Shown: positions 1 through 61,629, numbered from the whole stretch's first letter. The stretch: DNA of 61,629 nucleotides, filler included, from 5 parts of 5 records of this genome joined end to end with filler, not necessarily neighbours in it; one strand, 5' to 3'. Made by a program: numbers and translations. The notes: a model not told the origin generated them from the letters alone.

Positions 1-408
1 TACTCCTGTTTTTAGACAAGTTTCATAAACACCTCTTACAAATTCATCAGTGAACTTATAGTTGTTTACTAATCCTCCATCTCTAATTGTACAATCAAGT
101 ACCTTCACGTCTTCTCTTACTGAGAATAAACTTCCTTTCTTATGAAAGTTTATTGTTTGATCTCCTTTGTTCATATTCATCATTCCTCCCATTCTACACA
201 TTTGTCCTAAAAGACTGCTACATTTTAATGAATATTGCTTATTATATATTTTTATTGCAATTTAGTAAAGCATTAATTTTAAAATATAGCAAATATTACT
301 TGATTTTAAGGATTTCATGTGTTTAAATTGTAATAATTATCATGACAGTCAGGAATCAATTTTTATTACTTCACTATATATTCTATTATAAATCAGGGGG
401 TTAAAACA

Positions 409-1128
409 ATGATAACTCTAGTCATCGGTGCTACAGGAGCTACAGGTCGTTTATTAGTGGAAGAATTATTAAAAAAAGACGTTACTGTCCGGGCTCTGGT
501 GAGATCACCTGAGAAACTTCAAAATTTAAAAGACAGATATAATAATCTTATAATCATAAAAGGCAGCATCTCAGAAATGAACGAAATCGAGCTGCTCGAA
601 CACGTAAGAGGCTGTGATGCAATAGCTTCATGTCTCGGTCATAATCCAAGCTTCAAGGGAATATTCGGACCTCCATACAGATTAGTTACAGACAGTATAA
701 AAAAATTATGCTCGGTTGCAAAATCCTATGAATCAGATAAAAAAGTCAAAATAGTTCTCATGAATACAGCTGGAAATGTAAATAAAAAAGCTCATGAAAA
801 AGTCTCTATTGTACAAAATTTTGTTTTAATTTTATTAAGAACTTTACTTCCTCCTCATATTGATAATGAACAAGCTGCTGAATTTTTACAGAAGCAAATT
901 GATGGAATTGATAATAAACTGGAATGGAGTGCAGTAAGACCGGATGATCTAATCGATCAGGATAAAGTTAGTGAGTATGAGATTCATCCATCACCAATTA
1001 GAAGTGCTATATTTAATGCCGGTAAAACCAGTCGAATAAATGTCGCTCATTTCATGAGTGAATTGATAACAAATGATCATTTATGGAATAAATGGAAAGA
1101 CCAAATGCCCGTTATTTATAACAGATAA
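409..1128 (+). CDS. NAD(P)-binding atypical SDR / flavin reductase (BVR-B-like) family protein
   Basis: N-terminal Rossmann motif VIGATGATG, VRALVRSP, and C-terminal VRP..L / SRINVAHFM, typical of the NAD(P)H-binding family; GGGGG RBS upstream. Confidence 0.85.
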   Translation: MITLVIGATGATGRLLVEELLKKDVTVRALVRSPEKLQNLKDRYNNLIIIKGSISEMNEIELLEHVRGCDAIASCLGHNPSFKGIFGPPYRLVTDSIKKLCSVAKSYESDKKVKIVLMNTAGNVNKKAHEKVSIVQNFVLILLRTLLPPHIDNEQAAEFLQKQIDGIDNKLEWSAVRPDDLIDQDKVSEYEIHPSPIRSAIFNAGKTSRINVAHFMSELITNDHLWNKWKDQMPVIYNR

Positions 1129-1146
1129 TTAAAATTTTAAAAGAAT

Positions 1147-1195
1147 AGAACCTATATATTTTGCTAGAATTTAGTAAAATATATAGGTTCTTTTT
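1147..1195. terminator. Bidirectional intrinsic terminator between convergent genes
   Basis: Inverted repeat AGAACCTATATATTTTGCTA ... TAGTAAAATATATAGGTTCT followed by a T-run, between the 1128 (+) and 1194 (-) stop codons. Confidence 0.7.
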
Positions 1196-1724
1196 ATAAA
1201 TTATTAAAATCTATTTCACTTGCTGTTTTTAATTCGGCAAACCTTCCGTTAATTATCTCATTATGATAAATTGCTATCGTTGAAGCCTTAAACAGAGTAG
1301 AATCAAAAGTAGTGTGTCCGTTTCTTATTAAGATATTTCTATAACCTTGACTCGATGCAACTCTGCATGTTGTATCCACACAAATCTCTGTCTGCATACC
1401 ACAGATAACCAGTTGTTCTATTCCCAATTTATCCAGCTCTTTTTTCAGCTCCGTTTGATAAAATGCATCAGGTTTTGTTTTTTTTATAACTGTCTCATTT
1501 CCCCTTGGATGAATCTCGGGATGAATCTGCCACAACAAACTTCCTTCTCTCAAAATATCTTTACTATTATCTGTATGTTGCGTATAAAATATTGGAATAT
1601 TTGCCTCTCTGGCTTTCCATAAAACTAATTTAATATTTTCTAAAATCTCTCTTGCTCTATAAACTCCAGGCCCGTAGTCAAACATTACATTTTGAACATC
1701 TATTATTAATAGGGCTGTTTTCAA
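1194..1724 (-). CDS. Cysteine hydrolase (isochorismatase family), copy 1
   Basis: ALLIIDVQN, IKKTKPDAF and GMQTEICVDTT give the Asp-Lys-Cys triad; TTG start with GGAGG RBS. Confidence 0.9.
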   Translation of the reverse strand: MKTALLIIDVQNVMFDYGPGVYRAREILENIKLVLWKAREANIPIFYTQHTDNSKDILREGSLLWQIHPEIHPRGNETVIKKTKPDAFYQTELKKELDKLGIEQLVICGMQTEICVDTTCRVASSQGYRNILIRNGHTTFDSTLFKASTIAIYHNEIINGRFAELKTASEIDFNNL

Positions 1725-1768
1725 GATTCCTCCTTATACTGCAATTACTAAACGGATTTTGCGAGATA

Positions 1769-2293
1769 TTACAGTGCTTCAAAATCTATTTCAGCTGCTG
1801 TCTTAAGTGTTGCAAATCTATTATTCATTATCTCATTATGATGAATAATTATATTAAACGCCTTAAAAGAAGCTGAATCAAAAGTAGTATGACCATTTCT
1901 TATTAATATATTTTTATACCCCTGACTAAAAGCAGCTCTGGTTGTTGTATCAACACAAAACTCTGTTTGCATTCCGCATATAACTAATTGTTCTATTTCT
2001 AATTTATCAAGTTCCTCTTTAAGAGTTGTTTTATAAAATGAGTCCGGTTTTGTTTTTTTTATTATTAACTCTCCCTCTTGAGGGGCAATATATGAGTTAA
2101 TTTGCCAACCTTCACTTCCCTCTTTCATATGATTGTCATCACTATGCTGGACATATATCACAGGTATATCTGCTGCTCTTGCTTTATCAATCACCTGTTT
2201 TATATTTTTTATTACTTCCTCTCCTTCATAGACCCCTTCAGCGTAAGTAAACATAATATTTTGTACATCTATTACTAATAATGCTGTTTTCAC
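1769..2293 (-). CDS. Cysteine hydrolase (isochorismatase family), copy 2
   Basis: ALLVIDVQN, KKTKPDSF, GMQTEFCVDTT; GTG start at 2293 chosen from the AGGAGG RBS and alignment to copy 1. Confidence 0.9.
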   Translation of the reverse strand: MKTALLVIDVQNIMFTYAEGVYEGEEVIKNIKQVIDKARAADIPVIYVQHSDDNHMKEGSEGWQINSYIAPQEGELIIKKTKPDSFYKTTLKEELDKLEIEQLVICGMQTEFCVDTTTRAAFSQGYKNILIRNGHTTFDSASFKAFNIIIHHNEIMNNRFATLKTAAEIDFEAL

Positions 2294-2460
2294 TTTTTCA
2301 CTCCTCCTCATAATATAAAAATCCTCTATTTCTAAGTAAGTATAACTCAGATTTTGCTATACTGTCAAAATAATCTATTATTTTCACTAATGACTTTTTC
2401 CTTTTCTAGTTATATAATAAAGTATAGGATTAATCTTAAACACATTATTAAGAAAGGGTG

Positions 2461-5040
2461 ATGGAAATGGAAGTTATAATTAGTCATGTACATTTAGACC
2501 TCGACGGATTCGCATCAATGGTATTAGCTAAAAAACTACACCCTAATGCTAAGCTGGTCTTCTCAGGCAATACTTCAAAAAATGTAAGAGAGATAGCAAC
2601 TCTTTATCAAGATGTGCTGGATGTCAGCAAAGGTAAAGAGATTGATATAGATAAAATTACAAAACTTATTGTTGTAGATACTTCAAATAAAAACAGAATA
2701 GGTAAATTTAAAAATATATTAGATAAAGAGGGGCTGGAAGTTGTAGTTTATGATCATCATGCCAAAACTGATTTTGATATAGAAAAGGGAATAAAATATC
2801 ATAAATATTATGGTTCAAACTCCGCTCATTTAATTGAATTAATAATAAAGCAATATCCTCATTGCAGCTTCAAAGATTATGAAGCAATTATAGGCTTAAT
2901 GGGGATTTATGAAGATACAGGAAATTTCACTTTCTCCAATACTACAGCAAAAGATATGGAGATGGCAGCACATCTTATGAAGCAAGGTGTGAATCTGAAA
3001 ATGGTTCTGGAATTTGTAAATAAAAACCTCAAGCAAGAGGAAATAGATATGTTACTTAAACTGATAGAAAACAGTGAGATATTAAACTACTCTGTTCATC
3101 GTATTTTTATCACTAAATATTCAGATACTAAATTTTATAACTCTCTGGATATATTAGTTAATAAACTAATGGATTTAGAAGATTGTGACGCGTGTTTTAT
3201 AATTTATGAGTTCGAAAATGATGTTACTATTATTGCCAGAAGTTCAAGCAAAGATATAAAACTTGATCAGATACTTAAAATCTTTGGCGGCGGCGGGCAC
3301 ACTTATGCAGGATCAGCATATGTACGTGGAGGAAGTATAGATTTAATTTACGACAAAGTAGTTAGCAGTACAATGTTATTTATCTCAGAGGGAAAAAAAG
3401 CTGAAGATATAATGAAGAGTCCCGTTAAAATTATTGATCATGAAACTCGTATAAAAGATGTATATAAGATCATGCTCAGATTTGGATATACAGGACTTCC
3501 TATTATGAATGAAGAGAAACTGGTAGGAATTATCTCTCGAAGAGATATCGATAAAGCTATGAATCACGGCTTTGCTAATGCTCCTGCAAGAGCATATATG
3601 TCTTCTAGTATAATCACCGCTGAACGTGATACTCCTGTAGAATTGCTTAAGAAAAAAATTATTGAAAATGAGATAGGAAGAATTCCTATTTTAGAAGATA
3701 ATAAGCTAATTGGTATAGTTACTAGAACTGATATTTTGAGAAGTTTATATGAGCAAAGAGTTCAGAAAAACAGAAGATTTATCGATGAACAGGAAAAACT
3801 TAAAAATGAAATTTTAAAAGAGATTCCTACTTACCTAATGACTATCTTCAAACAAATAGAGTGTGTTTCAAAAAAGAGAAATGAAAGAGTATTTTTAGTT
3901 GGTGGAATAGTAAGAGATTTAATTCTAAAAATTCCAAACTTTGATGTTGATATAGTAATAGAGGGAGACGGCCTTGCTTTTGCAGAGGAGTTAGGTAAAT
4001 TCCTGCATGCTGAGAAAATAGTTAAACATAAAAAGTTTAAAACTGCTGTTGTAATTGTCTCAAACGAACTAAAAATTGATGTTGCTACGTCCAGAATAGA
4101 GTATTATGAATATCCGACTTCTCTTCCGATAGTTGAGTACGGGAGTATCAAGCAGGATCTGTATAGAAGAGATTTCACTATTAATGCAATGGCTCTTGAG
4201 CTTGATTATCATAATTTTGGTAAAATTATAGATTACTATAATGGATATAAAGACCTTATGAATGGTGAAGTTAAAGTTCTGCATAATCTTAGTTTTATAG
4301 AAGACCCTACGAGAGTAATCAGAGCAATTCGATTCGCTACAAGGTATAATTTTAAATTTGGCAGAGATACTGATAAATTTCTAAAGCAAGCTGTCAAAGA
4401 TGGCTTCTTAAATAAAATGAGTTGGCAAAGAGTAAAAAATGAACTGATTAAAATCCTAAGTGATAAAAATCCTGAAAACGCTATTTTCCAACTATTTGAA
4501 AATCACGTATTTGAAACTTTTCCAACTAAAATAGAGCTTACTGATAAAATGGAAAAAGATATTAAAAACGTAAAAAATAGTGTTGAATTAACCAAAAAAC
4601 TAAAAGTTGAAACCTGGATTATCTATTTACTTATTATTCTGGAAAATCTGGATAAAGAACAGCTTGATTTCATGTTTGAACTTTTTAAATTCAAAGCAAA
4701 ATTTATCAAAAAATACGATTATGGTATAAACCTGCGTGAGGAATTAGTCAGTAATCTGAATAAAGCCAAAAAACTATCTGAGCTTTATTTTTTACTCAAT
4801 AAATTCTCAGATGAAATATTAATTTTCCTTCATATAACCAATGAAAACATCCAGGATAAAATAGAAGCATATATAAATCAAGTCAGAGATATTAAACCAC
4901 TTCTAACCGGAAAGCACTTGAAATCATTGGGTTATAAACCTGATGAAAATTATAAAGAAATTCTTCAAAAAGCATTTGCTATTCAACTTGACAACTGTTA
5001 TAATAAAGTTGAAGAAATAATTGAAAAGATTTCAATTTGA
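2461..5040 (+). CDS. cca: DHH-DHHA1-CBS-domain tRNA nucleotidyltransferase (CCA- or A-adding enzyme)
   Basis: HVHLDLD, YDHH and GGGGH (DHH/DHHA1); two CBS repeats; VGGIVRD, DVDIV, DLYRRDFTINAMA and EDPTRVIRAIRF (class II nucleotidyltransferase). Exact start uncertain (2458/2461/2467). Confidence 0.88.
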   Translation: MEMEVIISHVHLDLDGFASMVLAKKLHPNAKLVFSGNTSKNVREIATLYQDVLDVSKGKEIDIDKITKLIVVDTSNKNRIGKFKNILDKEGLEVVVYDHHAKTDFDIEKGIKYHKYYGSNSAHLIELIIKQYPHCSFKDYEAIIGLMGIYEDTGNFTFSNTTAKDMEMAAHLMKQGVNLKMVLEFVNKNLKQEEIDMLLKLIENSEILNYSVHRIFITKYSDTKFYNSLDILVNKLMDLEDCDACFIIYEFENDVTIIARSSSKDIKLDQILKIFGGGGHTYAGSAYVRGGSIDLIYDKVVSSTMLFISEGKKAEDIMKSPVKIIDHETRIKDVYKIMLRFGYTGLPIMNEEKLVGIISRRDIDKAMNHGFANAPARAYMSSSIITAERDTPVELLKKKIIENEIGRIPILEDNKLIGIVTRTDILRSLYEQRVQKNRRFIDEQEKLKNEILKEIPTYLMTIFKQIECVSKKRNERVFLVGGIVRDLILKIPNFDVDIVIEGDGLAFAEELGKFLHAEKIVKHKKFKTAVVIVSNELKIDVATSRIEYYEYPTSLPIVEYGSIKQDLYRRDFTINAMALELDYHNFGKIIDYYNGYKDLMNGEVKVLHNLSFIEDPTRVIRAIRFATRYNFKFGRDTDKFLKQAVKDGFLNKMSWQRVKNELIKILSDKNPENAIFQLFENHVFETFPTKIELTDKMEKDIKNVKNSVELTKKLKVETWIIYLLIILENLDKEQLDFMFELFKFKAKFIKKYDYGINLREELVSNLNKAKKLSELYFLLNKFSDEILIFLHITNENIQDKIEAYINQVRDIKPLLTGKHLKSLGYKPDENYKEILQKAFAIQLDNCYNKVEEIIEKISI

Positions 5041-5112
5041 TAATAGTTTTATTATTTTTGAGCAATTCAAAATTGAAGATTTTTTGAATAAAAAATAATA
5101 TGGGGTGAAGAC

Positions 5113-5475
5113 ATGAAAAAATTATCTATTATTTTAATGATGCTTGTATTTATAATATCTGTTTCTTCTGCTGAAGAGATTTCGAGTAAAAAAACTCTTT
5201 TCAAAAAGTATATATCAGTGATTAAAGATGGAAATAATGCTCTAAATCATGCTGATCCGCAATATATAATGATCACCATGGGCAATATCAAGGAACTTTT
5301 AACAGAGATACAATTTTTTGAAAAAAAACAAAAAATTAAACCTGATAAAGATATAAAAAAAATGAAGAAAAATTTATACCTAATGAGAGAGTCTCTTGAT
5401 GGCTTAGCAGCCCCAAGTGAAAGACCTGAAAATGAGCTAATAAAAGAAAATTTAAACAAAAAAAAGGAAGTTTAG
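5113..5475 (+). CDS. Secreted helical protein, divergent single-repeat member of the DGxxGAS family
   Basis: Signal peptide MKKLSIILMMLVFIISVSSA; KKTLFKKY...SLDGLAAPS resembles one repeat of the neighbouring protein; GGGGTG RBS. Confidence 0.7.
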   Translation: MKKLSIILMMLVFIISVSSAEEISSKKTLFKKYISVIKDGNNALNHADPQYIMITMGNIKELLTEIQFFEKKQKIKPDKDIKKMKKNLYLMRESLDGLAAPSERPENELIKENLNKKKEV

Positions 5476-5530
5476 TTCTTTTGTAATATATTTAGATAGA
5501 AGTTAAAATATTAAAAGGGGAGTTGGTTAT

Positions 5531-6079
5531 ATGAAAAAGATACTTTTACTAATGTTTATTCTTACAGCAGTATCATTCGCTGACAGTCATGACGGAATCG
5601 GAGGTGCTTCTCTTAATAGAGGGAACACTATTAAGAAGTACAAGGAATTAACTAAAATGGCTAAAAAAGCTATTAAAGATGATGATTGGTTCCTAAGAGA
5701 ACAAACTATTGATGAGATTGAAAATTTCATAATGACTACTGAGTCTTATGAGGATGTTTCAAGTAGAGGAGCAAAGAAAAACGTAGCAAAATTTAACAAA
5801 GCTCTAAGAGTTCAATTAGTGCAATTAAAAAAAGTTGATGGTATGGGTGGTGCTTCTCTTGATCCTAAGAAAATGATGCCAAGATACAACTATGTAATTA
5901 AAATAATCGATGCCTCACTTAAAACCGGTAAAAATGAGGAGAAAGCTATCGAAGAAGCTGAAGATATGCTTGGTTTTATAGCTAAATGGAAAGCTCAGCA
6001 AAGTGGAGGAGCTAAAAGTTTCCTAAACAGATATGAGGAAACTCTTACAGAGAAATTAGCACAATTAAAAAAGATGTAA
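5531..6079 (+). CDS. Secreted protein with two ~82-aa repeats, each starting DG[IM]GGASL
   Basis: Signal peptide; motifs at aa 21 (nt 5591) and aa 103 (nt 5837); AAGGGGAG RBS; terminator downstream. Confidence 0.8.
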   Translation: MKKILLLMFILTAVSFADSHDGIGGASLNRGNTIKKYKELTKMAKKAIKDDDWFLREQTIDEIENFIMTTESYEDVSSRGAKKNVAKFNKALRVQLVQLKKVDGMGGASLDPKKMMPRYNYVIKIIDASLKTGKNEEKAIEEAEDMLGFIAKWKAQQSGGAKSFLNRYEETLTEKLAQLKKM

Positions 6080-6099
6080 AATTTATATAACAATTAATT

Positions 6100-6136
6100 T
6101 CAACCACCCATTGTATCAAAGGGTGGTTGATTTTTT
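6100..6136 (+). terminator. Rho-independent terminator
   Basis: TCAACCACCC-loop-GGGTGGTTGA followed by TTTTTT. Confidence 0.8.
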
Positions 6137-6148
6137 CTGAGGTGAATC

Positions 6149-6820
6149 ATGAAAACTATACTAATTATAGAAGATGAAAAAGCAATGAGGAAAATAATAA
6201 AAGATTATCTACACAAGAATAGTTACACAGTATTGGAAGCAGAGGATGGCGACAAAGGTCTTGATATGTTTTACGAAAACCAAATTGATCTGCTTATATT
6301 AGATATAATGATCCCTAAATATGATGGCTGGTCAGTATGTCGAAAAATCAGGGAAAACTCAAATGTTCCAATAGTTATACTCACAGCCAGAAGTGAAGAG
6401 AGTGATATTATATTTGGACTTGAACTGGGAGCAGATGAATATATTACAAAACCTTTTAGCCCTAAAGTTTTAGTTGCTAAAATTAATGCCGTTCTCAGAA
6501 GATCAGAAAGTTCAAATGCAAAACCACATGAACTCCTTCTGGGGAATTTAAAAGTAAACACTGACAGCCATCAGGCTTTTCTCAATGAAAAACTGCTAGA
6601 ACTAACTCCAAAAGAGTTTGATTTACTCTTGATAATGGGTAATAATAAGGGAATCGCTCTCAGTAGAGCTGAACTCCTGAATAAAGTTTGGGGTTATGAT
6701 TATTTCGGAGATATGCGAACAGTAGATACACATATCAAGAGACTACGTAAAAAGCTTAATGGAGAATTTATCAAAACTGTTAGAGGACTGGGGTATAGAT
6801 TCGAGGTGCCAAATGAATAG
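6149..6820 (+). CDS. OmpR/PhoB-family response regulator
   Basis: IIEDE, LDIMIP (phospho-Asp), LTA, KPF; winged-helix RTVDTHIKRLRKKL and TVRGLGYRF. Confidence 0.95.
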   Translation: MKTILIIEDEKAMRKIIKDYLHKNSYTVLEAEDGDKGLDMFYENQIDLLILDIMIPKYDGWSVCRKIRENSNVPIVILTARSEESDIIFGLELGADEYITKPFSPKVLVAKINAVLRRSESSNAKPHELLLGNLKVNTDSHQAFLNEKLLELTPKEFDLLLIMGNNKGIALSRAELLNKVWGYDYFGDMRTVDTHIKRLRKKLNGEFIKTVRGLGYRFEVPNE

Positions 6821-8264
6821 GATAAAATCATTAACTTTTAAATTATTCATAATGAATGGAAGTTTGATTCTTTTAGTAATTCTACTCTCATTTATATTAA
6901 ACAATCTTTATCTGGAAAAGTATCATATTTCCAAGAAAAAAGTTGAACTAATTAAGATCGCTCAGGAATTGAAATCCTATTCAGCAAATAATCAATTTTA
7001 TAAGCGAATAGATGAGATCTCCTCAGAGAAAAATTTAAATATTATTTTATATAATGATTTCCAAAATAGAAATATTTTTAGAATGGGAAATATGAGAATG
7101 ATGAGAGGATTTAATTCTGATATTTTGGAACAGAGGGAATTTTCTAAGCTTAAAGAAGGAGAAATAATAACTAAACTCTTTAAAAACCCTATGATGAATA
7201 TTAATAATTTAATAACTTTTGTAAGTTTAAAAGATTCAAATATCGCCGTAATTATTAATTCGGGATTAATTATTAATGAGTCAACTGCAATAGCTAGGGA
7301 GTTTTATATAATCATTGCGCCAATTACTCTTTTAATTAGTTTAATCGCAAGTTATTTTTTCACTCATAAAATTACTAAACCAATTAATAAATTAAATCAT
7401 ATTGCTAAAAAAATGGCTGATTTGGATTTTAGTGAAAAATTTGAACTCAAAACCGGTGATGAAATTGAAACTTTAGGAGAGACATTTAATTACCTCTCCA
7501 ACCAACTTGAATTAAATATCTCCAGCTTAAATTCTATTGCAGAGCAACTAAAAAAAGAGCTATCTCAGGAAAAAAAGTTAGATAAAAAAAGAACCGAGTT
7601 TATATCTAACGTTAGTCATGAATTAAAAACTCCAATTGCTTTAATAAACGCTTATGCAGAAGGTCTACAAGATAATATTGCTTCAGAAAAAGATAAAGAG
7701 TATTACTATGATACTATCCTTAACGAAGGGCAAAAGATGGATAAATTAGTAAAAGAACTCTTGAATTATATGAAGTTAAAAGATGAAAGAGCTGTAACTG
7801 TTTTTGAAGAAGTTGAAGCAATCTTAATTATAGAGAAAGTGATTAATAAATTCGGGCTTGATTATCAAAAGAAAAATATAAAAGTTAATTTTGATCATAA
7901 ACACATAAAAAATCTAAGTATTAAATGTTCCGCTCTTAAATTTGAACAGATACTCGATAACTTAATCAGCAACGCTGTCAATCACGTTAATAATAATGGA
8001 AATATTAATATTACTATCTCTAGTTTTGAGATGAATAAAGTTAAAATCTCTATTAAAAATACCGGTTCAATAATTTCACCTGAACATAAAGAAAAAGTAT
8101 GGGAACCTTTTTTCAAAATTGATAAAGCCAGAGAAAGAAAATACGGTGGAATAGGTTTAGGCCTTTCCATTGTTAAAGAGATCTTTGATCTTTATAATTT
8201 TGAATACGGTATAAACAGTTCTGAAAACTCTACTGAATTTTTCTTTATAGTTTTCTATATATAA
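6813..8264 (+). CDS. HAMP-domain sensor histidine kinase
   Basis: Two TM segments, HAMP (DEIETLGETFN), H-box SHELKTP, N-box NLISNAVNH, G2 GGIGLGLSI; ATG at 6813 overlaps the regulator's end. Confidence 0.93.
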   Translation: MNRIKSLTFKLFIMNGSLILLVILLSFILNNLYLEKYHISKKKVELIKIAQELKSYSANNQFYKRIDEISSEKNLNIILYNDFQNRNIFRMGNMRMMRGFNSDILEQREFSKLKEGEIITKLFKNPMMNINNLITFVSLKDSNIAVIINSGLIINESTAIAREFYIIIAPITLLISLIASYFFTHKITKPINKLNHIAKKMADLDFSEKFELKTGDEIETLGETFNYLSNQLELNISSLNSIAEQLKKELSQEKKLDKKRTEFISNVSHELKTPIALINAYAEGLQDNIASEKDKEYYYDTILNEGQKMDKLVKELLNYMKLKDERAVTVFEEVEAILIIEKVINKFGLDYQKKNIKVNFDHKHIKNLSIKCSALKFEQILDNLISNAVNHVNNNGNINITISSFEMNKVKISIKNTGSIISPEHKEKVWEPFFKIDKARERKYGGIGLGLSIVKEIFDLYNFEYGINSSENSTEFFFIVFYI

Positions 8265-8492
8265 TGCTTAAACCCTTACGCCATCAGTTTGGAACTAAGA
8301 TTTAAGGTTTCACTCAAGTAAAATTATCAACGCTTCAATGATAGCTCTTATATAGCATGATATTCTAAACTTATTAGTTTACTATGAATATGTTAGTATT
8401 TCATTTAAGATTCCCTCTTTTGTCACAAAATCGCCATTTTACTAATATATAATTGAAATACAAAATTAATAAAATAAAAAGGGGAATCAGTA

Positions 8493-8666
8493 ATGAAAAA
8501 AATATTATTCACATTCACATTAATTTGTTTTTTCTTTATTTTTAGATATCGTATAAATCCTGAAAACATATTAATCCTATTCTTTGCTTTATTTTTTATA
8601 AAAATATTTTTATTTACAATGAAATATTTAAATTTTACAACAAAAGCTTTTCAAGACTATTATTAA
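8493..8666 (+). CDS. Small 57-aa membrane protein (not in ORF track)
   Basis: Manual translation MKKILFTFTLICFFFIFRYRINPENILILFFALFFIKIFLFTMKYLNFTTKAFQDYY*; AAGGGGA RBS; two hydrophobic stretches. Confidence 0.5.
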   Translation: MKKILFTFTLICFFFIFRYRINPENILILFFALFFIKIFLFTMKYLNFTTKAFQDYY

Positions 8667-8700
8667 ATTTAAATACTTCATGTCTAGGAGGAGGTATAAT

Positions 8701-9261
8701 TTGAAGAATATTTTTTTATTAATCTTCATTGTTTCAACACTTTCTTACTCACATGGTAATGAAATTCATTCAACTGACGGTACAGCAGGTGCATCATTAA
8801 ATGAACAAAAAACAATTAAAAAATACAAGCAACTTTCGAAATTAACAAATGAAGCAATTAAAGAAAATGATTGGTTTAAAAAAGAACACGTTTACGATGA
8901 AATTTTAGTGTTTCTAAAACATATAAATTCCTATGATGGAATTTCCAGTCTGGAAGCAAAAAAAGATGTAGCAAAATATAATAAAGCTTTAAAAAAAAGA
9001 TTAACTGCATTAAAAAAAGTGAATGGAATTGGGTTAGAAAAACTTAATAAAAGAAAAGTAAGACAACGTTATTTATACGTATTAAAACTTGCCAAAAACG
9101 CTTCTCAAACTGGAAAAGGCAAAAAAAGAGCTATAGCTGAAATAAATGACTTAACATCATTTATTAAAAAATGGAAATCTTCTCAAACATCTTCTTTACA
9201 AGAAGTTTTTAATGAGATTGAAGAATCTTTAGAAATAGAGCTTAACAGCCTAAAAGGTTAG
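8701..9261 (+). CDS. Secreted two-repeat protein, paralog of 5531..6079
   Basis: TTG start after AGGAGGAGG; DGTAGASLN..TIKKYK..DWF..AKK.VAK.NKAL aligns with the 5531 protein along its full length. Confidence 0.8.
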   Translation: MKNIFLLIFIVSTLSYSHGNEIHSTDGTAGASLNEQKTIKKYKQLSKLTNEAIKENDWFKKEHVYDEILVFLKHINSYDGISSLEAKKDVAKYNKALKKRLTALKKVNGIGLEKLNKRKVRQRYLYVLKLAKNASQTGKGKKRAIAEINDLTSFIKKWKSSQTSSLQEVFNEIEESLEIELNSLKG

Positions 9262-9381
9262 AATAAAGATTCAAAATAATCTAAATAATACTGTATAGGG
9301 GCAGAATCCATGTATTTTTTAAAATCAAATTGGTTCTTTTTGACTTTGATTTAAAAAATACTCCATTTCTGCCCGGGTAAA

Positions 9382-9481
9382 NNNNNNNNNNNNNNNNNNN
9401 NNNNNNNNNNNNNNNNNNNNNNNNNTTAATTAATTAANNNNNNNNNNNNNNNNNNNNNNNNNNNNNNNNNNNNNNNNNNNN
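9382..9481. other. Artificial contig spacer
   Basis: N44-TTAATTAATTAA-N44 (stops in all frames); base composition changes sharply across it. Confidence 0.99.
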
Positions 9482-9525
9482 TGGAAAACCGGATATTCCA
9501 GCATAAAGCCGCAAAACACATTGAT

Positions 9526-10548
9526 ATGAACACCTATTTTCAGGAGACCTGCCAGCCGTTTGAGTTTGGTAACGGGATCGAAGATTGCAAAATCAGCCCC
9601 AACGGACAGATGACAGGCGTTGTGGGAGATTGTCCGGGGTTGGCTTCAGCCATGCTTTATGACGGTGACGGGCAGCCTTTGCGTGTATTGCAGCACGTTG
9701 TCAACTCCCGGGCCGAGCGCCTTGCCTTCTCAAATAACAGTGAATTTGTGCTGGTTGATTACAGTGAGAACGGCTTGTCGTTGCATGGGACAAAAAATGG
9801 ACAACAGCTGCATCAGTTCACGGATCACAACATACAATACTCCAGCCATGATTCCTCCCAGTCCCATCAGACAATACGATTCAGTCCGGATGATGCCTGG
9901 GTGGCAACGGGGTTCGATGCCGGCAGCATCTGGATATGGAATTGCAAAACCGGTGGCCTGGACCATGGCCTCTGTGCCGTTGAACTGAAAGATGATGACA
10001 CGATTGGTTGGCAAACATTTGAAACGCTCCCTCCGAAAGTCAAACGTTCAGTGAGAAGAGATGCTGAGGTCTATTGCCTGCTTTGGCTCCCAGACGGCAA
10101 ATCATTGCTGATCGGCACGGACTCAGGCCTATACCGATGGGACCTGGACCAGGGGGAGGTCTGTTATCTGCTCGACGGTGAAGTGCATGGGCTTGCTTTG
10201 TGGCAAAATCCCGACAACCGGAATGATTACCGCATGGCCGTATATGAGGATGACGAAGGCCTGATAAAAATACTTGACGCATCCTTTCAGGAAATTGGAA
10301 GCACCGACAGTGCCGGATATTATTCCGAAACCTTTCTTGCCTTTTCTGAAGACGGTGAATGGATACTGGAGCCGGACATGCGGATTAACTGGAAAACCGG
10401 GCAGGCGATTGACAGTGAAGCCTCTGTCAGAACCTCTCCCGGGGGGCTTTACTGGGATGGGATTTCAGATTCTGCTGAGGCTGTGGGGTATAGTTCTTCC
10501 CATGAGAACCCTTTCTTTAAAAAATGGACACTCAGTTACTCTGGGTGA
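9526..10548 (+). CDS. WD40-like beta-propeller protein
   Basis: Repeated blade motifs: ISPNGQ, LAFSNNSE, IRFSPDDAWVATG..IWIWN, LLWLPDGKSLLIG..LYRWD, LAFSEDGE. Confidence 0.7.
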   Translation: MNTYFQETCQPFEFGNGIEDCKISPNGQMTGVVGDCPGLASAMLYDGDGQPLRVLQHVVNSRAERLAFSNNSEFVLVDYSENGLSLHGTKNGQQLHQFTDHNIQYSSHDSSQSHQTIRFSPDDAWVATGFDAGSIWIWNCKTGGLDHGLCAVELKDDDTIGWQTFETLPPKVKRSVRRDAEVYCLLWLPDGKSLLIGTDSGLYRWDLDQGEVCYLLDGEVHGLALWQNPDNRNDYRMAVYEDDEGLIKILDASFQEIGSTDSAGYYSETFLAFSEDGEWILEPDMRINWKTGQAIDSEASVRTSPGGLYWDGISDSAEAVGYSSSHENPFFKKWTLSYSG

Positions 10549-10809
10549 AACAAACGCCCCGGCAATTTCTCAGAAGACGCTTCGTCATTAAAAGTCAAAA
10601 AAGACTGTGTCCAATATATATAGTGCAGCAGAGTCCCTTAAAGCATAACCGATGGAAAATTTCACCTTGGATCCGCATATAAAAAAAACAATATCATATT
10701 TGGATCGGATAATTATGAATCCATAAAAGCCGGGCTGCGGCAATACCGGCGGCTCTGGGTACAAGGCCTTGACCCGGTCACCTGGTACCGGCTGACAGGA
10801 TGAGACAGA

Positions 10810-11550
10810 TCAGTTCTGAAAGTCGGGCCAAAGCCGTTTATCAAGCCCGGAAATAAGGAAATCCAACAGGTCCGGGTGGTATTCGTGCATATGCTTTTCA
10901 ATGGTGTGCCATGATGCGGCATAGGGGGTCCGTTTACCGTGATATTCAACGGATGGGCCTATCTGGGTGAACACAAAACCGAATTTGTGGAGGGCATGGA
11001 ACAGTTTGTCTTCTGTAATTATGTACATATGTGAGATGCCCAGCTCTTTGCATTTCAGGTAAACGGTTTTGTACAGGCCTAGAATAATCATAGGCTTTTG
11101 CCGTTTTTCCACACCAGGGTTGGTTCTGGTTCTATTGGGAACATCGGATACGCCGCCCTGGGATTGGGGAATATAGGACTCCACGCCGTGAATACCGTCT
11201 TCAGGTCTGCGACGCATGGGTTTGGACACGGCCAGGCGAGATACTTCCGTGATATGTTTGGGGGCGGGCTTGTCCTTGAACCCCGTTATTTCAGAGGCCT
11301 GTTCGACAGGAAATCCCTTTTCAGAATCAAGGATCATCCTCACAGTGCCGATTACCTCGTCGTATTCATTGATGGCCACGAAGTGAACGGAGTGCTCGTC
11401 ATATCTATCCTTTTCAAGCTTATCCGGGAAATCGTTCGGATTTTCAAATCCAAATTCCAGGGAATAGACTTCATATCTCAACCGAAAAACCTGTCTGCGA
11501 AGGTCATCGGAATCCACTTCCTTGAAACGGGAATTCCCATATTCAAACAT
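10810..11550 (-). CDS. PEP-CTERM/exosortase-associated N-acyl amino acid synthase (FeeM-like GNAT)
   Basis: FRLRYEVY..EFGFE, EKDRYD..SVHF, GTVRMI, EVSRLAVSK.MRRR..D, IGPSVEYHGKRTPY: signature of this acyltransferase family. Confidence 0.85.
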   Translation of the reverse strand: MFEYGNSRFKEVDSDDLRRQVFRLRYEVYSLEFGFENPNDFPDKLEKDRYDEHSVHFVAINEYDEVIGTVRMILDSEKGFPVEQASEITGFKDKPAPKHITEVSRLAVSKPMRRRPEDGIHGVESYIPQSQGGVSDVPNRTRTNPGVEKRQKPMIILGLYKTVYLKCKELGISHMYIITEDKLFHALHKFGFVFTQIGPSVEYHGKRTPYAASWHTIEKHMHEYHPDLLDFLISGLDKRLWPDFQN

Positions 11551-11659
11551 TTGAGGACCTCTATTTTATAGGTTTATATGACAAGAAAAAGTTTGGAACG
11601 TATATATATAGATATATTTTTAACCCATTGGAAGTCAAGTTGAAATATACAAGATCGTG

Positions 11660-13294
11660 TTATCCTGATTCGTGTCCGGTCAGTTGAAATTCAAAGGGTT
11701 GATATCGGCCTGGTGCAATCACGGCATTGGGATCAAGGGCTGTTTTTATATCTTTTGTCACATTCCAGAAAACCTGTGAATTGCCGGCAAGTTTCTTCAT
11801 CGTATGAATATTCGTTCTGTACGGCGCATAGCCTTCTTCCATGATTAATTTGAAAAGTTCATCGTAGCATTCTTTTGCTTTAACAATTTCCTCGGGATTC
11901 TCCCTGTCAAACGAGATGGTAATAACACTAACCATAGCGCGCTCTGTGATCAGTGAAACCGTTATCAAAGGCTCAAAACCGAATTGTTTAAAAACAGGGT
12001 TTACCATCCGGATTAAATTTTTGGCTGTATCCCCTGTCATCGGCATAATCGGCGAAATCCACAACAGGCCTGCATTATGATCCAGCGGATCAATGGAATT
12101 TGTTTTTAACTCTCCTTTAACCCGCCATAATGTACCGAATAAAAAAGCATCTGTGGGCGTTCCTTGAATTAGTCCGTATACTTTTTCCAGCGCTTTGAGC
12201 TTGGTATTGAATTCAGGCAATAGATTTGATCTTTCAAGTATGTGCGATATTTTTTTCCCAAAAGCGATTGTCTTATCTCCAATAAACTGAAGCTTTCCAA
12301 GCCCTTTCATTGCTTTTTTTAACTCATTTTTGTTGTTTTTAACCTGACCCTTTGATCCATAGATCGCCCCGCTTATGTTCCAGGCGCCGAAATTGCCGCG
12401 CCTGCAAAAAAGATTTCGTAAATCATCACTTAACGGTGTTCTGCTTTTCGCCATTTCCCAAGGATACCGGTTGAATGACGAAATAACCCTTAGGTCATTT
12501 CCAATATGTATTAAACTTTTTATTTGCCCGCTCAATTTCAGGGGGCGGAGGGTTTCAATAATTTTGGAAAGATCGTCGTCCTTCGGAACAGCGCAAAAGA
12601 ACATCTTGCAGCACTCCGGTTCCGGCATGAGCCAGATACCAAGTTTTGTTACAATGCCAAAGTTTGATTGGGTAAAAATACCGTCAAGATAGGGGCCTAT
12701 CCCATACCTGAAAACATGTGTTGCTTTGGCATTTTTATAATGGCCGAAACCTGTGTTTACTTTTCGGCCATCTCCGAGAACCACTTCCATTCCGCAAGAA
12801 TACAGAAAATGATCTCCATAGGGGGTGTGTCCGAAACCGCGTTCAAGGGTGTTGCCTATAATGCTTGCTTCAGGTCCTGATCCGGTGCAGTCCAGCCAAA
12901 GGGGGAGTTTTTTATCTTTCAGGTAATTATGAAGTTGAATTTGAGTAACACCCGGCTCGATGACGGCATACGCAAGCTGTTCGTTTACTTCCAAAATCCT
13001 ATTCATCCTTGACAGGTCAACTATGACCTGGCCTTCATGGACGGCACAAGCTGATCCGTAGCCCCAGTTTTTCCCTTTGCTTATTGGGTAAAGTTGAATT
13101 TGGTACCGGTTCGCTATGGTTACGATTTTTTCAATTTCCGCACTGTTCTCAGGTTTTATCACAGCTTTGGGCATTACGTTTTTTGACAGTGTCGTTCTGG
13201 AATAACGAAGGAGGGTGGCTTGATCCTCCAGAACACACCCATCACCGATGGTATCTTTTATTAACTGCAGGGCTTTATTGTTATTGGGGTGCAT
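11660..13294 (-). CDS. VAO/p-cresol methylhydroxylase-family FAD-linked oxidoreductase (FeeG-like)
   Basis: PISKGKNWGYGS, DLSRMNRILEVN, EPGVT, GNTLERGFG, GPYLDGIFTQSNFGIVTK, PYRT, DPNAVIAPG. Confidence 0.88.
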   Translation of the reverse strand: MHPNNNKALQLIKDTIGDGCVLEDQATLLRYSRTTLSKNVMPKAVIKPENSAEIEKIVTIANRYQIQLYPISKGKNWGYGSACAVHEGQVIVDLSRMNRILEVNEQLAYAVIEPGVTQIQLHNYLKDKKLPLWLDCTGSGPEASIIGNTLERGFGHTPYGDHFLYSCGMEVVLGDGRKVNTGFGHYKNAKATHVFRYGIGPYLDGIFTQSNFGIVTKLGIWLMPEPECCKMFFCAVPKDDDLSKIIETLRPLKLSGQIKSLIHIGNDLRVISSFNRYPWEMAKSRTPLSDDLRNLFCRRGNFGAWNISGAIYGSKGQVKNNKNELKKAMKGLGKLQFIGDKTIAFGKKISHILERSNLLPEFNTKLKALEKVYGLIQGTPTDAFLFGTLWRVKGELKTNSIDPLDHNAGLLWISPIMPMTGDTAKNLIRMVNPVFKQFGFEPLITVSLITERAMVSVITISFDRENPEEIVKAKECYDELFKLIMEEGYAPYRTNIHTMKKLAGNSQVFWNVTKDIKTALDPNAVIAPGRYQPFEFQLTGHESG

Positions 13295-13347
13295 GATAGA
13301 CGACTCCCTTTCAGTATAAATACACCAATGCAGAACCGGACTAGAAC

Positions 13348-13381
13348 AAAGAGCAGAGCCATTTCGGCATCTGCTCTTTTT
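13348..13381 (-). terminator. Terminator after the VPLPA-CTERM gene
   Basis: AAAGAGCAGA-gccatttcggca-TCTGCTCTTT hairpin with A/T tails. Confidence 0.65.
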
Positions 13382-13400
13382 GTTGACGCGATGGTTGACT

Positions 13401-14195
13401 CTATTTTATGATCCTATTTTTGAATCTTGCAAGTCCTATCAAACCTGAGCCTAAAAGCCAGACGGCCGGGGGGACCGGTGTTGGTAACGGTTGAGCCGTA
13501 TTTGTGTAGATTGAGAGGGAAATATCTAACAGGTATGATCCGTTCGCTTCCACAGGGACGAACATCTCTCCAATACCATCCTCGATGCTCCAAGTATCAT
13601 CTGTGACGCCCCTTGGGATATCGTTGTATTTGCTCCACGAAAGCTCATCCCAGGTGTCAGAATCATTCTGGTTATGAACAAATAAAGAGACATGTTGGTA
13701 ATTCTCACCCTCTTCGAGAAAATTCGATAATGTTGCAGCCATATTATAAGAAAAGCTGATTTTTATCAGTCCTTTCCCGGAGCTGGTGATGTTGAACCCT
13801 TGATAGGCATAAGCATTCAGTTCACCAGAATTCGCACTCAGGGAAGCATCCAGGGCAGAGTTTGGCGTTGTGGATGCATTTGATTTATAATCAGATCGGT
13901 TTATGCTTACCGATGTGGGGGCGTTCGTTTGAAGCCAATCATAATCGCCCTCTATGTAATATCCTTCTGAATCATAGACATCATAAGCTGAAATGGAGTC
14001 AATCAGTTCAGATTGAGCGGGTTTTGGATCCATTACAGAATCATAAATATTATAAAACTGCAGATTGATGTCGTAAATGCTGGCTGAAGCCGTTACCGAA
14101 TACTCAGTCACCGATGAAGCATTCGCCCTATGCGTTACGCCATTCATTGGGACCAATAAACAGGTGCAGATAAAGAGCAGAAGTAGTTTCTTCAT
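13401..14195 (-). CDS. Secreted VPLPA-CTERM/PEP-CTERM sorting-domain protein
   Basis: Signal peptide; Ser/Asp/Asn-rich body; C-terminus PVPPAVWLLGSGLIGL followed by basic RFKNRIIK; GGGGAGG RBS. Confidence 0.88.
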   Translation of the reverse strand: MKKLLLLFICTCLLVPMNGVTHRANASSVTEYSVTASASIYDINLQFYNIYDSVMDPKPAQSELIDSISAYDVYDSEGYYIEGDYDWLQTNAPTSVSINRSDYKSNASTTPNSALDASLSANSGELNAYAYQGFNITSSGKGLIKISFSYNMAATLSNFLEEGENYQHVSLFVHNQNDSDTWDELSWSKYNDIPRGVTDDTWSIEDGIGEMFVPVEANGSYLLDISLSIYTNTAQPLPTPVPPAVWLLGSGLIGLARFKNRIIK

Positions 14196-14427
14196 TGACG
14201 TGTAACCTCCCCTTATTTATTATGAATAAAAAGTTGACGCATACTTGATGTTCAACTTGACCATTCATTTTGAATCGTGGTTTTACGTCGACGCTATTCA
14301 ATTAAATTTTGTTTGGTATGTTTAAATTGGTTTTTATATCTGGACACATTATCTTCAGATCGTCAATGAAAAAAAAATGGTTAATCCATTTTTTATTTCC
14401 GGATTGTTTTCCATCCCCACATACACA

Positions 14428-15657
14428 CTAATCGGAATCAATCCCCTCATACCCATTTATGTACTCTTTTTCCTCCCTGTCATAACGGATACCACTTAGA
14501 ACATTAAACTGATCATTTATCTGATATTTGGCGTGGCAAAAAACACCCAGGGATTTATCAAGAAATTCTTCGGTATTGAATCTGTCTTCATCTCTTTTAT
14601 CGGCGTAGACCCCAAGAAGGACTGACAGTCTGTCATCCAGCAAACTATCATGGTAACGGATTTCCTGGGCCAGGGTTTTGGCCTTGCGTTTTCCAAACCA
14701 ATGGGCGGCCAAGTCAGGATCGTTGGTGAAATTAAAATCTATGGCAACATCCATCTTGAAAAGCCTGTAAGTTGATATTGACTCGATATGGCTGGTCTCC
14801 GTCAGGTCATAGTTTATTTTCAGGGCATGGGTGGTGACATTGGACTTATCATAACCGTCAAGATCCGAGGAAACATCGTCTATGGTCTGGCTGGCCATAC
14901 TCACTCTGATCCCTTCGTCATCATAGGCCAGGTGGTTATTGACAAGGGATATATCCAATCTTTTTGTCGGGGTCCATCTCAGTGTCAATTAACCCGAGCT
15001 GTTTTCACGGTCATCAAGGGTCTTAACCGTGAACTTGTCTTCAATAATTCCGTCTTTTTCATAATGGTTTCCGGCAACACTCAGTTAAAGACGATTCTTT
15101 ACAAGAGGTCCGCTGCCTTTAATTTTGACCTGTCGTTTGTTATCGCTGCCAAGTTCGATTCCAGCCTTGAAAATTGTTTCATTGGATGGCTGCATGGTGA
15201 TTATGTTGATAACCCCTGTTTCGGTGTTTTTTCCATAAAGGGTGCCCAGGGGACCTCGAAGCACCTCCAAACGCTCAATGTCATTTAATACATCATTGGT
15301 GCCAAAGGCATCCATCAGTGGAATCCCATCCACATAGATGCCGACAGGGTTGCTGCGGCTTTCCATGTCGGCGTATATCCCGCGCATGGTCACGGAAACC
15401 TGGTTGTCCGTCTGGTAGCCGAACATCATGAGGTTGGGGGTGTAGGGACCCAGATCTTCAATTGTATTTATTTTCTGATCTTCCAGGTTGATTTCATCAA
15501 AAACGGTCATGGAAATCGGCACTTCCTGGACATTCTCCTCTGTCTTCCGGGCTGTTACAGTGATCGTTTCACTGACCTCACTCTGCCCGGCCAGTGCATG
15601 GCATGTTGCAGAAATTCATATTAAAAAAGTTGTTATCGTTTTTTTAAAGCCCGCCAT
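14428..15657 (-). pseudogene. TonB-dependent receptor pseudogene
   Basis: One frame from ATG 15657 (AAGGAG RBS) gives the TonB box ETITVTARK and plug IERLEVLRGPLGTLYGKN. In-frame stops at 15616-15618 (TGA), 15085-15087 (TAA), 14989-14991 (TAA); ends at 14428 with the C-terminal barrel missing. Confidence 0.85.
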
Positions 15658-15870
15658 TATAATTCTCCTTTTTTTATGTAACCCCAACGGCATATTGTTC
15701 TGTCACATCAAAAGACTGAAATACTTTTTTTGTTTCAGCATGGCCGGGAATAAGGTGCAATTGCAAATCGATGACATGGGGTATCCCCGGATTCATCGGT
15801 CAATACGGAACCGTTAAACACCGTTCAACAAGGCGTGTGAAATGTCAGTAATAAAGGAGTTAAAAGGAAT

Positions 15871-15957
15871 CTATTCCACGGATGTGAAACGTTTCAGGCA
15901 GGTTTCCGGGCTGAGCCCGTGTTGATCTTTGAAAATTTTAGAAAAAGACTTTTCAAT
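15871..15957 (-). pseudogene. C-terminal remnant of an AraC-family regulator
   Basis: Minus-strand translation SFSKIFKDQHGLSPETCLKR matches the AraC second-HTH signature (FSxxFKxxxGxSP); lies upstream of the TonB receptor pseudogene. Confidence 0.55.
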
Positions 15958-15965
15958 CTAAAGAG

Positions 15966-16118
15966 ATGGCATCTGTTTTGAATATTCGACTACAGACAAG
16001 GGGAATGAAGGACGCCGAGTATAAGCTGCTCTCCCGGGAGTATGTTAACTTCAAGGATTTCATCGGAAAGGATGTGTTCACCGTCGAGCCCAGGTCCTGG
16101 TTTCAACCGACAGCGTAA
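15966..16118 (+). pseudogene. N-terminal remnant of class I fumarate hydratase
   Basis: Translation ...KDAEYKLLSREYVNFKDFIGKDVFTVEP resembles the FumA/FumB N-terminus ([28 protein letters not shown], recalled); stops after 50 aa. Confidence 0.45.
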
Positions 16119-16237
16119 CGGGCGGCAAAGGCAGCCTTCAAGCCTGCATTATTCCGGATGTGGCTGTCCTTGTAACCTGTTTTCATATATAAATGGAACT
16201 GCGCAGTAGGAATTTCCTCCGCAGTTCCATTCTTTTG

Positions 16238-17326
16238 CTATTGCCAATATCTTTGCAGATATTTTCTTTCTATCAATTTAATGGATTTCTCGTCTATCCG
16301 GTCATTAACCAGAGCGAAGCCGATCAAGTCGTTTTTATAGGTGATTTTTCCGGGGCTGTTAAACCGGAATGTCCGGCTTTTGTCTTTTGTGATAACAACA
16401 TACTCATAAAGCCCGGTGGACTGGTTATAATTTCGTTCTGTCATGACGCCTTCCAGCGATTGTTGCTTGGCAGCCGCATACGGAGTTGCTTGCCGGGAGC
16501 CCTGGACTCCTAACTGGCCGCCGGCGCCAAGTCCTCCCTGAACGGTTTGCGCCTTATAAGATTTAACCGCCCTGATCAGATTATTCATGGAGTCCGTAAA
16601 AGCCGCAACAATCACTTTTCCCTCCGGGGTTTTGGAATAGGCTCCGGCTGCGCCACCGACCCCACCTCCAAAAACGCCTCCCAGCAATGAATAGTCTGTG
16701 TTTCTGGCGCTTCCTTCGGCAGCTGCAAGCTGAACTCCCGAACGATTTTCTATAAGCGTCAAAACCGTACTGGCGTCACTGGTCTTGAATCCGCCGGCAA
16801 CGGCTCCGGCCACAGGACCTAACAGTCCGCCGATTAATGCTCCGGCTCCGCCGGTATCGTTGGCGCTGAATGTAATGGATGGCGTAACCGTATAATCGGC
16901 AGCAACCATCTGACCCTTCCCGAAATTGGACTCACTCCGCATTTCACCTGATTGCATCAGTTCCCGTTCCTGAAGCATCTGCTTCATGGCCTTGCCACGC
17001 TCAACAATGACAAAGCAATTGGACTGCTGGGCCAGCAGGCGGATAACAGGAATTGTGGAAGGCAACCTTAAATCACTTGTCAGTTGTTGATACCAGTTTT
17101 CCGATTTGTCTTCGAAAATCGCCAACGTTCCCAGGGAAGCACTGCACCGTTCCAACCCGCTGTTGGCATTCTGTGAATTGGCTCCGCCGGCGGACCCGGT
17201 TGCCACTGTTTTGGCCGCCTGGGATCCGGTTGACATGGATGACATGCATCCTGTCAGCAAAAATAGTAAAGCGCACGCACATACTGGAAAAAAGGCTCTT
17301 GCTCTGCTCATTAAATCATTCCCCAT
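16238..17326 (-). CDS. CsgG/HfaB-family lipoprotein
   Basis: Lipobox LTGC; LERC..SLGTLAI, QQSNCFVIVERG, GKGQMVAADY, LIENRSGVQLAAAEGSA. Confidence 0.82.
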   Translation of the reverse strand: MGNDLMSRARAFFPVCACALLFLLTGCMSSMSTGSQAAKTVATGSAGGANSQNANSGLERCSASLGTLAIFEDKSENWYQQLTSDLRLPSTIPVIRLLAQQSNCFVIVERGKAMKQMLQERELMQSGEMRSESNFGKGQMVAADYTVTPSITFSANDTGGAGALIGGLLGPVAGAVAGGFKTSDASTVLTLIENRSGVQLAAAEGSARNTDYSLLGGVFGGGVGGAAGAYSKTPEGKVIVAAFTDSMNNLIRAVKSYKAQTVQGGLGAGGQLGVQGSRQATPYAAAKQQSLEGVMTERNYNQSTGLYEYVVITKDKSRTFRFNSPGKITYKNDLIGFALVNDRIDEKSIKLIERKYLQRYWQ

Positions 17327-17622
17327 TCAAATTCAGTTATAAATTAAACTTACAACGACCATGATATCTCCATCAGGCCAGCCCCAATAAAACATGAAAG
17401 TTGCAATTTCATTTGCAACGACTTTCCTATAAACAGCCACGGGCAGTCCTGATGGTTAAGATCCGCCCTCAACAAAGGACAAAAGTCCTATTGGAATTGC
17501 ATAAACTTCTGCATAACAAGGTAATTCAGGATAGGATATAGAATAAGAGGACTCTTATTGTCAAGGCAAGAAAAAAGTAATAATAATAGGTATAAACGTC
17601 AACGTATCCGGATCACGTAAAA

Positions 17623-18483
17623 CTAATAATCGCCGGCAGAACTACAGGCTTGGCCCGGGCTGCCTTCCTCCTTGCCGGCTTCAAGGCCCAAATGGGTCCT
17701 GACCCGGCGGATATCATCGGCATCCACCATCCATGAGCCGTCCCCGGCAAGGATCAAGGGCACAAAATCGATACCTGCAGAACGAAAAAAATCTTTTGTC
17801 ATTCCTAACAACTGATCTGCCTGTTCACAGGAAAAATCAGGCTCGACTATTCCTATTTTGGTATAGTCCCGGTATGAATAGTTATTGCAAATAGCCTGGG
17901 CGGCCATGTCACGGCTCTGGGGCCCCAGAACCGGATATAGGATAATCCTGATTTCCATCCCGGATTCCTCGGCAGCCAGTTCAAGTTTGGGCAACAGCTC
18001 CTTGCAGTGGGAACAATTGGGATCTGTAACCACATAGAAAAAATCCCCGGCCTGCATCGGCTTAAAGGACTGGAAAACGAAGTTTTCCAATGATTTGATG
18101 TTCTTTGTTAAAAAGTCTTTTCGATGTTCTTCTTTCAATGCATTTTCTTTTGCGGCACGTCTTTTTTCTCTGGCAACCACTTCCGGAATGGTATTCATGG
18201 TTTCCTGTGTTATGGATTTGCCGTATTTAAAAAGCTGACCTGCAAAGATAAAATCCTTGCCCGCATAAACCGGAACCAGGCTGTCGTTAATGTTAAGAAT
18301 GACTTCACACAATTGCCCTTGTTCCCGCTTATGGACTATTTTACCATTGTCCGGCAGCGTGATATGGCTCCCAATCCACTTAATATCCACATGTTTGCAT
18401 ACAGGTTCCGCAAAACCGGTTGTTGCCGTTGCCCAAAGCACGATAAGCCCCAGAACGATGTTGTATATTCGATTCATCGGCAC
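17623..18483 (-). CDS. DsbC/DsbG-like thioredoxin-fold protein
   Basis: Signal peptide; VTDPNCSHC active site; YPVLG; FVP cis-Pro loop. Confidence 0.75.
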   Translation of the reverse strand: MPMNRIYNIVLGLIVLWATATTGFAEPVCKHVDIKWIGSHITLPDNGKIVHKREQGQLCEVILNINDSLVPVYAGKDFIFAGQLFKYGKSITQETMNTIPEVVAREKRRAAKENALKEEHRKDFLTKNIKSLENFVFQSFKPMQAGDFFYVVTDPNCSHCKELLPKLELAAEESGMEIRIILYPVLGPQSRDMAAQAICNNYSYRDYTKIGIVEPDFSCEQADQLLGMTKDFFRSAGIDFVPLILAGDGSWMVDADDIRRVRTHLGLEAGKEEGSPGQACSSAGDY

Positions 18484-18682
18484 AACGTATCAACTAGCAT
18501 AATCAAAAGCAATATTTTTGTAATAATCCTGGATATACCTTTGTCCCGAGGGACCCAGGCAGTTCCGTGCTAAATGAAATCCAGGGGCATAATATCCTTG
18601 ACAGTCCTGAACTTTTCTTTATAAATGGTTACTATTTTTTGTAATTTTTAATAGAATGCTAATTTTTCTTGTAGGGGCGGTA

Positions 18683-19441
18683 ATGTTTAAATTTGCAATA
18701 ACACGTATTCCATGTAAGAACTTTGATCGGGGGATCACAACAGCTGACCTTGGTGCGCCCGATTATGAACTGATGCTTGACCAGCACCGGGCCTATATCG
18801 ATACCCTTAAAGATCTGGGCCTTGAGGTGGAAATCCTTGAAGCTGAGAACGATTTCCCGGACGCCCATTTTGTCGAAGATACGGCCGTGGTCACACCGGA
18901 TGTCGCAGTGATCACAAACCCCGGGGCCGATGCCCGAAAAGGGGAGGAAGTCACCATTGAAGCCGCTCTTTCAAAATACAGACCCATTGAGAAGATCAAA
19001 GCGCCCGGTACCGTTGATGGGGGGGACGTGCTGATGGTGGGAACCCATTTTTTCATCGGCCTCTCCGATCGAACAAACGCAGAAGGCGCGGCCCAGCTGG
19101 GCAAAATACTTGAAAAGTACGGCAACACCTGGGATACCGTACCGGTTGCGGCCGGCCTTCACTTTAAATCCAGCGTGAATTATGTGGGCAAAAATACCCT
19201 GCTCGTCACCAAGGAGTTTGCGTCGCGAAAAGAGCTGGAAGGATATGAACTGATTGTGCTCAAGGAGGGCGAGGAGTACGCGGGAAATACCCTGATCATC
19301 AACGAGACCCTGATCATGCCCGCGGGGTATCCCGACACGAAAAGCAAGCTGGAAAAGCTGGGCATGACCATTGTCGAGCTTGACACCAGTGAAACAAGAA
19401 AAATGGACGGCGGCCTGACGTGCCTGTCTCTGAGATTCTGA
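18683..19441 (+). CDS. ddaH: N(G),N(G)-dimethylarginine dimethylaminohydrolase (amidinotransferase superfamily)
   Basis: FPDAHFVEDTAV, RKGE, DGGDV, LHFKS, KMDGGLTCLSLRF (catalytic Cys); ATG 18683 after the GGGG RBS. Confidence 0.9.
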   Translation: MFKFAITRIPCKNFDRGITTADLGAPDYELMLDQHRAYIDTLKDLGLEVEILEAENDFPDAHFVEDTAVVTPDVAVITNPGADARKGEEVTIEAALSKYRPIEKIKAPGTVDGGDVLMVGTHFFIGLSDRTNAEGAAQLGKILEKYGNTWDTVPVAAGLHFKSSVNYVGKNTLLVTKEFASRKELEGYELIVLKEGEEYAGNTLIINETLIMPAGYPDTKSKLEKLGMTIVELDTSETRKMDGGLTCLSLRF

Positions 19442-19474
19442 TGCCGGCACGGACCACAAGGCAAAGGAGACACC

Positions 19475-19639
19475 ATGGATGTCATTAAAGACAGATACAA
19501 ACGCGAAGCCGTGGAAGTGGGATGTCCCAAATGCGATCGGAGGCAGATCATCTATCTGCCTGACGAGCAAATACCCGACTGTCCCGTATGCAGGGTCAAA
19601 ATGGTGTTCAAGGAAGTTCTGACAGAAGGGAAGTACTGA
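19475..19639 (+). CDS. 54-aa dual-CxxC zinc-ribbon protein (not in ORF track)
   Basis: MDVIKDRYKREAVEVGCPKCDRRQIIYLPDEQIPDCPVCRVKMVFKEVLTEGKY*; strong AAGGAGA RBS. Confidence 0.75.
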   Translation: MDVIKDRYKREAVEVGCPKCDRRQIIYLPDEQIPDCPVCRVKMVFKEVLTEGKY

Positions 19640-19836
19640 TGCCTGTATAAAAATACGGTGTGTTCCTTTGAATGCCCTGGGCTGAAAAGGCGTTAACAAG
19701 GGCTGGATACACACATCCCGGGCTTTTTGCGGGCTCTTTACATGAGAATCAACCGGTTTTTAAGATCCTTGACCAAGGATCAATGTACATGCGGTTAACT
19801 GTTTTAGAAACTCATTTTTTTTAAGGAGATTGTCTG

Positions 19837-20655
19837 ATGAAGTTGATGAAGTTACTTTTGGTTCCATTATGTGTCTTTGCCCTGGTTTCCCAGGCGTTCT
19901 GTGCTGACATCGAGCTTGCAAAAAAATCCACGCTTGAAGAAATTATTCAGAGAGGCACCCTGCGGATCGGTCTTGATCCCGGATATCAGCCCTTTGAAAT
20001 GACCGACAAAAAAGGGAACATCATCGGATTTGATGTTGATATTGCAAAGGCCCTTGCAAAATCCATGGGTGTAAAACTGGAAATTGTCAACACGGACTAT
20101 GACGGCATTATTCCGGCGCTTCTGACCGATAAGTTCGATATCATCCTCAGCGGTATGACCGTCACCCAGAAGAGAAACCTGCAGATCAACTTCGCAGATC
20201 CCTACATTGTCGTTGGCCAGGCCATCATTCTGTCCAAAAAACTCGAAGGCACGGTCAAATCCTACAAAGACCTGAACGACCCCAAATACACCGTGGCATC
20301 CAGGATCGGAACCACCGGTGAAATGGCCACCAAGCGCATGATTCCCAAGGCAAAATACAAGTCCTTTGACAAGGAAGCCGACGGCGCCATGGATGTTGTC
20401 AACGGCCAGTCCGATGCATTCATTTATGATCTGCCCTTCGATGTTGTTTTCATGGCACAGCAGGGAAGTGATAAAGTCGTTCTTCTGGACAAACCCTTTA
20501 CCTATGAGCCCCTTGGAATGGGTATCAAAAAAGGTGATCCTGACTTTCTGAACTTCCTGAACAACTTTATGCGTCAGATCAAGGCCGACGGTACCCACGA
20601 GCGTATTTACAACAAATGGATCAAAAGCACCGGCTGGTTCAAAAACATGAAATAG
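19837..20655 (+). CDS. Polar amino-acid ABC transporter substrate-binding protein (family 3)
   Basis: Signal peptide; YQPFE, GFDVDIA, DIILSGMTVTQKR, GTTG; AAGGAG RBS. Confidence 0.93.
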   Translation: MKLMKLLLVPLCVFALVSQAFCADIELAKKSTLEEIIQRGTLRIGLDPGYQPFEMTDKKGNIIGFDVDIAKALAKSMGVKLEIVNTDYDGIIPALLTDKFDIILSGMTVTQKRNLQINFADPYIVVGQAIILSKKLEGTVKSYKDLNDPKYTVASRIGTTGEMATKRMIPKAKYKSFDKEADGAMDVVNGQSDAFIYDLPFDVVFMAQQGSDKVVLLDKPFTYEPLGMGIKKGDPDFLNFLNNFMRQIKADGTHERIYNKWIKSTGWFKNMK

Positions 20656-20752
20656 CCCGGCCTAGGATTGAAAACCGGTTCATCACCCCGGAAGTACCTG
20701 TTTTTGTTCACCTGTGCTTTCGGGGTCATTTTTTTTGAGGAGATACACGTAA

Positions 20753-20990
20753 ATGTCTTTATACCCCGGCCTGGACGCCCCAAGGAGTAAAGCCTATAAA
20801 CAATTCTGGGCTGCATTTTTCATTATTTCCATTATAGCCGCAATCGCAACGGTCTTCATTGCGACAAAATCCATTGACTATGTGTGGCGCTGGAATACGG
20901 TTGCTAAATATTTTGCCTACCAGGATGCCATTGAAACCGTTGCGGAAATCGAAGGGATCGTGACAACGATCACACCCGAAGGACCGGTCA
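20753..20990 (+). CDS. Amino-acid ABC transporter permease, N-terminal part (cut by contig end)
   Basis: Follows the SBP; TM segment then DYVWRW; open into the N spacer. Confidence 0.7.
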
Positions 20991-21090
20991 NNNNNNNNNN
21001 NNNNNNNNNNNNNNNNNNNNNNNNNNNNNNNNNNTTAATTAATTAANNNNNNNNNNNNNNNNNNNNNNNNNNNNNNNNNNNNNNNNNNNN
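20991..21090. other. Artificial contig spacer
   Basis: N44-TTAATTAATTAA-N44. Confidence 0.99.
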
Positions 21091-21747
21091 GACCGTGGGC
21101 CACTACCCCCTCAAGATAGCCCAACCTTATAAATATCAAACAATTACAACAGATAGGCGCACAAACGAGCGCACTACTAGGAATCCTGAAAACCCTTTAA
21201 GCTCAAACAACTATGCGCATTAGGCGCTTTTTTGGGCATAACACACAATAGAATTTAATGAAATAGTCACCTCTCCCACACGGTGAACTAAAACAATAAA
21301 AATCAAATATCTCATTGCAATCAGCGCACTTTCATACTCAACGAAAGATCGTTGAGTTCCTCTTCACCCCAGTCGTTGTCCGGGTATTTATGCTAGCTCA
21401 AGCAGACTATTTTATCTTTTTTCAGAATCTTGAGGATACAAATCCGAGTGTACAAGCAGATCCCGTCCATGACGGTAACCCAATAATCAACAGTCACAAG
21501 CAAGCAGATTCTTTACCGGCCAACATAATGCCGCGGAAACTGAGCTTTTCGACCGTTGTACACTCTTACAAGGCCGCCTACTAGCCAACAACTACTTCTA
21601 TATAGACTGCAGGTTCAGTTTTGTTACAGAAGCTCAGTAAAAACCTATCTTAGTCGGTATGCTATTAAAAGATGTTCTTGTCCGGGTTAATTACCGGCAT
21701 AATTACGAACAGGCAAAATCAACAAACTCTAATAATTATGCGCGTTG

Positions 21748-22098
21748 TCACCCAATCGCAAAGAACCATTGACATCCCAAAAAAACTGCCATACTCAGCA
21801 CGATGGTTAGCAGCAAATTTTTATATATTCCTCCAACCAAACAAGCGGTAAGGGCTCCGATGAGATAAGGGTTACTGGGATTCAGGTTTAGCTTTTCCCC
21901 GGTTGGCATCAGGACAGAAGGAACAATAATTGCTGTCAGCACTACGGGAGGAACATATTTAAGCCCTCGTTCAAAAAGTGCAGGGAAACGAAGTCGTCCT
22001 GAAATCGGAAACATAATATATCGTATGCCAAAGGTAACCACTGCCATACCTGAAATCAGGTACATTTCATACAATGAAATACCAAAATCAAAATTCAT
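21748..22098 (-). CDS. azlD: AzlD-domain branched-chain amino acid exporter small subunit
   Basis: GMAVVTFGIRY, LKYVPPVVLTAII; coupled to azlC. Confidence 0.85.
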   Translation of the reverse strand: MNFDFGISLYEMYLISGMAVVTFGIRYIMFPISGRLRFPALFERGLKYVPPVVLTAIIVPSVLMPTGEKLNLNPSNPYLIGALTACLVGGIYKNLLLTIVLSMAVFLGCQWFFAIG

Positions 22099-22838
22099 TA
22101 CGCCACTTCCTTTTTTCTAGAAATTATTTTTTCGCTAATTAGTCCCACTGCTATCCCAGTAAGTGCTGCAACCATTAAACCTAATTTATGGGGAAGCCCT
22201 CCAGCCATGATTGAAACCATTCCGGCTGTTACGACAGAAGCCCACATTGGCTTTGAAACAAGATAAGGGATGACAATGCCAATAAATGTGGCGGGCATGG
22301 CAAAATCCAACCCCCATTGTGATATCGCAGGAAAAGCTTTTCCCGCAGTGAGTCCAATGAGGGTACAGAGATTCCAATTGCTGTACATAAAAAGCATAGA
22401 GCCTAGATTGTAATAATGCTTGTCAGAAACATCATCCATCTGATTGTAGCGCCTCACGGCCACAGCAAAAGTTTCATCTGTTAAACCAAAGGCCAGCAAT
22501 ACCTTCCAAAATGGATTCAATTTTTTATAAAAAGGAACCATAGTGGCGCCATAGAGCATATGGCGCAGGTTGACCACGAAGGTGGTCAGTACAATCATGG
22601 GCCAAGCTGTACCAGCAGTAACAAGACTCACACAGACAAACTGGGAGGCTCCAGCAAAAACAAATATGGACATTGCTAAAGTAGCGGTAAAGGAGAGTCC
22701 TGCTGTAGCGGCCAGGGTCCCGAAAATAATACCAAAGGGAATGGCCCCGATAACTAAGGGCAAAGTATCCTTTGCACCTTCAAAAAATAGAGACAAAGGA
22801 AGACTCTTCCTCTTCGAACTACTTTTACACTCATGCAT
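22098..22838 (-). CDS. azlC: AzlC-family exporter permease
   Basis: PFGIIFG, FAGASQF, VNLRHMLYG, LTDETFA, GLDFAMPATFI. Confidence 0.9.
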   Translation of the reverse strand: MHECKSSSKRKSLPLSLFFEGAKDTLPLVIGAIPFGIIFGTLAATAGLSFTATLAMSIFVFAGASQFVCVSLVTAGTAWPMIVLTTFVVNLRHMLYGATMVPFYKKLNPFWKVLLAFGLTDETFAVAVRRYNQMDDVSDKHYYNLGSMLFMYSNWNLCTLIGLTAGKAFPAISQWGLDFAMPATFIGIVIPYLVSKPMWASVVTAGMVSIMAGGLPHKLGLMVAALTGIAVGLISEKIISRKKEVA

Positions 22839-23037
22839 TGCGGCTCACTATTACCCTGTTATTGAAACTTTCAGTATTGCAGGCTGATGAATTTGAATTA
22901 CAGCATCATCGGCTGTCAGGCCAGACATAGCTGCTCAAAAGTATCTCTTGAAATTGCATGAAGACCTAAGTACTTTTTATCAATCAAATGTGCGTAATCA
23001 TAAACCGCGAGTGCGATATTGTCAATATGGGTGCTAT

Positions 23038-23592
23038 ATGAACCAACCAGTTGAAGCCGTTTCTCAAAATTTGAAAAACATCAGGGAGAATAGAGGCCTA
23101 AGTTTAGATCAACTTGCTGAGCTCACTGGAGTAAGCAAGAGCATGTTGAGGCAGATCGAAACTGGTAAATCCAGCCCGACGATTGTAATAATATGGAAAA
23201 TTGCCAACGGTTTACGCATATCTTTTTCCGCCCTGCTAAGACAACAAGACATCCATGCTGAAGTCAAACCATTTCGATCTGCACATCCACTCACTGCTGA
23301 ATCAGGAAGATATCGAGTTTTCCCCTTAGTCTCCTTTGACCCTCACCAGTCATTCGAAACGTATTACCTGGAAATTGATCCAGGTACGATTTATTCCGGG
23401 GAACCGCACCAGGAAAATATTTATGAATACATATTTGTCACTAAAGGAGCCTTGGAGGTATCGATAGGAGACGAAACATTCAAAATAAACGAGAATGAAT
23501 TTTTAAAATTTGAGGCAAATAATACTCATGGTTACAAATGCATTGGCAATAAAATGGTGAAAGCAATAATGCAGCTAAGCTACCTTTCATGA
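23038..23592 (+). CDS. XRE-family HTH + cupin transcriptional regulator (SutR/PuuR-like), divergent from azlCD
   Basis: LSLDQLAELTGVSKSML.QIE.G.SSPT...WKIANGL; cupin PH..E. Confidence 0.88.
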   Translation: MNQPVEAVSQNLKNIRENRGLSLDQLAELTGVSKSMLRQIETGKSSPTIVIIWKIANGLRISFSALLRQQDIHAEVKPFRSAHPLTAESGRYRVFPLVSFDPHQSFETYYLEIDPGTIYSGEPHQENIYEYIFVTKGALEVSIGDETFKINENEFLKFEANNTHGYKCIGNKMVKAIMQLSYLS

Positions 23593-23650
23593 CACAATAA
23601 TAAGCAATAGTGAAATAGTAGCCATCTCCTCCGCCTCGGTAGGCCGATCA

Positions 23651-24268
23651 TTATCGTGGGTACCCTTTACTTTTTGCACTCAGGGCAACTCTCGCCTCTG
23701 CAGTTTCATCCTCCTCAAGTGTGTCAAAACCAGAGCCGGCCAACATGGCCAACGCCCTTTTTCTCAAAGGATTTCCCACACGGTCAAGGCAATTGCAAAG
23801 GTGATTATAGTACAGCTCAAGGGTTGCATCAGAGTACGTTTCCAACTCCCCACGGAGGTAGGTTTTCGTAGAGGTAGCATCCTGTTCGTCCGCCTCAACT
23901 GGTCGCCCCTGACGATGAAGATGGGGGTACTTTGCAACCATTTGTTTCACCCAGGCGATCTGAATATCAACTATCTTATCGATTAAAACATTTTCACTGA
24001 CTACTGGAATAATACCTTCCATGCGTGCATATTTTATTGCCAGCAAATTCCTGTTTTCTGATTTTGCTTTCTCAAGATCTTTAAGGTAACTCCCCAGGAC
24101 ATCCTCGGGCCAAACTGAAAACATTGCATTCCTGTGAAACCTAAAACCGTCGGGGTTCTCTTGGCATGCTGCCCTCCCTCTAGCTCGTACGCTGAGGAAC
24201 ATTTGAAGTTCGAGTTCAACAATCTCAGCAATAATATCTTGTTTGTTTACCATTGCTTGATCCACCAT
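23651..24268 (-). CDS. DUF4125 family protein
   Basis: ELQMF..V...GRAACQE, SYLKDL, NLLAIKYARM, TYLRGELETYS..TL.LY. Confidence 0.8.
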   Translation of the reverse strand: MVDQAMVNKQDIIAEIVELELQMFLSVRARGRAACQENPDGFRFHRNAMFSVWPEDVLGSYLKDLEKAKSENRNLLAIKYARMEGIIPVVSENVLIDKIVDIQIAWVKQMVAKYPHLHRQGRPVEADEQDATSTKTYLRGELETYSDATLELYYNHLCNCLDRVGNPLRKRALAMLAGSGFDTLEEDETAEARVALSAKSKGYPR

Positions 24269-24286
24269 TTTTTCTTCCTCTACCCC

Positions 24287-25214
24287 CTAACCTGCCAGCA
24301 CATTATATGCTCGCATCTCAGGATCCTTTATATGGGCCTGAACCTTCGGACCATGATCGGGTAAAAAATCACTATCGCTGTCGCTCATTCCAAGTTGATT
24401 TAATTTTTCAATAATTTTGAAGGAGAGCAGCTCTATTGCTTCTTCCTTCTCATTATACTTCTGCGTTGATAAGAGCTTGTTGATAATATCAAAGGCAACC
24501 ATACCCAAAATAGGCAACTCCATTACCGCTCTGTGAGCCCATTTATAAAAGGGGACATATCGCTTATTCAGTAAAAATATCAAAGACAAAGCTGCTTCCA
24601 AAAACTTCATTTCTGACTGATTCGCCGCATAAAGTTCATTGCGCCTCAAGCAACGAGGAAAATTATACTGCCCTGCCCGCCCAGCAGTCATGCACCGAGC
24701 TGCAATTTTTTTTATTCGAACATCTTCGGGATAGTAATTTTCAAGTGTTTTACGAATAGCTGTAAATTGCCCTGGAGGATCTTGAAAGACTTTACCATTA
24801 ACTGCGGTCGCCAGGGCATTTTCAGGGATAACGAGCCATTGTTTAAGTGTCGCAGGAGTATCGATGATTCCTAAATAGCGTCGGTAAAAACTCATCAATT
24901 CCCAAGACACCTACCCGCCTCGTTCCCCACTGACTCGTGAGCCTAGCACTGAACCCTCTAAAATTACCAGGAAGACTATCGTATACTTTTTGTATTCTAT
25001 AACCAAAGGCCTGAATATCACTTTTTCCCAGCCAGATACAAAAGCCAGGGCCCCAATCATGATCCCTTGATATATGATCATCGTAACCAAAACAATCAGA
25101 GCCGTCTCCAACTAAGCCAATCGCCATTTTTGGCAAAAGTTCAGAACATTCTTTTTCAAATATTGGCAATCCAATATCTGAGAAATATTGCTCACAAAGA
25201 TCAAGCCCTTTCAT
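24287..25214 (-). pseudogene. DUF4037 (Pol-beta-type nucleotidyltransferase-like) gene, frameshifted
   Basis: GLVGDGSDCFGYDDHISRDHDWGPGF in 24843..25214 and VNGKVF.D..G.F, GQYNFPR, PFYKW in 24287..24910; removing one base of the A5 run at 24886-24890 restores GIDEFYRRYLG. Confidence 0.8.
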
Positions 25215-25235
25215 ACCTCACCACCTATGCATATT

Positions 25236-25787
25236 TTAGACATTAGATTCTAGCGTGGTGATGTTGTACCTGCATTGAGACGCTTTTTCCACCTCACCGA
25301 GAATGCTGTAAATTTCTTCAGCCTTGTAAAAGTATGTAACAGCTGCCTCAATATTTTGGGCCTGAGAGTATGCGTAGGCAATATTGCTGAATTGAGCTGC
25401 AATCCCAGGTTTATTGTTCTGCTCCCTGAGTATACCTGCTGCTTCTTGGTAGAACTCCAGGGCCTTCGCATAATCTCCCTGGTCTCGATAAACCGATCCC
25501 ATATTGCCAATCTGAGTCGCCATTCCCACAGGATCTTTCTCTAGTTTAAAAAGTTCAGAAGCCTGCTGAAATGATTTGAAAGCTTCCTTAAATCTTTTAA
25601 AATCTGCCTGCAAAAAGCCCTGATCACTAAGGAGTTTCGCTCGCGCTTGTTTAGTGTTAAATACGTTTTGGTCAAGTGTTCGTCTCACTAAACCCAGGGC
25701 ACCTTGCAGGTCACCCCTTTCTATATAGCACATTCTCTGCTGGGCAAACTCTACCAGCATTACTTCATCATTTTTTATCTTATCCAT
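25236..25787 (-). CDS. Tetratricopeptide repeat protein
   Basis: TPR consensus GNMGSVYRDQGDYAKALEFYQEA, SNIAYAY...AVTYFYKA. Confidence 0.85.
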   Translation of the reverse strand: MDKIKNDEVMLVEFAQQRMCYIERGDLQGALGLVRRTLDQNVFNTKQARAKLLSDQGFLQADFKRFKEAFKSFQQASELFKLEKDPVGMATQIGNMGSVYRDQGDYAKALEFYQEAAGILREQNNKPGIAAQFSNIAYAYSQAQNIEAAVTYFYKAEEIYSILGEVEKASQCRYNITTLESNV

Positions 25788-25824
25788 TTTTCTAATATGT
25801 TAGTGGTCCTTGATTAAAGCCCAC

Positions 25825-25973
25825 CTAGGAGCGTGTCGGAGAATTGCCATTTTTGTTCAATTCGAGGCATGGGCAGGAAATTAAGCACAGCCATATAATC
25901 AATATTGCGAGCATTAATTATTTGACCATAACGAAGAAGTGGGCGAAAAGGGCTTTCTCCGACACGCTCCTAG
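25825..25973. mobile_element. MITE (non-autonomous IS-derived element)
   Basis: Perfect 19-bp terminal inverted repeat CTAGGAGCGTGTCGGAGAA / TTCTCCGACACGCTCCTAG including the CTAG ends; no coding capacity. Confidence 0.75.
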
Positions 25974-26082
25974 TTAGGATTTAGAATCGACACTTTCTAC
26001 CGATAGAAAAAGTAACACAACACTCACTACAGCGGAAACCTCGACAAAATCATGTCCAATCACCTCGTTATCAATTAACTAA

Positions 26083-27411
26083 TCACGTCAGCACTGTGGC
26101 AACATGTTCCTTGAAGCCAATATTAACTCCAACCAACTCATCCAATATTGGATTATAAATTTCTGGAATTACGGGTATATGGGTTCCAGTCATTTTGATT
26201 TGACCATTTAAAATCATCTTAACGGAAACGGCTGCAGGATAGGCTACTGTACGGGCAATAGAAGTGTCCTCACCAACAACACCATAATCCAACATTGTCG
26301 AAGTAATAGTTTCTTGTTTTTCGGAAAAATGGGCGACCACCTCATGGTGCATCACGACCATATCTTGATCTCCCGGGCCAATTGTCAATTTACGCATGGT
26401 TATATCATTGAGAAAATCCAGGGGGGTTGTACTCTTTTCTGAAAGCTTGGCCTCGCTGAACAAACCTAGCCACTCAAGTCTTTTAATGACCGTGGAATAT
26501 CTTTCCAACCGGAGAAAGTCGGCTACTGTATCAATAATAGTCGAATCAGGTTTGGCATTAACGAGGTGAGCACTCACATCTCGATACGTGCGGCCGGAAA
26601 AATTCTCCAATGGCTCATCTAACAGCCAGCCAAGTTCAACAATTTTTTTGAAGGTCTCACACCACCCCACCATTCTAAAGGTTCCGCGGTAAATAGTTGT
26701 AGACTTATCAAGACCATAAATACTCTGATAGGGTATAGAGTCCCGATTAGGATAGTTTTCAAATGTCCCAATTTCGGGCACATCCTGGAAATAATAATGT
26801 TCGAATAATTGCTCACCCGGCACAGAAACAATCTCTCCGCCTTCTAACCATTTTGAGGCATTTCGTGATGCAAGCAATACACCGCGTGGTGACCATGAAA
26901 ATTTATATCCAAAGGGATTGGTATTAGATGCATGGGCGGGAAGTGCTCCGGTAGTTGATTTGAAGCTGGTTACAGTTCCACCTCTCTCTTCTATATTGTG
27001 GATCATTCGCATGGCCGACATATGATCAATGCCAGGATCGAGACCAATTTCATTTAACAAAATCACTCCAGCTTCTTTAGCCTCTTTATCTAACGCCCTC
27101 ATCTCATTGCTGACATAGGAGGTTGTAACCAGATGCTTGTGATGCTTAACACATAATTTCGCCACGCTCACGTGGTGGATATAGGGAAGCAAACTGACAA
27201 CCAAATCAGAGGCAGATACCAATGTTTCCAGCTGAGCAGCATCTGCAACATCAAGAGATTTTGCTGTGCCATTTTCAGCTCCGTTTATAATTATATCAGC
27301 TTTGCTTACTGTCCGACTGGCAAGCGTAACAAAACAACATGGTTGATTAAGCAAATACCGAACTAACGGTTTCGACACCATACCTGCGCCGAGCACGAGC
27401 ACTTTATTCAT
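26083..27411 (-). CDS. Saccharopine dehydrogenase (L-glutamate-forming; AASS SDH domain / Lys9-like)
   Basis: LGAGMVS, SLLPY..H, TTSYVS, EIGLDPGIDH, YKFSWSPRGVL, YPNRDS, RGTFR, IARTV. Confidence 0.92.
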   Translation of the reverse strand: MNKVLVLGAGMVSKPLVRYLLNQPCCFVTLASRTVSKADIIINGAENGTAKSLDVADAAQLETLVSASDLVVSLLPYIHHVSVAKLCVKHHKHLVTTSYVSNEMRALDKEAKEAGVILLNEIGLDPGIDHMSAMRMIHNIEERGGTVTSFKSTTGALPAHASNTNPFGYKFSWSPRGVLLASRNASKWLEGGEIVSVPGEQLFEHYYFQDVPEIGTFENYPNRDSIPYQSIYGLDKSTTIYRGTFRMVGWCETFKKIVELGWLLDEPLENFSGRTYRDVSAHLVNAKPDSTIIDTVADFLRLERYSTVIKRLEWLGLFSEAKLSEKSTTPLDFLNDITMRKLTIGPGDQDMVVMHHEVVAHFSEKQETITSTMLDYGVVGEDTSIARTVAYPAAVSVKMILNGQIKMTGTHIPVIPEIYNPILDELVGVNIGFKEHVATVLT

Positions 27412-27464
27412 AAATTCACCATTGAAAGTAAGGAATTAGACTATAGCTACCGAGTAAGAAGGGT

Positions 27465-28763
27465 CTATAAATAGTCTTCAATATATCTAAAATCAGGGGT
27501 TAATTTTCCTTGATGAAGAATCAGTGCACCTTTAATTTCCTGTGACAGATTCAACTGTTCATATCCTACAGAAAAATCTGCTCGAGCTATCTGCGGGACA
27601 AATGGGACGAGGGTCTCACTAAAGTCAATAGACGATTCCCGAGGTAGTTCACAGGGCAGATTATCCACCGCCATTACAACAACGCCATCCTTGTGTAAAT
27701 CATCGTGTATAGCATCCTCGACCGGATCATAGATATACGAAGGATTATCTGGGCTGGTTGATTTTTCTGTAAATTCGATTGCCCCGTTTATGTCTACACT
27801 GATATCTCCAATCACCTGCAACCTGGTGCCATCTTCACAAGCTTTTTTAATTTGTTGCTTGGTGATAAGCCGTGGATAAGATTCATTCCAGTAAATACAG
27901 TTAACGAGAATACTCAAATGGGAAAGGTATTGATTAAAACAGGAACGATAATTTTGCGGTGAGCTGTAGTAATCCTGCAACGAAAAAGGTTTTTCAGCAT
28001 CAGCATGAACAACCATATCTCTCTCTTTAAACACAACCTTATAAATGGTGTACGGGGAGTAGTTATCAGTCAATGAATCAAGGTCACAAGGTGAAATTTC
28101 TGTTACCGGCAAAAGATCCAATATTTCCTGAGCCCCTTTGGATACATTGCCATACCCTGCGAAGCCAACCACAAAAGGAGCTAACGAGTCCGGCAACCCT
28201 TTTTCCTTGATATGCTGGCCAACATTTTCCAGATGCTGTTGGGCCTGATTTAAATCTTTATACTGTACAGTTGTTTTAATGTCATTCAGAGGCGATTCAA
28301 CATATTGTAACTTTAGTTTTTCTCCAAAAGACCAAAGTGTATCAATCATTCCTGCTAGCCCGGCGTAACGCCCAAAAAACACTAGTCTTTTACCATCATT
28401 ATTTATAATTTTTTCGTAATCAATAAGATTACATTCCAAAGACATCATTTTTTTCAACATGTCCATATTGTAAGGTTGGCCTTTTATAACATGAGAAAAA
28501 AACACATAAGTTTTTTTAACCCTGAAGCACTGAGACGGAATTTCTTTAACAGCAAAAGTAACAGAACAGTCATCAATATCTTCACATATAGTTGCCCCTG
28601 ACTTCTGAAACTCATAATCCAAAAATGACCTTACCTTTGAAGGTTGAACCACAACTTCAATGTTTTCAACTTCCGTCAGTGTTGCTATATCACTTGGAAC
28701 GACAGGAACACGTCTTTCCCATTTATTTTTATCTTCTCTTCGTATTGCAATTTTAGTTGTCAT
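27465..28763 (-). CDS. Lysine-ketoglutarate reductase (AASS LKR domain)
   Basis: IRREDKNKWERRVP, VQPS..R, VKEIP, FFSHVIKGQPYNM, LIDYEK, FGRYAGLAG, GNVSKGAQE, DNLPCELPRESS. Confidence 0.9.
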   Translation of the reverse strand: MTTKIAIRREDKNKWERRVPVVPSDIATLTEVENIEVVVQPSKVRSFLDYEFQKSGATICEDIDDCSVTFAVKEIPSQCFRVKKTYVFFSHVIKGQPYNMDMLKKMMSLECNLIDYEKIINNDGKRLVFFGRYAGLAGMIDTLWSFGEKLKLQYVESPLNDIKTTVQYKDLNQAQQHLENVGQHIKEKGLPDSLAPFVVGFAGYGNVSKGAQEILDLLPVTEISPCDLDSLTDNYSPYTIYKVVFKERDMVVHADAEKPFSLQDYYSSPQNYRSCFNQYLSHLSILVNCIYWNESYPRLITKQQIKKACEDGTRLQVIGDISVDINGAIEFTEKSTSPDNPSYIYDPVEDAIHDDLHKDGVVVMAVDNLPCELPRESSIDFSETLVPFVPQIARADFSVGYEQLNLSQEIKGALILHQGKLTPDFRYIEDYL

Positions 28764-28871
28764 GCACTAAACCTTTTGGTTAATCAAATTATATTTACAA
28801 TAATTAAAATTAATGTGCTTTTCTTCACTGCATCTTTACCCTCAAATAACGACTTCAATGGTATACATCCA

Positions 28872-29783
28872 ATGTCCCTACTCCTTCACCCCAGACCTGT
28901 GACAACTTATCTGGCACTCTTCACAACAACACTCCTGTGGGGAGGCACATTCATCGCAGGAAGAGCTTTGGCTGATTCAATCCCGCCAGTAAATTCTGCT
29001 TTCTTACGATTTGTGATAGCCACTCTAGGACTGGCAATTCTAACTCGTCTCATTGAAGGCAAAGTCTTTATCCCTCCGAGAAAGCAATGGTTGCCGTTGA
29101 TACTTCTTGGAATAATTGGTGTATTCTGTCACAACATTCTTTTCTTCACTGGCTTACAATATATTGAAGCTGGCCGAGCATCCCTCATTGTTGCCCTGAA
29201 CCCCCTGGCGATTACAGTTGTAGGTGTCATTTTCCTTGGTGAACGACTAACACTCATACAGTTTGCAGGTATACTCCTTTCGCTATTTGGAGCTTTTTTT
29301 GTAATTAGTAATGGTCACCCTGGAGCTACCATTTTAGGTGGTTTCGGTATTGGTGAAACAGCAATTCTTGGCTGTGTCGCCAGTTGGACGGCATATACAA
29401 TTATCGGAAGAAAAGTATTAAGAGCACTGCCACCACTTCAAGCAGTATTTCATTCCTCACTGATAGGGACCATCCTACTCTTTCCACCTACTCTGATAAA
29501 TGATTCAATCGGCGAAATACTTTCTTATTCAATATCTGATTGGACTGGTCTCATCTTTCTCGGTCTGTTCGGCACAGCAATCGCTTTCTCCTTATACTAC
29601 CAGGCGATTAGAGAGATCGGGACTACTCGCTGTAGTGTGTTCATGAACCTTGTCCCCTTTTTCTCAATAGTTCTTTCCTGGTTTTTACTAAACGAGTCGA
29701 TGAATCTATCTGTCCTTGCTGGCGGACTCATTTTACTTACAGGTGTATTTCTCACCAACACGTCATCCATTTTTTCAAAATAG
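28872..29783 (+). CDS. DMT/EamA family transporter
   Basis: LWGGTF, AFLRF, 10 TM pattern, duplicated EamA repeats; start set at ATG 28872 to avoid overlap with LKR. Confidence 0.88.
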   Translation: MSLLLHPRPVTTYLALFTTTLLWGGTFIAGRALADSIPPVNSAFLRFVIATLGLAILTRLIEGKVFIPPRKQWLPLILLGIIGVFCHNILFFTGLQYIEAGRASLIVALNPLAITVVGVIFLGERLTLIQFAGILLSLFGAFFVISNGHPGATILGGFGIGETAILGCVASWTAYTIIGRKVLRALPPLQAVFHSSLIGTILLFPPTLINDSIGEILSYSISDWTGLIFLGLFGTAIAFSLYYQAIREIGTTRCSVFMNLVPFFSIVLSWFLLNESMNLSVLAGGLILLTGVFLTNTSSIFSK

Positions 29784-29804
29784 ACGCACATTCATTCACA
29801 TTAC

Positions 29805-30656
29805 CTATCGCTCACAAATCGTTGCAATTACAGCCGTAAATATCAAGCCAGCGCCCAAATAACCAAGAGAAGTGAAATATTCGCCAAGGAAGAGATAAGC
29901 AGCTACTGCGGCAATGACAGGTTCAGACGTAGCTACAATTGCGGCCTTACCTGCCTCTAAATATTTTAACCCTTGATAGTAGCAACAGTTCGCTATAAAT
30001 GTTGAGATCACTGAAATTGCCAACAACCAACCCCAAATGGCCACTGGCTTGTGAACAAATTCAACAAAAGGAAAAATTAAAATCGAGCCAAGAGGTAGAA
30101 CATATAAAAACAGGTTGGAAGACGAGTATTTATTCGAAAAATATTTCCCCAGTGTGTAGTAGAGGGAATAGCAAAAACCGGAAGTCAACCCAGCAACGAT
30201 GGCAATCACACTAATAGATCCTGATACACCTACCCCGCTTCCTGTTTTAGAGATTAAAAAGACCCCACTAACTACAAAAATTACAGCCATTAGTTTCATC
30301 CAAGTGACCCTTTCTCTGTAGACAAAAAAAGACACAAGAATCACCCAGCCGGGAGCAGTATAGAGAAGGACAGCAGCAAATGCAGCACCTCCTGTTTTTA
30401 CGGCAAACAAATAGGAAACATAAAAAAGAAAAATGCCGAAAACCGCGAATATTACAAAGAAGGGAATATCCTTTTTATCAAGATGAGTCTCCTTTCGTAT
30501 TAATGCCTGCATCGCAAAACATGGCCAGGCCAGGGTCGCACGCCAAAAGGCAACCTCCATTGGCTCTACCCCATGATCAAACACAAGACTTGAAAAGATT
30601 CCGACGAACCCCCAACAGAGAGTAGCCAATATGATAAATAAATATCCAGTATGCAT
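29805..30656 (-). CDS. DMT/EamA family transporter
   Basis: CWGFVG, VAFWR, LLYTAP, EPVIAA..LGE. Confidence 0.88.
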   Translation of the reverse strand: MHTGYLFIILATLCWGFVGIFSSLVFDHGVEPMEVAFWRATLAWPCFAMQALIRKETHLDKKDIPFFVIFAVFGIFLFYVSYLFAVKTGGAAFAAVLLYTAPGWVILVSFFVYRERVTWMKLMAVIFVVSGVFLISKTGSGVGVSGSISVIAIVAGLTSGFCYSLYYTLGKYFSNKYSSSNLFLYVLPLGSILIFPFVEFVHKPVAIWGWLLAISVISTFIANCCYYQGLKYLEAGKAAIVATSEPVIAAVAAYLFLGEYFTSLGYLGAGLIFTAVIATICER

Positions 30657-30828
30657 TTTCCTTTGATCCCTGACCAACCTCAAATTTTTTAACACTCTCG
30701 AAAACTTATTATTTTCCTATCTGGATACTTCGTACCATTGAGTCTGCATAATGCGTTAACATATAGACGGTTACAGCAAGTTCGGTTTCATTCTCCACCC
30801 TGACTAAAACAATAATATTAGTGTATTC

Positions 30829-31116
30829 CTAACTTACTTGACCGTAAGTTTCATACTCCTCTTGTTGTTTTTTTCGTCTCTTCCAAACCCACGTCATTCC
30901 TTTGTCAGTAGTGACGAAGCGCTCATCATGATTAACTAAAAAACCATAAATAATAGCGATTTTGTATAGCTCCTCTACAGTTGCCTCTGCCTCTTTTTCA
31001 ACATTAGCGAGAAAGGACTTCCCTATTATTTCCTGCCCCTTATGCCATATGAGAATGAGGGCCAACCATGAATTTTCCCTTTCGCTCATTTCATGACAAA
31101 AAGCTTGAGTTGGCAT
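30829..31116 (-). CDS. Hypothetical protein
   Basis: 95-aa ORF on the same strand as its neighbours; no recognisable motif. Confidence 0.35.
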   Translation of the reverse strand: MPTQAFCHEMSERENSWLALILIWHKGQEIIGKSFLANVEKEAEATVEELYKIAIIYGFLVNHDERFVTTDKGMTWVWKRRKKQQEEYETYGQVS

Positions 31117-31175
31117 ATTATATATGGGCTGAGGAGACGATTATTATTCTCTAGTAATAAAGGTTCATCAATGCC

Positions 31176-32471
31176 TTACAGAAGTGCCAGTAAGACTCCT
31201 GCTGCCACAGCTGACCCAATTACACCTGAGACGTTTGCCCCCATGGCATGCATGATCAGATGATTACGAGGGTTGGCCTCCATTCCCACCTTGTTCACCA
31301 CCCTGGCTGCCATGGGCACGGCAGAAACGCCGGCAGCACCAATCAAAGGGTTGATGGGAGCATCGGAAAGCCTGTTCATTAGCTTGGCAATCAGAATTCC
31401 AGAAGCAGTGCCGATCCCGAATGCAACCATCCCCAAGAGTAAAATCCCCAGGGTTTCCACATTGAGAAATTTCTCTGCAGAAAGTTTACTCCCGACCCCT
31501 AGCCCAAGGAAAATGGTCACCGTGTACATGAGCGAGTTTTTAATAGTGTCGGACAATCGATCGACCACCCCGCACTCCTTGGCCAGGTTCCCCAGCATAA
31601 ACATGCCGATCAGGGGGGCAGCAGAGGGCAGGAGTAAGGCACAGAGCGTCAAAACGACTAGAGGGAAAGCAATTTTTTCAACCTTGGACACATGACGGAG
31701 TTGAACCATGATGATCTGCCGTTCCTCCTCTGTGGTAAGCCACTTCATGATGGGCGGCTGAAGAATGGGCACCAGAGCCATATAGGAATAGGCCGCAATG
31801 GCGATCGATCCCAGCAACCTGGGGGAGAGCTGGCTGGAGAGAAAGATCGCCGTCGGCCCGTCAGCCCCTCCGATAATGCCGATGGAGGCAGCATCGCGTA
31901 AGGAGAACTCAATGCCTGGAATTAAATCGGATAACAGCAGGGCACCCAGGAGGGTGGTAAAAATGCCGAATTGGGCGGCACCACCCAGTAATATTGTTTT
32001 CGGGTTCGCCAGCATGGGCCCAAAGTCGGTGAGCGCGCCAACGCCCATAAAAATCAGCAGCGGGAATATACCGGTAACAATCCCCACCTCATATATATAG
32101 TACAGAATACCGCCGGGATCAGCGATCCCGGCAACTGGGATATTGGCCAGCAGGGCACCGTAGCCGATAGGGACCAGCAGCAACGGTTCAAACTGCTTAA
32201 AGATTCCCAAGTAGAGCAGGACCAGACCTATCCCGAACATCAGCAGCCTGCCGATTCCCAAAGCCCATCCGTCATTGACCTGCCCTTCAAGCAGGCCATA
32301 AACTCCGGTGGACTTGAACAGGTTGTCAGCCAGAGTGGCGATATCTGGCAGTTGTCCAGATACCGGTATTGCAGCATCCGCACCAAAAGCCGGGGTAGAT
32401 ACAGCACCCCACCCAAGGCTTAGCAGGAAATAGAGTACAATTAATACAGGAGAAAGAAGATATTTACTCAT
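31176..32471 (-). CDS. oadB: Na+-translocating decarboxylase beta subunit
   Basis: [67 protein letters not shown]. Confidence 0.95.
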
Positions 32472-32493
32472 TTGAATGTACAGTAGGTAGCAC

Positions 32494-32728
32494 TAACCCG
32501 AATTTCTCATGACCTTTTTGATTTCAAACTCAACTAGTTGATATTATTGTCTAAAAAATAACTGCACAATTAACAGTCTGTTTTTCGTTTTAAATCAAAA
32601 AGTTCCCCCTTCGGGTCAATAAATTTTTCCGCAGGATCTGCGTTACAAACCACTTGCGGTAGTTTCCTACAGCTACGCGGCTTGTGCCTTGCCCTGCGAA
32701 AACCTTTATTGATGAAAAATCCGGGCTA
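32494..32728. mobile_element. MITE-like element between oadA and oadB
   Basis: Imperfect terminal IR TAACCCGAATTTCTCAT ... ATGAAAAATCCGGGCTA (14/17); internal hairpin TCAATAAA..CGCAGG ... CCTGCG..TTTATTGA. Confidence 0.55.
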
Positions 32729-32739
32729 AATATTAATTA

Positions 32740-34536
32740 TTAACCAATAGTCACAAGCATATCACCGGCCTGGACAGTCTCTCCGGACCGGACATGGACC
32801 TCCAGCACCTTACCCGCTTCTGGAGCAGTGACCTCGGACTCCATCTTCATAGCCTCTAGTACCACCAGCGACTGATTGGCCTTAACCGGCTGATCTACTT
32901 CCACCAACACCTTGACCACATTACCGGGGGTGGGGGCCTCAATCACCTCTCCGACCGGGACTGGAGACGTCGTTTCCTGGGGAGCCGATGGAGCAGGCGT
33001 CGCCTCGATACCACCGCCGTCTGAAACTGTCACATCATAGGAGCGGTTGTTAACCACGATGGAATAACTTCTGGGCCCTGCAGGACGGACACCTGCAGGA
33101 GCAGGAACGGGCTGCCTCTCATCAACCTGGGACTCTTCATCGGTTACCTTGCGGATATTAACCTTCGCATTACCCAGGAGGTAGTCGAGTCCCTTTTGTT
33201 CGCAGCTGGCAATAATAAAGACATTTTCGTCAGTGACAGGTAAATTGTTTTCCTGCAGAACCTTGCTCGCTTTGGGGATACCTGCCTCCAGAATATCCAG
33301 GGGGTTATCGGTGAAAACCGGTTTACCCAGCTGTTCTGTGGCAAGTTTAACGATCTCGGGGTTAGGCGGCGCCGGGGTTCGACCAAAGTAGCCAAGAACC
33401 ATGTTGCCATAACTGGGGTTGATCTTCTTCCACTTGCCCTGGGTCACGTTCAGGTATGCCTGTTGGAAATAAAACTGGGACACAGGAGTTACCGAGGCCC
33501 CAAATCCGCCCTTAGCCACCACCTCGGACATCTCCTTAATCACCTGAGGATAGAGGTCCAAGGTTCCGGTATCACGCATCATCATGGTGTTGGCGGTCAA
33601 GGCCCCACCAGGCATAGGCGACAAGGTTACCTTGGGGGAGATCATCTTGGCTTCCGGTGGAAAAAAGTACTCCTTCATCGCCTCTTCAAACACTTCCGAG
33701 GCCTTAAGCACCTTGACGTAGTCCAAATCCAAGGTAAAGTCAGTTCCTTTGAGGGCGTGCATCATAGACAGAATATCAGGCTGGCAGGTTCCACCGCTCA
33801 CCGGCGCCTTTGCCAGGTCAATCCCGTCCGCTCCCCCCATAACCGCAGCCATATTTTGGGCAATCCCCTGGTCAGCGGTATCGTGGGTGTGGAACCAGAG
33901 GATTGTATCTTCAGGTACAATTTTTCGTGCTGCCTTAAAGGTTTCGTACACCTTCCTGGGATTGGCAGTGCCCGAGGCATCCTTGAAGCAAATGGAATGG
34001 AATGGGATCTCCGACTCCAGGATTTGCTTTAACCGTGCCATATAAAACTCAGGGGTATGGGCGGCACCAGTGCAACCCGGCGGTAGATCCATGATCGAGA
34101 TCACGATCTGGTGTTTCAGCCCATGGTGGACGATCCGCTCACCCGAGTATTCCAGGTTGCGAGTATCATTGAGGGCATCGAAGTTGCGGATGGTTGTCAT
34201 GCCGTGTTTCTTGAACATCTTGGCATGGAGATCGATAATATCGCGTGGGCACTGGCTGAGGGCCACTACACTGATACCGCGGGCCAAAGTTTGAAGCTCG
34301 GCTTCCTTGCCCACCTCCAACCGAAAGCGATCCATCATGTCAAAAGCTGATTCACCGCAATAGAAAAACAGACTCTGAAACCGGGCACCACCACCTGCCT
34401 CTATGTGGGTTATACCTGCATCCACGGTCGCCTTGACTGCAGGCAGAAAATCATTGGTCAGCACCCTGGCTCCGAATACGGACTGGAAACCATCACGGAA
34501 GGAGGTGTCCATGAACTTGATTACTTTTTTACTCAC
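32740..34536 (-). CDS. oadA: Oxaloacetate decarboxylase alpha subunit (carboxyltransferase + biotin carrier)
   Basis: DTSFRDGFQS, FKDASG, HTH, MPGG, VTPVSQ; Pro/Ala linker; EAMKM biotinylation site. Confidence 0.92.
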   Translation of the reverse strand: MSKKVIKFMDTSFRDGFQSVFGARVLTNDFLPAVKATVDAGITHIEAGGGARFQSLFFYCGESAFDMMDRFRLEVGKEAELQTLARGISVVALSQCPRDIIDLHAKMFKKHGMTTIRNFDALNDTRNLEYSGERIVHHGLKHQIVISIMDLPPGCTGAAHTPEFYMARLKQILESEIPFHSICFKDASGTANPRKVYETFKAARKIVPEDTILWFHTHDTADQGIAQNMAAVMGGADGIDLAKAPVSGGTCQPDILSMMHALKGTDFTLDLDYVKVLKASEVFEEAMKEYFFPPEAKMISPKVTLSPMPGGALTANTMMMRDTGTLDLYPQVIKEMSEVVAKGGFGASVTPVSQFYFQQAYLNVTQGKWKKINPSYGNMVLGYFGRTPAPPNPEIVKLATEQLGKPVFTDNPLDILEAGIPKASKVLQENNLPVTDENVFIIASCEQKGLDYLLGNAKVNIRKVTDEESQVDERQPVPAPAGVRPAGPRSYSIVVNNRSYDVTVSDGGGIEATPAPSAPQETTSPVPVGEVIEAPTPGNVVKVLVEVDQPVKANQSLVVLEAMKMESEVTAPEAGKVLEVHVRSGETVQAGDMLVTIG

Positions 34537-34650
34537 TTAACTCACCTTGATACCAAATCGTATTATTTACAGGATTACTCTAGCGGGTCTGGTTCATCTG
34601 ATTTTATCAGCCAATCAGAACCACATTAAATTATTTCCAGTTGGCCCCCT

Positions 34651-34929
34651 TCAGGAGTGTGCCAACTCAGCCTCAAAGGTAGCAATTGCAGCTGCGATCA
34701 CTGCTATATCATCTTCAATCTCTTCAAAAACAGGACTCCTGGAACCAGTTAGAGATTTATCCCTTGCTTCACTTCTTAGATTCCGTTCGAGCTGTATGGC
34801 TTCCAACTCACGCTGTGTTGCCTTTCGGGTAAAACTAGAAACCAGTTGGATAAGAAAAATAGTGAACGACAAAAACAACAGCACCGTTGTCATGCCGACA
34901 AACATCAGTTTAAATCCTTCAAAAAGCAT
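34651..34929 (-). CDS. oadG: Decarboxylase gamma subunit
   Basis: GMTTVLLFL TM segment and AVIAAAI C-terminal motif; first gene of oadGAB. Confidence 0.85.
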   Translation of the reverse strand: MLFEGFKLMFVGMTTVLLFLSFTIFLIQLVSSFTRKATQRELEAIQLERNLRSEARDKSLTGSRSPVFEEIEDDIAVIAAAIATFEAELAHS

Positions 34930-35152
34930 GATTTGTATCCCTTCGACAATCAACCCACACACAGGTTAGTTGCATTTTGCCAAATGCAACTAACCTGCTA
35001 ATTCAAACCAAACCCCTCCTGCACTACTCTATAGAGAGGGGCCGGCCGTTCTCTCATCTCCACCCATGAGTAGCAGCAAGAACGGTAACTTATTCTGCCG
35101 TTCTCGATTAGGCCTCCAACCCATCCATTTACTTTTTGGATGGATTTATACC

Positions 35153-35413
35153 CTACCCCCTCTTTCTTATTTCTTTTCCCCTGTCGAGTGCGGCCAACCC
35201 CGATAAGGTTATTAAAGAATAATCCCCTTCTGCAGAGCTTTGAATTTCGCCTGTATAGTCCATGCTAAGTAGAAGTTCCCTAGCCTCCTTGAGGCTTAAT
35301 CGTAACTCTTTTGCAATCCTTTCGATGTTCACCACTTGAGGGTGACGGTTGTGAAGATTTTCATAGAGAAGGCCAAGAACACGATTCCTGTTTTCTTTTT
35401 GGGTTTTCATCAC
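35153..35413 (-). CDS. Small putative winged-helix protein
   Basis: VNIERIAKELRLSLKEARELL...GEI...SLITLSG pattern. Confidence 0.5.
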   Translation of the reverse strand: MMKTQKENRNRVLGLLYENLHNRHPQVVNIERIAKELRLSLKEARELLLSMDYTGEIQSSAEGDYSLITLSGLAALDRGKEIRKRG

Positions 35414-35445
35414 TAACTTTTTATATTGATTGGTATGAATAAAAA

Positions 35446-38400
35446 TTACACTGCACTCGTAATGATTGAACCCAGTGCAGCATCGGGATTCTTCTCAAAT
35501 TTTGTCAAGAAAGAGTTCCATTTTTCCCCAAACTGGTAATAAGCCATTGACGCGAGCTTCTTTGTAAGAATTGCATCGCCATACACCTCTAATTCTGGAC
35601 TCAGTAGAGTCTCTATGATGTAATCTATTCCCATTTTTTCAACGAGTACTGCGGGGACATATTCAGCAAACACTTTCTTCACCAACTCTTTGTCTGTTCT
35701 CAAATCTGGAATGATACCAACGAGTCGATCCTGCAAATCAAAGATACATTCACTGGACTTTTCAGAAAGGGTAAAGAGAGGGTACTCCTGGTTTGCCTCA
35801 TGGAGCTTTATGAGCATCAGGGCTTCTTGCTTTGCGTATCTTTCTACGAGCAGAATAATATCTTTTATGAGACCCCAAAGCGTCTTCGTATCTTTCATGA
35901 GCCTATCTTCATACTCATCACCAAACAAAAATGCCGTGAGCACTTCCGCAATTGAACTGCTGAAAACACCGCCTTTATTAGCACTGGAATCCTTGATTTG
36001 CTTAATGGACGTGTTGGTAGCTATATACCTCCTGGCACTGTCATCAAAAAACACATTTGCTCCCTCAGCAATATATTGCAACTCTTTGAAATTGGAGAGG
36101 AACTGATCAATATTAGTCTGATTAAGGGTGTCTTTAAACCCGCCACAGGGAATGAAAGCTCCAATATTGGCCGCTTGGAGATAATTTCTAGAGTTGGGAC
36201 TAGTTAGAAAGGTTCTGTGGAAAACCATCCCATCTTCAACAATAGTTCCATCAGGTAGAGGAATATTTTTTGCTGTAAGTGGTACCATAAAGCCATTGGG
36301 GCCAAGTTTTGCTTTTGGATAGCTGAGACTATTTTGACGAGGCACCGTATTCCGGGAGAACGAGAGTTTCACCAACTCCTTTTTGTCCAGCCCAGCAGGA
36401 TCATAGAGTACAGACCCGCCATCAATAATCAGACAAATCTTTCCTTTGTACGACTGAATCTGATTTGCTCCCAGATCTCCATCAGGCCCTCCGCTGATCA
36501 TCAAATTCAAGCTTTCCTCTTTTGTGCCGTAATATTCGAGCATGGCTCTGAATGCTGACATAACTGAGGAAGTCGTCATGCCGCTTACGGAAATTTTCCC
36601 ACCGATATTGGTATAAATTTCCTCCATGTCATTTGTAACGACGATAGACTCACCATTTATCTGTAACTCAACCCCTTGAGCACCTTGATCAAAGAGGCCA
36701 AAACAATCGCCTGTATCGAGCAACCCATAGGTGTCATGGGGAATCCCAAAACTTTTTCCAGTTGTCAAGGTACGCCAATATTTACACCCTCTATCTTTTG
36801 CTCTTAAGGCAATGGCATCCATCAGTTGAGCAGTACCTTCGTCCGGTCCAAAGAATATCATTTCAGACTTTTCGTAGTAGTCGACGATACCTTGATCTTG
36901 CAGAAGGATCAGATCCATGATGCCTTCAGTGTAATCACACAACGCCTCTTTACTTGCTCTTGCATACTCGACATGAGGAACAACAACTCCCTTAGAACCG
37001 CTTTCACAAATATCCTTATGTTTGATACGTTGCGCCTCTGGTCCAAGCGCATAGTTAAGCAGTACGACTTCGTCAAGCTTGCTCGCATAATTTGACCGAT
37101 TAATACGGAGCAATCGAAGGCCACCTCTAGCTATATCCCCTGCTCGCATATGTGTGCCACAGGCATAATGCCCATTGACAAAGAAAATTCCGTACACTGA
37201 CTGATTAAACACAAGAGGATCGAGAATCTGATTGGTAAACCGGAAAGAAAACGCTCTTTTTTCTGCAAAGAAAAAATTGGTCTTGAGTGTGCAAGTAATG
37301 ATCTTGAACATAAAACGGAAGATATCGTAACCAAGGGGATAATCTATAAAACGGCCATAGATCTTCTTCTCGAAATCCACCCATGCCTTTTCAAGCTGCT
37401 CCTGTGTAAGGCGGCTCTTTATGGTCGGGTCAAATTTTTTTTCAAAAAGAGCATAGAGGTCAACGACCAGATCGGCGTTACTATGGACGGCTTGCTCAAT
37501 GAGGGTAGCAGTATAGGTGGACTTATTGGATTCTTGAATGCGCTTGGCAAATGATTGCTGAAAGTCTTTGTTATCTAGGTGTTGTAATATACCTTTATCA
37601 GAAGCATTTCTACTCTCTTTAAAAATAAAGAGATGAGTAAAGTCGACGAGGTTTCCCCCAAAAAGCATTTCTTTGAAGGTCCAAGCACTTTCTAGATACA
37701 GCCCTGAAACAGAGCTTTGCGCAAAGGATAGGAAATCCCGAAGATCACCGGTGAGAATCTCTTCATCTTTTCTTGTAAGTTCTGCATTGATGTACAAGGA
37801 ACAGACCGAAGATGAAACATCCAAATCTGCAAGGTAGGGTTCCCAATACGCCCTGACTAACGTGTAGCCCCTGTCTGCTAAGATTTTCCTCAATATTGAA
37901 AGTTTTGGCACTTCAAAATCAGAATTAAACACAAACCGGGTTTCACCCGTTTCCGGAAGATTGAAAGCTTGAATAAAAGGTACAGCCGAGTTATCAGATT
38001 TTTTTAAAAAATTTTCGTACCTTGCTCTCGTTGTTTCAGGTGTAATGCAGTAGTCTCCGGCAAGACTATAGAGAAAACGGGACGTTTTAAAATCATCGTT
38101 CGCAAAATCCTTTACGGTTTCAGCACGAAAGATATAGGTGTGGTAGTTATTTTCAGGACTAAAATAGTACTCTCGTCTATGACCAGCCAGCGTCTCGTCG
38201 AGAAGCGCTTCCATGGAATCACGGGTTTCATCCGTTGCAATCCGCACTCGCTGCCCTTCAGCACTATTGCTCAAATCAAAATCGATGTGGGCCACCTTGC
38301 CGAAAAGAGCCGCCTTACCATCTATAACCTTGATACTTGAGGCGATTGATTGCAGAAGCTGGGCCAGGGCGTGTTTCTTTATATAGGTAAAAAAATATCT

Positions 38401-38613
38401 GGGAAGCCCTAAGTCGGTCAGGAGAATCCCCGCCGCAATATTAATACAATTGGCTGTAAGTAGACCTTCTGCTGAAAGGTCGATGACAGCTTCGTACAAA
38501 ATCCGTTGATCAAGACCTGCCTCCTCTGCTTTTTTGATGATATCAGCACCGCGTGTTGGCGCAGTGAAATTTATCGGGAGTGTTTCCTGGGAAATATCTT
38601 GAAGTGTGGCCAT
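35446..38613 (-). CDS. Large NAD-specific glutamate dehydrogenase (GDH2-type)
   Basis: KTNFF, DIARGGLR, KHKDICESGSKG, FFGPDEGTA, TTGKS, GGPDGDLG, EGANVF, KDSSANKGGVFSS. Confidence 0.9.
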   Translation of the reverse strand: MATLQDISQETLPINFTAPTRGADIIKKAEEAGLDQRILYEAVIDLSAEGLLTANCINIAAGILLTDLGLPRYFFTYIKKHALAQLLQSIASSIKVIDGKAALFGKVAHIDFDLSNSAEGQRVRIATDETRDSMEALLDETLAGHRREYYFSPENNYHTYIFRAETVKDFANDDFKTSRFLYSLAGDYCITPETTRARYENFLKKSDNSAVPFIQAFNLPETGETRFVFNSDFEVPKLSILRKILADRGYTLVRAYWEPYLADLDVSSSVCSLYINAELTRKDEEILTGDLRDFLSFAQSSVSGLYLESAWTFKEMLFGGNLVDFTHLFIFKESRNASDKGILQHLDNKDFQQSFAKRIQESNKSTYTATLIEQAVHSNADLVVDLYALFEKKFDPTIKSRLTQEQLEKAWVDFEKKIYGRFIDYPLGYDIFRFMFKIITCTLKTNFFFAEKRAFSFRFTNQILDPLVFNQSVYGIFFVNGHYACGTHMRAGDIARGGLRLLRINRSNYASKLDEVVLLNYALGPEAQRIKHKDICESGSKGVVVPHVEYARASKEALCDYTEGIMDLILLQDQGIVDYYEKSEMIFFGPDEGTAQLMDAIALRAKDRGCKYWRTLTTGKSFGIPHDTYGLLDTGDCFGLFDQGAQGVELQINGESIVVTNDMEEIYTNIGGKISVSGMTTSSVMSAFRAMLEYYGTKEESLNLMISGGPDGDLGANQIQSYKGKICLIIDGGSVLYDPAGLDKKELVKLSFSRNTVPRQNSLSYPKAKLGPNGFMVPLTAKNIPLPDGTIVEDGMVFHRTFLTSPNSRNYLQAANIGAFIPCGGFKDTLNQTNIDQFLSNFKELQYIAEGANVFFDDSARRYIATNTSIKQIKDSSANKGGVFSSSIAEVLTAFLFGDEYEDRLMKDTKTLWGLIKDIILLVERYAKQEALMLIKLHEANQEYPLFTLSEKSSECIFDLQDRLVGIIPDLRTDKELVKKVFAEYVPAVLVEKMGIDYIIETLLSPELEVYGDAILTKKLASMAYYQFGEKWNSFLTKFEKNPDAALGSIITSAV

Positions 38614-38719
38614 TATTGTTCCGTTCCTATGAGACGGAGTCGATATTCTTTGTCTGGAAAAATAAGCCGAACGGACATCAGTCACGTCCGGCGATATGGA
38701 TCAAGTCTTCAGTGGTTAG

Positions 38720-39919
38720 TTATACCCGCTCTATAACAATGGCAAGACCTTGACCGACACCAATACACATGGTGCAGAGAGCTCTCTTTTTCTTTGACCG
38801 AACCAGTTGACGCATGGCGGTAAGAATGAGCCTCACACCACTCATTCCTAATGGGTGACCTAAGGCTATAGCTCCTCCCAGAGGGTTTATCCGAGGATCT
38901 CTATCGGACAATCCCAACTCTCTGCAACAGGCTAAGGCCTGGGAAGCGAAGGCCTCATTGAGCTCTATGATGTCCATGTCATCGATCTTCAGATTGAGCC
39001 GCTGTAAAATCTTCCTTGTTGCCGGCACAGGCCCCATTCCCATTATCCGTGGCGGTACACCTGCAGCTGCCATTCCCAACACCTTGGCTTGGGGGGTCAA
39101 CCTGTGTTTTACGGCTACATCTTCTGTTGCCAGCAGCATGGCTGCAGCGGCATCATTGACTCCTGAAGAGTTGGCAGCGGTGACAGACCCACCTGAAAAA
39201 AGAGGTCGCAAGAGGGCCAATTTTTCCAACGGGGTTAATCGCAAGTGCTCATCCTTTTCCACTAAAATCGGATCACCCTTACGCTGGGGCACAGATACAC
39301 CTGCTATCTCTTCGGCCAGCTTACCGTTCCGCTGGGCATCTGCGGCTTTTTCCTGACTCCAATACGCAAAGCTGTCCTGATCTTCACGACTGATTTTATA
39401 GTCTACCGCGACATTCTCTGCGGTCTGGGGCATTGAATCAGTCCCATACATTTCATGCATTTTTTCATTTATAAGCCGCCACCCGATCGTTGAATCCGCA
39501 ATCTCTGGCTTACGGGAAAATGCGTCCCCTGTTTTGGGAATTACCCAAGGGGAGCGAGACATATTTTCCACACCACCGGCAATAATAAAATCGCATTCAC
39601 CAGCTTTGATTGACTGAGCCCCTGCACCCACTGCGTTCATCCCCGACGCGCAAAGACGATTGATAGTGGTACCTGAAATCTCTACAGGTAACCCTGCAAG
39701 CAGAGAGGCCATTCGAGCCACATTTCGGTTATCTTCACCCGCCTGGTTAGCACAACCAAATACAACGTCATCAACTTCATCCCACCCTACCTGCGGATTT
39801 CTCTTCATCAAGGCCTTCAGGGGCTCGGCAGCAAGGTCATCTGCTCGCACGGAAGAGAGCCCACCGCCAAATCGCCCTACTGGAGTCCGAATTGCATCAC
39901 AGATAAAAACTTCTTTCAT
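38720..39919 (-). CDS. pcaF: 3-oxoadipyl-CoA thiolase (PcaF/PaaJ subfamily)
   Basis: RADDLAA, GCANQAGEDNRNVARM, NRLCASG, NEAFASQ, GHPLGMSG, CIGVGQG. Confidence 0.85.
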   Translation of the reverse strand: MKEVFICDAIRTPVGRFGGGLSSVRADDLAAEPLKALMKRNPQVGWDEVDDVVFGCANQAGEDNRNVARMASLLAGLPVEISGTTINRLCASGMNAVGAGAQSIKAGECDFIIAGGVENMSRSPWVIPKTGDAFSRKPEIADSTIGWRLINEKMHEMYGTDSMPQTAENVAVDYKISREDQDSFAYWSQEKAADAQRNGKLAEEIAGVSVPQRKGDPILVEKDEHLRLTPLEKLALLRPLFSGGSVTAANSSGVNDAAAAMLLATEDVAVKHRLTPQAKVLGMAAAGVPPRIMGMGPVPATRKILQRLNLKIDDMDIIELNEAFASQALACCRELGLSDRDPRINPLGGAIALGHPLGMSGVRLILTAMRQLVRSKKKRALCTMCIGVGQGLAIVIERV

Positions 39920-40005
39920 GGATTTTCTCCAAAGTATAATTCATGCCTAAATGCACAATGCTTCCTGTTGCGTTCTTTTAATCGCCCCAAAAAGCAACTT
40001 TACAT

Positions 40006-41343
40006 TTACATATTTCCTCGCACCTTACGCAACCCACCCAGCATGGCTTCTGCCAGTACACCAATCTCCTTTTCCGTCATCGGCGTGGAAAGGGTGAAAG
40101 AGCAGGTATTTATCATCATGATCCCATGATCAAACAGGTGATCCAGAAGTATCCCAAGAAGTTTTTTCTCCTCGGGACCAATATACGCTTGCCTATAGGT
40201 ATTAGGAACTTGAGGTTTTAAATGAACACGAAACATGGACCCACTACCGCTCACACATGCAGGTACACCAGCTATTTTTATTGCATCAGTAACTAACTGC
40301 CGCGCTTTCTCGGTCAGCCTATTAAGCCTCTCCACTGCCTCGCGATCAAAAAGTTCCAAACTTACCAGTCCAGCTACCATTGTTATTGGGTTAGCCGAAA
40401 AAGTACCTGAATGGGGGAAAAGCACTTTATCCTGCAAAGGATTCATCACGTTCATAACCTCTTTCTGGCCAGCGATCGCACCAACCGGAAACCCTCCACC
40501 TATCATCTTGCCCATGGCAGTGAGATCAGGGGTTACATCGTAGAGTTCTTGGGCTCCGCCATACTGGAACCGAAAAGTGATTACCTCATCGAAGACCAGG
40601 AGGGCTGAATTATCAAAGGTCCACTTGCGCAGAGCACGGACAAACTCCTTACTGGCAGAGGTCAGGCCAACACGATGAGATACGAGGTCTATCAAGACAC
40701 AAGCTAACTCGTCCTTATGTTTATCGAGGATAGCGATAGCTTTTTCAATATCATTGTATGGGATAACAATTACATCGTTGAGGGCTGCAGCAGGTGTTCC
40801 ATAAGCTACAGGTACAGAGTTTGGTGAATCCTGCTCACCCCAGTTCGTGGGATTGGAAGTTTGGCTTACTTCAGCGTAGTCATACAAGCCATGATAGGCA
40901 CCCTCTACCTTGGCAATCTTAGCCTTTCCCGTGTACGCCCTGGAAGCCTTCAGGCAACTCATCACAGCTTCTGTTCCGGAATTAACGAAGCGTATCATCT
41001 CAAAAGAAGGGCTCCGATTAACCAAGTGCTCAGCGAAAGCGAATTCCTGCTCTGTAGCGGTAGTGAATGCTGTACCTTTCTGTAGTTGCTTGGTAGTCGC
41101 CTCCACCACGTCTGGGTGAGCGTGTCCATGAATTAAAGAGGCCATGTTGTTTGCAAAATCAATTCGCTTGACCCCTTCTATGTCAGTGACATAGCATCCC
41201 TTCCCATGATCTGCATAAATGGGATGAGGTTTGCGCAAAACTGTATTGCGGCTCACCCCCCCTGGCATGATTTCGATAGCTTTTTTATAAAGTTCTGCGC
41301 TACGGGAAAGAGTTACAGTACCTTCCACTTTTTCTGCTTTCAT
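40006..41343 (-). CDS. Class III PLP aminotransferase, GSA-aminomutase-like (beta-amino acid transaminase-like)
   Basis: NSGTEA, EGAYHG, FDEVIT, MGKMIGGGFPVGA, SGTFSANP; has PGGVSRN where HemL has PGGVNSPVR. Confidence 0.85.
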   Translation of the reverse strand: MKAEKVEGTVTLSRSAELYKKAIEIMPGGVSRNTVLRKPHPIYADHGKGCYVTDIEGVKRIDFANNMASLIHGHAHPDVVEATTKQLQKGTAFTTATEQEFAFAEHLVNRSPSFEMIRFVNSGTEAVMSCLKASRAYTGKAKIAKVEGAYHGLYDYAEVSQTSNPTNWGEQDSPNSVPVAYGTPAAALNDVIVIPYNDIEKAIAILDKHKDELACVLIDLVSHRVGLTSASKEFVRALRKWTFDNSALLVFDEVITFRFQYGGAQELYDVTPDLTAMGKMIGGGFPVGAIAGQKEVMNVMNPLQDKVLFPHSGTFSANPITMVAGLVSLELFDREAVERLNRLTEKARQLVTDAIKIAGVPACVSGSGSMFRVHLKPQVPNTYRQAYIGPEEKKLLGILLDHLFDHGIMMINTCSFTLSTPMTEKEIGVLAEAMLGGLRKVRGNM

Positions 41344-41458
41344 TGTCTTTTCCTAGAAATCGTTGTTATCACTTGATGGTTACAATACCCGCCGTGCTCA
41401 ATCCTTAAAAAGGCGGTTTTGCGGCGGGTAAAGAGTACTCAGCTTTATTATCAATGAA

Positions 41459-43051
41459 TCAACCCAACCGAGCTTTGAGTTGAGCCTCCAGTTGCTCCTC
41501 GATTTCCTCGAGTTCATCTTCGAAAAAGAACTTGTCTGTATCATAAGGTTTTACCAAGTCAATTTTATTCGTCGTTTCATCATGCTTGGCCAAAAACACA
41601 CGATCCATCCATTCCATATTTCGTGATTCTGTAAACTGCAGTGCAAAACATGTATCACCATTGACACGGGTAGTACCTAAGATAGCCAATTTTCCCGCGG
41701 AAATAGTCATGGAGATGTGTCGGGAAGGGCGATTCAATGAGGCAAGGGAATGGTATATTTTACTGAATACCTGCTCGATCTCAGCCAAAGGCGCGGCAAA
41801 GTAATGGTGTTCTCCGGTGGGACGTGCACAGTACATTGAATGAAAACCTACCCCTAACATGGCAATAATATTTGCCAGATCAATCCAGTTATTAGCTGAC
41901 CGATCCACATCCACCTTGCCATCTTCACCTTTAAACAGACTGATATGATTCATTATAGGGCTTTGACTGCGAACCATTACACCATGGGCTTTCAGTCGAC
42001 GTATAGCGGCTACAGTTGAAGGATTCACTATCTCCCTCGGAGTTGAGAAGTGAGCCATCCAAGCGACTTGGATACCGTTGTCATACAGATGTTTGAATAA
42101 AGACAATGTCTCCTCATATTCAGGCTGGAGAATCATTGCCGGGTTAAATGTCAACGCTCTGGATCCAATGCGCAGAGTACGAACATGACTCAACTCAGGA
42201 TCTTCTATGATTGGTTGCATATACGCTTTGAGCCTTGATGCTGGTAAAAATCCACCATCACCCCCTGTGACCAGCATGTCAGTAACCTCTTTATGCAACC
42301 TGAGGTAACTGTGAATTTGATTCACATCATTTTGCAAAAACATATCTTCATCTCCGCGCACTTGGGCGTGCCGGAAGCAGTATGTGCAAAAAGAGAAACA
42401 ATTCTGAGTTGTCTTGTCAAAAATCAACATGCATTGCGGATACTTATGCTGGCTTCCTTCAAGAAAATCGATATCGCCATCACACTCAAACCAGGGCTTG
42501 TTAAGCTGCTGCTTACCATCATGAGGATTTGTTTTTTCCATATAGGCTTCAACGATCTGGGCTCTTTGCTCATCACTTGTTGCCTCTACATAAGCCTTAG
42601 TTGCCTCCGGTTCCATCATCCCTGGCTGGGGAACTACTAACTGGAAGATGGAGTCAGTTTCATAGTTATCCCAATTAATTGAATTCAAGCTGTGCCGAGT
42701 AGCCATAAAGCGATAGACTTCTATGTAAAACTCACGCTCTTTAACATGGCTTAACTCAATTCCACTGTCCGCCAGGATTTCACAAAACTCACGAAATCCT
42801 TTTAATCCAACATAGCTGCCCTGATCAGTGAAGAGGAAACTGTTTTTCTCACTAAAAGAGGAATATTTCTCATATTCACGATGTAGTCTATTCGCGACCC
42901 CTAGGGGTAAAAGGTTCTCCTTTTTAATGATAGCCACCACATCATCAGAGTACCCGTATCGTGTCATTACCTCTGACAGGTCAACATGGTCTTTTGCTGC
43001 TGTGCCTGAGCTTTGAGCCGCTTCGTTATTCGCTACGTTCACATAAGCCAT
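41459..43051 (-). CDS. KamA-family radical SAM/PLP 2,3-aminomutase
   Basis: HKYP, CFSFCTYCFR (CxxxCxxC), TGGD, RIGSR, HF.TPRE, SQSPIM, and SAGK as likely PLP lysine; GAGGAG RBS. Confidence 0.85.
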   Translation of the reverse strand: MAYVNVANNEAAQSSGTAAKDHVDLSEVMTRYGYSDDVVAIIKKENLLPLGVANRLHREYEKYSSFSEKNSFLFTDQGSYVGLKGFREFCEILADSGIELSHVKEREFYIEVYRFMATRHSLNSINWDNYETDSIFQLVVPQPGMMEPEATKAYVEATSDEQRAQIVEAYMEKTNPHDGKQQLNKPWFECDGDIDFLEGSQHKYPQCMLIFDKTTQNCFSFCTYCFRHAQVRGDEDMFLQNDVNQIHSYLRLHKEVTDMLVTGGDGGFLPASRLKAYMQPIIEDPELSHVRTLRIGSRALTFNPAMILQPEYEETLSLFKHLYDNGIQVAWMAHFSTPREIVNPSTVAAIRRLKAHGVMVRSQSPIMNHISLFKGEDGKVDVDRSANNWIDLANIIAMLGVGFHSMYCARPTGEHHYFAAPLAEIEQVFSKIYHSLASLNRPSRHISMTISAGKLAILGTTRVNGDTCFALQFTESRNMEWMDRVFLAKHDETTNKIDLVKPYDTDKFFFEDELEEIEEQLEAQLKARLG

Positions 43052-43150
43052 TTCTTGCTCCTCTTTGCATTCTATGTTTTTTCTACTCGCTGAGCAGACG
43101 GCGCTGATCGTCCTCGCTCAACAAATGTTTATTGTTTTTTCGAGCGGACG

Positions 43151-43543
43151 TTATTTTGTTCCTACCTGTAAGATTGTTGCTGATGCCTTGGCCACAAGTT
43201 TGCCTGTATCATCCTCAATAACCCCTTCTACATAGCCGGTCTGCCTGGAACTATTGATGACCTGACCAATTGCGGTCAAGCTTCCCCACTTAACCGCTTT
43301 TATAAAATTCACCTTCATCTCCAAGGTTACACCATTACGTTTTTCTTCTGGTAAACCCAATATGTATGATCTGGCCATTACAGTATCAAGCAACGCCGCC
43401 AACACTCCACCATGAACAAACCCCATCATATTGTGATGGCGTGGTTCTATGTCTAAATGAGCTAAAAACCGATCATCGCGAAAACCAACGAGCGCTGCCC
43501 CTATCGTTTCAATAAAATTTATTTTTTGTTTATTCTCTGCCAT
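43151..43543 (-). CDS. PaaI-family hot-dog thioesterase
   Basis: HNMMGFVHGGVLAALLD, VTLEMKVNFIK, GKLVAKASAT; ATG 43543 after AGAGGA. Confidence 0.88.
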   Translation of the reverse strand: MAENKQKINFIETIGAALVGFRDDRFLAHLDIEPRHHNMMGFVHGGVLAALLDTVMARSYILGLPEEKRNGVTLEMKVNFIKAVKWGSLTAIGQVINSSRQTGYVEGVIEDDTGKLVAKASATILQVGTK

Positions 43544-43578
43544 CTTGCTTTCCTCTATGCAGTAGAACTCGACTCGAT

Positions 43579-43653
43579 TGTTCCGCAATGCGGTTCAACA
43601 TGTTCCGCAAATTTTTACAATTCTCTTCTACCTTAACGCTGGTTTGATGTCAA
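43579..43653 (-). promoter_or_regulatory. Sigma70-like promoter with a downstream IclR-type operator for the paaI-kamA operon
   Basis: Minus strand TTGACA (43653-43648), 17-bp spacer, TAGAAG (43630-43625); TGTTCCGCAA repeated at 43579 and 43601; palindromic core CCGCAATGCGG. Confidence 0.5.
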
Positions 43654-44035
43654 TTCAAAAAAACCTAAAAACAGACAGTAAAGTGCACTAAAATAGTGAC
43701 ACCTCTAAAAATAATTTATATTTTCTTAATCATGTAAACTAGATAAGCAGGATTACGATACCTATATGCGGTATATTTTATACCTGCAAAAAATTACTGA
43801 AGAAACATAGAGAAGTGGAGAAAATGGGAGGGGCTAGTTCATAGATGTGGGATGGTAAAAAAATTGACGAAGTGGAAATTTTATCGCCAAGCTGATACGG
43901 ATTAGAAAATCCATAATCCCTCATTGACGTTTCGGTAAGCAAAAAAAACAGAGAACTCTTTTACAAGAAACAACGATAGGATATAGAAAAAAGAGTACTC
44001 TCATCCAGTGCTGTCTCATAAATTTGTAAGTAGAA

Positions 44036-44135
44036 NNNNNNNNNNNNNNNNNNNNNNNNNNNNNNNNNNNNNNNNNNNNTTAATTAATTAANNNNNNNNN
44101 NNNNNNNNNNNNNNNNNNNNNNNNNNNNNNNNNNN
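44036..44135. other. Artificial contig spacer
   Basis: N44-TTAATTAATTAA-N44. Confidence 0.99.
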
Positions 44136-44321
44136 TTGAGCTTGAAATAATTTATTATATCAGTCTGATTCAATAAAGAATATGCTCGGATGCACCGTAT
44201 GCTTCCGAGATTTACGGTTTAGGCATGCAATAATGTTTTTGTTAGGGGAATTGAGAATCGGGATTGACGCCTGCTCCTCACATTCCGAAAAACATGCGCT
44301 AAAATCAGGGGCGGCTTGGAC

Positions 44322-44684
44322 TTACTCTGCAGCCCCAGGTTCAATGGGTAAGGCCGTTGCGTCAACCTGTTTCGAATGGCATGCCTTTTCATTGTTCAAT
44401 AACATGAGCACCGTGCGCAAAAAGTTCTCGGGCCGATGATATATATGCATGCACAGCCCACTTTCATATTCACGCAAGGCAAACAAATACAACAGGCGGC
44501 GGGCGGTTGCAAAAACCAGGGTTTTTGACGGGTTTGTCCCCGCATCTTTTGCGGCCAGATGATTGAAAAAACGCCGCCCCCACTCATTGTCTTCCACCGG
44601 TTCAAGCCCCTGATCGGCGCCAAAGGCGCGATCCAATGAATCCAATAGTGTGAAAAAACAGTCCATTTCAAATTCAGGCCCCAC
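44322..44684 (-). CDS. Hypothetical protein
   Basis: GTG start 6 bp after the desulfurase stop, with AAGGA RBS; probably the last gene of the operon. Confidence 0.5.
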   Translation of the reverse strand: MGPEFEMDCFFTLLDSLDRAFGADQGLEPVEDNEWGRRFFNHLAAKDAGTNPSKTLVFATARRLLYLFALREYESGLCMHIYHRPENFLRTVLMLLNNEKACHSKQVDATALPIEPGAAE

Positions 44685-44690
44685 TATCCT

Positions 44691-45842
44691 TCACCTTTCA
44701 GCTATTTTAGACACGGCTTCTATGGCTGCGTTTATATGGTTTTCATCATTGAAATAACCAGGGCTGAAGCGAATCGTTCCGATATTGGAAACCGATATGT
44801 CTTCGGCGACAAGCGGCGCGCAGTGCAAACCCGTTCTTACAGCGATCCCGAAATCGCCGTCCAGCACCGCCCCGACATCCGCGGCCGCTTTTCCTTTAAT
44901 ATTGCAAATTACAATGGGGACGCTGTTCAGTCCCGGACATGGAGTGTATAGAATTACGTTTTCTATATCCTTCAGTCCCAAATAGAGCTTTCGCGCCAGG
45001 GCGGACTCCCTTTGCCGGATATTATCCTGGCCGGCTTCTGAAATGAAATCCAGGCCCAGGGAAAGCCCGATAATTCCGGGGAGATTAAGAGTTCCTGCTT
45101 CCAAGCGATGAGGAAAGCTTTGAGTGTGTATTAATGAGGCCGAATCAACCCCTGTCCCGCCAAAACGGGTGGATTTTATGTCCAGTTCAGAAGACAGGGC
45201 CAGGCCGCCTATACCGGCCGGCCCCATCAAGGCCTTATGCCCGGTAAAAGCAACAGCTGCAATGTTCCACGCTGCCATGTCTATAGGCGTTTGACCGGCG
45301 CTCTGGGCTGCGTCTATCAGAAGAGGCAGGCCGTGTTTGGCGCATAAACGGCCGATTTCGGCAATTGGTTGAATTGTTCCCAGTACATTGGACGCATGAT
45401 TGACTATTACAAGTTTGGTTTTCGGTTTAACGGTTTGTTCAATTTCCGATAGGTCCACAAAGCCGTCAGGGCATGAAACCAGGCTGTAATCGATCAGGCC
45501 TATTTTCTTAAGGTGGAAAAGGGGGCGCAGGACTGAATTGTGCTCAAGGCGGGTGGAAATAACATGATCGCCCTGCTTTACCAGGCCTTGTATGGCCAGG
45601 TTCAGCGAATCGGTGGCATTGAATGTGAAAACAATACGATTCGGATCCGGGGCGTTTAGAAAATTGCTCAGTTTCAACCGGGTTTCTTCAACGAAATAGT
45701 GGGCTTCCATGGCCAGGTCGTAACCGCCCCGGCCCGGGGAGCAGCCCAGTTCGGCATACAGTTCGGTCATGCGATTTAATAACGAACGGGGCTTTGGGAA
45801 AGACGTCGCGGCGTTGTCGAGGTAAATAAAAGGATTTTCCAT
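44691..45842 (-). CDS. Cysteine desulfurase-like class V aminotransferase
   Basis: YLDNAATSFPKP, NATDSLN, EHNSV, DAAQ, TGHK (PLP Lys), EAGT, RTGLHCAP (persulfide Cys). Confidence 0.9.
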   Translation of the reverse strand: MENPFIYLDNAATSFPKPRSLLNRMTELYAELGCSPGRGGYDLAMEAHYFVEETRLKLSNFLNAPDPNRIVFTFNATDSLNLAIQGLVKQGDHVISTRLEHNSVLRPLFHLKKIGLIDYSLVSCPDGFVDLSEIEQTVKPKTKLVIVNHASNVLGTIQPIAEIGRLCAKHGLPLLIDAAQSAGQTPIDMAAWNIAAVAFTGHKALMGPAGIGGLALSSELDIKSTRFGGTGVDSASLIHTQSFPHRLEAGTLNLPGIIGLSLGLDFISEAGQDNIRQRESALARKLYLGLKDIENVILYTPCPGLNSVPIVICNIKGKAAADVGAVLDGDFGIAVRTGLHCAPLVAEDISVSNIGTIRFSPGYFNDENHINAAIEAVSKIAER

Positions 45843-45856
45843 GGCCGCGCCCCTTC

Positions 45857-46204
45857 TTACATGCAGGATTTTGGATTGGGAAGTCCGGCCAGTCGCCGAG
45901 CCCCGTTTTTTATGCCGCCGGGAAACAGGTTTTCTATTTGCTGGAGGCTCAGGCCCGCACCGTTTTTCAATTGCCGGTTCAAGGGCGCCCGTCCGTTTTG
46001 GTAATAATATTCCCTTAAAAACATCAGCACTCGCATGTGTTGTTCGGTCAGGTTATCAAGCCCGTTTTCCCGGGCCAGCAAACGGGCCGCCGCCTCGGTC
46101 CAGTCATCGGGATCGTTAAAGAAGCCTTCCGCGTCAAAGACAATGCGGCGGCCGTCTATCTCGCGAACCTGAACCCCGGCGGCGTTATTTTGGCCGGCAT
46201 TCAA
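45857..46204 (-). CDS. TusE/DsrC-family sulfur relay protein
   Basis: DAEGF..PDDW, LTEQH, LFPGG, RLAGLPNPKSCM with a single penultimate Cys. Confidence 0.88.
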   Translation of the reverse strand: MNAGQNNAAGVQVREIDGRRIVFDAEGFFNDPDDWTEAAARLLARENGLDNLTEQHMRVLMFLREYYYQNGRAPLNRQLKNGAGLSLQQIENLFPGGIKNGARRLAGLPNPKSCM

Positions 46205-46210
46205 AGAATG

Positions 46211-48868
46211 TCACCCGGCCTGGTTAAGTGCGGTCTTTACCTTTTCCGGGACGGCCGGCAGTTCGGTCACCCAAACGCCGCAGGCGTCATGGATGGCGTT
46301 TATTATTGCAGGCGCCGTGGGCACCATGGTCATTTCCCCCACGCCGACCGCGCCCAGGGCGCCCCGGTTGCGCGGGGTTTCCAGAGTTATGGTTGTCATG
46401 TCAAAAGCGGTTTTCATGGTCGGGTATTTGAAACTAACCCAATCCCTTGTTCGCCCGGCGATGTACTCCTCTCTCAAGGCGTACCCGGCGCCCATGTCCA
46501 TGCCGCCTTCAAGCTGCCCGATTACGTTTTGCGGATTTATTATAACTCCGCAATCGTTGGCCGCGGTCATTTTGATGATGCGGACCTGCCCGGTTTCCAG
46601 GTTCACTTCCACTTCGGCCAACTGAAGAGCGTGGTCCTGGGAGTCAAAAGACGGGCCCTGGCCGGTTTCAGGATCCAAAGGGCCTGCTTCCATGGTTTTT
46701 TTCCGGCCGATGTACCGGATCGGCTTTCCTGCCTTTTCCAAATCCGCCGCGTTTCGGGCGCCTGTTTCGTCCATGGCCGCTTTCAATTGCTCGACGGCGT
46801 CTACCAGGGCGCCGCCGACCATGAATGTCAAACGGCTGCCCGCCGCCGGACCCGTAGCCGTGGTTCTGTCCGTATCCCTCGTTACCAGGCGAACCATATC
46901 CAGCGGCAGGGTCATTTTTTTTGCGGCAAGCTGGCTGAGCATGGAATCCGTGCCTTCGCCCGGATCGGCCGCGGCCGCGTACACTGTAACTCCTCCGTCA
47001 TCATCGAGTTCCACCGCGGCAATGGCGTTGTCGCCAGGTCCGCCTATGCCGAACGCTCCGGCCCCTAAGCCTACCCCTCGCCGGATTGTATCCGAACTTG
47101 CTTCGGCGGCTTCCTTTTTTGCTCTTTCATAATGAGGCCGGATGGCCTCGCACAGACCGGGAAAAGGCCATTGATCCACAACCTGACCGGTTGACTTGCT
47201 CTGCCCCGGCATCAGGGAATTGATTTTGCGAAACTCCAGGGGATCGACGCCCAACTTGTCCGCGAGCATGTCCATGGAGCATTCCAGGGCGAAGTGAGCC
47301 TGCGGCGGCCCGGCGCCCCGGGCCGCGCTGCCCCAGGGATTGTTGGTGTAGGCAAGCCTGGAGCGACAATTAACGTTGGGAATGTGATACGAACCGGACA
47401 ACATCAATAAGGCCCGGTAAATGACCACATTCCCGATGGAATTGTATGCTCCATTATCAACCGTCATATCCATGTCCAGGGCGGTCAGCTTATTGTTCGC
47501 GTCCGCCCCCAGCTTGACCTTCATATCAAAAGGATGCCGCTTGGAAGTCATCTGCATGGATTCGGCCAGGCTGGGGATATATCGTACCGGCCGGCGGAAA
47601 TGCAAAGCCGCGGCCGCGGCAATGCCTTCCGAAGTGATTTCCAGCTTGATGCCGAACTGGCCGCCGGAAAAAGCTTCCTCATAACGGATGTTTTCCCAAC
47701 CGAGGGCCTGCTGAAGCATGGCCATATGATAGTGGATGTTGATACTGCGGCCGATGACAATCAGTTGTTCATCTTCGCCCTCGCCTTCAATAAACGAGAT
47801 GCAGGCTTCGGGTTCCAGCGGGGCCTGATGATTGATCTGCGTCTTAAAATCGGCTTCGACAACAGCGAAGGAATCCTCGAGCGCCTTGGCCGCGTCGCCC
47901 TTTATTTGCGGCTGGCTGTAGCACAGGTTGGGATAATCGTCGTGAATCTGATAAGCTCCGTTGGCCATGGCTTGTTCCGGGCTGGACAAAACAGGCAGCT
48001 GTTCGTATTCCACATTTATCTTGTCCAGGGCGGATACGGCCTGCTCCCTGGTTTTGGCCGCAACCGCGGCTACCGGGTCGCCTATATAGCGGACTTTGTC
48101 TTCACACAAAAGCGGACGGTCCGGTATTAAATAGGCAAGACGGTTTGTTCCCTTAATATCCTTGGCCGTTAATACGCCGACCACGCCCGGCATGCCTATG
48201 GCGGCCGAGTAATCTATGGACTTGATTTTGGCATGGGCGTGCGGGCTGCGCAGGACCGCCAGTTCGAGGGCGCCCGGCATATGGATGTCGGCGGTGAATG
48301 CGGCGACGCCGCAGGCCTTCAGCATGGCCGTGGGCCTGGGGTGATTGACTCCCATGGGATCCGCGTCACGGGGCGGCCTGATATCATCCGGCGAAATTTC
48401 ACCCCTGATAAACCGGCCGGCCAAAAGGACTGCGTCTACTATTTTATTATAGCCTGTGCATCGGCAAAGATTGCGCCTTAGAGCTGTTTTTATTTCATCC
48501 TGGGTTGGATCGGGATTTTTGTCCAACAGGGCTTTGGCAGCCATGATCATGCCCGGAGTGCAAAATCCACATTGAATGGCGCCGGCCAGGACAAAAGCTT
48601 CCTGGATCAGGTGCGGATTTTCCGGCGTGCCCAGGCCTTCTATGGTGATAACTTCAGCCCCATCTAAATCGGCGGCCTTGGTCAGGCAGGATAATATTGC
48701 TTTTTTATTGACAATTACAGTGCAGGCGCCGCATTGTCCTTTTCTGTCGCAAGATTGCTTGGCGCCGGTCAACCCAAGGGTTTCCCTTAAGAGGTCCAGT
48801 AAAACGGTTTTTGAGTCGACCGCTGCCTGTACGGTGCGGCCGTTTAAGGTGAGTTCGATTCTTTTCAT
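46211..48868 (-). CDS. Molybdopterin-dependent aldehyde oxidoreductase (Mop/AOR type, 2x[2Fe-2S] + Mo domain)
   Basis: SCDRKGQCGAC, QCGFCTPG, LCRCTGY, GGQFG, ARGAG, AGSR, GQLEGG, GVGE (catalytic Glu). Confidence 0.92.
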   Translation of the reverse strand: MKRIELTLNGRTVQAAVDSKTVLLDLLRETLGLTGAKQSCDRKGQCGACTVIVNKKAILSCLTKAADLDGAEVITIEGLGTPENPHLIQEAFVLAGAIQCGFCTPGMIMAAKALLDKNPDPTQDEIKTALRRNLCRCTGYNKIVDAVLLAGRFIRGEISPDDIRPPRDADPMGVNHPRPTAMLKACGVAAFTADIHMPGALELAVLRSPHAHAKIKSIDYSAAIGMPGVVGVLTAKDIKGTNRLAYLIPDRPLLCEDKVRYIGDPVAAVAAKTREQAVSALDKINVEYEQLPVLSSPEQAMANGAYQIHDDYPNLCYSQPQIKGDAAKALEDSFAVVEADFKTQINHQAPLEPEACISFIEGEGEDEQLIVIGRSINIHYHMAMLQQALGWENIRYEEAFSGGQFGIKLEITSEGIAAAAALHFRRPVRYIPSLAESMQMTSKRHPFDMKVKLGADANNKLTALDMDMTVDNGAYNSIGNVVIYRALLMLSGSYHIPNVNCRSRLAYTNNPWGSAARGAGPPQAHFALECSMDMLADKLGVDPLEFRKINSLMPGQSKSTGQVVDQWPFPGLCEAIRPHYERAKKEAAEASSDTIRRGVGLGAGAFGIGGPGDNAIAAVELDDDGGVTVYAAAADPGEGTDSMLSQLAAKKMTLPLDMVRLVTRDTDRTTATGPAAGSRLTFMVGGALVDAVEQLKAAMDETGARNAADLEKAGKPIRYIGRKKTMEAGPLDPETGQGPSFDSQDHALQLAEVEVNLETGQVRIIKMTAANDCGVIINPQNVIGQLEGGMDMGAGYALREEYIAGRTRDWVSFKYPTMKTAFDMTTITLETPRNRGALGAVGVGEMTMVPTAPAIINAIHDACGVWVTELPAVPEKVKTALNQAG

Positions 48869-48981
48869 ATTCACACTCCAAAAATTATTGCATATAAAAA
48901 TTACCGGGTTGTATTATGCCAAAAAAGATATAAAATAAACACCCAATAAATCAAAAAAGATATAATAAAAGGCGGAAAATT

Positions 48982-49302
48982 ATGAAGGCCGTTGATATTA
49001 AGCCGAAAGCCGCGGAAGCGCTTCAGGGATATAAAGGCGTTATCAGGCTGCAGGTAAGAACCAGCGGGTGCTGTGAGCCCGCTCTGATTGCTTTTTGGGA
49101 TGAGCGTTGTCCTGAAGATCTTTATCAGCAGCTGGACGAGCTGCTTTTTGTGGTCGACCCGGAATCGCACAGAATAACAGGCCTTATAACCGTGGATATT
49201 TACGAGTCCGGGGACCCGCCGGCTTTGCTGTTAACCACGGCCAATCCTCTCAGCGAGTGGGCCGGCCTTGCCGGAACGGTCATCCGGGAAAGACCGGATT
49301 GA
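48982..49302 (+). CDS. HesB/IscA-like small protein
   Basis: RLQVRTSGCCEPAL, D..L.FVVDP fold pattern; lacks the C-terminal CGC. Confidence 0.55.
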   Translation: MKAVDIKPKAAEALQGYKGVIRLQVRTSGCCEPALIAFWDERCPEDLYQQLDELLFVVDPESHRITGLITVDIYESGDPPALLLTTANPLSEWAGLAGTVIRERPD

Positions 49303-49495
49303 AAATCTCGTTGCTCGGCTGCCGGTTCTTTGGGGTTCCTGCTTTACGATCATCAGACTAAAAACGCAAATCACCCGGCGCTTGCATTTATCCCGCACGT
49401 TGTGGGCTCCACCTTAACCTAACCCCCTTTTTGATTTGACAATATTGCAACCTGTTCATATTATGCCGTTCTGAATTTGGTTCAGGAGCGTTTTA

Positions 49496-50902
49496 ATGAA
49501 CGAAACAATCGAATATTTTCGTATAACCCCGGAAGGAACCTGCCTGGATGCTTTGGCCGCTTCCGAGATAGACGGATTATACCAGGTAAGCCGGGAAAAG
49601 ATTCACGGCCTGCTGGAACGGTGTGCATTGGCTGTTCTTAATTGCGGATCGGCAACGGATGATGTTAAAGCCATGCTGGCTAAATACAGTGACTTTCGAC
49701 TCGAAGTCATACGCACTCCCGCCGAGGTGGAGATTGAACTTCATAACGCGCCGGAAATAGCTTTTGTAACCTATGAATCCGAGGAAGACGACGGAATAGT
49801 AATTAAAAGGAAGATAATAGAAGGCATCCGCCAGCATATATTCGCTGTTCTTCGCGACCTGGTTTTTATCCAGAACGAAATAGACAGCGATGAAAAATTC
49901 GACCTGGAAACATCCAAGGGCATTACGGACTCGGTTTTTCTGATATTGCGTAATGCGGGTATATTTGAAAAAAAACAGCATCATAAAATAATAGTTTGCT
50001 GGGGCGGACACGCCATCAAAGAAGAGGAATACAAGTATTCCGCCGAAGTGGGCGCCCAGTGCGGCCTGCGCCTGATGGATGTTATCACGGGCTGCGGCGC
50101 CGGGGCCATGCGCGGGCCCATGGAAGGGGCGACCATTGCCCATGCCAAGCAGAGGATTAAAAACGGAAGATACGTAGGCATATCCGAACCGGGAATTATT
50201 TCATCGGAACCGCCCAATCCGATTGTCGATCCCCTGGTGATAATGCCTGATATAGAAAAAAGGCTGGAAGCTTTTATTCGCCTGGGACAGGGAATAATAG
50301 TTTTTGCCGGCGGCGTGGGCACGGCCGAGGAACTGATGTATATTCTGGGCGTGCTTTCCCACGAAAAGAACAGGGATGTCCCCTTTCCACTTATTTTGAC
50401 CGGACCTGAATCCAGCCGGGAGTATTTTGAAAGTCTCGACCTGTTTTTGGTCAACACTTTTGGCGAGAGCATCAGGGATAAATATAAAATTATTCTGGGC
50501 GAACCCGAGAAAGTCGCCCAGGAAATGAACAAAGGACTTTTGCAGGTAAAAGCTCATCGCGAAAAGATGGGCGATTCATATTATTTCAACCGGACCATCC
50601 ATATCCCTTTCAGCTATCAGCAGCCTTTTATTCCCAACCATGAAAATGTAAGCAAGCTGGAAGTGACAAACGGTCAAAACATTCAGGGATTTGCCGCCGC
50701 CCTGCGTTGCGTGTTTTCGGCCATAGTGGCCGGAAATGTGAAACCGGACGGCATCAAGGCGGTTGAAGATCATGGTCCTTTTAAAATCAACGGCGAAAAA
50801 AAGATAATGAAGGAAATAGACAAACTCCTGGCTTCATTTGTCCGGCAGGGCCGCATGCGATTGGAAGGGGAATATAAGCCCTGCTATACCATAGTTCATT
50901 GA
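49496..50902 (+). CDS. ppnN: Nucleotide 5'-monophosphate nucleosidase (LOG family)
   Basis: CALAVLNCGS..DD, HIFAVLRD, VCWGGH, TGCG.GAM.GPM.GA...HAKQR, EPPNPIV..LVIMPDIEKRLEAF.R, GGVGTAEE, GNVK, Y.PCY. Confidence 0.9.
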   Translation: MNETIEYFRITPEGTCLDALAASEIDGLYQVSREKIHGLLERCALAVLNCGSATDDVKAMLAKYSDFRLEVIRTPAEVEIELHNAPEIAFVTYESEEDDGIVIKRKIIEGIRQHIFAVLRDLVFIQNEIDSDEKFDLETSKGITDSVFLILRNAGIFEKKQHHKIIVCWGGHAIKEEEYKYSAEVGAQCGLRLMDVITGCGAGAMRGPMEGATIAHAKQRIKNGRYVGISEPGIISSEPPNPIVDPLVIMPDIEKRLEAFIRLGQGIIVFAGGVGTAEELMYILGVLSHEKNRDVPFPLILTGPESSREYFESLDLFLVNTFGESIRDKYKIILGEPEKVAQEMNKGLLQVKAHREKMGDSYYFNRTIHIPFSYQQPFIPNHENVSKLEVTNGQNIQGFAAALRCVFSAIVAGNVKPDGIKAVEDHGPFKINGEKKIMKEIDKLLASFVRQGRMRLEGEYKPCYTIVH

Positions 50903-51147
50903 GCGCGGCGGTCGGCCCGGGGGTGAACGGGAATAAAAGAACAACACACGGTTGACCGGACATTTAAGGTTGTGGTATCGGATGGTCATCTGTTTTATTA
51001 ATCCCCAATGGGGTTGAATTCCCCAACGCTTGATTCGCTTTTTATCGGTATTTTCCGGTGATGCGCCTCGGCTTGCCGGGGATTGTTCTTAACCCGGCGG
51101 GCGCCTGATTTCCCGCCGCCAGGAGTTCTTACTGGAGTTGAATCCGG

Positions 51148-52965
51148 ATGCTGAAAGACAGGACTGTAATACTGGTTTGCATGGCCCTGGCTGTTATGAC
51201 CTATGCCGTATACTGGCAGGTTTTGGATCATGATTTTGTAAATTTTGACGACCCCCATTACGTATATGAAAATCCGGTTGTCAAAAAAGGGCTGACAATT
51301 GAAGGTATAGGCTGGGCTTTCTCCAGCTTCCACAGGTCAAACTGGCACCCCCTCACCTGGATATCCCACATGGCGGATGTCCAGCTTTTCGGTCTGAACG
51401 CCGGCAAGCATCTGTTCGTCAATTTACTGTTCCATGTTGTCAACAGCATTGTTCTATTTTTACTCCTCATGCGAATGACCGGCGGGGTGTGGCAAAGCGC
51501 TTTTGTCGCGGCCCTGTTCGCACTACATCCTTTACATGTCGAATCCGCGGCCTGGGTTTCAGAGAGAAAGGACGTTCTGAGCACTTTTTTCTGGCTGGCG
51601 ACCATGTGGGCCTATGCCGTCTATGCGGAAAGGCCCAATAAAGTGCGATATGGGGCTGTCGTCGTATTGTTCATCCTCGGTTTGATGTCCAAGCCCATGC
51701 TGGTCACTTTGCCTTTCGTTCTTTTACTTATGGATTTCTGGCCCCTGCAAAGGCTGAATGCATCCTTGCCTGAAGAAAAGACCGCAAAGCCTGTAAAAAG
51801 TCCATTAGCCCTGGTTATTGAAAAAGCGCCATTGTTCGTCCTTGTGATAGTTTCCAGTGTAGTTACTTATCTGGCGCAGAATTACGGAGGCGCGGTCAGA
51901 ACCTTCGATCAGATGTCCCTGGGGGTCAGGGTTTCTAACGCCCTGGTCTCTTATGTCGTTTATATTTTCAAAATGGCCTGGCCCCATCCGCTGGCCGTTT
52001 ATTACCCGCACCCGGCCTCCTTGCCGCTCTGGCAGATTCTGGGAGCAGGGTTGATTCTGACCGCCGTAACCATTTTTCTATTTTACAGGGCCCGCAAGCT
52101 GCCTTTCGCCCTTGTCGGCTGGCTTTGGTTTTTGGGGACGCTGGTTCCGGTTATCGGACTGGTCCAGGTTGGCGGCCAGGCCTTGGCCGACCGGTACACT
52201 TACATCCCTTCAATCGGCTTGTTCATGGCTATTGCCTGGGGCGCGCCTCTATTGCTGTCGCGGTTTTCCAAGCAAAAACTCGTAGCAGCCATTGCCGCCG
52301 GTGCGGTTTTATCCATTTTTGCCGTGCTGACCTATAACCAGGTTGGATACTGGAAAAACGGCTTTACTCTATTTTTTCATGCAGCGGAAAAGACGGACGG
52401 GAACTGGCTGGCCAACTTCAATATCGGAAATGCATATTTACGAAGCCAGAAATACAATGAGGCGGCCGAACGTTATAAATTGACCCTAAAGTTTAAGCCG
52501 GACCATATCAAGGCCCATATTAACCTGGGCATGGCCATGCTGCGGCAGGGCAAGGAAGAAGAGGCTGTAAGGCTTTTTAAGGCAGCTCTAAAACTGGATA
52601 AAAATTCCGCCGAAGCCCATGGCAACCTGGGCATTGTCTATGCCCAAAAGGGGCGCCTGGACGAGGCCGAAAGTCATTTCAGGGAGGCGGTCAGGCTCGA
52701 GCCCGATAACGGTAAAGCCTATGCCAACCTGGGATCGCTGCTCTGGAACCAGGGGAGCAGGGAAGAAGCGCTTGAGATTTTTATAAAAGGGGTCAGGCTT
52801 GCTCCGGGCGACGCCAACACGCGGAACAACCTGGGCAACGCGCTATGGGCCATGGACAGGCTTGAAGAAGCCAAAGAACAGTTTACTGAGGCGTTGCGAA
52901 TCAATCCCGGTCATGGGCAGGCCAGGCGAAACCTGATAAATTTAAAAAAACAATTGGAATATTAG
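51148..52965 (+). CDS. TMTC-like membrane glycosyltransferase with C-terminal TPRs
   Basis: FVNFDD, NWHPLT, LFALHPLHVES.AW.SERKD, SKPM.VTLP, ADRYTY.P, multiple TPRs. Confidence 0.85.
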   Translation: MLKDRTVILVCMALAVMTYAVYWQVLDHDFVNFDDPHYVYENPVVKKGLTIEGIGWAFSSFHRSNWHPLTWISHMADVQLFGLNAGKHLFVNLLFHVVNSIVLFLLLMRMTGGVWQSAFVAALFALHPLHVESAAWVSERKDVLSTFFWLATMWAYAVYAERPNKVRYGAVVVLFILGLMSKPMLVTLPFVLLLMDFWPLQRLNASLPEEKTAKPVKSPLALVIEKAPLFVLVIVSSVVTYLAQNYGGAVRTFDQMSLGVRVSNALVSYVVYIFKMAWPHPLAVYYPHPASLPLWQILGAGLILTAVTIFLFYRARKLPFALVGWLWFLGTLVPVIGLVQVGGQALADRYTYIPSIGLFMAIAWGAPLLLSRFSKQKLVAAIAAGAVLSIFAVLTYNQVGYWKNGFTLFFHAAEKTDGNWLANFNIGNAYLRSQKYNEAAERYKLTLKFKPDHIKAHINLGMAMLRQGKEEEAVRLFKAALKLDKNSAEAHGNLGIVYAQKGRLDEAESHFREAVRLEPDNGKAYANLGSLLWNQGSREEALEIFIKGVRLAPGDANTRNNLGNALWAMDRLEEAKEQFTEALRINPGHGQARRNLINLKKQLEY

Positions 52966-52966
52966 T

Positions 52967-53719
52967 ATGTATAAAGGAAAAAAAGTCATCGTGACCATGC
53001 CGGCCTATAACGCCGCCAATACCCTTAAACAGACTTACGACGAGGTTATGGCCCAGGAAATAGTCGACCTGGTCATTCTGGTCGATGACTACAGCAAGGA
53101 TGAAACAGCCGCCCTGGCCGAATCGCTGCCCAATACCATTGTTTACAGGCATGAGAAAAACATGGGGTACGGGGCCAACCAGAAAAACTGCTACCGCCTG
53201 GCCCTGGAAAACGGCGGCGACATCATTATCATGGTCCATCCGGATTACCAGTACACTCCGAAACTCATACCGGCCATGGCCTCGATGATCGCCAACGGCC
53301 TGTACCACTGCGTTTTGGGTTCCAGGATTTTAGGCGGGTACGCCCTTAAAGGCGGCATGCCGGTTTGGAAATACGCGGCCAATCGTTTCCTGACGTTATT
53401 TGAAAACATCATGATCAGGGCCAAGCTTTCCGAATACCACACCGGGTACCGGGCTTTTTCCCGGGAATTGCTCGAAAGACTTACCCTTGAAACCAATTCC
53501 GATGATTTCGTATTCGACAACCAGATGCTGGCCCAGATTATATGGCACGGGTACACCGTGGCCGAGGTGAGTTGCCCGACCAAGTACTTCAGCGATGCTT
53601 CTTCCATTAACTTTGTCCGCAGCACCAAGTACGGTTTCGGATGCCTGGCCGTCAGCCTGGATTACCGGCTGGCCAAAATGAATTTAAGAAAATCCCGCCT
53701 CTTCCCTTTATTGGATTGA
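52967..53719 (+). CDS. Glycosyltransferase family 2 (polyprenol-phosphate glycosyltransferase-like)
   Basis: MPAYNA, VDDYSKD, NMGYGANQK, HPDYQY, GSR, TGYRAF. Confidence 0.9.
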   Translation: MYKGKKVIVTMPAYNAANTLKQTYDEVMAQEIVDLVILVDDYSKDETAALAESLPNTIVYRHEKNMGYGANQKNCYRLALENGGDIIIMVHPDYQYTPKLIPAMASMIANGLYHCVLGSRILGGYALKGGMPVWKYAANRFLTLFENIMIRAKLSEYHTGYRAFSRELLERLTLETNSDDFVFDNQMLAQIIWHGYTVAEVSCPTKYFSDASSINFVRSTKYGFGCLAVSLDYRLAKMNLRKSRLFPLLD

Positions 53720-54402
53720 CGCCGCCGGGGCGGCGGAATAGAGGGGAATCCTGCCCAATTACTGAGTGACTCTAATCTTTTATTCGATTCATTTTGGGCG
53801 GAGCCGAATATGATCGACCGAAGGTCCAATGAAGCGGGTTTGGCGCCCCGCAGCTTGTTGCGATTTATATGCATGCAATAATGCAGTTGAAGACGATGCA
53901 GCATCCCTATCAGCTGCGTATATATTTAGCAACTAGTTGCACTCTTGGTGGTCTGATGATTTGAGTAGAAATGATCGGGCTCTCTGCACTCTGATCGGAA
54001 ACCGGCAGCAGGAAGACGATCACAAAATATGGGATGGCCGGGACGGCCTCCAAGGGCGGCCAGTGAAACGTGTAGTATATAACCTTGAATCGGGCTTTTT
54101 TTCAGGTTTCTGGAGAAAATCGTAGGATGCTAACAGAAAGCCCTGTTCAACATATGATATGCAAATCTTGAATGTTGAAGTCCAGGAAATGATACACGCA
54201 ATCAATCGTAAGATGTAATTTTTAGATTTGCAATGAATCTCATTTACAATTATAAAGCATATTCTTTAGTTCCATTTTCATTATTTGGAAGACAAGCAAT
54301 GACATAGTCTTTGGTTGTTGGACGTGATTTCTGATGGTTTACTGTTCAGCAGGAGTGCCTATCCTCTCAATAATTATTTAACTGAAAAGCCTTTTTGCTG
54401 CA

Positions 54403-54502
54403 NNNNNNNNNNNNNNNNNNNNNNNNNNNNNNNNNNNNNNNNNNNNTTAATTAATTAANNNNNNNNNNNNNNNNNNNNNNNNNNNNNNNNNNNNNNNNNN
54501 NN
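54403..54502. other. Artificial contig spacer
   Basis: N44-TTAATTAATTAA-N44. Confidence 0.99.
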
Positions 54503-55158
54503 AAGGGCCTTTTACCGTAATAATCCGTAAATGGCTTTAATAAGATGCTCCTATCAAGAAATTGTTTTTCCACCTGAAACGGCCCGCTGCCTATGTACTT
54601 TTTATCTGAATTCTTTTTCCCGGGCGCCGGCCGTGGAACAACAACTCCTTCCACGGCTAGCTGAAATAAAAAATATGGAGCCCGCCTTTTCAGGCGAATT
54701 TTCAGGTGATGAGATGAAACGACTTTAATTTTATCCAGGGCGCCCCTAAGGACAACATTATATTCAAAAAGTTTTTCCAGGGAATAGGCGACATCATCGG
54801 CTGTAACAGGCCGGCCGTCATGAAACCGGGCATTACTGCGTATATAAAAATCCCAGTTCAGCTCATCTTTATCAGACCGCCAATCCGCGGCTAAATCAGG
54901 TATAAAGCCTCCTCCCGGTTTAGGGATTACTAAAAAGCTGTAAATAAATGGAATAATATCATTTGAGCTGCCATACAGGGATTCATATGGATCGAGCGAG
55001 GTAAAGGGCATGGAAAATTCCAGCTTCAACACGCCGCCGTTTTGCCGCAACGGCTTCTTTTCTTGCGCTGAATCCCAAAACAAGGCCGCGGCGGGCAATA
55101 AGGATATTATCAGGGCGGCGCCGAGAGCGGCCGGTATGGAATACTTCCTTATCTTCAA
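54503..55158 (-). CDS. Family 5 (peptide/nickel) substrate-binding domain protein, cut by contig end
   Basis: GGVLK, SLDP, PDLAADW, FHDGRPVTADDV.YS, IGSGPF. Confidence 0.85.
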
Positions 55159-56837
55159 AACCGAATGTTCCTTTTCCTATCTTCCAATGAAACCGGGGAA
55201 TCCTGGACCAGAGTGTACCTGGCCGCCTGGGAAGAGCGGCCGTTATGTTTCAGCAGGCCCTTGTCGCTCATGGCCGATAACAATTGTCGGGCCAATTTAT
55301 CGCGGCGGACCTCTCCCGGAGGGGTGATAAATTCGGCAAAATCCCTTGGCGGGAAAGGTCGCCCCGAGGTTTCATCAAAAAAGCGAACTATCTGATCGAG
55401 CGGGACGCTTTTCCCCAAGCGGCGTTTATTTCCCCGAGGTCCGGCAGGCAAGGCCAATGCGTCGGCCGCCATTTTTTTAAGTCGGTTGAAATTGTTTTTA
55501 GCGCTCGCTTCAACATGACCTTCAATCGACCTTCCTCCGGTTATCTCCGGCGGAAGATGTTCTTCCCGTATCAGCCCTTCCCCGGCCAATATCACCGCTC
55601 TCTGGATGGTATTTTCCAATTCTCTTATATTCCCGGGCCACGGATAGGCTTTTAAACACCTTCGAGCCGTCTCACTCAATCCAATCGCCCTGGTTCGATT
55701 TTTCTTATTATATAAATCAATAAAATGACCGGCCAGCAAATCGATGTCTTCTTTTCTGGTTCTTAGCGCGGGAATCTCAAAACGAAATACATTCAACCGG
55801 TAATAAAGATCTTGCCTGAATTTCCCTTCCTCCCTGGCTTTTTCCAGGTCGCTGTTGGTGGCGGCTATAATACGTACGTTCACCCTGGAAGGCTTAACCG
55901 CTCCCAGCGGAGTCACACAATGGTCCTGAAGGAATCTGAGCAGCTTCACCTGAATGGAAGTGGATATATCTCCGATCTCGTCAAGAAAAAGCGTGCCGCC
56001 TTCGGCTTGGGTGGTCAGGCCCGGCTTATCATGTAAAGCGCCTGAAAAAGCCCCTTTTTTATATCCAAACAGTTCGCTTTCAAGCAGGTTTTCTGGCACG
56101 GCGCCGCAGTTCAAGGGCGCAAAAGGGCCGGAACTACGAAAACTAAGAGCATGAATGCGCCGGGCTATAACTTCCTTGCCCACGCCGCTTTCTCCAGTCA
56201 ATAACACCGGGGCTTCAGAACGTGCGGCTCTGGCGATTTCGCCTAACAGCCTGTTAAACAAAGGGCTTTTGCTTTTAAGGAAATTTCCAGGTTCCCTGTT
56301 ATAATCCGACAACCGCGTGCTAGAACCGCCCGCCTGTCTCAAGAAGTCGGTTTCTTCCTTCAATTCGCGACAGATCCTTTGCAGGCGTTTATAACCCGCC
56401 CCGCGTCGATCCAGTTCCGGAAAATATTTGTCGATAAAACCGGCCAGGGCCTGGTCGCAAAAACGTTCCTTGATTTCCAGGGTGTTGTCGTAATGATGAA
56501 GGCCCAGAAACTCTATGAACAGAGCGTCTATCACGGCCGGCAAAACCCGGTTTGACAAGGCGCCGCCATTCAAACCGATTTTCAAGTACTCGGTTTCGTC
56601 AGGTATGGCCATAGCCGCCGCGGCAGCATTAAGATCGTGGAAATAATATGTAAGCCCCTTAAATCGGGCATGAAATCTCGAGGTAAGCGCAGGGCGCACT
56701 TCTTTCAATATTTCATATGAATAGTACATTGCTCCTCGGAGCAAAACGTTATCAAAGGGATCATCGGTCATTGTTAATTCGTTCGGCTCGTCCTTGTGCA
56801 TTACTACATTTTTCACCTTTCCTATTATATAGTTCAT
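55155..56837 (-). CDS. Sigma54-interacting AAA+ transcriptional activator with atypical N- and C-terminal domains
   Basis: GESGVGKE, NCGA, ESELFGY, GAFSGA, GTLFLDEIG, RIIAATN, DLYYRL, WPGNIREL. Confidence 0.9.
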   Translation of the reverse strand: MNYIIGKVKNVVMHKDEPNELTMTDDPFDNVLLRGAMYYSYEILKEVRPALTSRFHARFKGLTYYFHDLNAAAAAMAIPDETEYLKIGLNGGALSNRVLPAVIDALFIEFLGLHHYDNTLEIKERFCDQALAGFIDKYFPELDRRGAGYKRLQRICRELKEETDFLRQAGGSSTRLSDYNREPGNFLKSKSPLFNRLLGEIARAARSEAPVLLTGESGVGKEVIARRIHALSFRSSGPFAPLNCGAVPENLLESELFGYKKGAFSGALHDKPGLTTQAEGGTLFLDEIGDISTSIQVKLLRFLQDHCVTPLGAVKPSRVNVRIIAATNSDLEKAREEGKFRQDLYYRLNVFRFEIPALRTRKEDIDLLAGHFIDLYNKKNRTRAIGLSETARRCLKAYPWPGNIRELENTIQRAVILAGEGLIREEHLPPEITGGRSIEGHVEASAKNNFNRLKKMAADALALPAGPRGNKRRLGKSVPLDQIVRFFDETSGRPFPPRDFAEFITPPGEVRRDKLARQLLSAMSDKGLLKHNGRSSQAARYTLVQDSPVSLEDRKRNIRF

Positions 56838-57112
56838 ATTAAATAGAAAAGCGATATGGAATCTTGAGGATATTTAATACATGAACTGACAATATTGCAG
56901 TGATAATTGTAAGACGTCAAAGAATTAACTGGTTACCATTGAAAAAGAGCTATTAATAATTGATATTTAGATTATATTTCCGGTAAATTGAATATTGGTC
57001 AGGAATATCAAGCCTTTCTATCCAAGCCCTAAGTCTGCTCAACCGGTAAATTGTGCGGCCGGATAATTAAAAACACACAAATCGCAGCGCCTGCTGCAAA
57101 ATTAGGCACGAC

Positions 57113-58399
57113 ATGGAAAAAAGCCTATTTGACAACGCCGGACTTGATAACGCGGCCCTCTGCCTTCAAGACATTCTGGACAGTGTTGACGACGGCATCT
57201 GGATTGTTGACGTAGATCATAGTGTTCAGATTATCAACGTCCGCGCCCAGAAGTTCTTTCAGGATTATATAGGCGTCGCTATTAAGCCAGGGATGAAGCC
57301 CCATGATGTCGCGAGCGATAAGGAAGCCAATTCCTGGGTTGAAATGTATGACCGTGTACTGGCCGGAGAAATTATTGAATTTGAAGATACAATCCTTGAC
57401 GGCCGCTGCAACTGGGTAAAGCTGCAGCCTGTGAAAGAAAATGGTCGGATAATCGGGATTTCCGTTTTTGTCAGGGAAATCACCGAGCGCAAAAAGTTAG
57501 AGGGCAAGCTTGCCGAAAGCGAAAAGCATTACCGAATCGTGGCCAATCACACCGCGGATTGGGAGTGGTGGATTACACCTGAGGGAAGGTTTCTATATGT
57601 ATCCCCCGCTTGTGAAAAGATAACAGGATACATGGTGGAGGAATTCATCAAGGACCCGCAACTCGTGGATAAGATCATCCACCCCAAGGACTCTTATTCC
57701 ATTTCTTCAATAATGAATGTGGCTGAATCTCCGGAGCATATCGAGGAATACAGGATAATTCACCGAAATGGAACTGTTGTATGGATCGAGCATAAATGCA
57801 AAGCCGTATACGACGAAGAAGGCTTGTGGCTTGGCCGCAGGGCCTCCAACCGCGACATAACCAAGCGCAAAGAGATGGAGCAGGAACTGGTCAGGTTGGC
57901 TTCCACTGATTCTCTTACCGGTATAGCCAACCGCAGGAGTTTTCTGGAACTGGCAGCTAAGGAATTTACCCGGGCCAAGCGTTACAACCGGTTTCTTTCT
58001 ATCCTCATTCTCGATATTGACCACTTTAAGTCTGTTAACGATACATACGGCCACGACGCCGGCGATGTAGTGTTAAAAGAGTTTGTTGGAATTGCTGCGA
58101 GGAGTTTGCGCAGCCAGGACCTCATTGGGCGACTCGGAGGCGAGGAGTTTGGAGTACTATTGCCTGAAACAAATACCTTTGAAGCCGTATATACGGCCGA
58201 ACGCATCCGTAAAAAAATCGCAGAGGAACCCGTGGCGGCATGCGGCCATACTTTGCCCATAACAGTTAGTATCGGCGTCGCGCAAATGCAGGAAACAGAT
58301 AAGGATATCAGCTCAATTATCAAATCTGCGGATCAGGCCCTTTACCATGCCAAACAAAACGGCCGTAACAGGGTCAGTACTTATCAGGAAATATCTTAA
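57113..58399 (+). CDS. PAS-PAS-GGDEF diguanylate cyclase
   Basis: Two PAS/PAC domains (REITERK, RDITKRK); TDSLTG..NRR, DIDHFK.VND.YGH..GD, RSQD I-site, GGEEF. Confidence 0.93.
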   Translation: MEKSLFDNAGLDNAALCLQDILDSVDDGIWIVDVDHSVQIINVRAQKFFQDYIGVAIKPGMKPHDVASDKEANSWVEMYDRVLAGEIIEFEDTILDGRCNWVKLQPVKENGRIIGISVFVREITERKKLEGKLAESEKHYRIVANHTADWEWWITPEGRFLYVSPACEKITGYMVEEFIKDPQLVDKIIHPKDSYSISSIMNVAESPEHIEEYRIIHRNGTVVWIEHKCKAVYDEEGLWLGRRASNRDITKRKEMEQELVRLASTDSLTGIANRRSFLELAAKEFTRAKRYNRFLSILILDIDHFKSVNDTYGHDAGDVVLKEFVGIAARSLRSQDLIGRLGGEEFGVLLPETNTFEAVYTAERIRKKIAEEPVAACGHTLPITVSIGVAQMQETDKDISSIIKSADQALYHAKQNGRNRVSTYQEIS

Positions 58400-58535
58400 A
58401 CGATTCAATATATGTCGGATAAATCAATCAACGGCTCCTTGCAAACAATCCACACCCTAAGGGTTTGGATTATTTACTCAAATCCGGTTTGGCGGCAAGG
58501 TTAGCAGTGAGCGGCGTAGCTGCTCGCTTCAAACG

Positions 58536-59474
58536 CTACCGAATGGCGTCCGCATCCAATTTTTGTTTCCATGCTTCAATCTGTTCGCAGGTTACTCCCA
58601 CGCCGCCGCAAACGATTACCAAAATATTCTCTTTGTCCTTTAAAACATCCACCGGATTATAAAGCGTTGACAGCGAAGCCCCGCATGCGGGTTCGACCAA
58701 CAAGCGATGATCAATGGAAAACTGCCTGCAGGCGTCAACTGCATCCTTGTCGGAAACAACGCAGCTTATAATTTCATGTTTGTGGAGCCAACCATAAGCC
58801 GCGGCTGCGATTTTCTTGGCGCCCAGGGATGTGGCAATGCTTTTAATATCCTCCAATTCAACATGCCGCCCTGATTTCATGGATGCGGACAGAGAATCGG
58901 CGCCGGCGGTTTCAACAGCAAGAATCGGCGCATCAGCCATCTTGTGCTTACGCAGGCCTTCAATAACACCGCACAAAAGGCCGCCTCCGCCAACAGACAG
59001 GACTGTAATATCAGGATAGACGCCTGATTTTATTACTTCATCCATAATAGTTGAATGTCCGGTCCATATCAGCGGATCGTCAAATGGGTGGATATGGACG
59101 CTCTTTGTGTCCATCAGGGATAATGAATGATTGTGCGCTTCCTGCCAGGTTTTACCTTTGATGACGACTTCGGCGTTTTCCTGCCTTATAGCTTCAATAG
59201 CCCTTTTAGTTGTCGATTCCGGTACTACCACTGTTACCGGCATCCCGAGTTTTCTGCCCGAATAGGCTACGGCGATCCCGGCATTGCCGCCTGAAGAACT
59301 GATAAACCTCTCAGCCCCGTCTGATAAATGTTTTTGACATGCATTTCCAATCCCTCTCAACTTGAATGAACCCGACGGCTGCAAGGCTTCCATTTTTAGC
59401 CATACTTTACCTTTGACCCTATTTGATAATGGAATCGATTCAATCAATGGCGTCTCAATGTGTAATTTTTGCAT
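58536..59474 (-). CDS. PLP-dependent L-serine/threonine ammonia-lyase (fold type II)
   Basis: LKME.LQPSGSFKLRG, SSGGNAG, HPFD, SVGGGGL, EPACGA, VCGG. Confidence 0.88.
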   Translation of the reverse strand: MQKLHIETPLIESIPLSNRVKGKVWLKMEALQPSGSFKLRGIGNACQKHLSDGAERFISSSGGNAGIAVAYSGRKLGMPVTVVVPESTTKRAIEAIRQENAEVVIKGKTWQEAHNHSLSLMDTKSVHIHPFDDPLIWTGHSTIMDEVIKSGVYPDITVLSVGGGGLLCGVIEGLRKHKMADAPILAVETAGADSLSASMKSGRHVELEDIKSIATSLGAKKIAAAAYGWLHKHEIISCVVSDKDAVDACRQFSIDHRLLVEPACGASLSTLYNPVDVLKDKENILVIVCGGVGVTCEQIEAWKQKLDADAIR

Positions 59475-59675
59475 ATTCATTTCCCACAAAAGATAGTCAG
59501 GCCAAAGACTATCACTTAATCGCCGCGTTTAGAACTCTTCTTATATAAATTATGGACATCAAAGATATTTAAAACCAGGAGATATTTTGCCGCAATGCGC
59601 AGCCCGCCGGAAATGAGGAATGATTGCCTTGAGCAAGGCGGTTAAACCTGGTTGGCGCCTTTAAGCTGCCCGGAT

Positions 59676-61472
59676 TCAACGACCTGATTTCACACAAAAT
59701 GTTTTTATATAATTCAGGTATTCAGATCGGATATACGGATCTTTTTCATAGTAATGGAGTCTTTCAAAAATACCGCGGGCGCCGTTTGAATGAACAACTT
59801 GTCGGCCTTGCTCTTTATAAAGACCCACAATCAACTGCGACGCAAATGCAAAAAAAACATCAATAATTCGTTCCCTGAATGATGAACGGCCTCTTTTTGT
59901 AGGAAATTTGAATGCCTTCCAGGCAATATAGAGGGAGTTAGCCAGAGCTGTTTTGGTGGAAGCCGCTGCATTGACAGCTTCGAAACTCATGATTGCAACC
60001 AGAAGAGGGCTGCAACTCAATGACGCCGGAGGAATTCTGTTGATTTCAGCCAAATCGGTCAGGCAAAGGCTCAACAAGTACTTCATCGAACCCGGCGCCC
60101 CGTATAATAATGATTTCTCATCCTGACTCTTTTTAAACAGCTTTGAACCCGGCAGCGCGGTCAAGGAACAAGGTTGAAGCCCAATGTGATTACTAATGCA
60201 AAAATCCGCAATTTCACTTCCCGTGTTGTCGCGTATTGTATGAAAATAATCGTAAGGCAAACCAAATATAAATGACCCGTGAATGGAAATGCCATAATTC
60301 TGTATTTTCCTGATTTGCTCGGCATAGTATTGTTTAACGGAAAGCCCGCTTTTTTGAATATCCGAGGATATATGTTTTTCAGTAAAAGATATATTCCAGT
60401 TGTCCAGGGATTCCATTCCGATAAAAAAATGAGTCGCTCCCGCGTCCCGAAGTTTTCTTAATAATGTCTCATCCGAGGCAATATCAATGGATATCTGGGT
60501 TGCAAAGTTTACACGCAGTTTTCTGTCTATAATTCCATTCAAAATGTTGTTCAAAACCTTTTTTCCCACTACGAGGTTGTCAGGCAGAAAAAAGAAATAC
60601 CTTGAATGAAGTTTTCCCGAAGCTTGGTGAAATTCCAATTCATCCAAAAAATCATCCACATCACGTGATGTAAATTTCCTGTCTTTTAGAGGTAATGTGG
60701 AAATAGAACAAAAGTTGCACGAATAAGGGCAGCCCAGGTAAGGGGCCACGGGAATAATTCTCATTACCTTGCCAACCCATTTGCCTATCAAGGGAATTTT
60801 GGGCGAGTGCTTCATTTTTATAGGCGGCAGGTAAGAAATATTGTCCTGAACTTTCCACATTCCGTTTTCAATCATCACCGACCCGCGATATTTTTTCTTC
60901 AATGAACTATTCTTTAGGTCGTTAATCACTGAAACTAGTATTGAAGTGTCGCCCGGTCCAGTCACATAAGTAACGATTTCAGGATGCGGAACATACTTTC
61001 TAATGAAAAGGTCCACATCATTTTGAGATGTAGATACATGTATGCCGCCGATAATTACTGGAATTTCAGCGTAATTCATAATGATGGCTGAAGCCGCCGC
61101 TGTCGGGAAATTGGTGCTCATACATGTTATGAAAACAGCCAAAGGAAGTTTATCTCTGTTTTTGATTACTTCCTTAATTGTCCTTCTTTTACCGTCAACT
61201 AAAACGACATCGCTTTCCGGATCGATTTTGGCAATTTGGGCGCCGATGTAATGCATGGCATAACTTTCAACGGCAAAAGATTCGACCATGCTTTCGCGTT
61301 GCATTTTGCTATTGAATTCAAGATATTCCAGAAAATTGGATTTGTTGATATTGCGGGCGTTTTTGGCGGTTAAATAACTTATTACGTCAAAAGGATTAAC
61401 ATCGTCATAATCCCATAAATCCATAATATTATAGGTCAGTGGATTATACATTACATAATAATCACGCGTCAT
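59676..61472 (-). CDS. Radical SAM protein with N-terminal cobalamin-binding-like domain
   Basis: VIIGGIHVS, GCPYSCNFC, FFLPDN, FIGMES, GSFIFGLP.D, LPGS; ATG 61472 after GGAG. Confidence 0.82.
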   Translation of the reverse strand: MTRDYYVMYNPLTYNIMDLWDYDDVNPFDVISYLTAKNARNINKSNFLEYLEFNSKMQRESMVESFAVESYAMHYIGAQIAKIDPESDVVLVDGKRRTIKEVIKNRDKLPLAVFITCMSTNFPTAAASAIIMNYAEIPVIIGGIHVSTSQNDVDLFIRKYVPHPEIVTYVTGPGDTSILVSVINDLKNSSLKKKYRGSVMIENGMWKVQDNISYLPPIKMKHSPKIPLIGKWVGKVMRIIPVAPYLGCPYSCNFCSISTLPLKDRKFTSRDVDDFLDELEFHQASGKLHSRYFFFLPDNLVVGKKVLNNILNGIIDRKLRVNFATQISIDIASDETLLRKLRDAGATHFFIGMESLDNWNISFTEKHISSDIQKSGLSVKQYYAEQIRKIQNYGISIHGSFIFGLPYDYFHTIRDNTGSEIADFCISNHIGLQPCSLTALPGSKLFKKSQDEKSLLYGAPGSMKYLLSLCLTDLAEINRIPPASLSCSPLLVAIMSFEAVNAAASTKTALANSLYIAWKAFKFPTKRGRSSFRERIIDVFFAFASQLIVGLYKEQGRQVVHSNGARGIFERLHYYEKDPYIRSEYLNYIKTFCVKSGR

Positions 61473-61629
61473 ATATACTCCATTGAGGTAAATTTCGTAC
61501 ACGATCACGGATTATTTTCGACAACTCATTTTATAGAAGTTCAGATTGAATCCAAGTAACAAAGCGCTTCGGCGACGGTCGACGCCTCAAATGTTTTGGT
61601 AGTGTCTGTCCAGAAATGAGGGATTTTTC

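Follow-up and report, generated by a model that had tools for sequence, protein, structure and literature searches.

A widespread cassette encoding a KamA-like radical SAM protein, a HemL-like aminotransferase and a PcaF-type thiolase, with a proposed role in 2-aminoadipate degradation

Introduction

Lysine 2,3-aminomutase (LAM) of Clostridium subterminale, KamA (PDB 2A5H), is a 416-residue enzyme whose genetic partners are kamDE, kdd and kce. LAM-type enzymes have a zinc site, and the roles of individual LAM residues have reportedly been assigned; they include Asp293, which reportedly binds the ε-ammonium group of lysine. Glutamate 2,3-aminomutase is likewise a KamA-family enzyme; its substrate is an acidic amino acid, and at the position of LAM Asp293 it reportedly has a basic residue. 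Known catabolism of 2-aminoadipate runs through 2-oxoadipate and glutaryl-CoA to crotonyl-CoA. The lower branch of the β-ketoadipate pathway (PcaIJ and PcaF), which is fed from aromatic ring cleavage, ends in succinyl-CoA and acetyl-CoA. In a variant lysine fermentation, β-lysine is converted via kamDE, kdd and kce to acetoacetyl-CoA with the participation of a 3-aminobutyryl-CoA aminotransferase, Kat, which acts on CoA esters only (Perret et al. 2011, PMC3149608).

Here we compare these systems with a locus in a 61,629-nucleotide stretch of DNA, filler included, joined from 5 parts of 5 records of one genome (the window). An earlier note on this DNA had read the locus as a new catabolic route for an α-amino acid, most coherently 2-aminoadipate, and this interpretation is supported by the sequence comparisons described below.

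Results and Discussion

The cassette and its conservation

ORF calling identifies five minus-strand ORFs of 145, 530, 445, 399 and 1079 aa, separated in gene order by 99, 115, 86 and 34 bp, which bears out the co-oriented, closely spaced arrangement originally described. The second, third and fourth of these, encoding the KamA-like protein (41459..43051), a class III aminotransferase (40006..41343) and a thiolase (38720..39919), are all intact and full length and have the same order in relatives from many phyla. The arrangement is therefore not a chance one, and the three genes are the central part of a widespread and undescribed cassette whose conservation is strong. In the relatives a CoA-transferase pair (CtA and CtB) lies between the first two core genes, and the order aminomutase, CtA, CtB, aminotransferase, thiolase is kept throughout the loci examined; CtA directly follows the aminomutase, which stays with transferase, aminotransferase and thiolase, in 108 of the 110 loci with at least 1 kb of downstream sequence. 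The CoA transferase that had been expected outside the window is thus found inside the relatives' cassettes. Only in the window and in one other locus (L068) does the aminotransferase come directly after the aminomutase. At the site of the pair the window holds a 115-bp spacer with an imperfect hairpin (41344..41458, minus strand), and tblastn with CtA and CtB (E 1e-3) gives no match anywhere in the window. The absence of classical partners noted previously also stands: none of kamDE, kdd, kce, kal, ablB or epmA occurs among the annotated neighbours of the window aminomutase, and kamDE, kdd, kce and kal are missing from the conserved neighbours in 78 cassette loci. The partners of this aminomutase type are PcaIJ and PcaF homologs instead of the kamDE, kdd and kce of KamA.

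The KamA-like aminomutase

The 530-aa product of 41459..43051 is probably a PLP-dependent, KamA-like radical SAM 2,3-aminomutase of a distinct subfamily. It has no Pfam family match and falls under every NCBIfam KamA-family cut-off, scoring 68.5 bits against TIGR00238 (KamA family; cut-off 199.2), 60.8 against the lysine 2,3-aminomutase equivalog TIGR03820 (525.4) and 55.4 against the glutamate 2,3-aminomutase model TIGR04368 (650), and it lies far from every characterised subfamily. The family assignment made in the earlier note holds at the level of fold and motifs, as that of a distant member. The best PDB match to an AF2 model of the protein (pLDDT 79.4, pTM 0.82) is 2A5H (Foldseek E 1.7e-11, TM 0.57-0.60 on target), with 16-18% identity in the structural alignment, and the modelled fold is LAM-like. 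The CxxxCxxC [4Fe-4S] motif (C218/C222/C225) aligns to the LAM cluster motif, the SAM-binding GGD/E motif of the KamA family is present as G263-G264-D265, and R227 aligns with LAM R134. These residues, together with R410 and K454, are invariant in an alignment of 27 family members, and none of the family-invariant residues is missing from the window protein.

Besides the greater length of the window protein, its N- and C-terminal regions differ from those of KamA. The only invariant cysteines of the family are the three cluster ligands, which makes a LAM-type zinc site unlikely. K454 lies in an S-A-G-K motif and is kept by at least 90% of the uncharacterised KamA-like proteins that make up a wider clade; because the alignments to 2A5H extend no further than residue 324, this candidate PLP lysine is equated with LAM K337 by motif alone. 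LAM D293 is aligned with R410 (posterior about 0.9), and an Arg at this position would fit a distal carboxylate on the substrate. The same Arg is also common to the wider clade and thus does not point to 2-aminoadipate in particular. Members of the family, from Desulfobacterota, Gammaproteobacteria, Bacteroidota, Acidobacteriota and other groups, are closely similar (53-83% identity). Among 187 Desulfocapsaceae genomes just 2 have the aminomutase, a rarity that suggests recent acquisition. We propose that the protein is a 2-aminoadipate 2,3-aminomutase.

Aminotransferase, thiolase and CoA transferase

The 445-aa class III aminotransferase (40006..41343, minus strand; PF00202, 202 bits) is GSA-aminomutase-like. 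Identity with HemL itself was considered and rejected, as the protein scores 335.5 bits against hemL TIGR00713 (cut-off 527.3); it is also below the cut-off of NF000818 (338.3 against 398). Its best PDB relatives are 6K8H (397 bits), ForI (340), HemL (about 240) and the β-transaminase 2YKU (188), with 4AO9 also matched, and 6K8H ranks above all HemL entries. 6K8H is described as a β/γ-amino acid ω-transaminase of Sphaerobacter thermophilus (PMC10589169). The closest characterised relatives suggest that the protein belongs among the GSA-aminomutase-like β-amino acid transaminases, the class to which it had been likened at the outset, and orthologs in the cassettes share 53-74% identity. Its proposed function is that of a 3-aminoadipate (or 3-aminoadipyl-CoA):2-oxoglutarate β-transaminase.

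The 399-aa thiolase (38720..39919, minus strand) is of the 3-oxoadipyl-CoA (PcaF/PaaJ) type, as first annotated, and passes both the pcaF equivalog TIGR02430 (642 bits, cut-off 597) and NF006551 (666, cut-off 605). Among cassette thiolases 41 of 43 match pcaF at E <= 1e-179, which would imply a C6 dicarboxylyl-CoA substrate. The CoA-transferase pair of the relatives belongs to the two-subunit PcaI/PcaJ-ScoA/ScoB family, which is lacking in the window, and passes TIGR02429 (338-350 bits, cut-off 128.5) and TIGR02428 (about 299, cut-off 243.55). Transferase and thiolase resemble the β-ketoadipate lower branch at the level of family models, and the predicted products are the same; the difference lies in the supply, which in the cassette would come from an amino acid via aminomutase and transaminase.

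Neighbours bearing on the substrate

Genes for L-piperideine-6-carboxylate (P6C) dehydrogenase, the enzyme that forms 2-aminoadipate, occur within 18 of 134 cassette loci, in five different arrangements; among other placements, they lie directly upstream on the same strand in two loci (L003 and L065), directly after the thiolase in Draconibacterium, and ahead of a lysine 6-transaminase (LAT) and the aminomutase in L017, the one locus where both enzymes adjoin the cassette. The adjoining dehydrogenase scores 800 bits against NF050084 (cut-off 730) and the LAT 674.6 against TIGR03251 (cut-off 520.8). The expected association with LKR/SDH is partly seen, in that saccharopine-dehydrogenase-family genes flank the cassette in 12 of 134 loci, directly after the thiolase in L010; most loci, however, have no P6C dehydrogenase, LAT or SDH neighbour. 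Where present, these adjacencies point to a lysine-derived C6 substrate, 2-aminoadipate, and so lend sequence-based backing to the substrate originally preferred. Genome-wide co-occurrence of cassette and P6C dehydrogenase is weak: among 301 Bacteroidales genomes, many of which are incomplete MAGs, the dehydrogenase is found in 9 of 23 with the aminomutase and 75 of 278 without. It exceeds the cut-off in 7 of 15 genomes of cultured strains with the cassette, and in none of the 6 from Shewanella and 2 from Photobacterium. In one genome each of Shewanella and Photobacterium (G001 and G003), searches for LKR, SDH and LAT homologs also gave no match. In the window, tblastn finds no match to P6C dehydrogenase.

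Proposed pathway

The best-supported reading, which we hold to be moderately probable, is that the cassette degrades L-2-aminoadipate via 3-aminoadipate and 3-oxoadipate(-CoA) to succinyl-CoA and acetyl-CoA. Lysine breakdown through saccharopine or piperideine-6-carboxylate would supply 2-aminoadipate, whose amino group the radical SAM/PLP enzyme would shift from C2 to C3; the HemL-like transaminase would then hand the amino group of 3-aminoadipate to 2-oxoglutarate, yielding 3-oxoadipate. A PcaIJ-type transferase would form 3-oxoadipyl-CoA at the expense of succinyl-CoA, and the PcaF thiolase would cleave it to succinyl-CoA and acetyl-CoA, regenerating the CoA donor. Transamination and activation may be swapped, the CoA ester being transaminated as in the Kat enzyme. 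For the organism of the window the CoA transferase would have to come from elsewhere in the genome; since the window itself holds neither this enzyme nor P6C dehydrogenase, the pathway is not complete within it.

The Kat system and the proposed route would share a HemL-like class III β-transaminase with 2-oxoglutarate as acceptor, an adjoining thiolase, a GDH recycling the acceptor, and the logic of converting a β-amino to a β-keto compound followed by thiolysis. They differ in the proposed substrate, here 3-aminoadipate, and in that the nearest solved relative of the cassette transaminase takes free β/γ-amino acids. With the known 2-aminoadipate route the proposal shares the entry metabolite and the enzymes leading to it, namely P6C dehydrogenase preceded by LKR/SDH or LAT, but it would keep the C6 skeleton and cleave it into C4 and C2, dispensing with glutaryl-CoA dehydrogenase. 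If true, the route bypasses the oxidative decarboxylation of 2-oxoadipate and would suit anaerobes and facultative anaerobes. No paper describing a passage from 2-aminoadipate to 3-oxoadipate was found in the literature library searched.

Alternative explanations

Other substrates would use the same enzymes differently. Were it L-glutamate, the cassette would lead through β-glutamate, 3-oxoglutarate and 3-oxoglutaryl-CoA to malonyl-CoA and acetyl-CoA, which would amount to a new way of fermenting glutamate; an Arg aligned with LAM D293 suits any acidic side chain, a GDH-like gene adjoins in the window, many cassette genomes have no dehydrogenase forming 2-aminoadipate, and a GadC-like glutamate/GABA-family antiporter (661.8, cut-off 673.5) stands right after the thiolase in one Shewanella locus. 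We nonetheless consider this improbable, given the very low score against the glutamate 2,3-aminomutase model, the pcaF-level thiolases, which point to a C6 and not a C5 dicarboxylate, the recurrent P6C dehydrogenase, LAT and saccharopine dehydrogenase neighbours, which have no role in such a route, and the lack of any conserved malonyl-CoA-handling gene in the loci. Slightly less credible still is lysine itself, the classic substrate of the KamA family, which would give β-lysine and, after removal of the ε-amino group by LAT or saccharopine enzymes and an aldehyde dehydrogenase, 3-aminoadipate for the same downstream steps. It would explain the LAT, P6C dehydrogenase and SDH neighbours equally well, but these are missing from most loci and the dehydrogenase and LAT pass equivalog cut-offs for their canonical substrates, while the aminomutase is far below the lysine equivalog and has its invariant Arg where LAM has the Asp that reportedly binds the ε-ammonium. 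Another amino acid (Leu, Phe, Arg or 2-aminopimelate), offering the thiolase a different 3-oxoacyl-CoA, has the slimmest prospects: the remoteness of the aminomutase from characterised subfamilies, the distantly PaaI-like thioesterase and a BCCT transporter ahead of the aminomutase cassettes of Motiliproteus at two loci (L016 and L072) would allow it, yet the thiolases and the neighbours suggestive of a lysine-derived C6 compound speak against it, and aromatic or branched-chain catabolic genes are not conserved around the cassette loci. The Phe and Leu options raised earlier have accordingly gained nothing, and the findings that would have weighed against 2-aminoadipate (a gene set not conserved, a true HemL, a lysine-specific aminomutase) are not those obtained.

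A different possibility, rather unlikely in our judgement, concerns the window more than the cassette: having lost its CoA transferase, the module may be non-functional, or the GDH, decarboxylase and LKR/SDH genes may be unrelated bystanders. The direct junction of aminomutase and aminotransferase, the probable recent acquisition, the absence of GDH, OadA and OadB homologs from all 134 cassette loci and the changing surroundings of the GDH in relatives favour it. Against it are the intact core ORFs with all family-invariant aminomutase residues, a thiolase-GDH gap of 34 bp that fits co-transcription, and the genome of L068, which has a 3-oxoacid CoA-transferase homolog elsewhere and so makes supply in trans plausible.

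Genes accompanying the cassette in the window

The 145-aa protein (43151..43588, minus strand) is a hotdog-fold thioesterase (PF03061 52.7; TIGR00369 80.8, cut-off 36.6), as claimed, but its assignment to PaaI does not hold (TIGR02286 29.6, cut-off 118.9); it is an occasional cassette accessory, since 9 of the 134 other loci have a homolog next to the cassette. The 1079-aa protein (35446..38685, minus strand) combines an ELFV catalytic domain (PF00208 68.9) and Bac_GDH_CD (PF05088 36.1), both over their cut-offs, as predicted for a large bacterial NAD-glutamate dehydrogenase, and has neither an NCBIfam match nor a PDB sequence match at 1e-5. The protein is glutamate-dehydrogenase-like, and its presumed membership of the gene set does not extend beyond the window. 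Its homologs in Desulforhopalus, Desulfopila and further genera (65-74% identity) carry the name glutamate dehydrogenase. The enzyme could regenerate 2-oxoglutarate for the transaminase, and a role as recycler is possible. Downstream lies an 86-aa ORF (35153..35413, minus strand) with no Pfam or NCBIfam match; the GDH loci of nine relatives have no synteny with the window except for this ORF, a homolog of which follows the GDH in two of them. About 7 kb beyond the GDH, on the same strand as the five ORFs, are an AlaDH_PNT-family gene (27465..28763; PF05222, PF01262), a candidate lysine-ketoglutarate reductase (saccharopine dehydrogenase, lysine-forming), and a saccharopine dehydrogenase family gene (26083..27411; PF16653 257, PF03435 85), which could feed lysine into the route. 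Homologs of the former, with 35% identity, occur in Draconibacterium and Marinifilum genomes.

Gene content of the locus

The locus consists of five minus-strand ORFs separated by spacers of 99, 115, 86 and 34 bp, as the earlier note had proposed. The first (43588..43151) encodes a 4HBT hotdog thioesterase that exceeds the cut-off of TIGR00369 (80.8 vs 36.6) but not that of the PaaI equivalog (29.6 vs 118.9), so that its assignment as a thioesterase holds while the PaaI label does not. The second (43051..41459) encodes a KamA-like protein of 530 aa with no Pfam match, which in the family scan matches every KamA-family model, each weakly, the best NCBIfam model being TIGR00238 (68.5 vs 199.2). 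The nearest models of the third product, a class III aminotransferase (41343..40006), are those of HemL, but its score lies below them (TIGR00713, 335.5 vs 527.3), in keeping with the proposal that it is not a true HemL. The fourth gene (39919..38720) passes the pcaF equivalog TIGR02430 (642 vs 597) and is the PcaF-type thiolase expected, while the fifth (38685..35446) encodes, by family scan, an ELFV/Bac_GDH_CD dehydrogenase of 1079 aa, referred to as GDH. The same contig carries the lysine-ketoglutarate reductase (LKR)-like gene of the AlaDH_PNT family (27465-28763) and the saccharopine dehydrogenase (SDH) gene (26083-27411) previously noted. As also anticipated, tblastn within the window finds neither a CoA transferase nor a piperideine-6-carboxylate (P6C) dehydrogenase. 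Family scans covered ORFs outside 13401-25787, and neither of two window ORFs compared with the PDB is a CoA-activating enzyme. Promoter and terminator scans returned no more sites than shuffled controls and are thus uninformative on operon limits.

A conserved cassette containing a CoA transferase

Gene order around the aminomutase was established by tblastn with the window proteins and by all-against-all clustering of the ORFs flanking the aminomutase. Both approaches give a single order: aminomutase, a ~240-aa gene, a ~220-aa gene, aminotransferase and thiolase. The two small genes are subunits A and B (CtA and CtB) of a 3-oxoacid CoA transferase (PF01144, 223 and 145 bits), and in the relatives they pass TIGR02429 (338-350 vs 128.5) and TIGR02428 (~299 vs 243.55). 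With the locus set widened by 57 metagenome loci, CtA is the next gene in 108 of the 110 loci where the sequence extends 1 kb or more past the aminomutase, counts that include duplicates (at least locus L085 repeats L005). Thus the CoA transferase described as missing belongs to the conserved cassette, and the suggested association of the KamA homolog with aminotransferase, pcaF thiolase and CoA transferase is confirmed. The two exceptions are L017, where nothing related lies downstream of the aminomutase, and L068, where the aminotransferase directly follows the aminomutase as in the window and the genes further downstream are unrelated (CorA and others). The metagenome scan revealed no contig arranged like the window and lacking the CoA transferase. 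By comparison with its relatives, the window has lost or relocated the CoA transferase, no remnant of which is found in the 115-bp spacer after the aminomutase by tblastn or in the spacer sequence. At this position, which the CoA transferase occupies in relatives, an imperfect hairpin ACCCGCCG ... CGGCGGGT at 41380-41430 (minus strand) may be either an attenuator or the scar of a deletion. One Motiliproteus MAG chromosome (L018 and L072) holds two full cassette copies, at ~4.26 Mb and ~1.62 Mb, with a P6C dehydrogenase near just one of them.

The other neighbours are less constant. No GDH homolog adjoins the cassette in any of the 134 loci. The window GDH is of the large type usual in Desulfocapsaceae; it has homologs 65-74% identical in Desulforhopalus, Desulfopila and other genera and no sequence match in the PDB, and the GDH loci of nine Desulfocapsaceae relatives share no synteny with the window except for an 86-aa ORF in two. 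The proposed recycling of the amino acceptor by GDH therefore retains the 34-bp spacing to the thiolase as its sole link to the pathway, against the lack of a homolog at the other loci and the unshared surroundings. A hotdog thioesterase lies beside the cassette in 9/134 loci from several lineages and is thus accessory at most. A Na+-translocating decarboxylase set at 30829-34536 (minus strand) comprises an OadB-type beta subunit (TIGR01109, 539), a divergent carboxyltransferase+BCCP subunit (oadA, 306 vs 756), which in the PDB is closest to transcarboxylase 5S and PycB, and a 95-aa ORF. It was rejected as a replacement for the CoA transferase, since it is linked to none of the 134 cassette loci and decarboxylation would bypass the thiolase.

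The aminomutase family and its active site

The family search covered a collection of 5.8 billion proteins, of which the best 120 matches measure 505-557 aa, are 62-83% identical to the window protein and, where named, are called 'hypothetical protein', 'lysine 2,3-aminomutase' or 'radical SAM protein'. Clustering at 50% reduces the family to essentially one representative. The full-length relatives next outside it are 41% and then 27-38% identical, none of ten outlying relatives scanned reaches any NCBIfam KamA cut-off, and the metagenome scan found no relative above 76% identity. The window's aminomutase passes none of the curated subfamily tests, and its family is tight and without a name of its own. 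Carriers among 77 genome loci include Desulfuromonadales, Desulfobulbia and Desulfocapsaceae; Shewanella, Photobacterium and Motiliproteus; Draconibacterium, Marinifilum and other Bacteroidales; Balneolales; and Acidobacteriota, Sumerlaeota, Gemmatimonadota, Planctomycetota and others. Within Desulfocapsaceae the aminomutase is present in only 2/187 genomes, which makes acquisition of the module by the window's lineage probable.

The predicted AF2 model of the aminomutase (pLDDT 79.4) has a sole strongly significant match, to the lysine 2,3-aminomutase KamA (LAM; PDB 2A5H, E 1.7e-11). Residues C218/C222/C225, R227, G263-G264-D265, R410 and K454 do not vary across 27 diverse family members, and R227 aligns with LAM R134. 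A profile of the family and its distant relatives places LAM D293 against the arginine of an 'RDTG' motif, R410 in the window protein (posterior ~0.9), a match also obtained by two-step pairwise mapping; sequence and profile alignments to 2A5H end by residue 324, short of LAM D330 and K337. LAM D293 reportedly binds the epsilon-ammonium of lysine, as Lepore et al. are said to have found in 2005, and Ruzicka and Frey are said to have noted in 2007 a basic residue at this position in glutamate 2,3-aminomutase. The invariant arginine thus argues for a substrate with an acidic side chain rather than lysine. Arginine at the D293 position is also the consensus in a large KamA-like clade (proteins P0124-P0260, 400-610 aa, 22-41% identical to the family), a body of unexplored aminomutase diversity whose members may take other acidic substrates. 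The best solved relatives of the transaminase are 6K8H (397 bits), a Sphaerobacter thermophilus beta/gamma-amino acid transaminase according to PMC10589169, and ForI (340 bits), with all HemL structures lower (~240).

Neighbouring genes point to 2-aminoadipate

An aldehyde dehydrogenase of 513 aa that recurs beside the cassette passes the equivalog NF050084 (800.4 vs 730) of P6C dehydrogenase, the enzyme that forms 2-aminoadipate. Its homologs (at least 50% identity) occur in 18/134 cassette loci in five arrangements: immediately upstream on the same strand (L003, L065); 3-5 kb upstream (L005, L007); in a row with lysine 6-transaminase (LAT) and aminomutase (L017), where LAT passes its equivalog (674.6 vs 520.8); past the thiolase and a LysR gene (L018); and, in three metagenome contigs and eight species of Draconibacterium, immediately past the thiolase. 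The Draconibacterium-type loci have saccharopine-dehydrogenase-family genes on both flanks, and in a Desulfocapsa MAG (L010) an SDH homolog immediately follows the thiolase. With the cassette beside saccharopine enzymes in some loci and LAT in another, two upstream routes would converge on it. Among 43 cassette thiolases, 41 match pcaF with E <= 1e-179, a value near its cut-off, and this fits a 3-oxoadipyl-CoA intermediate. In the Desulfobulbia MAG carrying L017, P6C dehydrogenase, LAT and aminomutase are consecutive at 6980-11536 without a CoA transferase; no CtA homolog was found in that genome, whose closest aminotransferase is 37% identical, which points either to an incomplete MAG or to a different fate of 3-aminoadipate there.

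The expected company of the KamA homolog with LKR and SDH is seen for SDH-family genes in the Draconibacterium-type loci and L010, but no LKR, SDH or LAT homolog turned up in the two genomes searched for them, one from Shewanella and one from Photobacterium. A dehydrogenase scoring above the cut-off is present in 7/15 cultured cassette-bearing genomes (one Draconibacterium, four Marinifilum, two Motiliproteus) and in none of the six Shewanella and two Photobacterium, which would have to import the substrate or make it by another way. Across 301 sampled Bacteroidales genomes, many of them small MAGs, lists compared by hand place the aminomutase in 23, the dehydrogenase in 84 and both in nine (9/23 with aminomutase vs 75/278 without), a weak genome-wide association.

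Proposed route and alternatives

The best-supported reading, which we hold to be reasonably probable, is the 2-aminoadipate route put forward in the earlier note, to which the neighbouring genes and pcaF-level thiolases point; each of its four steps is inferred. The radical SAM/PLP aminomutase would turn L-2-aminoadipate into 3-aminoadipate, transamination with 2-oxoglutarate would give 3-oxoadipate, succinyl-CoA would activate the latter, and thiolysis of 3-oxoadipyl-CoA would yield succinyl-CoA and acetyl-CoA. Thiolysis would regenerate the CoA donor, making the cassette self-contained. The order of the genes and the example of Kat would also allow CoA transfer before transamination. Kat is a HemL-like transaminase that, according to PMC3149608, acts solely on 3-aminobutyryl-CoA and works alongside a thiolase and GDH.

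Since the arginine is common to the wider clade of KamA-like proteins, it does not single out 2-aminoadipate. A GadC-like antiporter following the thiolase in one Shewanella locus keeps glutamate, processed via beta-glutamate, alive as a rival, an improbable one in our estimation. Lysine as the first substrate, via beta-lysine, would conflict with the invariant arginine aligned with LAM D293 and appears less probable again, with some other amino acid the least likely. A question separate from the substrate is whether the window's copy is incomplete or reliant on a transferase encoded elsewhere, which we regard as rather unlikely.

Each part of the cassette is of a kind already known, the aminomutase being KamA-like, the transaminase a beta-transaminase and the remainder PcaIJ/PcaF. 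The characterised radical SAM 2,3-aminomutases form a small set acting on lysine, glutamate and arginine. We lean narrowly towards the view that this unnamed, widespread radical SAM subfamily is a 2-aminoadipate 2,3-aminomutase founding a new, decarboxylation-free catabolism of lysine and 2-aminoadipate, which bacteria of some ten phyla, anaerobic or facultative, would use, with 3-aminoadipate as a new natural metabolite. Literature searches, with subscription journals and supplements mostly outside their scope, found neither the inferred substrate, the 3-aminoadipate intermediate nor the overall route, and terms related to 3-aminoadipate returned analytical or unrelated work only; the available part of PMC8706239 does not describe the route. 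If correct, the proposal would add a substrate class to these aminomutases and a new natural beta-amino acid, and would provide a third disposal route for 2-aminoadipate, tying lysine catabolism to the 3-oxoadipate pathway with no oxidative decarboxylation. It would also give a function to more than 1000 proteins labelled 'hypothetical' or mislabelled 'lysine 2,3-aminomutase', and account for the end of lysine breakdown in marine anaerobes and facultative anaerobes. The enzymes are also of relevance to bio-based adipate and beta-amino acid chemistry, one being a beta-transaminase and the other, on this proposal, an aminomutase that takes a C6 diacid. Shewanella, Photobacterium, Draconibacterium and Marinifilum are cultured, tractable carriers, so the hypothesis is directly testable.

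Other features of the window

Positions 1-10000 have a G+C content of 29-31%, vs 40-57% in the remaining window, and may be a foreign island. The 544-aa product of the gene at 11660-13294 (minus strand) is a flavoprotein that scores ~305-317 bits against PDB entries and resembles p-cresol methylhydroxylase and vanillyl-alcohol oxidase. At 44691-48874 (minus strand) a cysteine desulfurase/selenocysteine-lyase-like gene (TIGR01977, 414.6 vs 377) adjoins a gene like fused 2Fe-2S and molybdopterin aldehyde oxidoreductase or Se-dependent XDH, and the two could be a selenium-dependent molybdoenzyme pair. At 58536-61508 (minus strand) a PALP-family PLP enzyme lies beside a protein of 610 aa that weakly matches a radical SAM domain, so that the window pairs radical SAM with PLP a second time.
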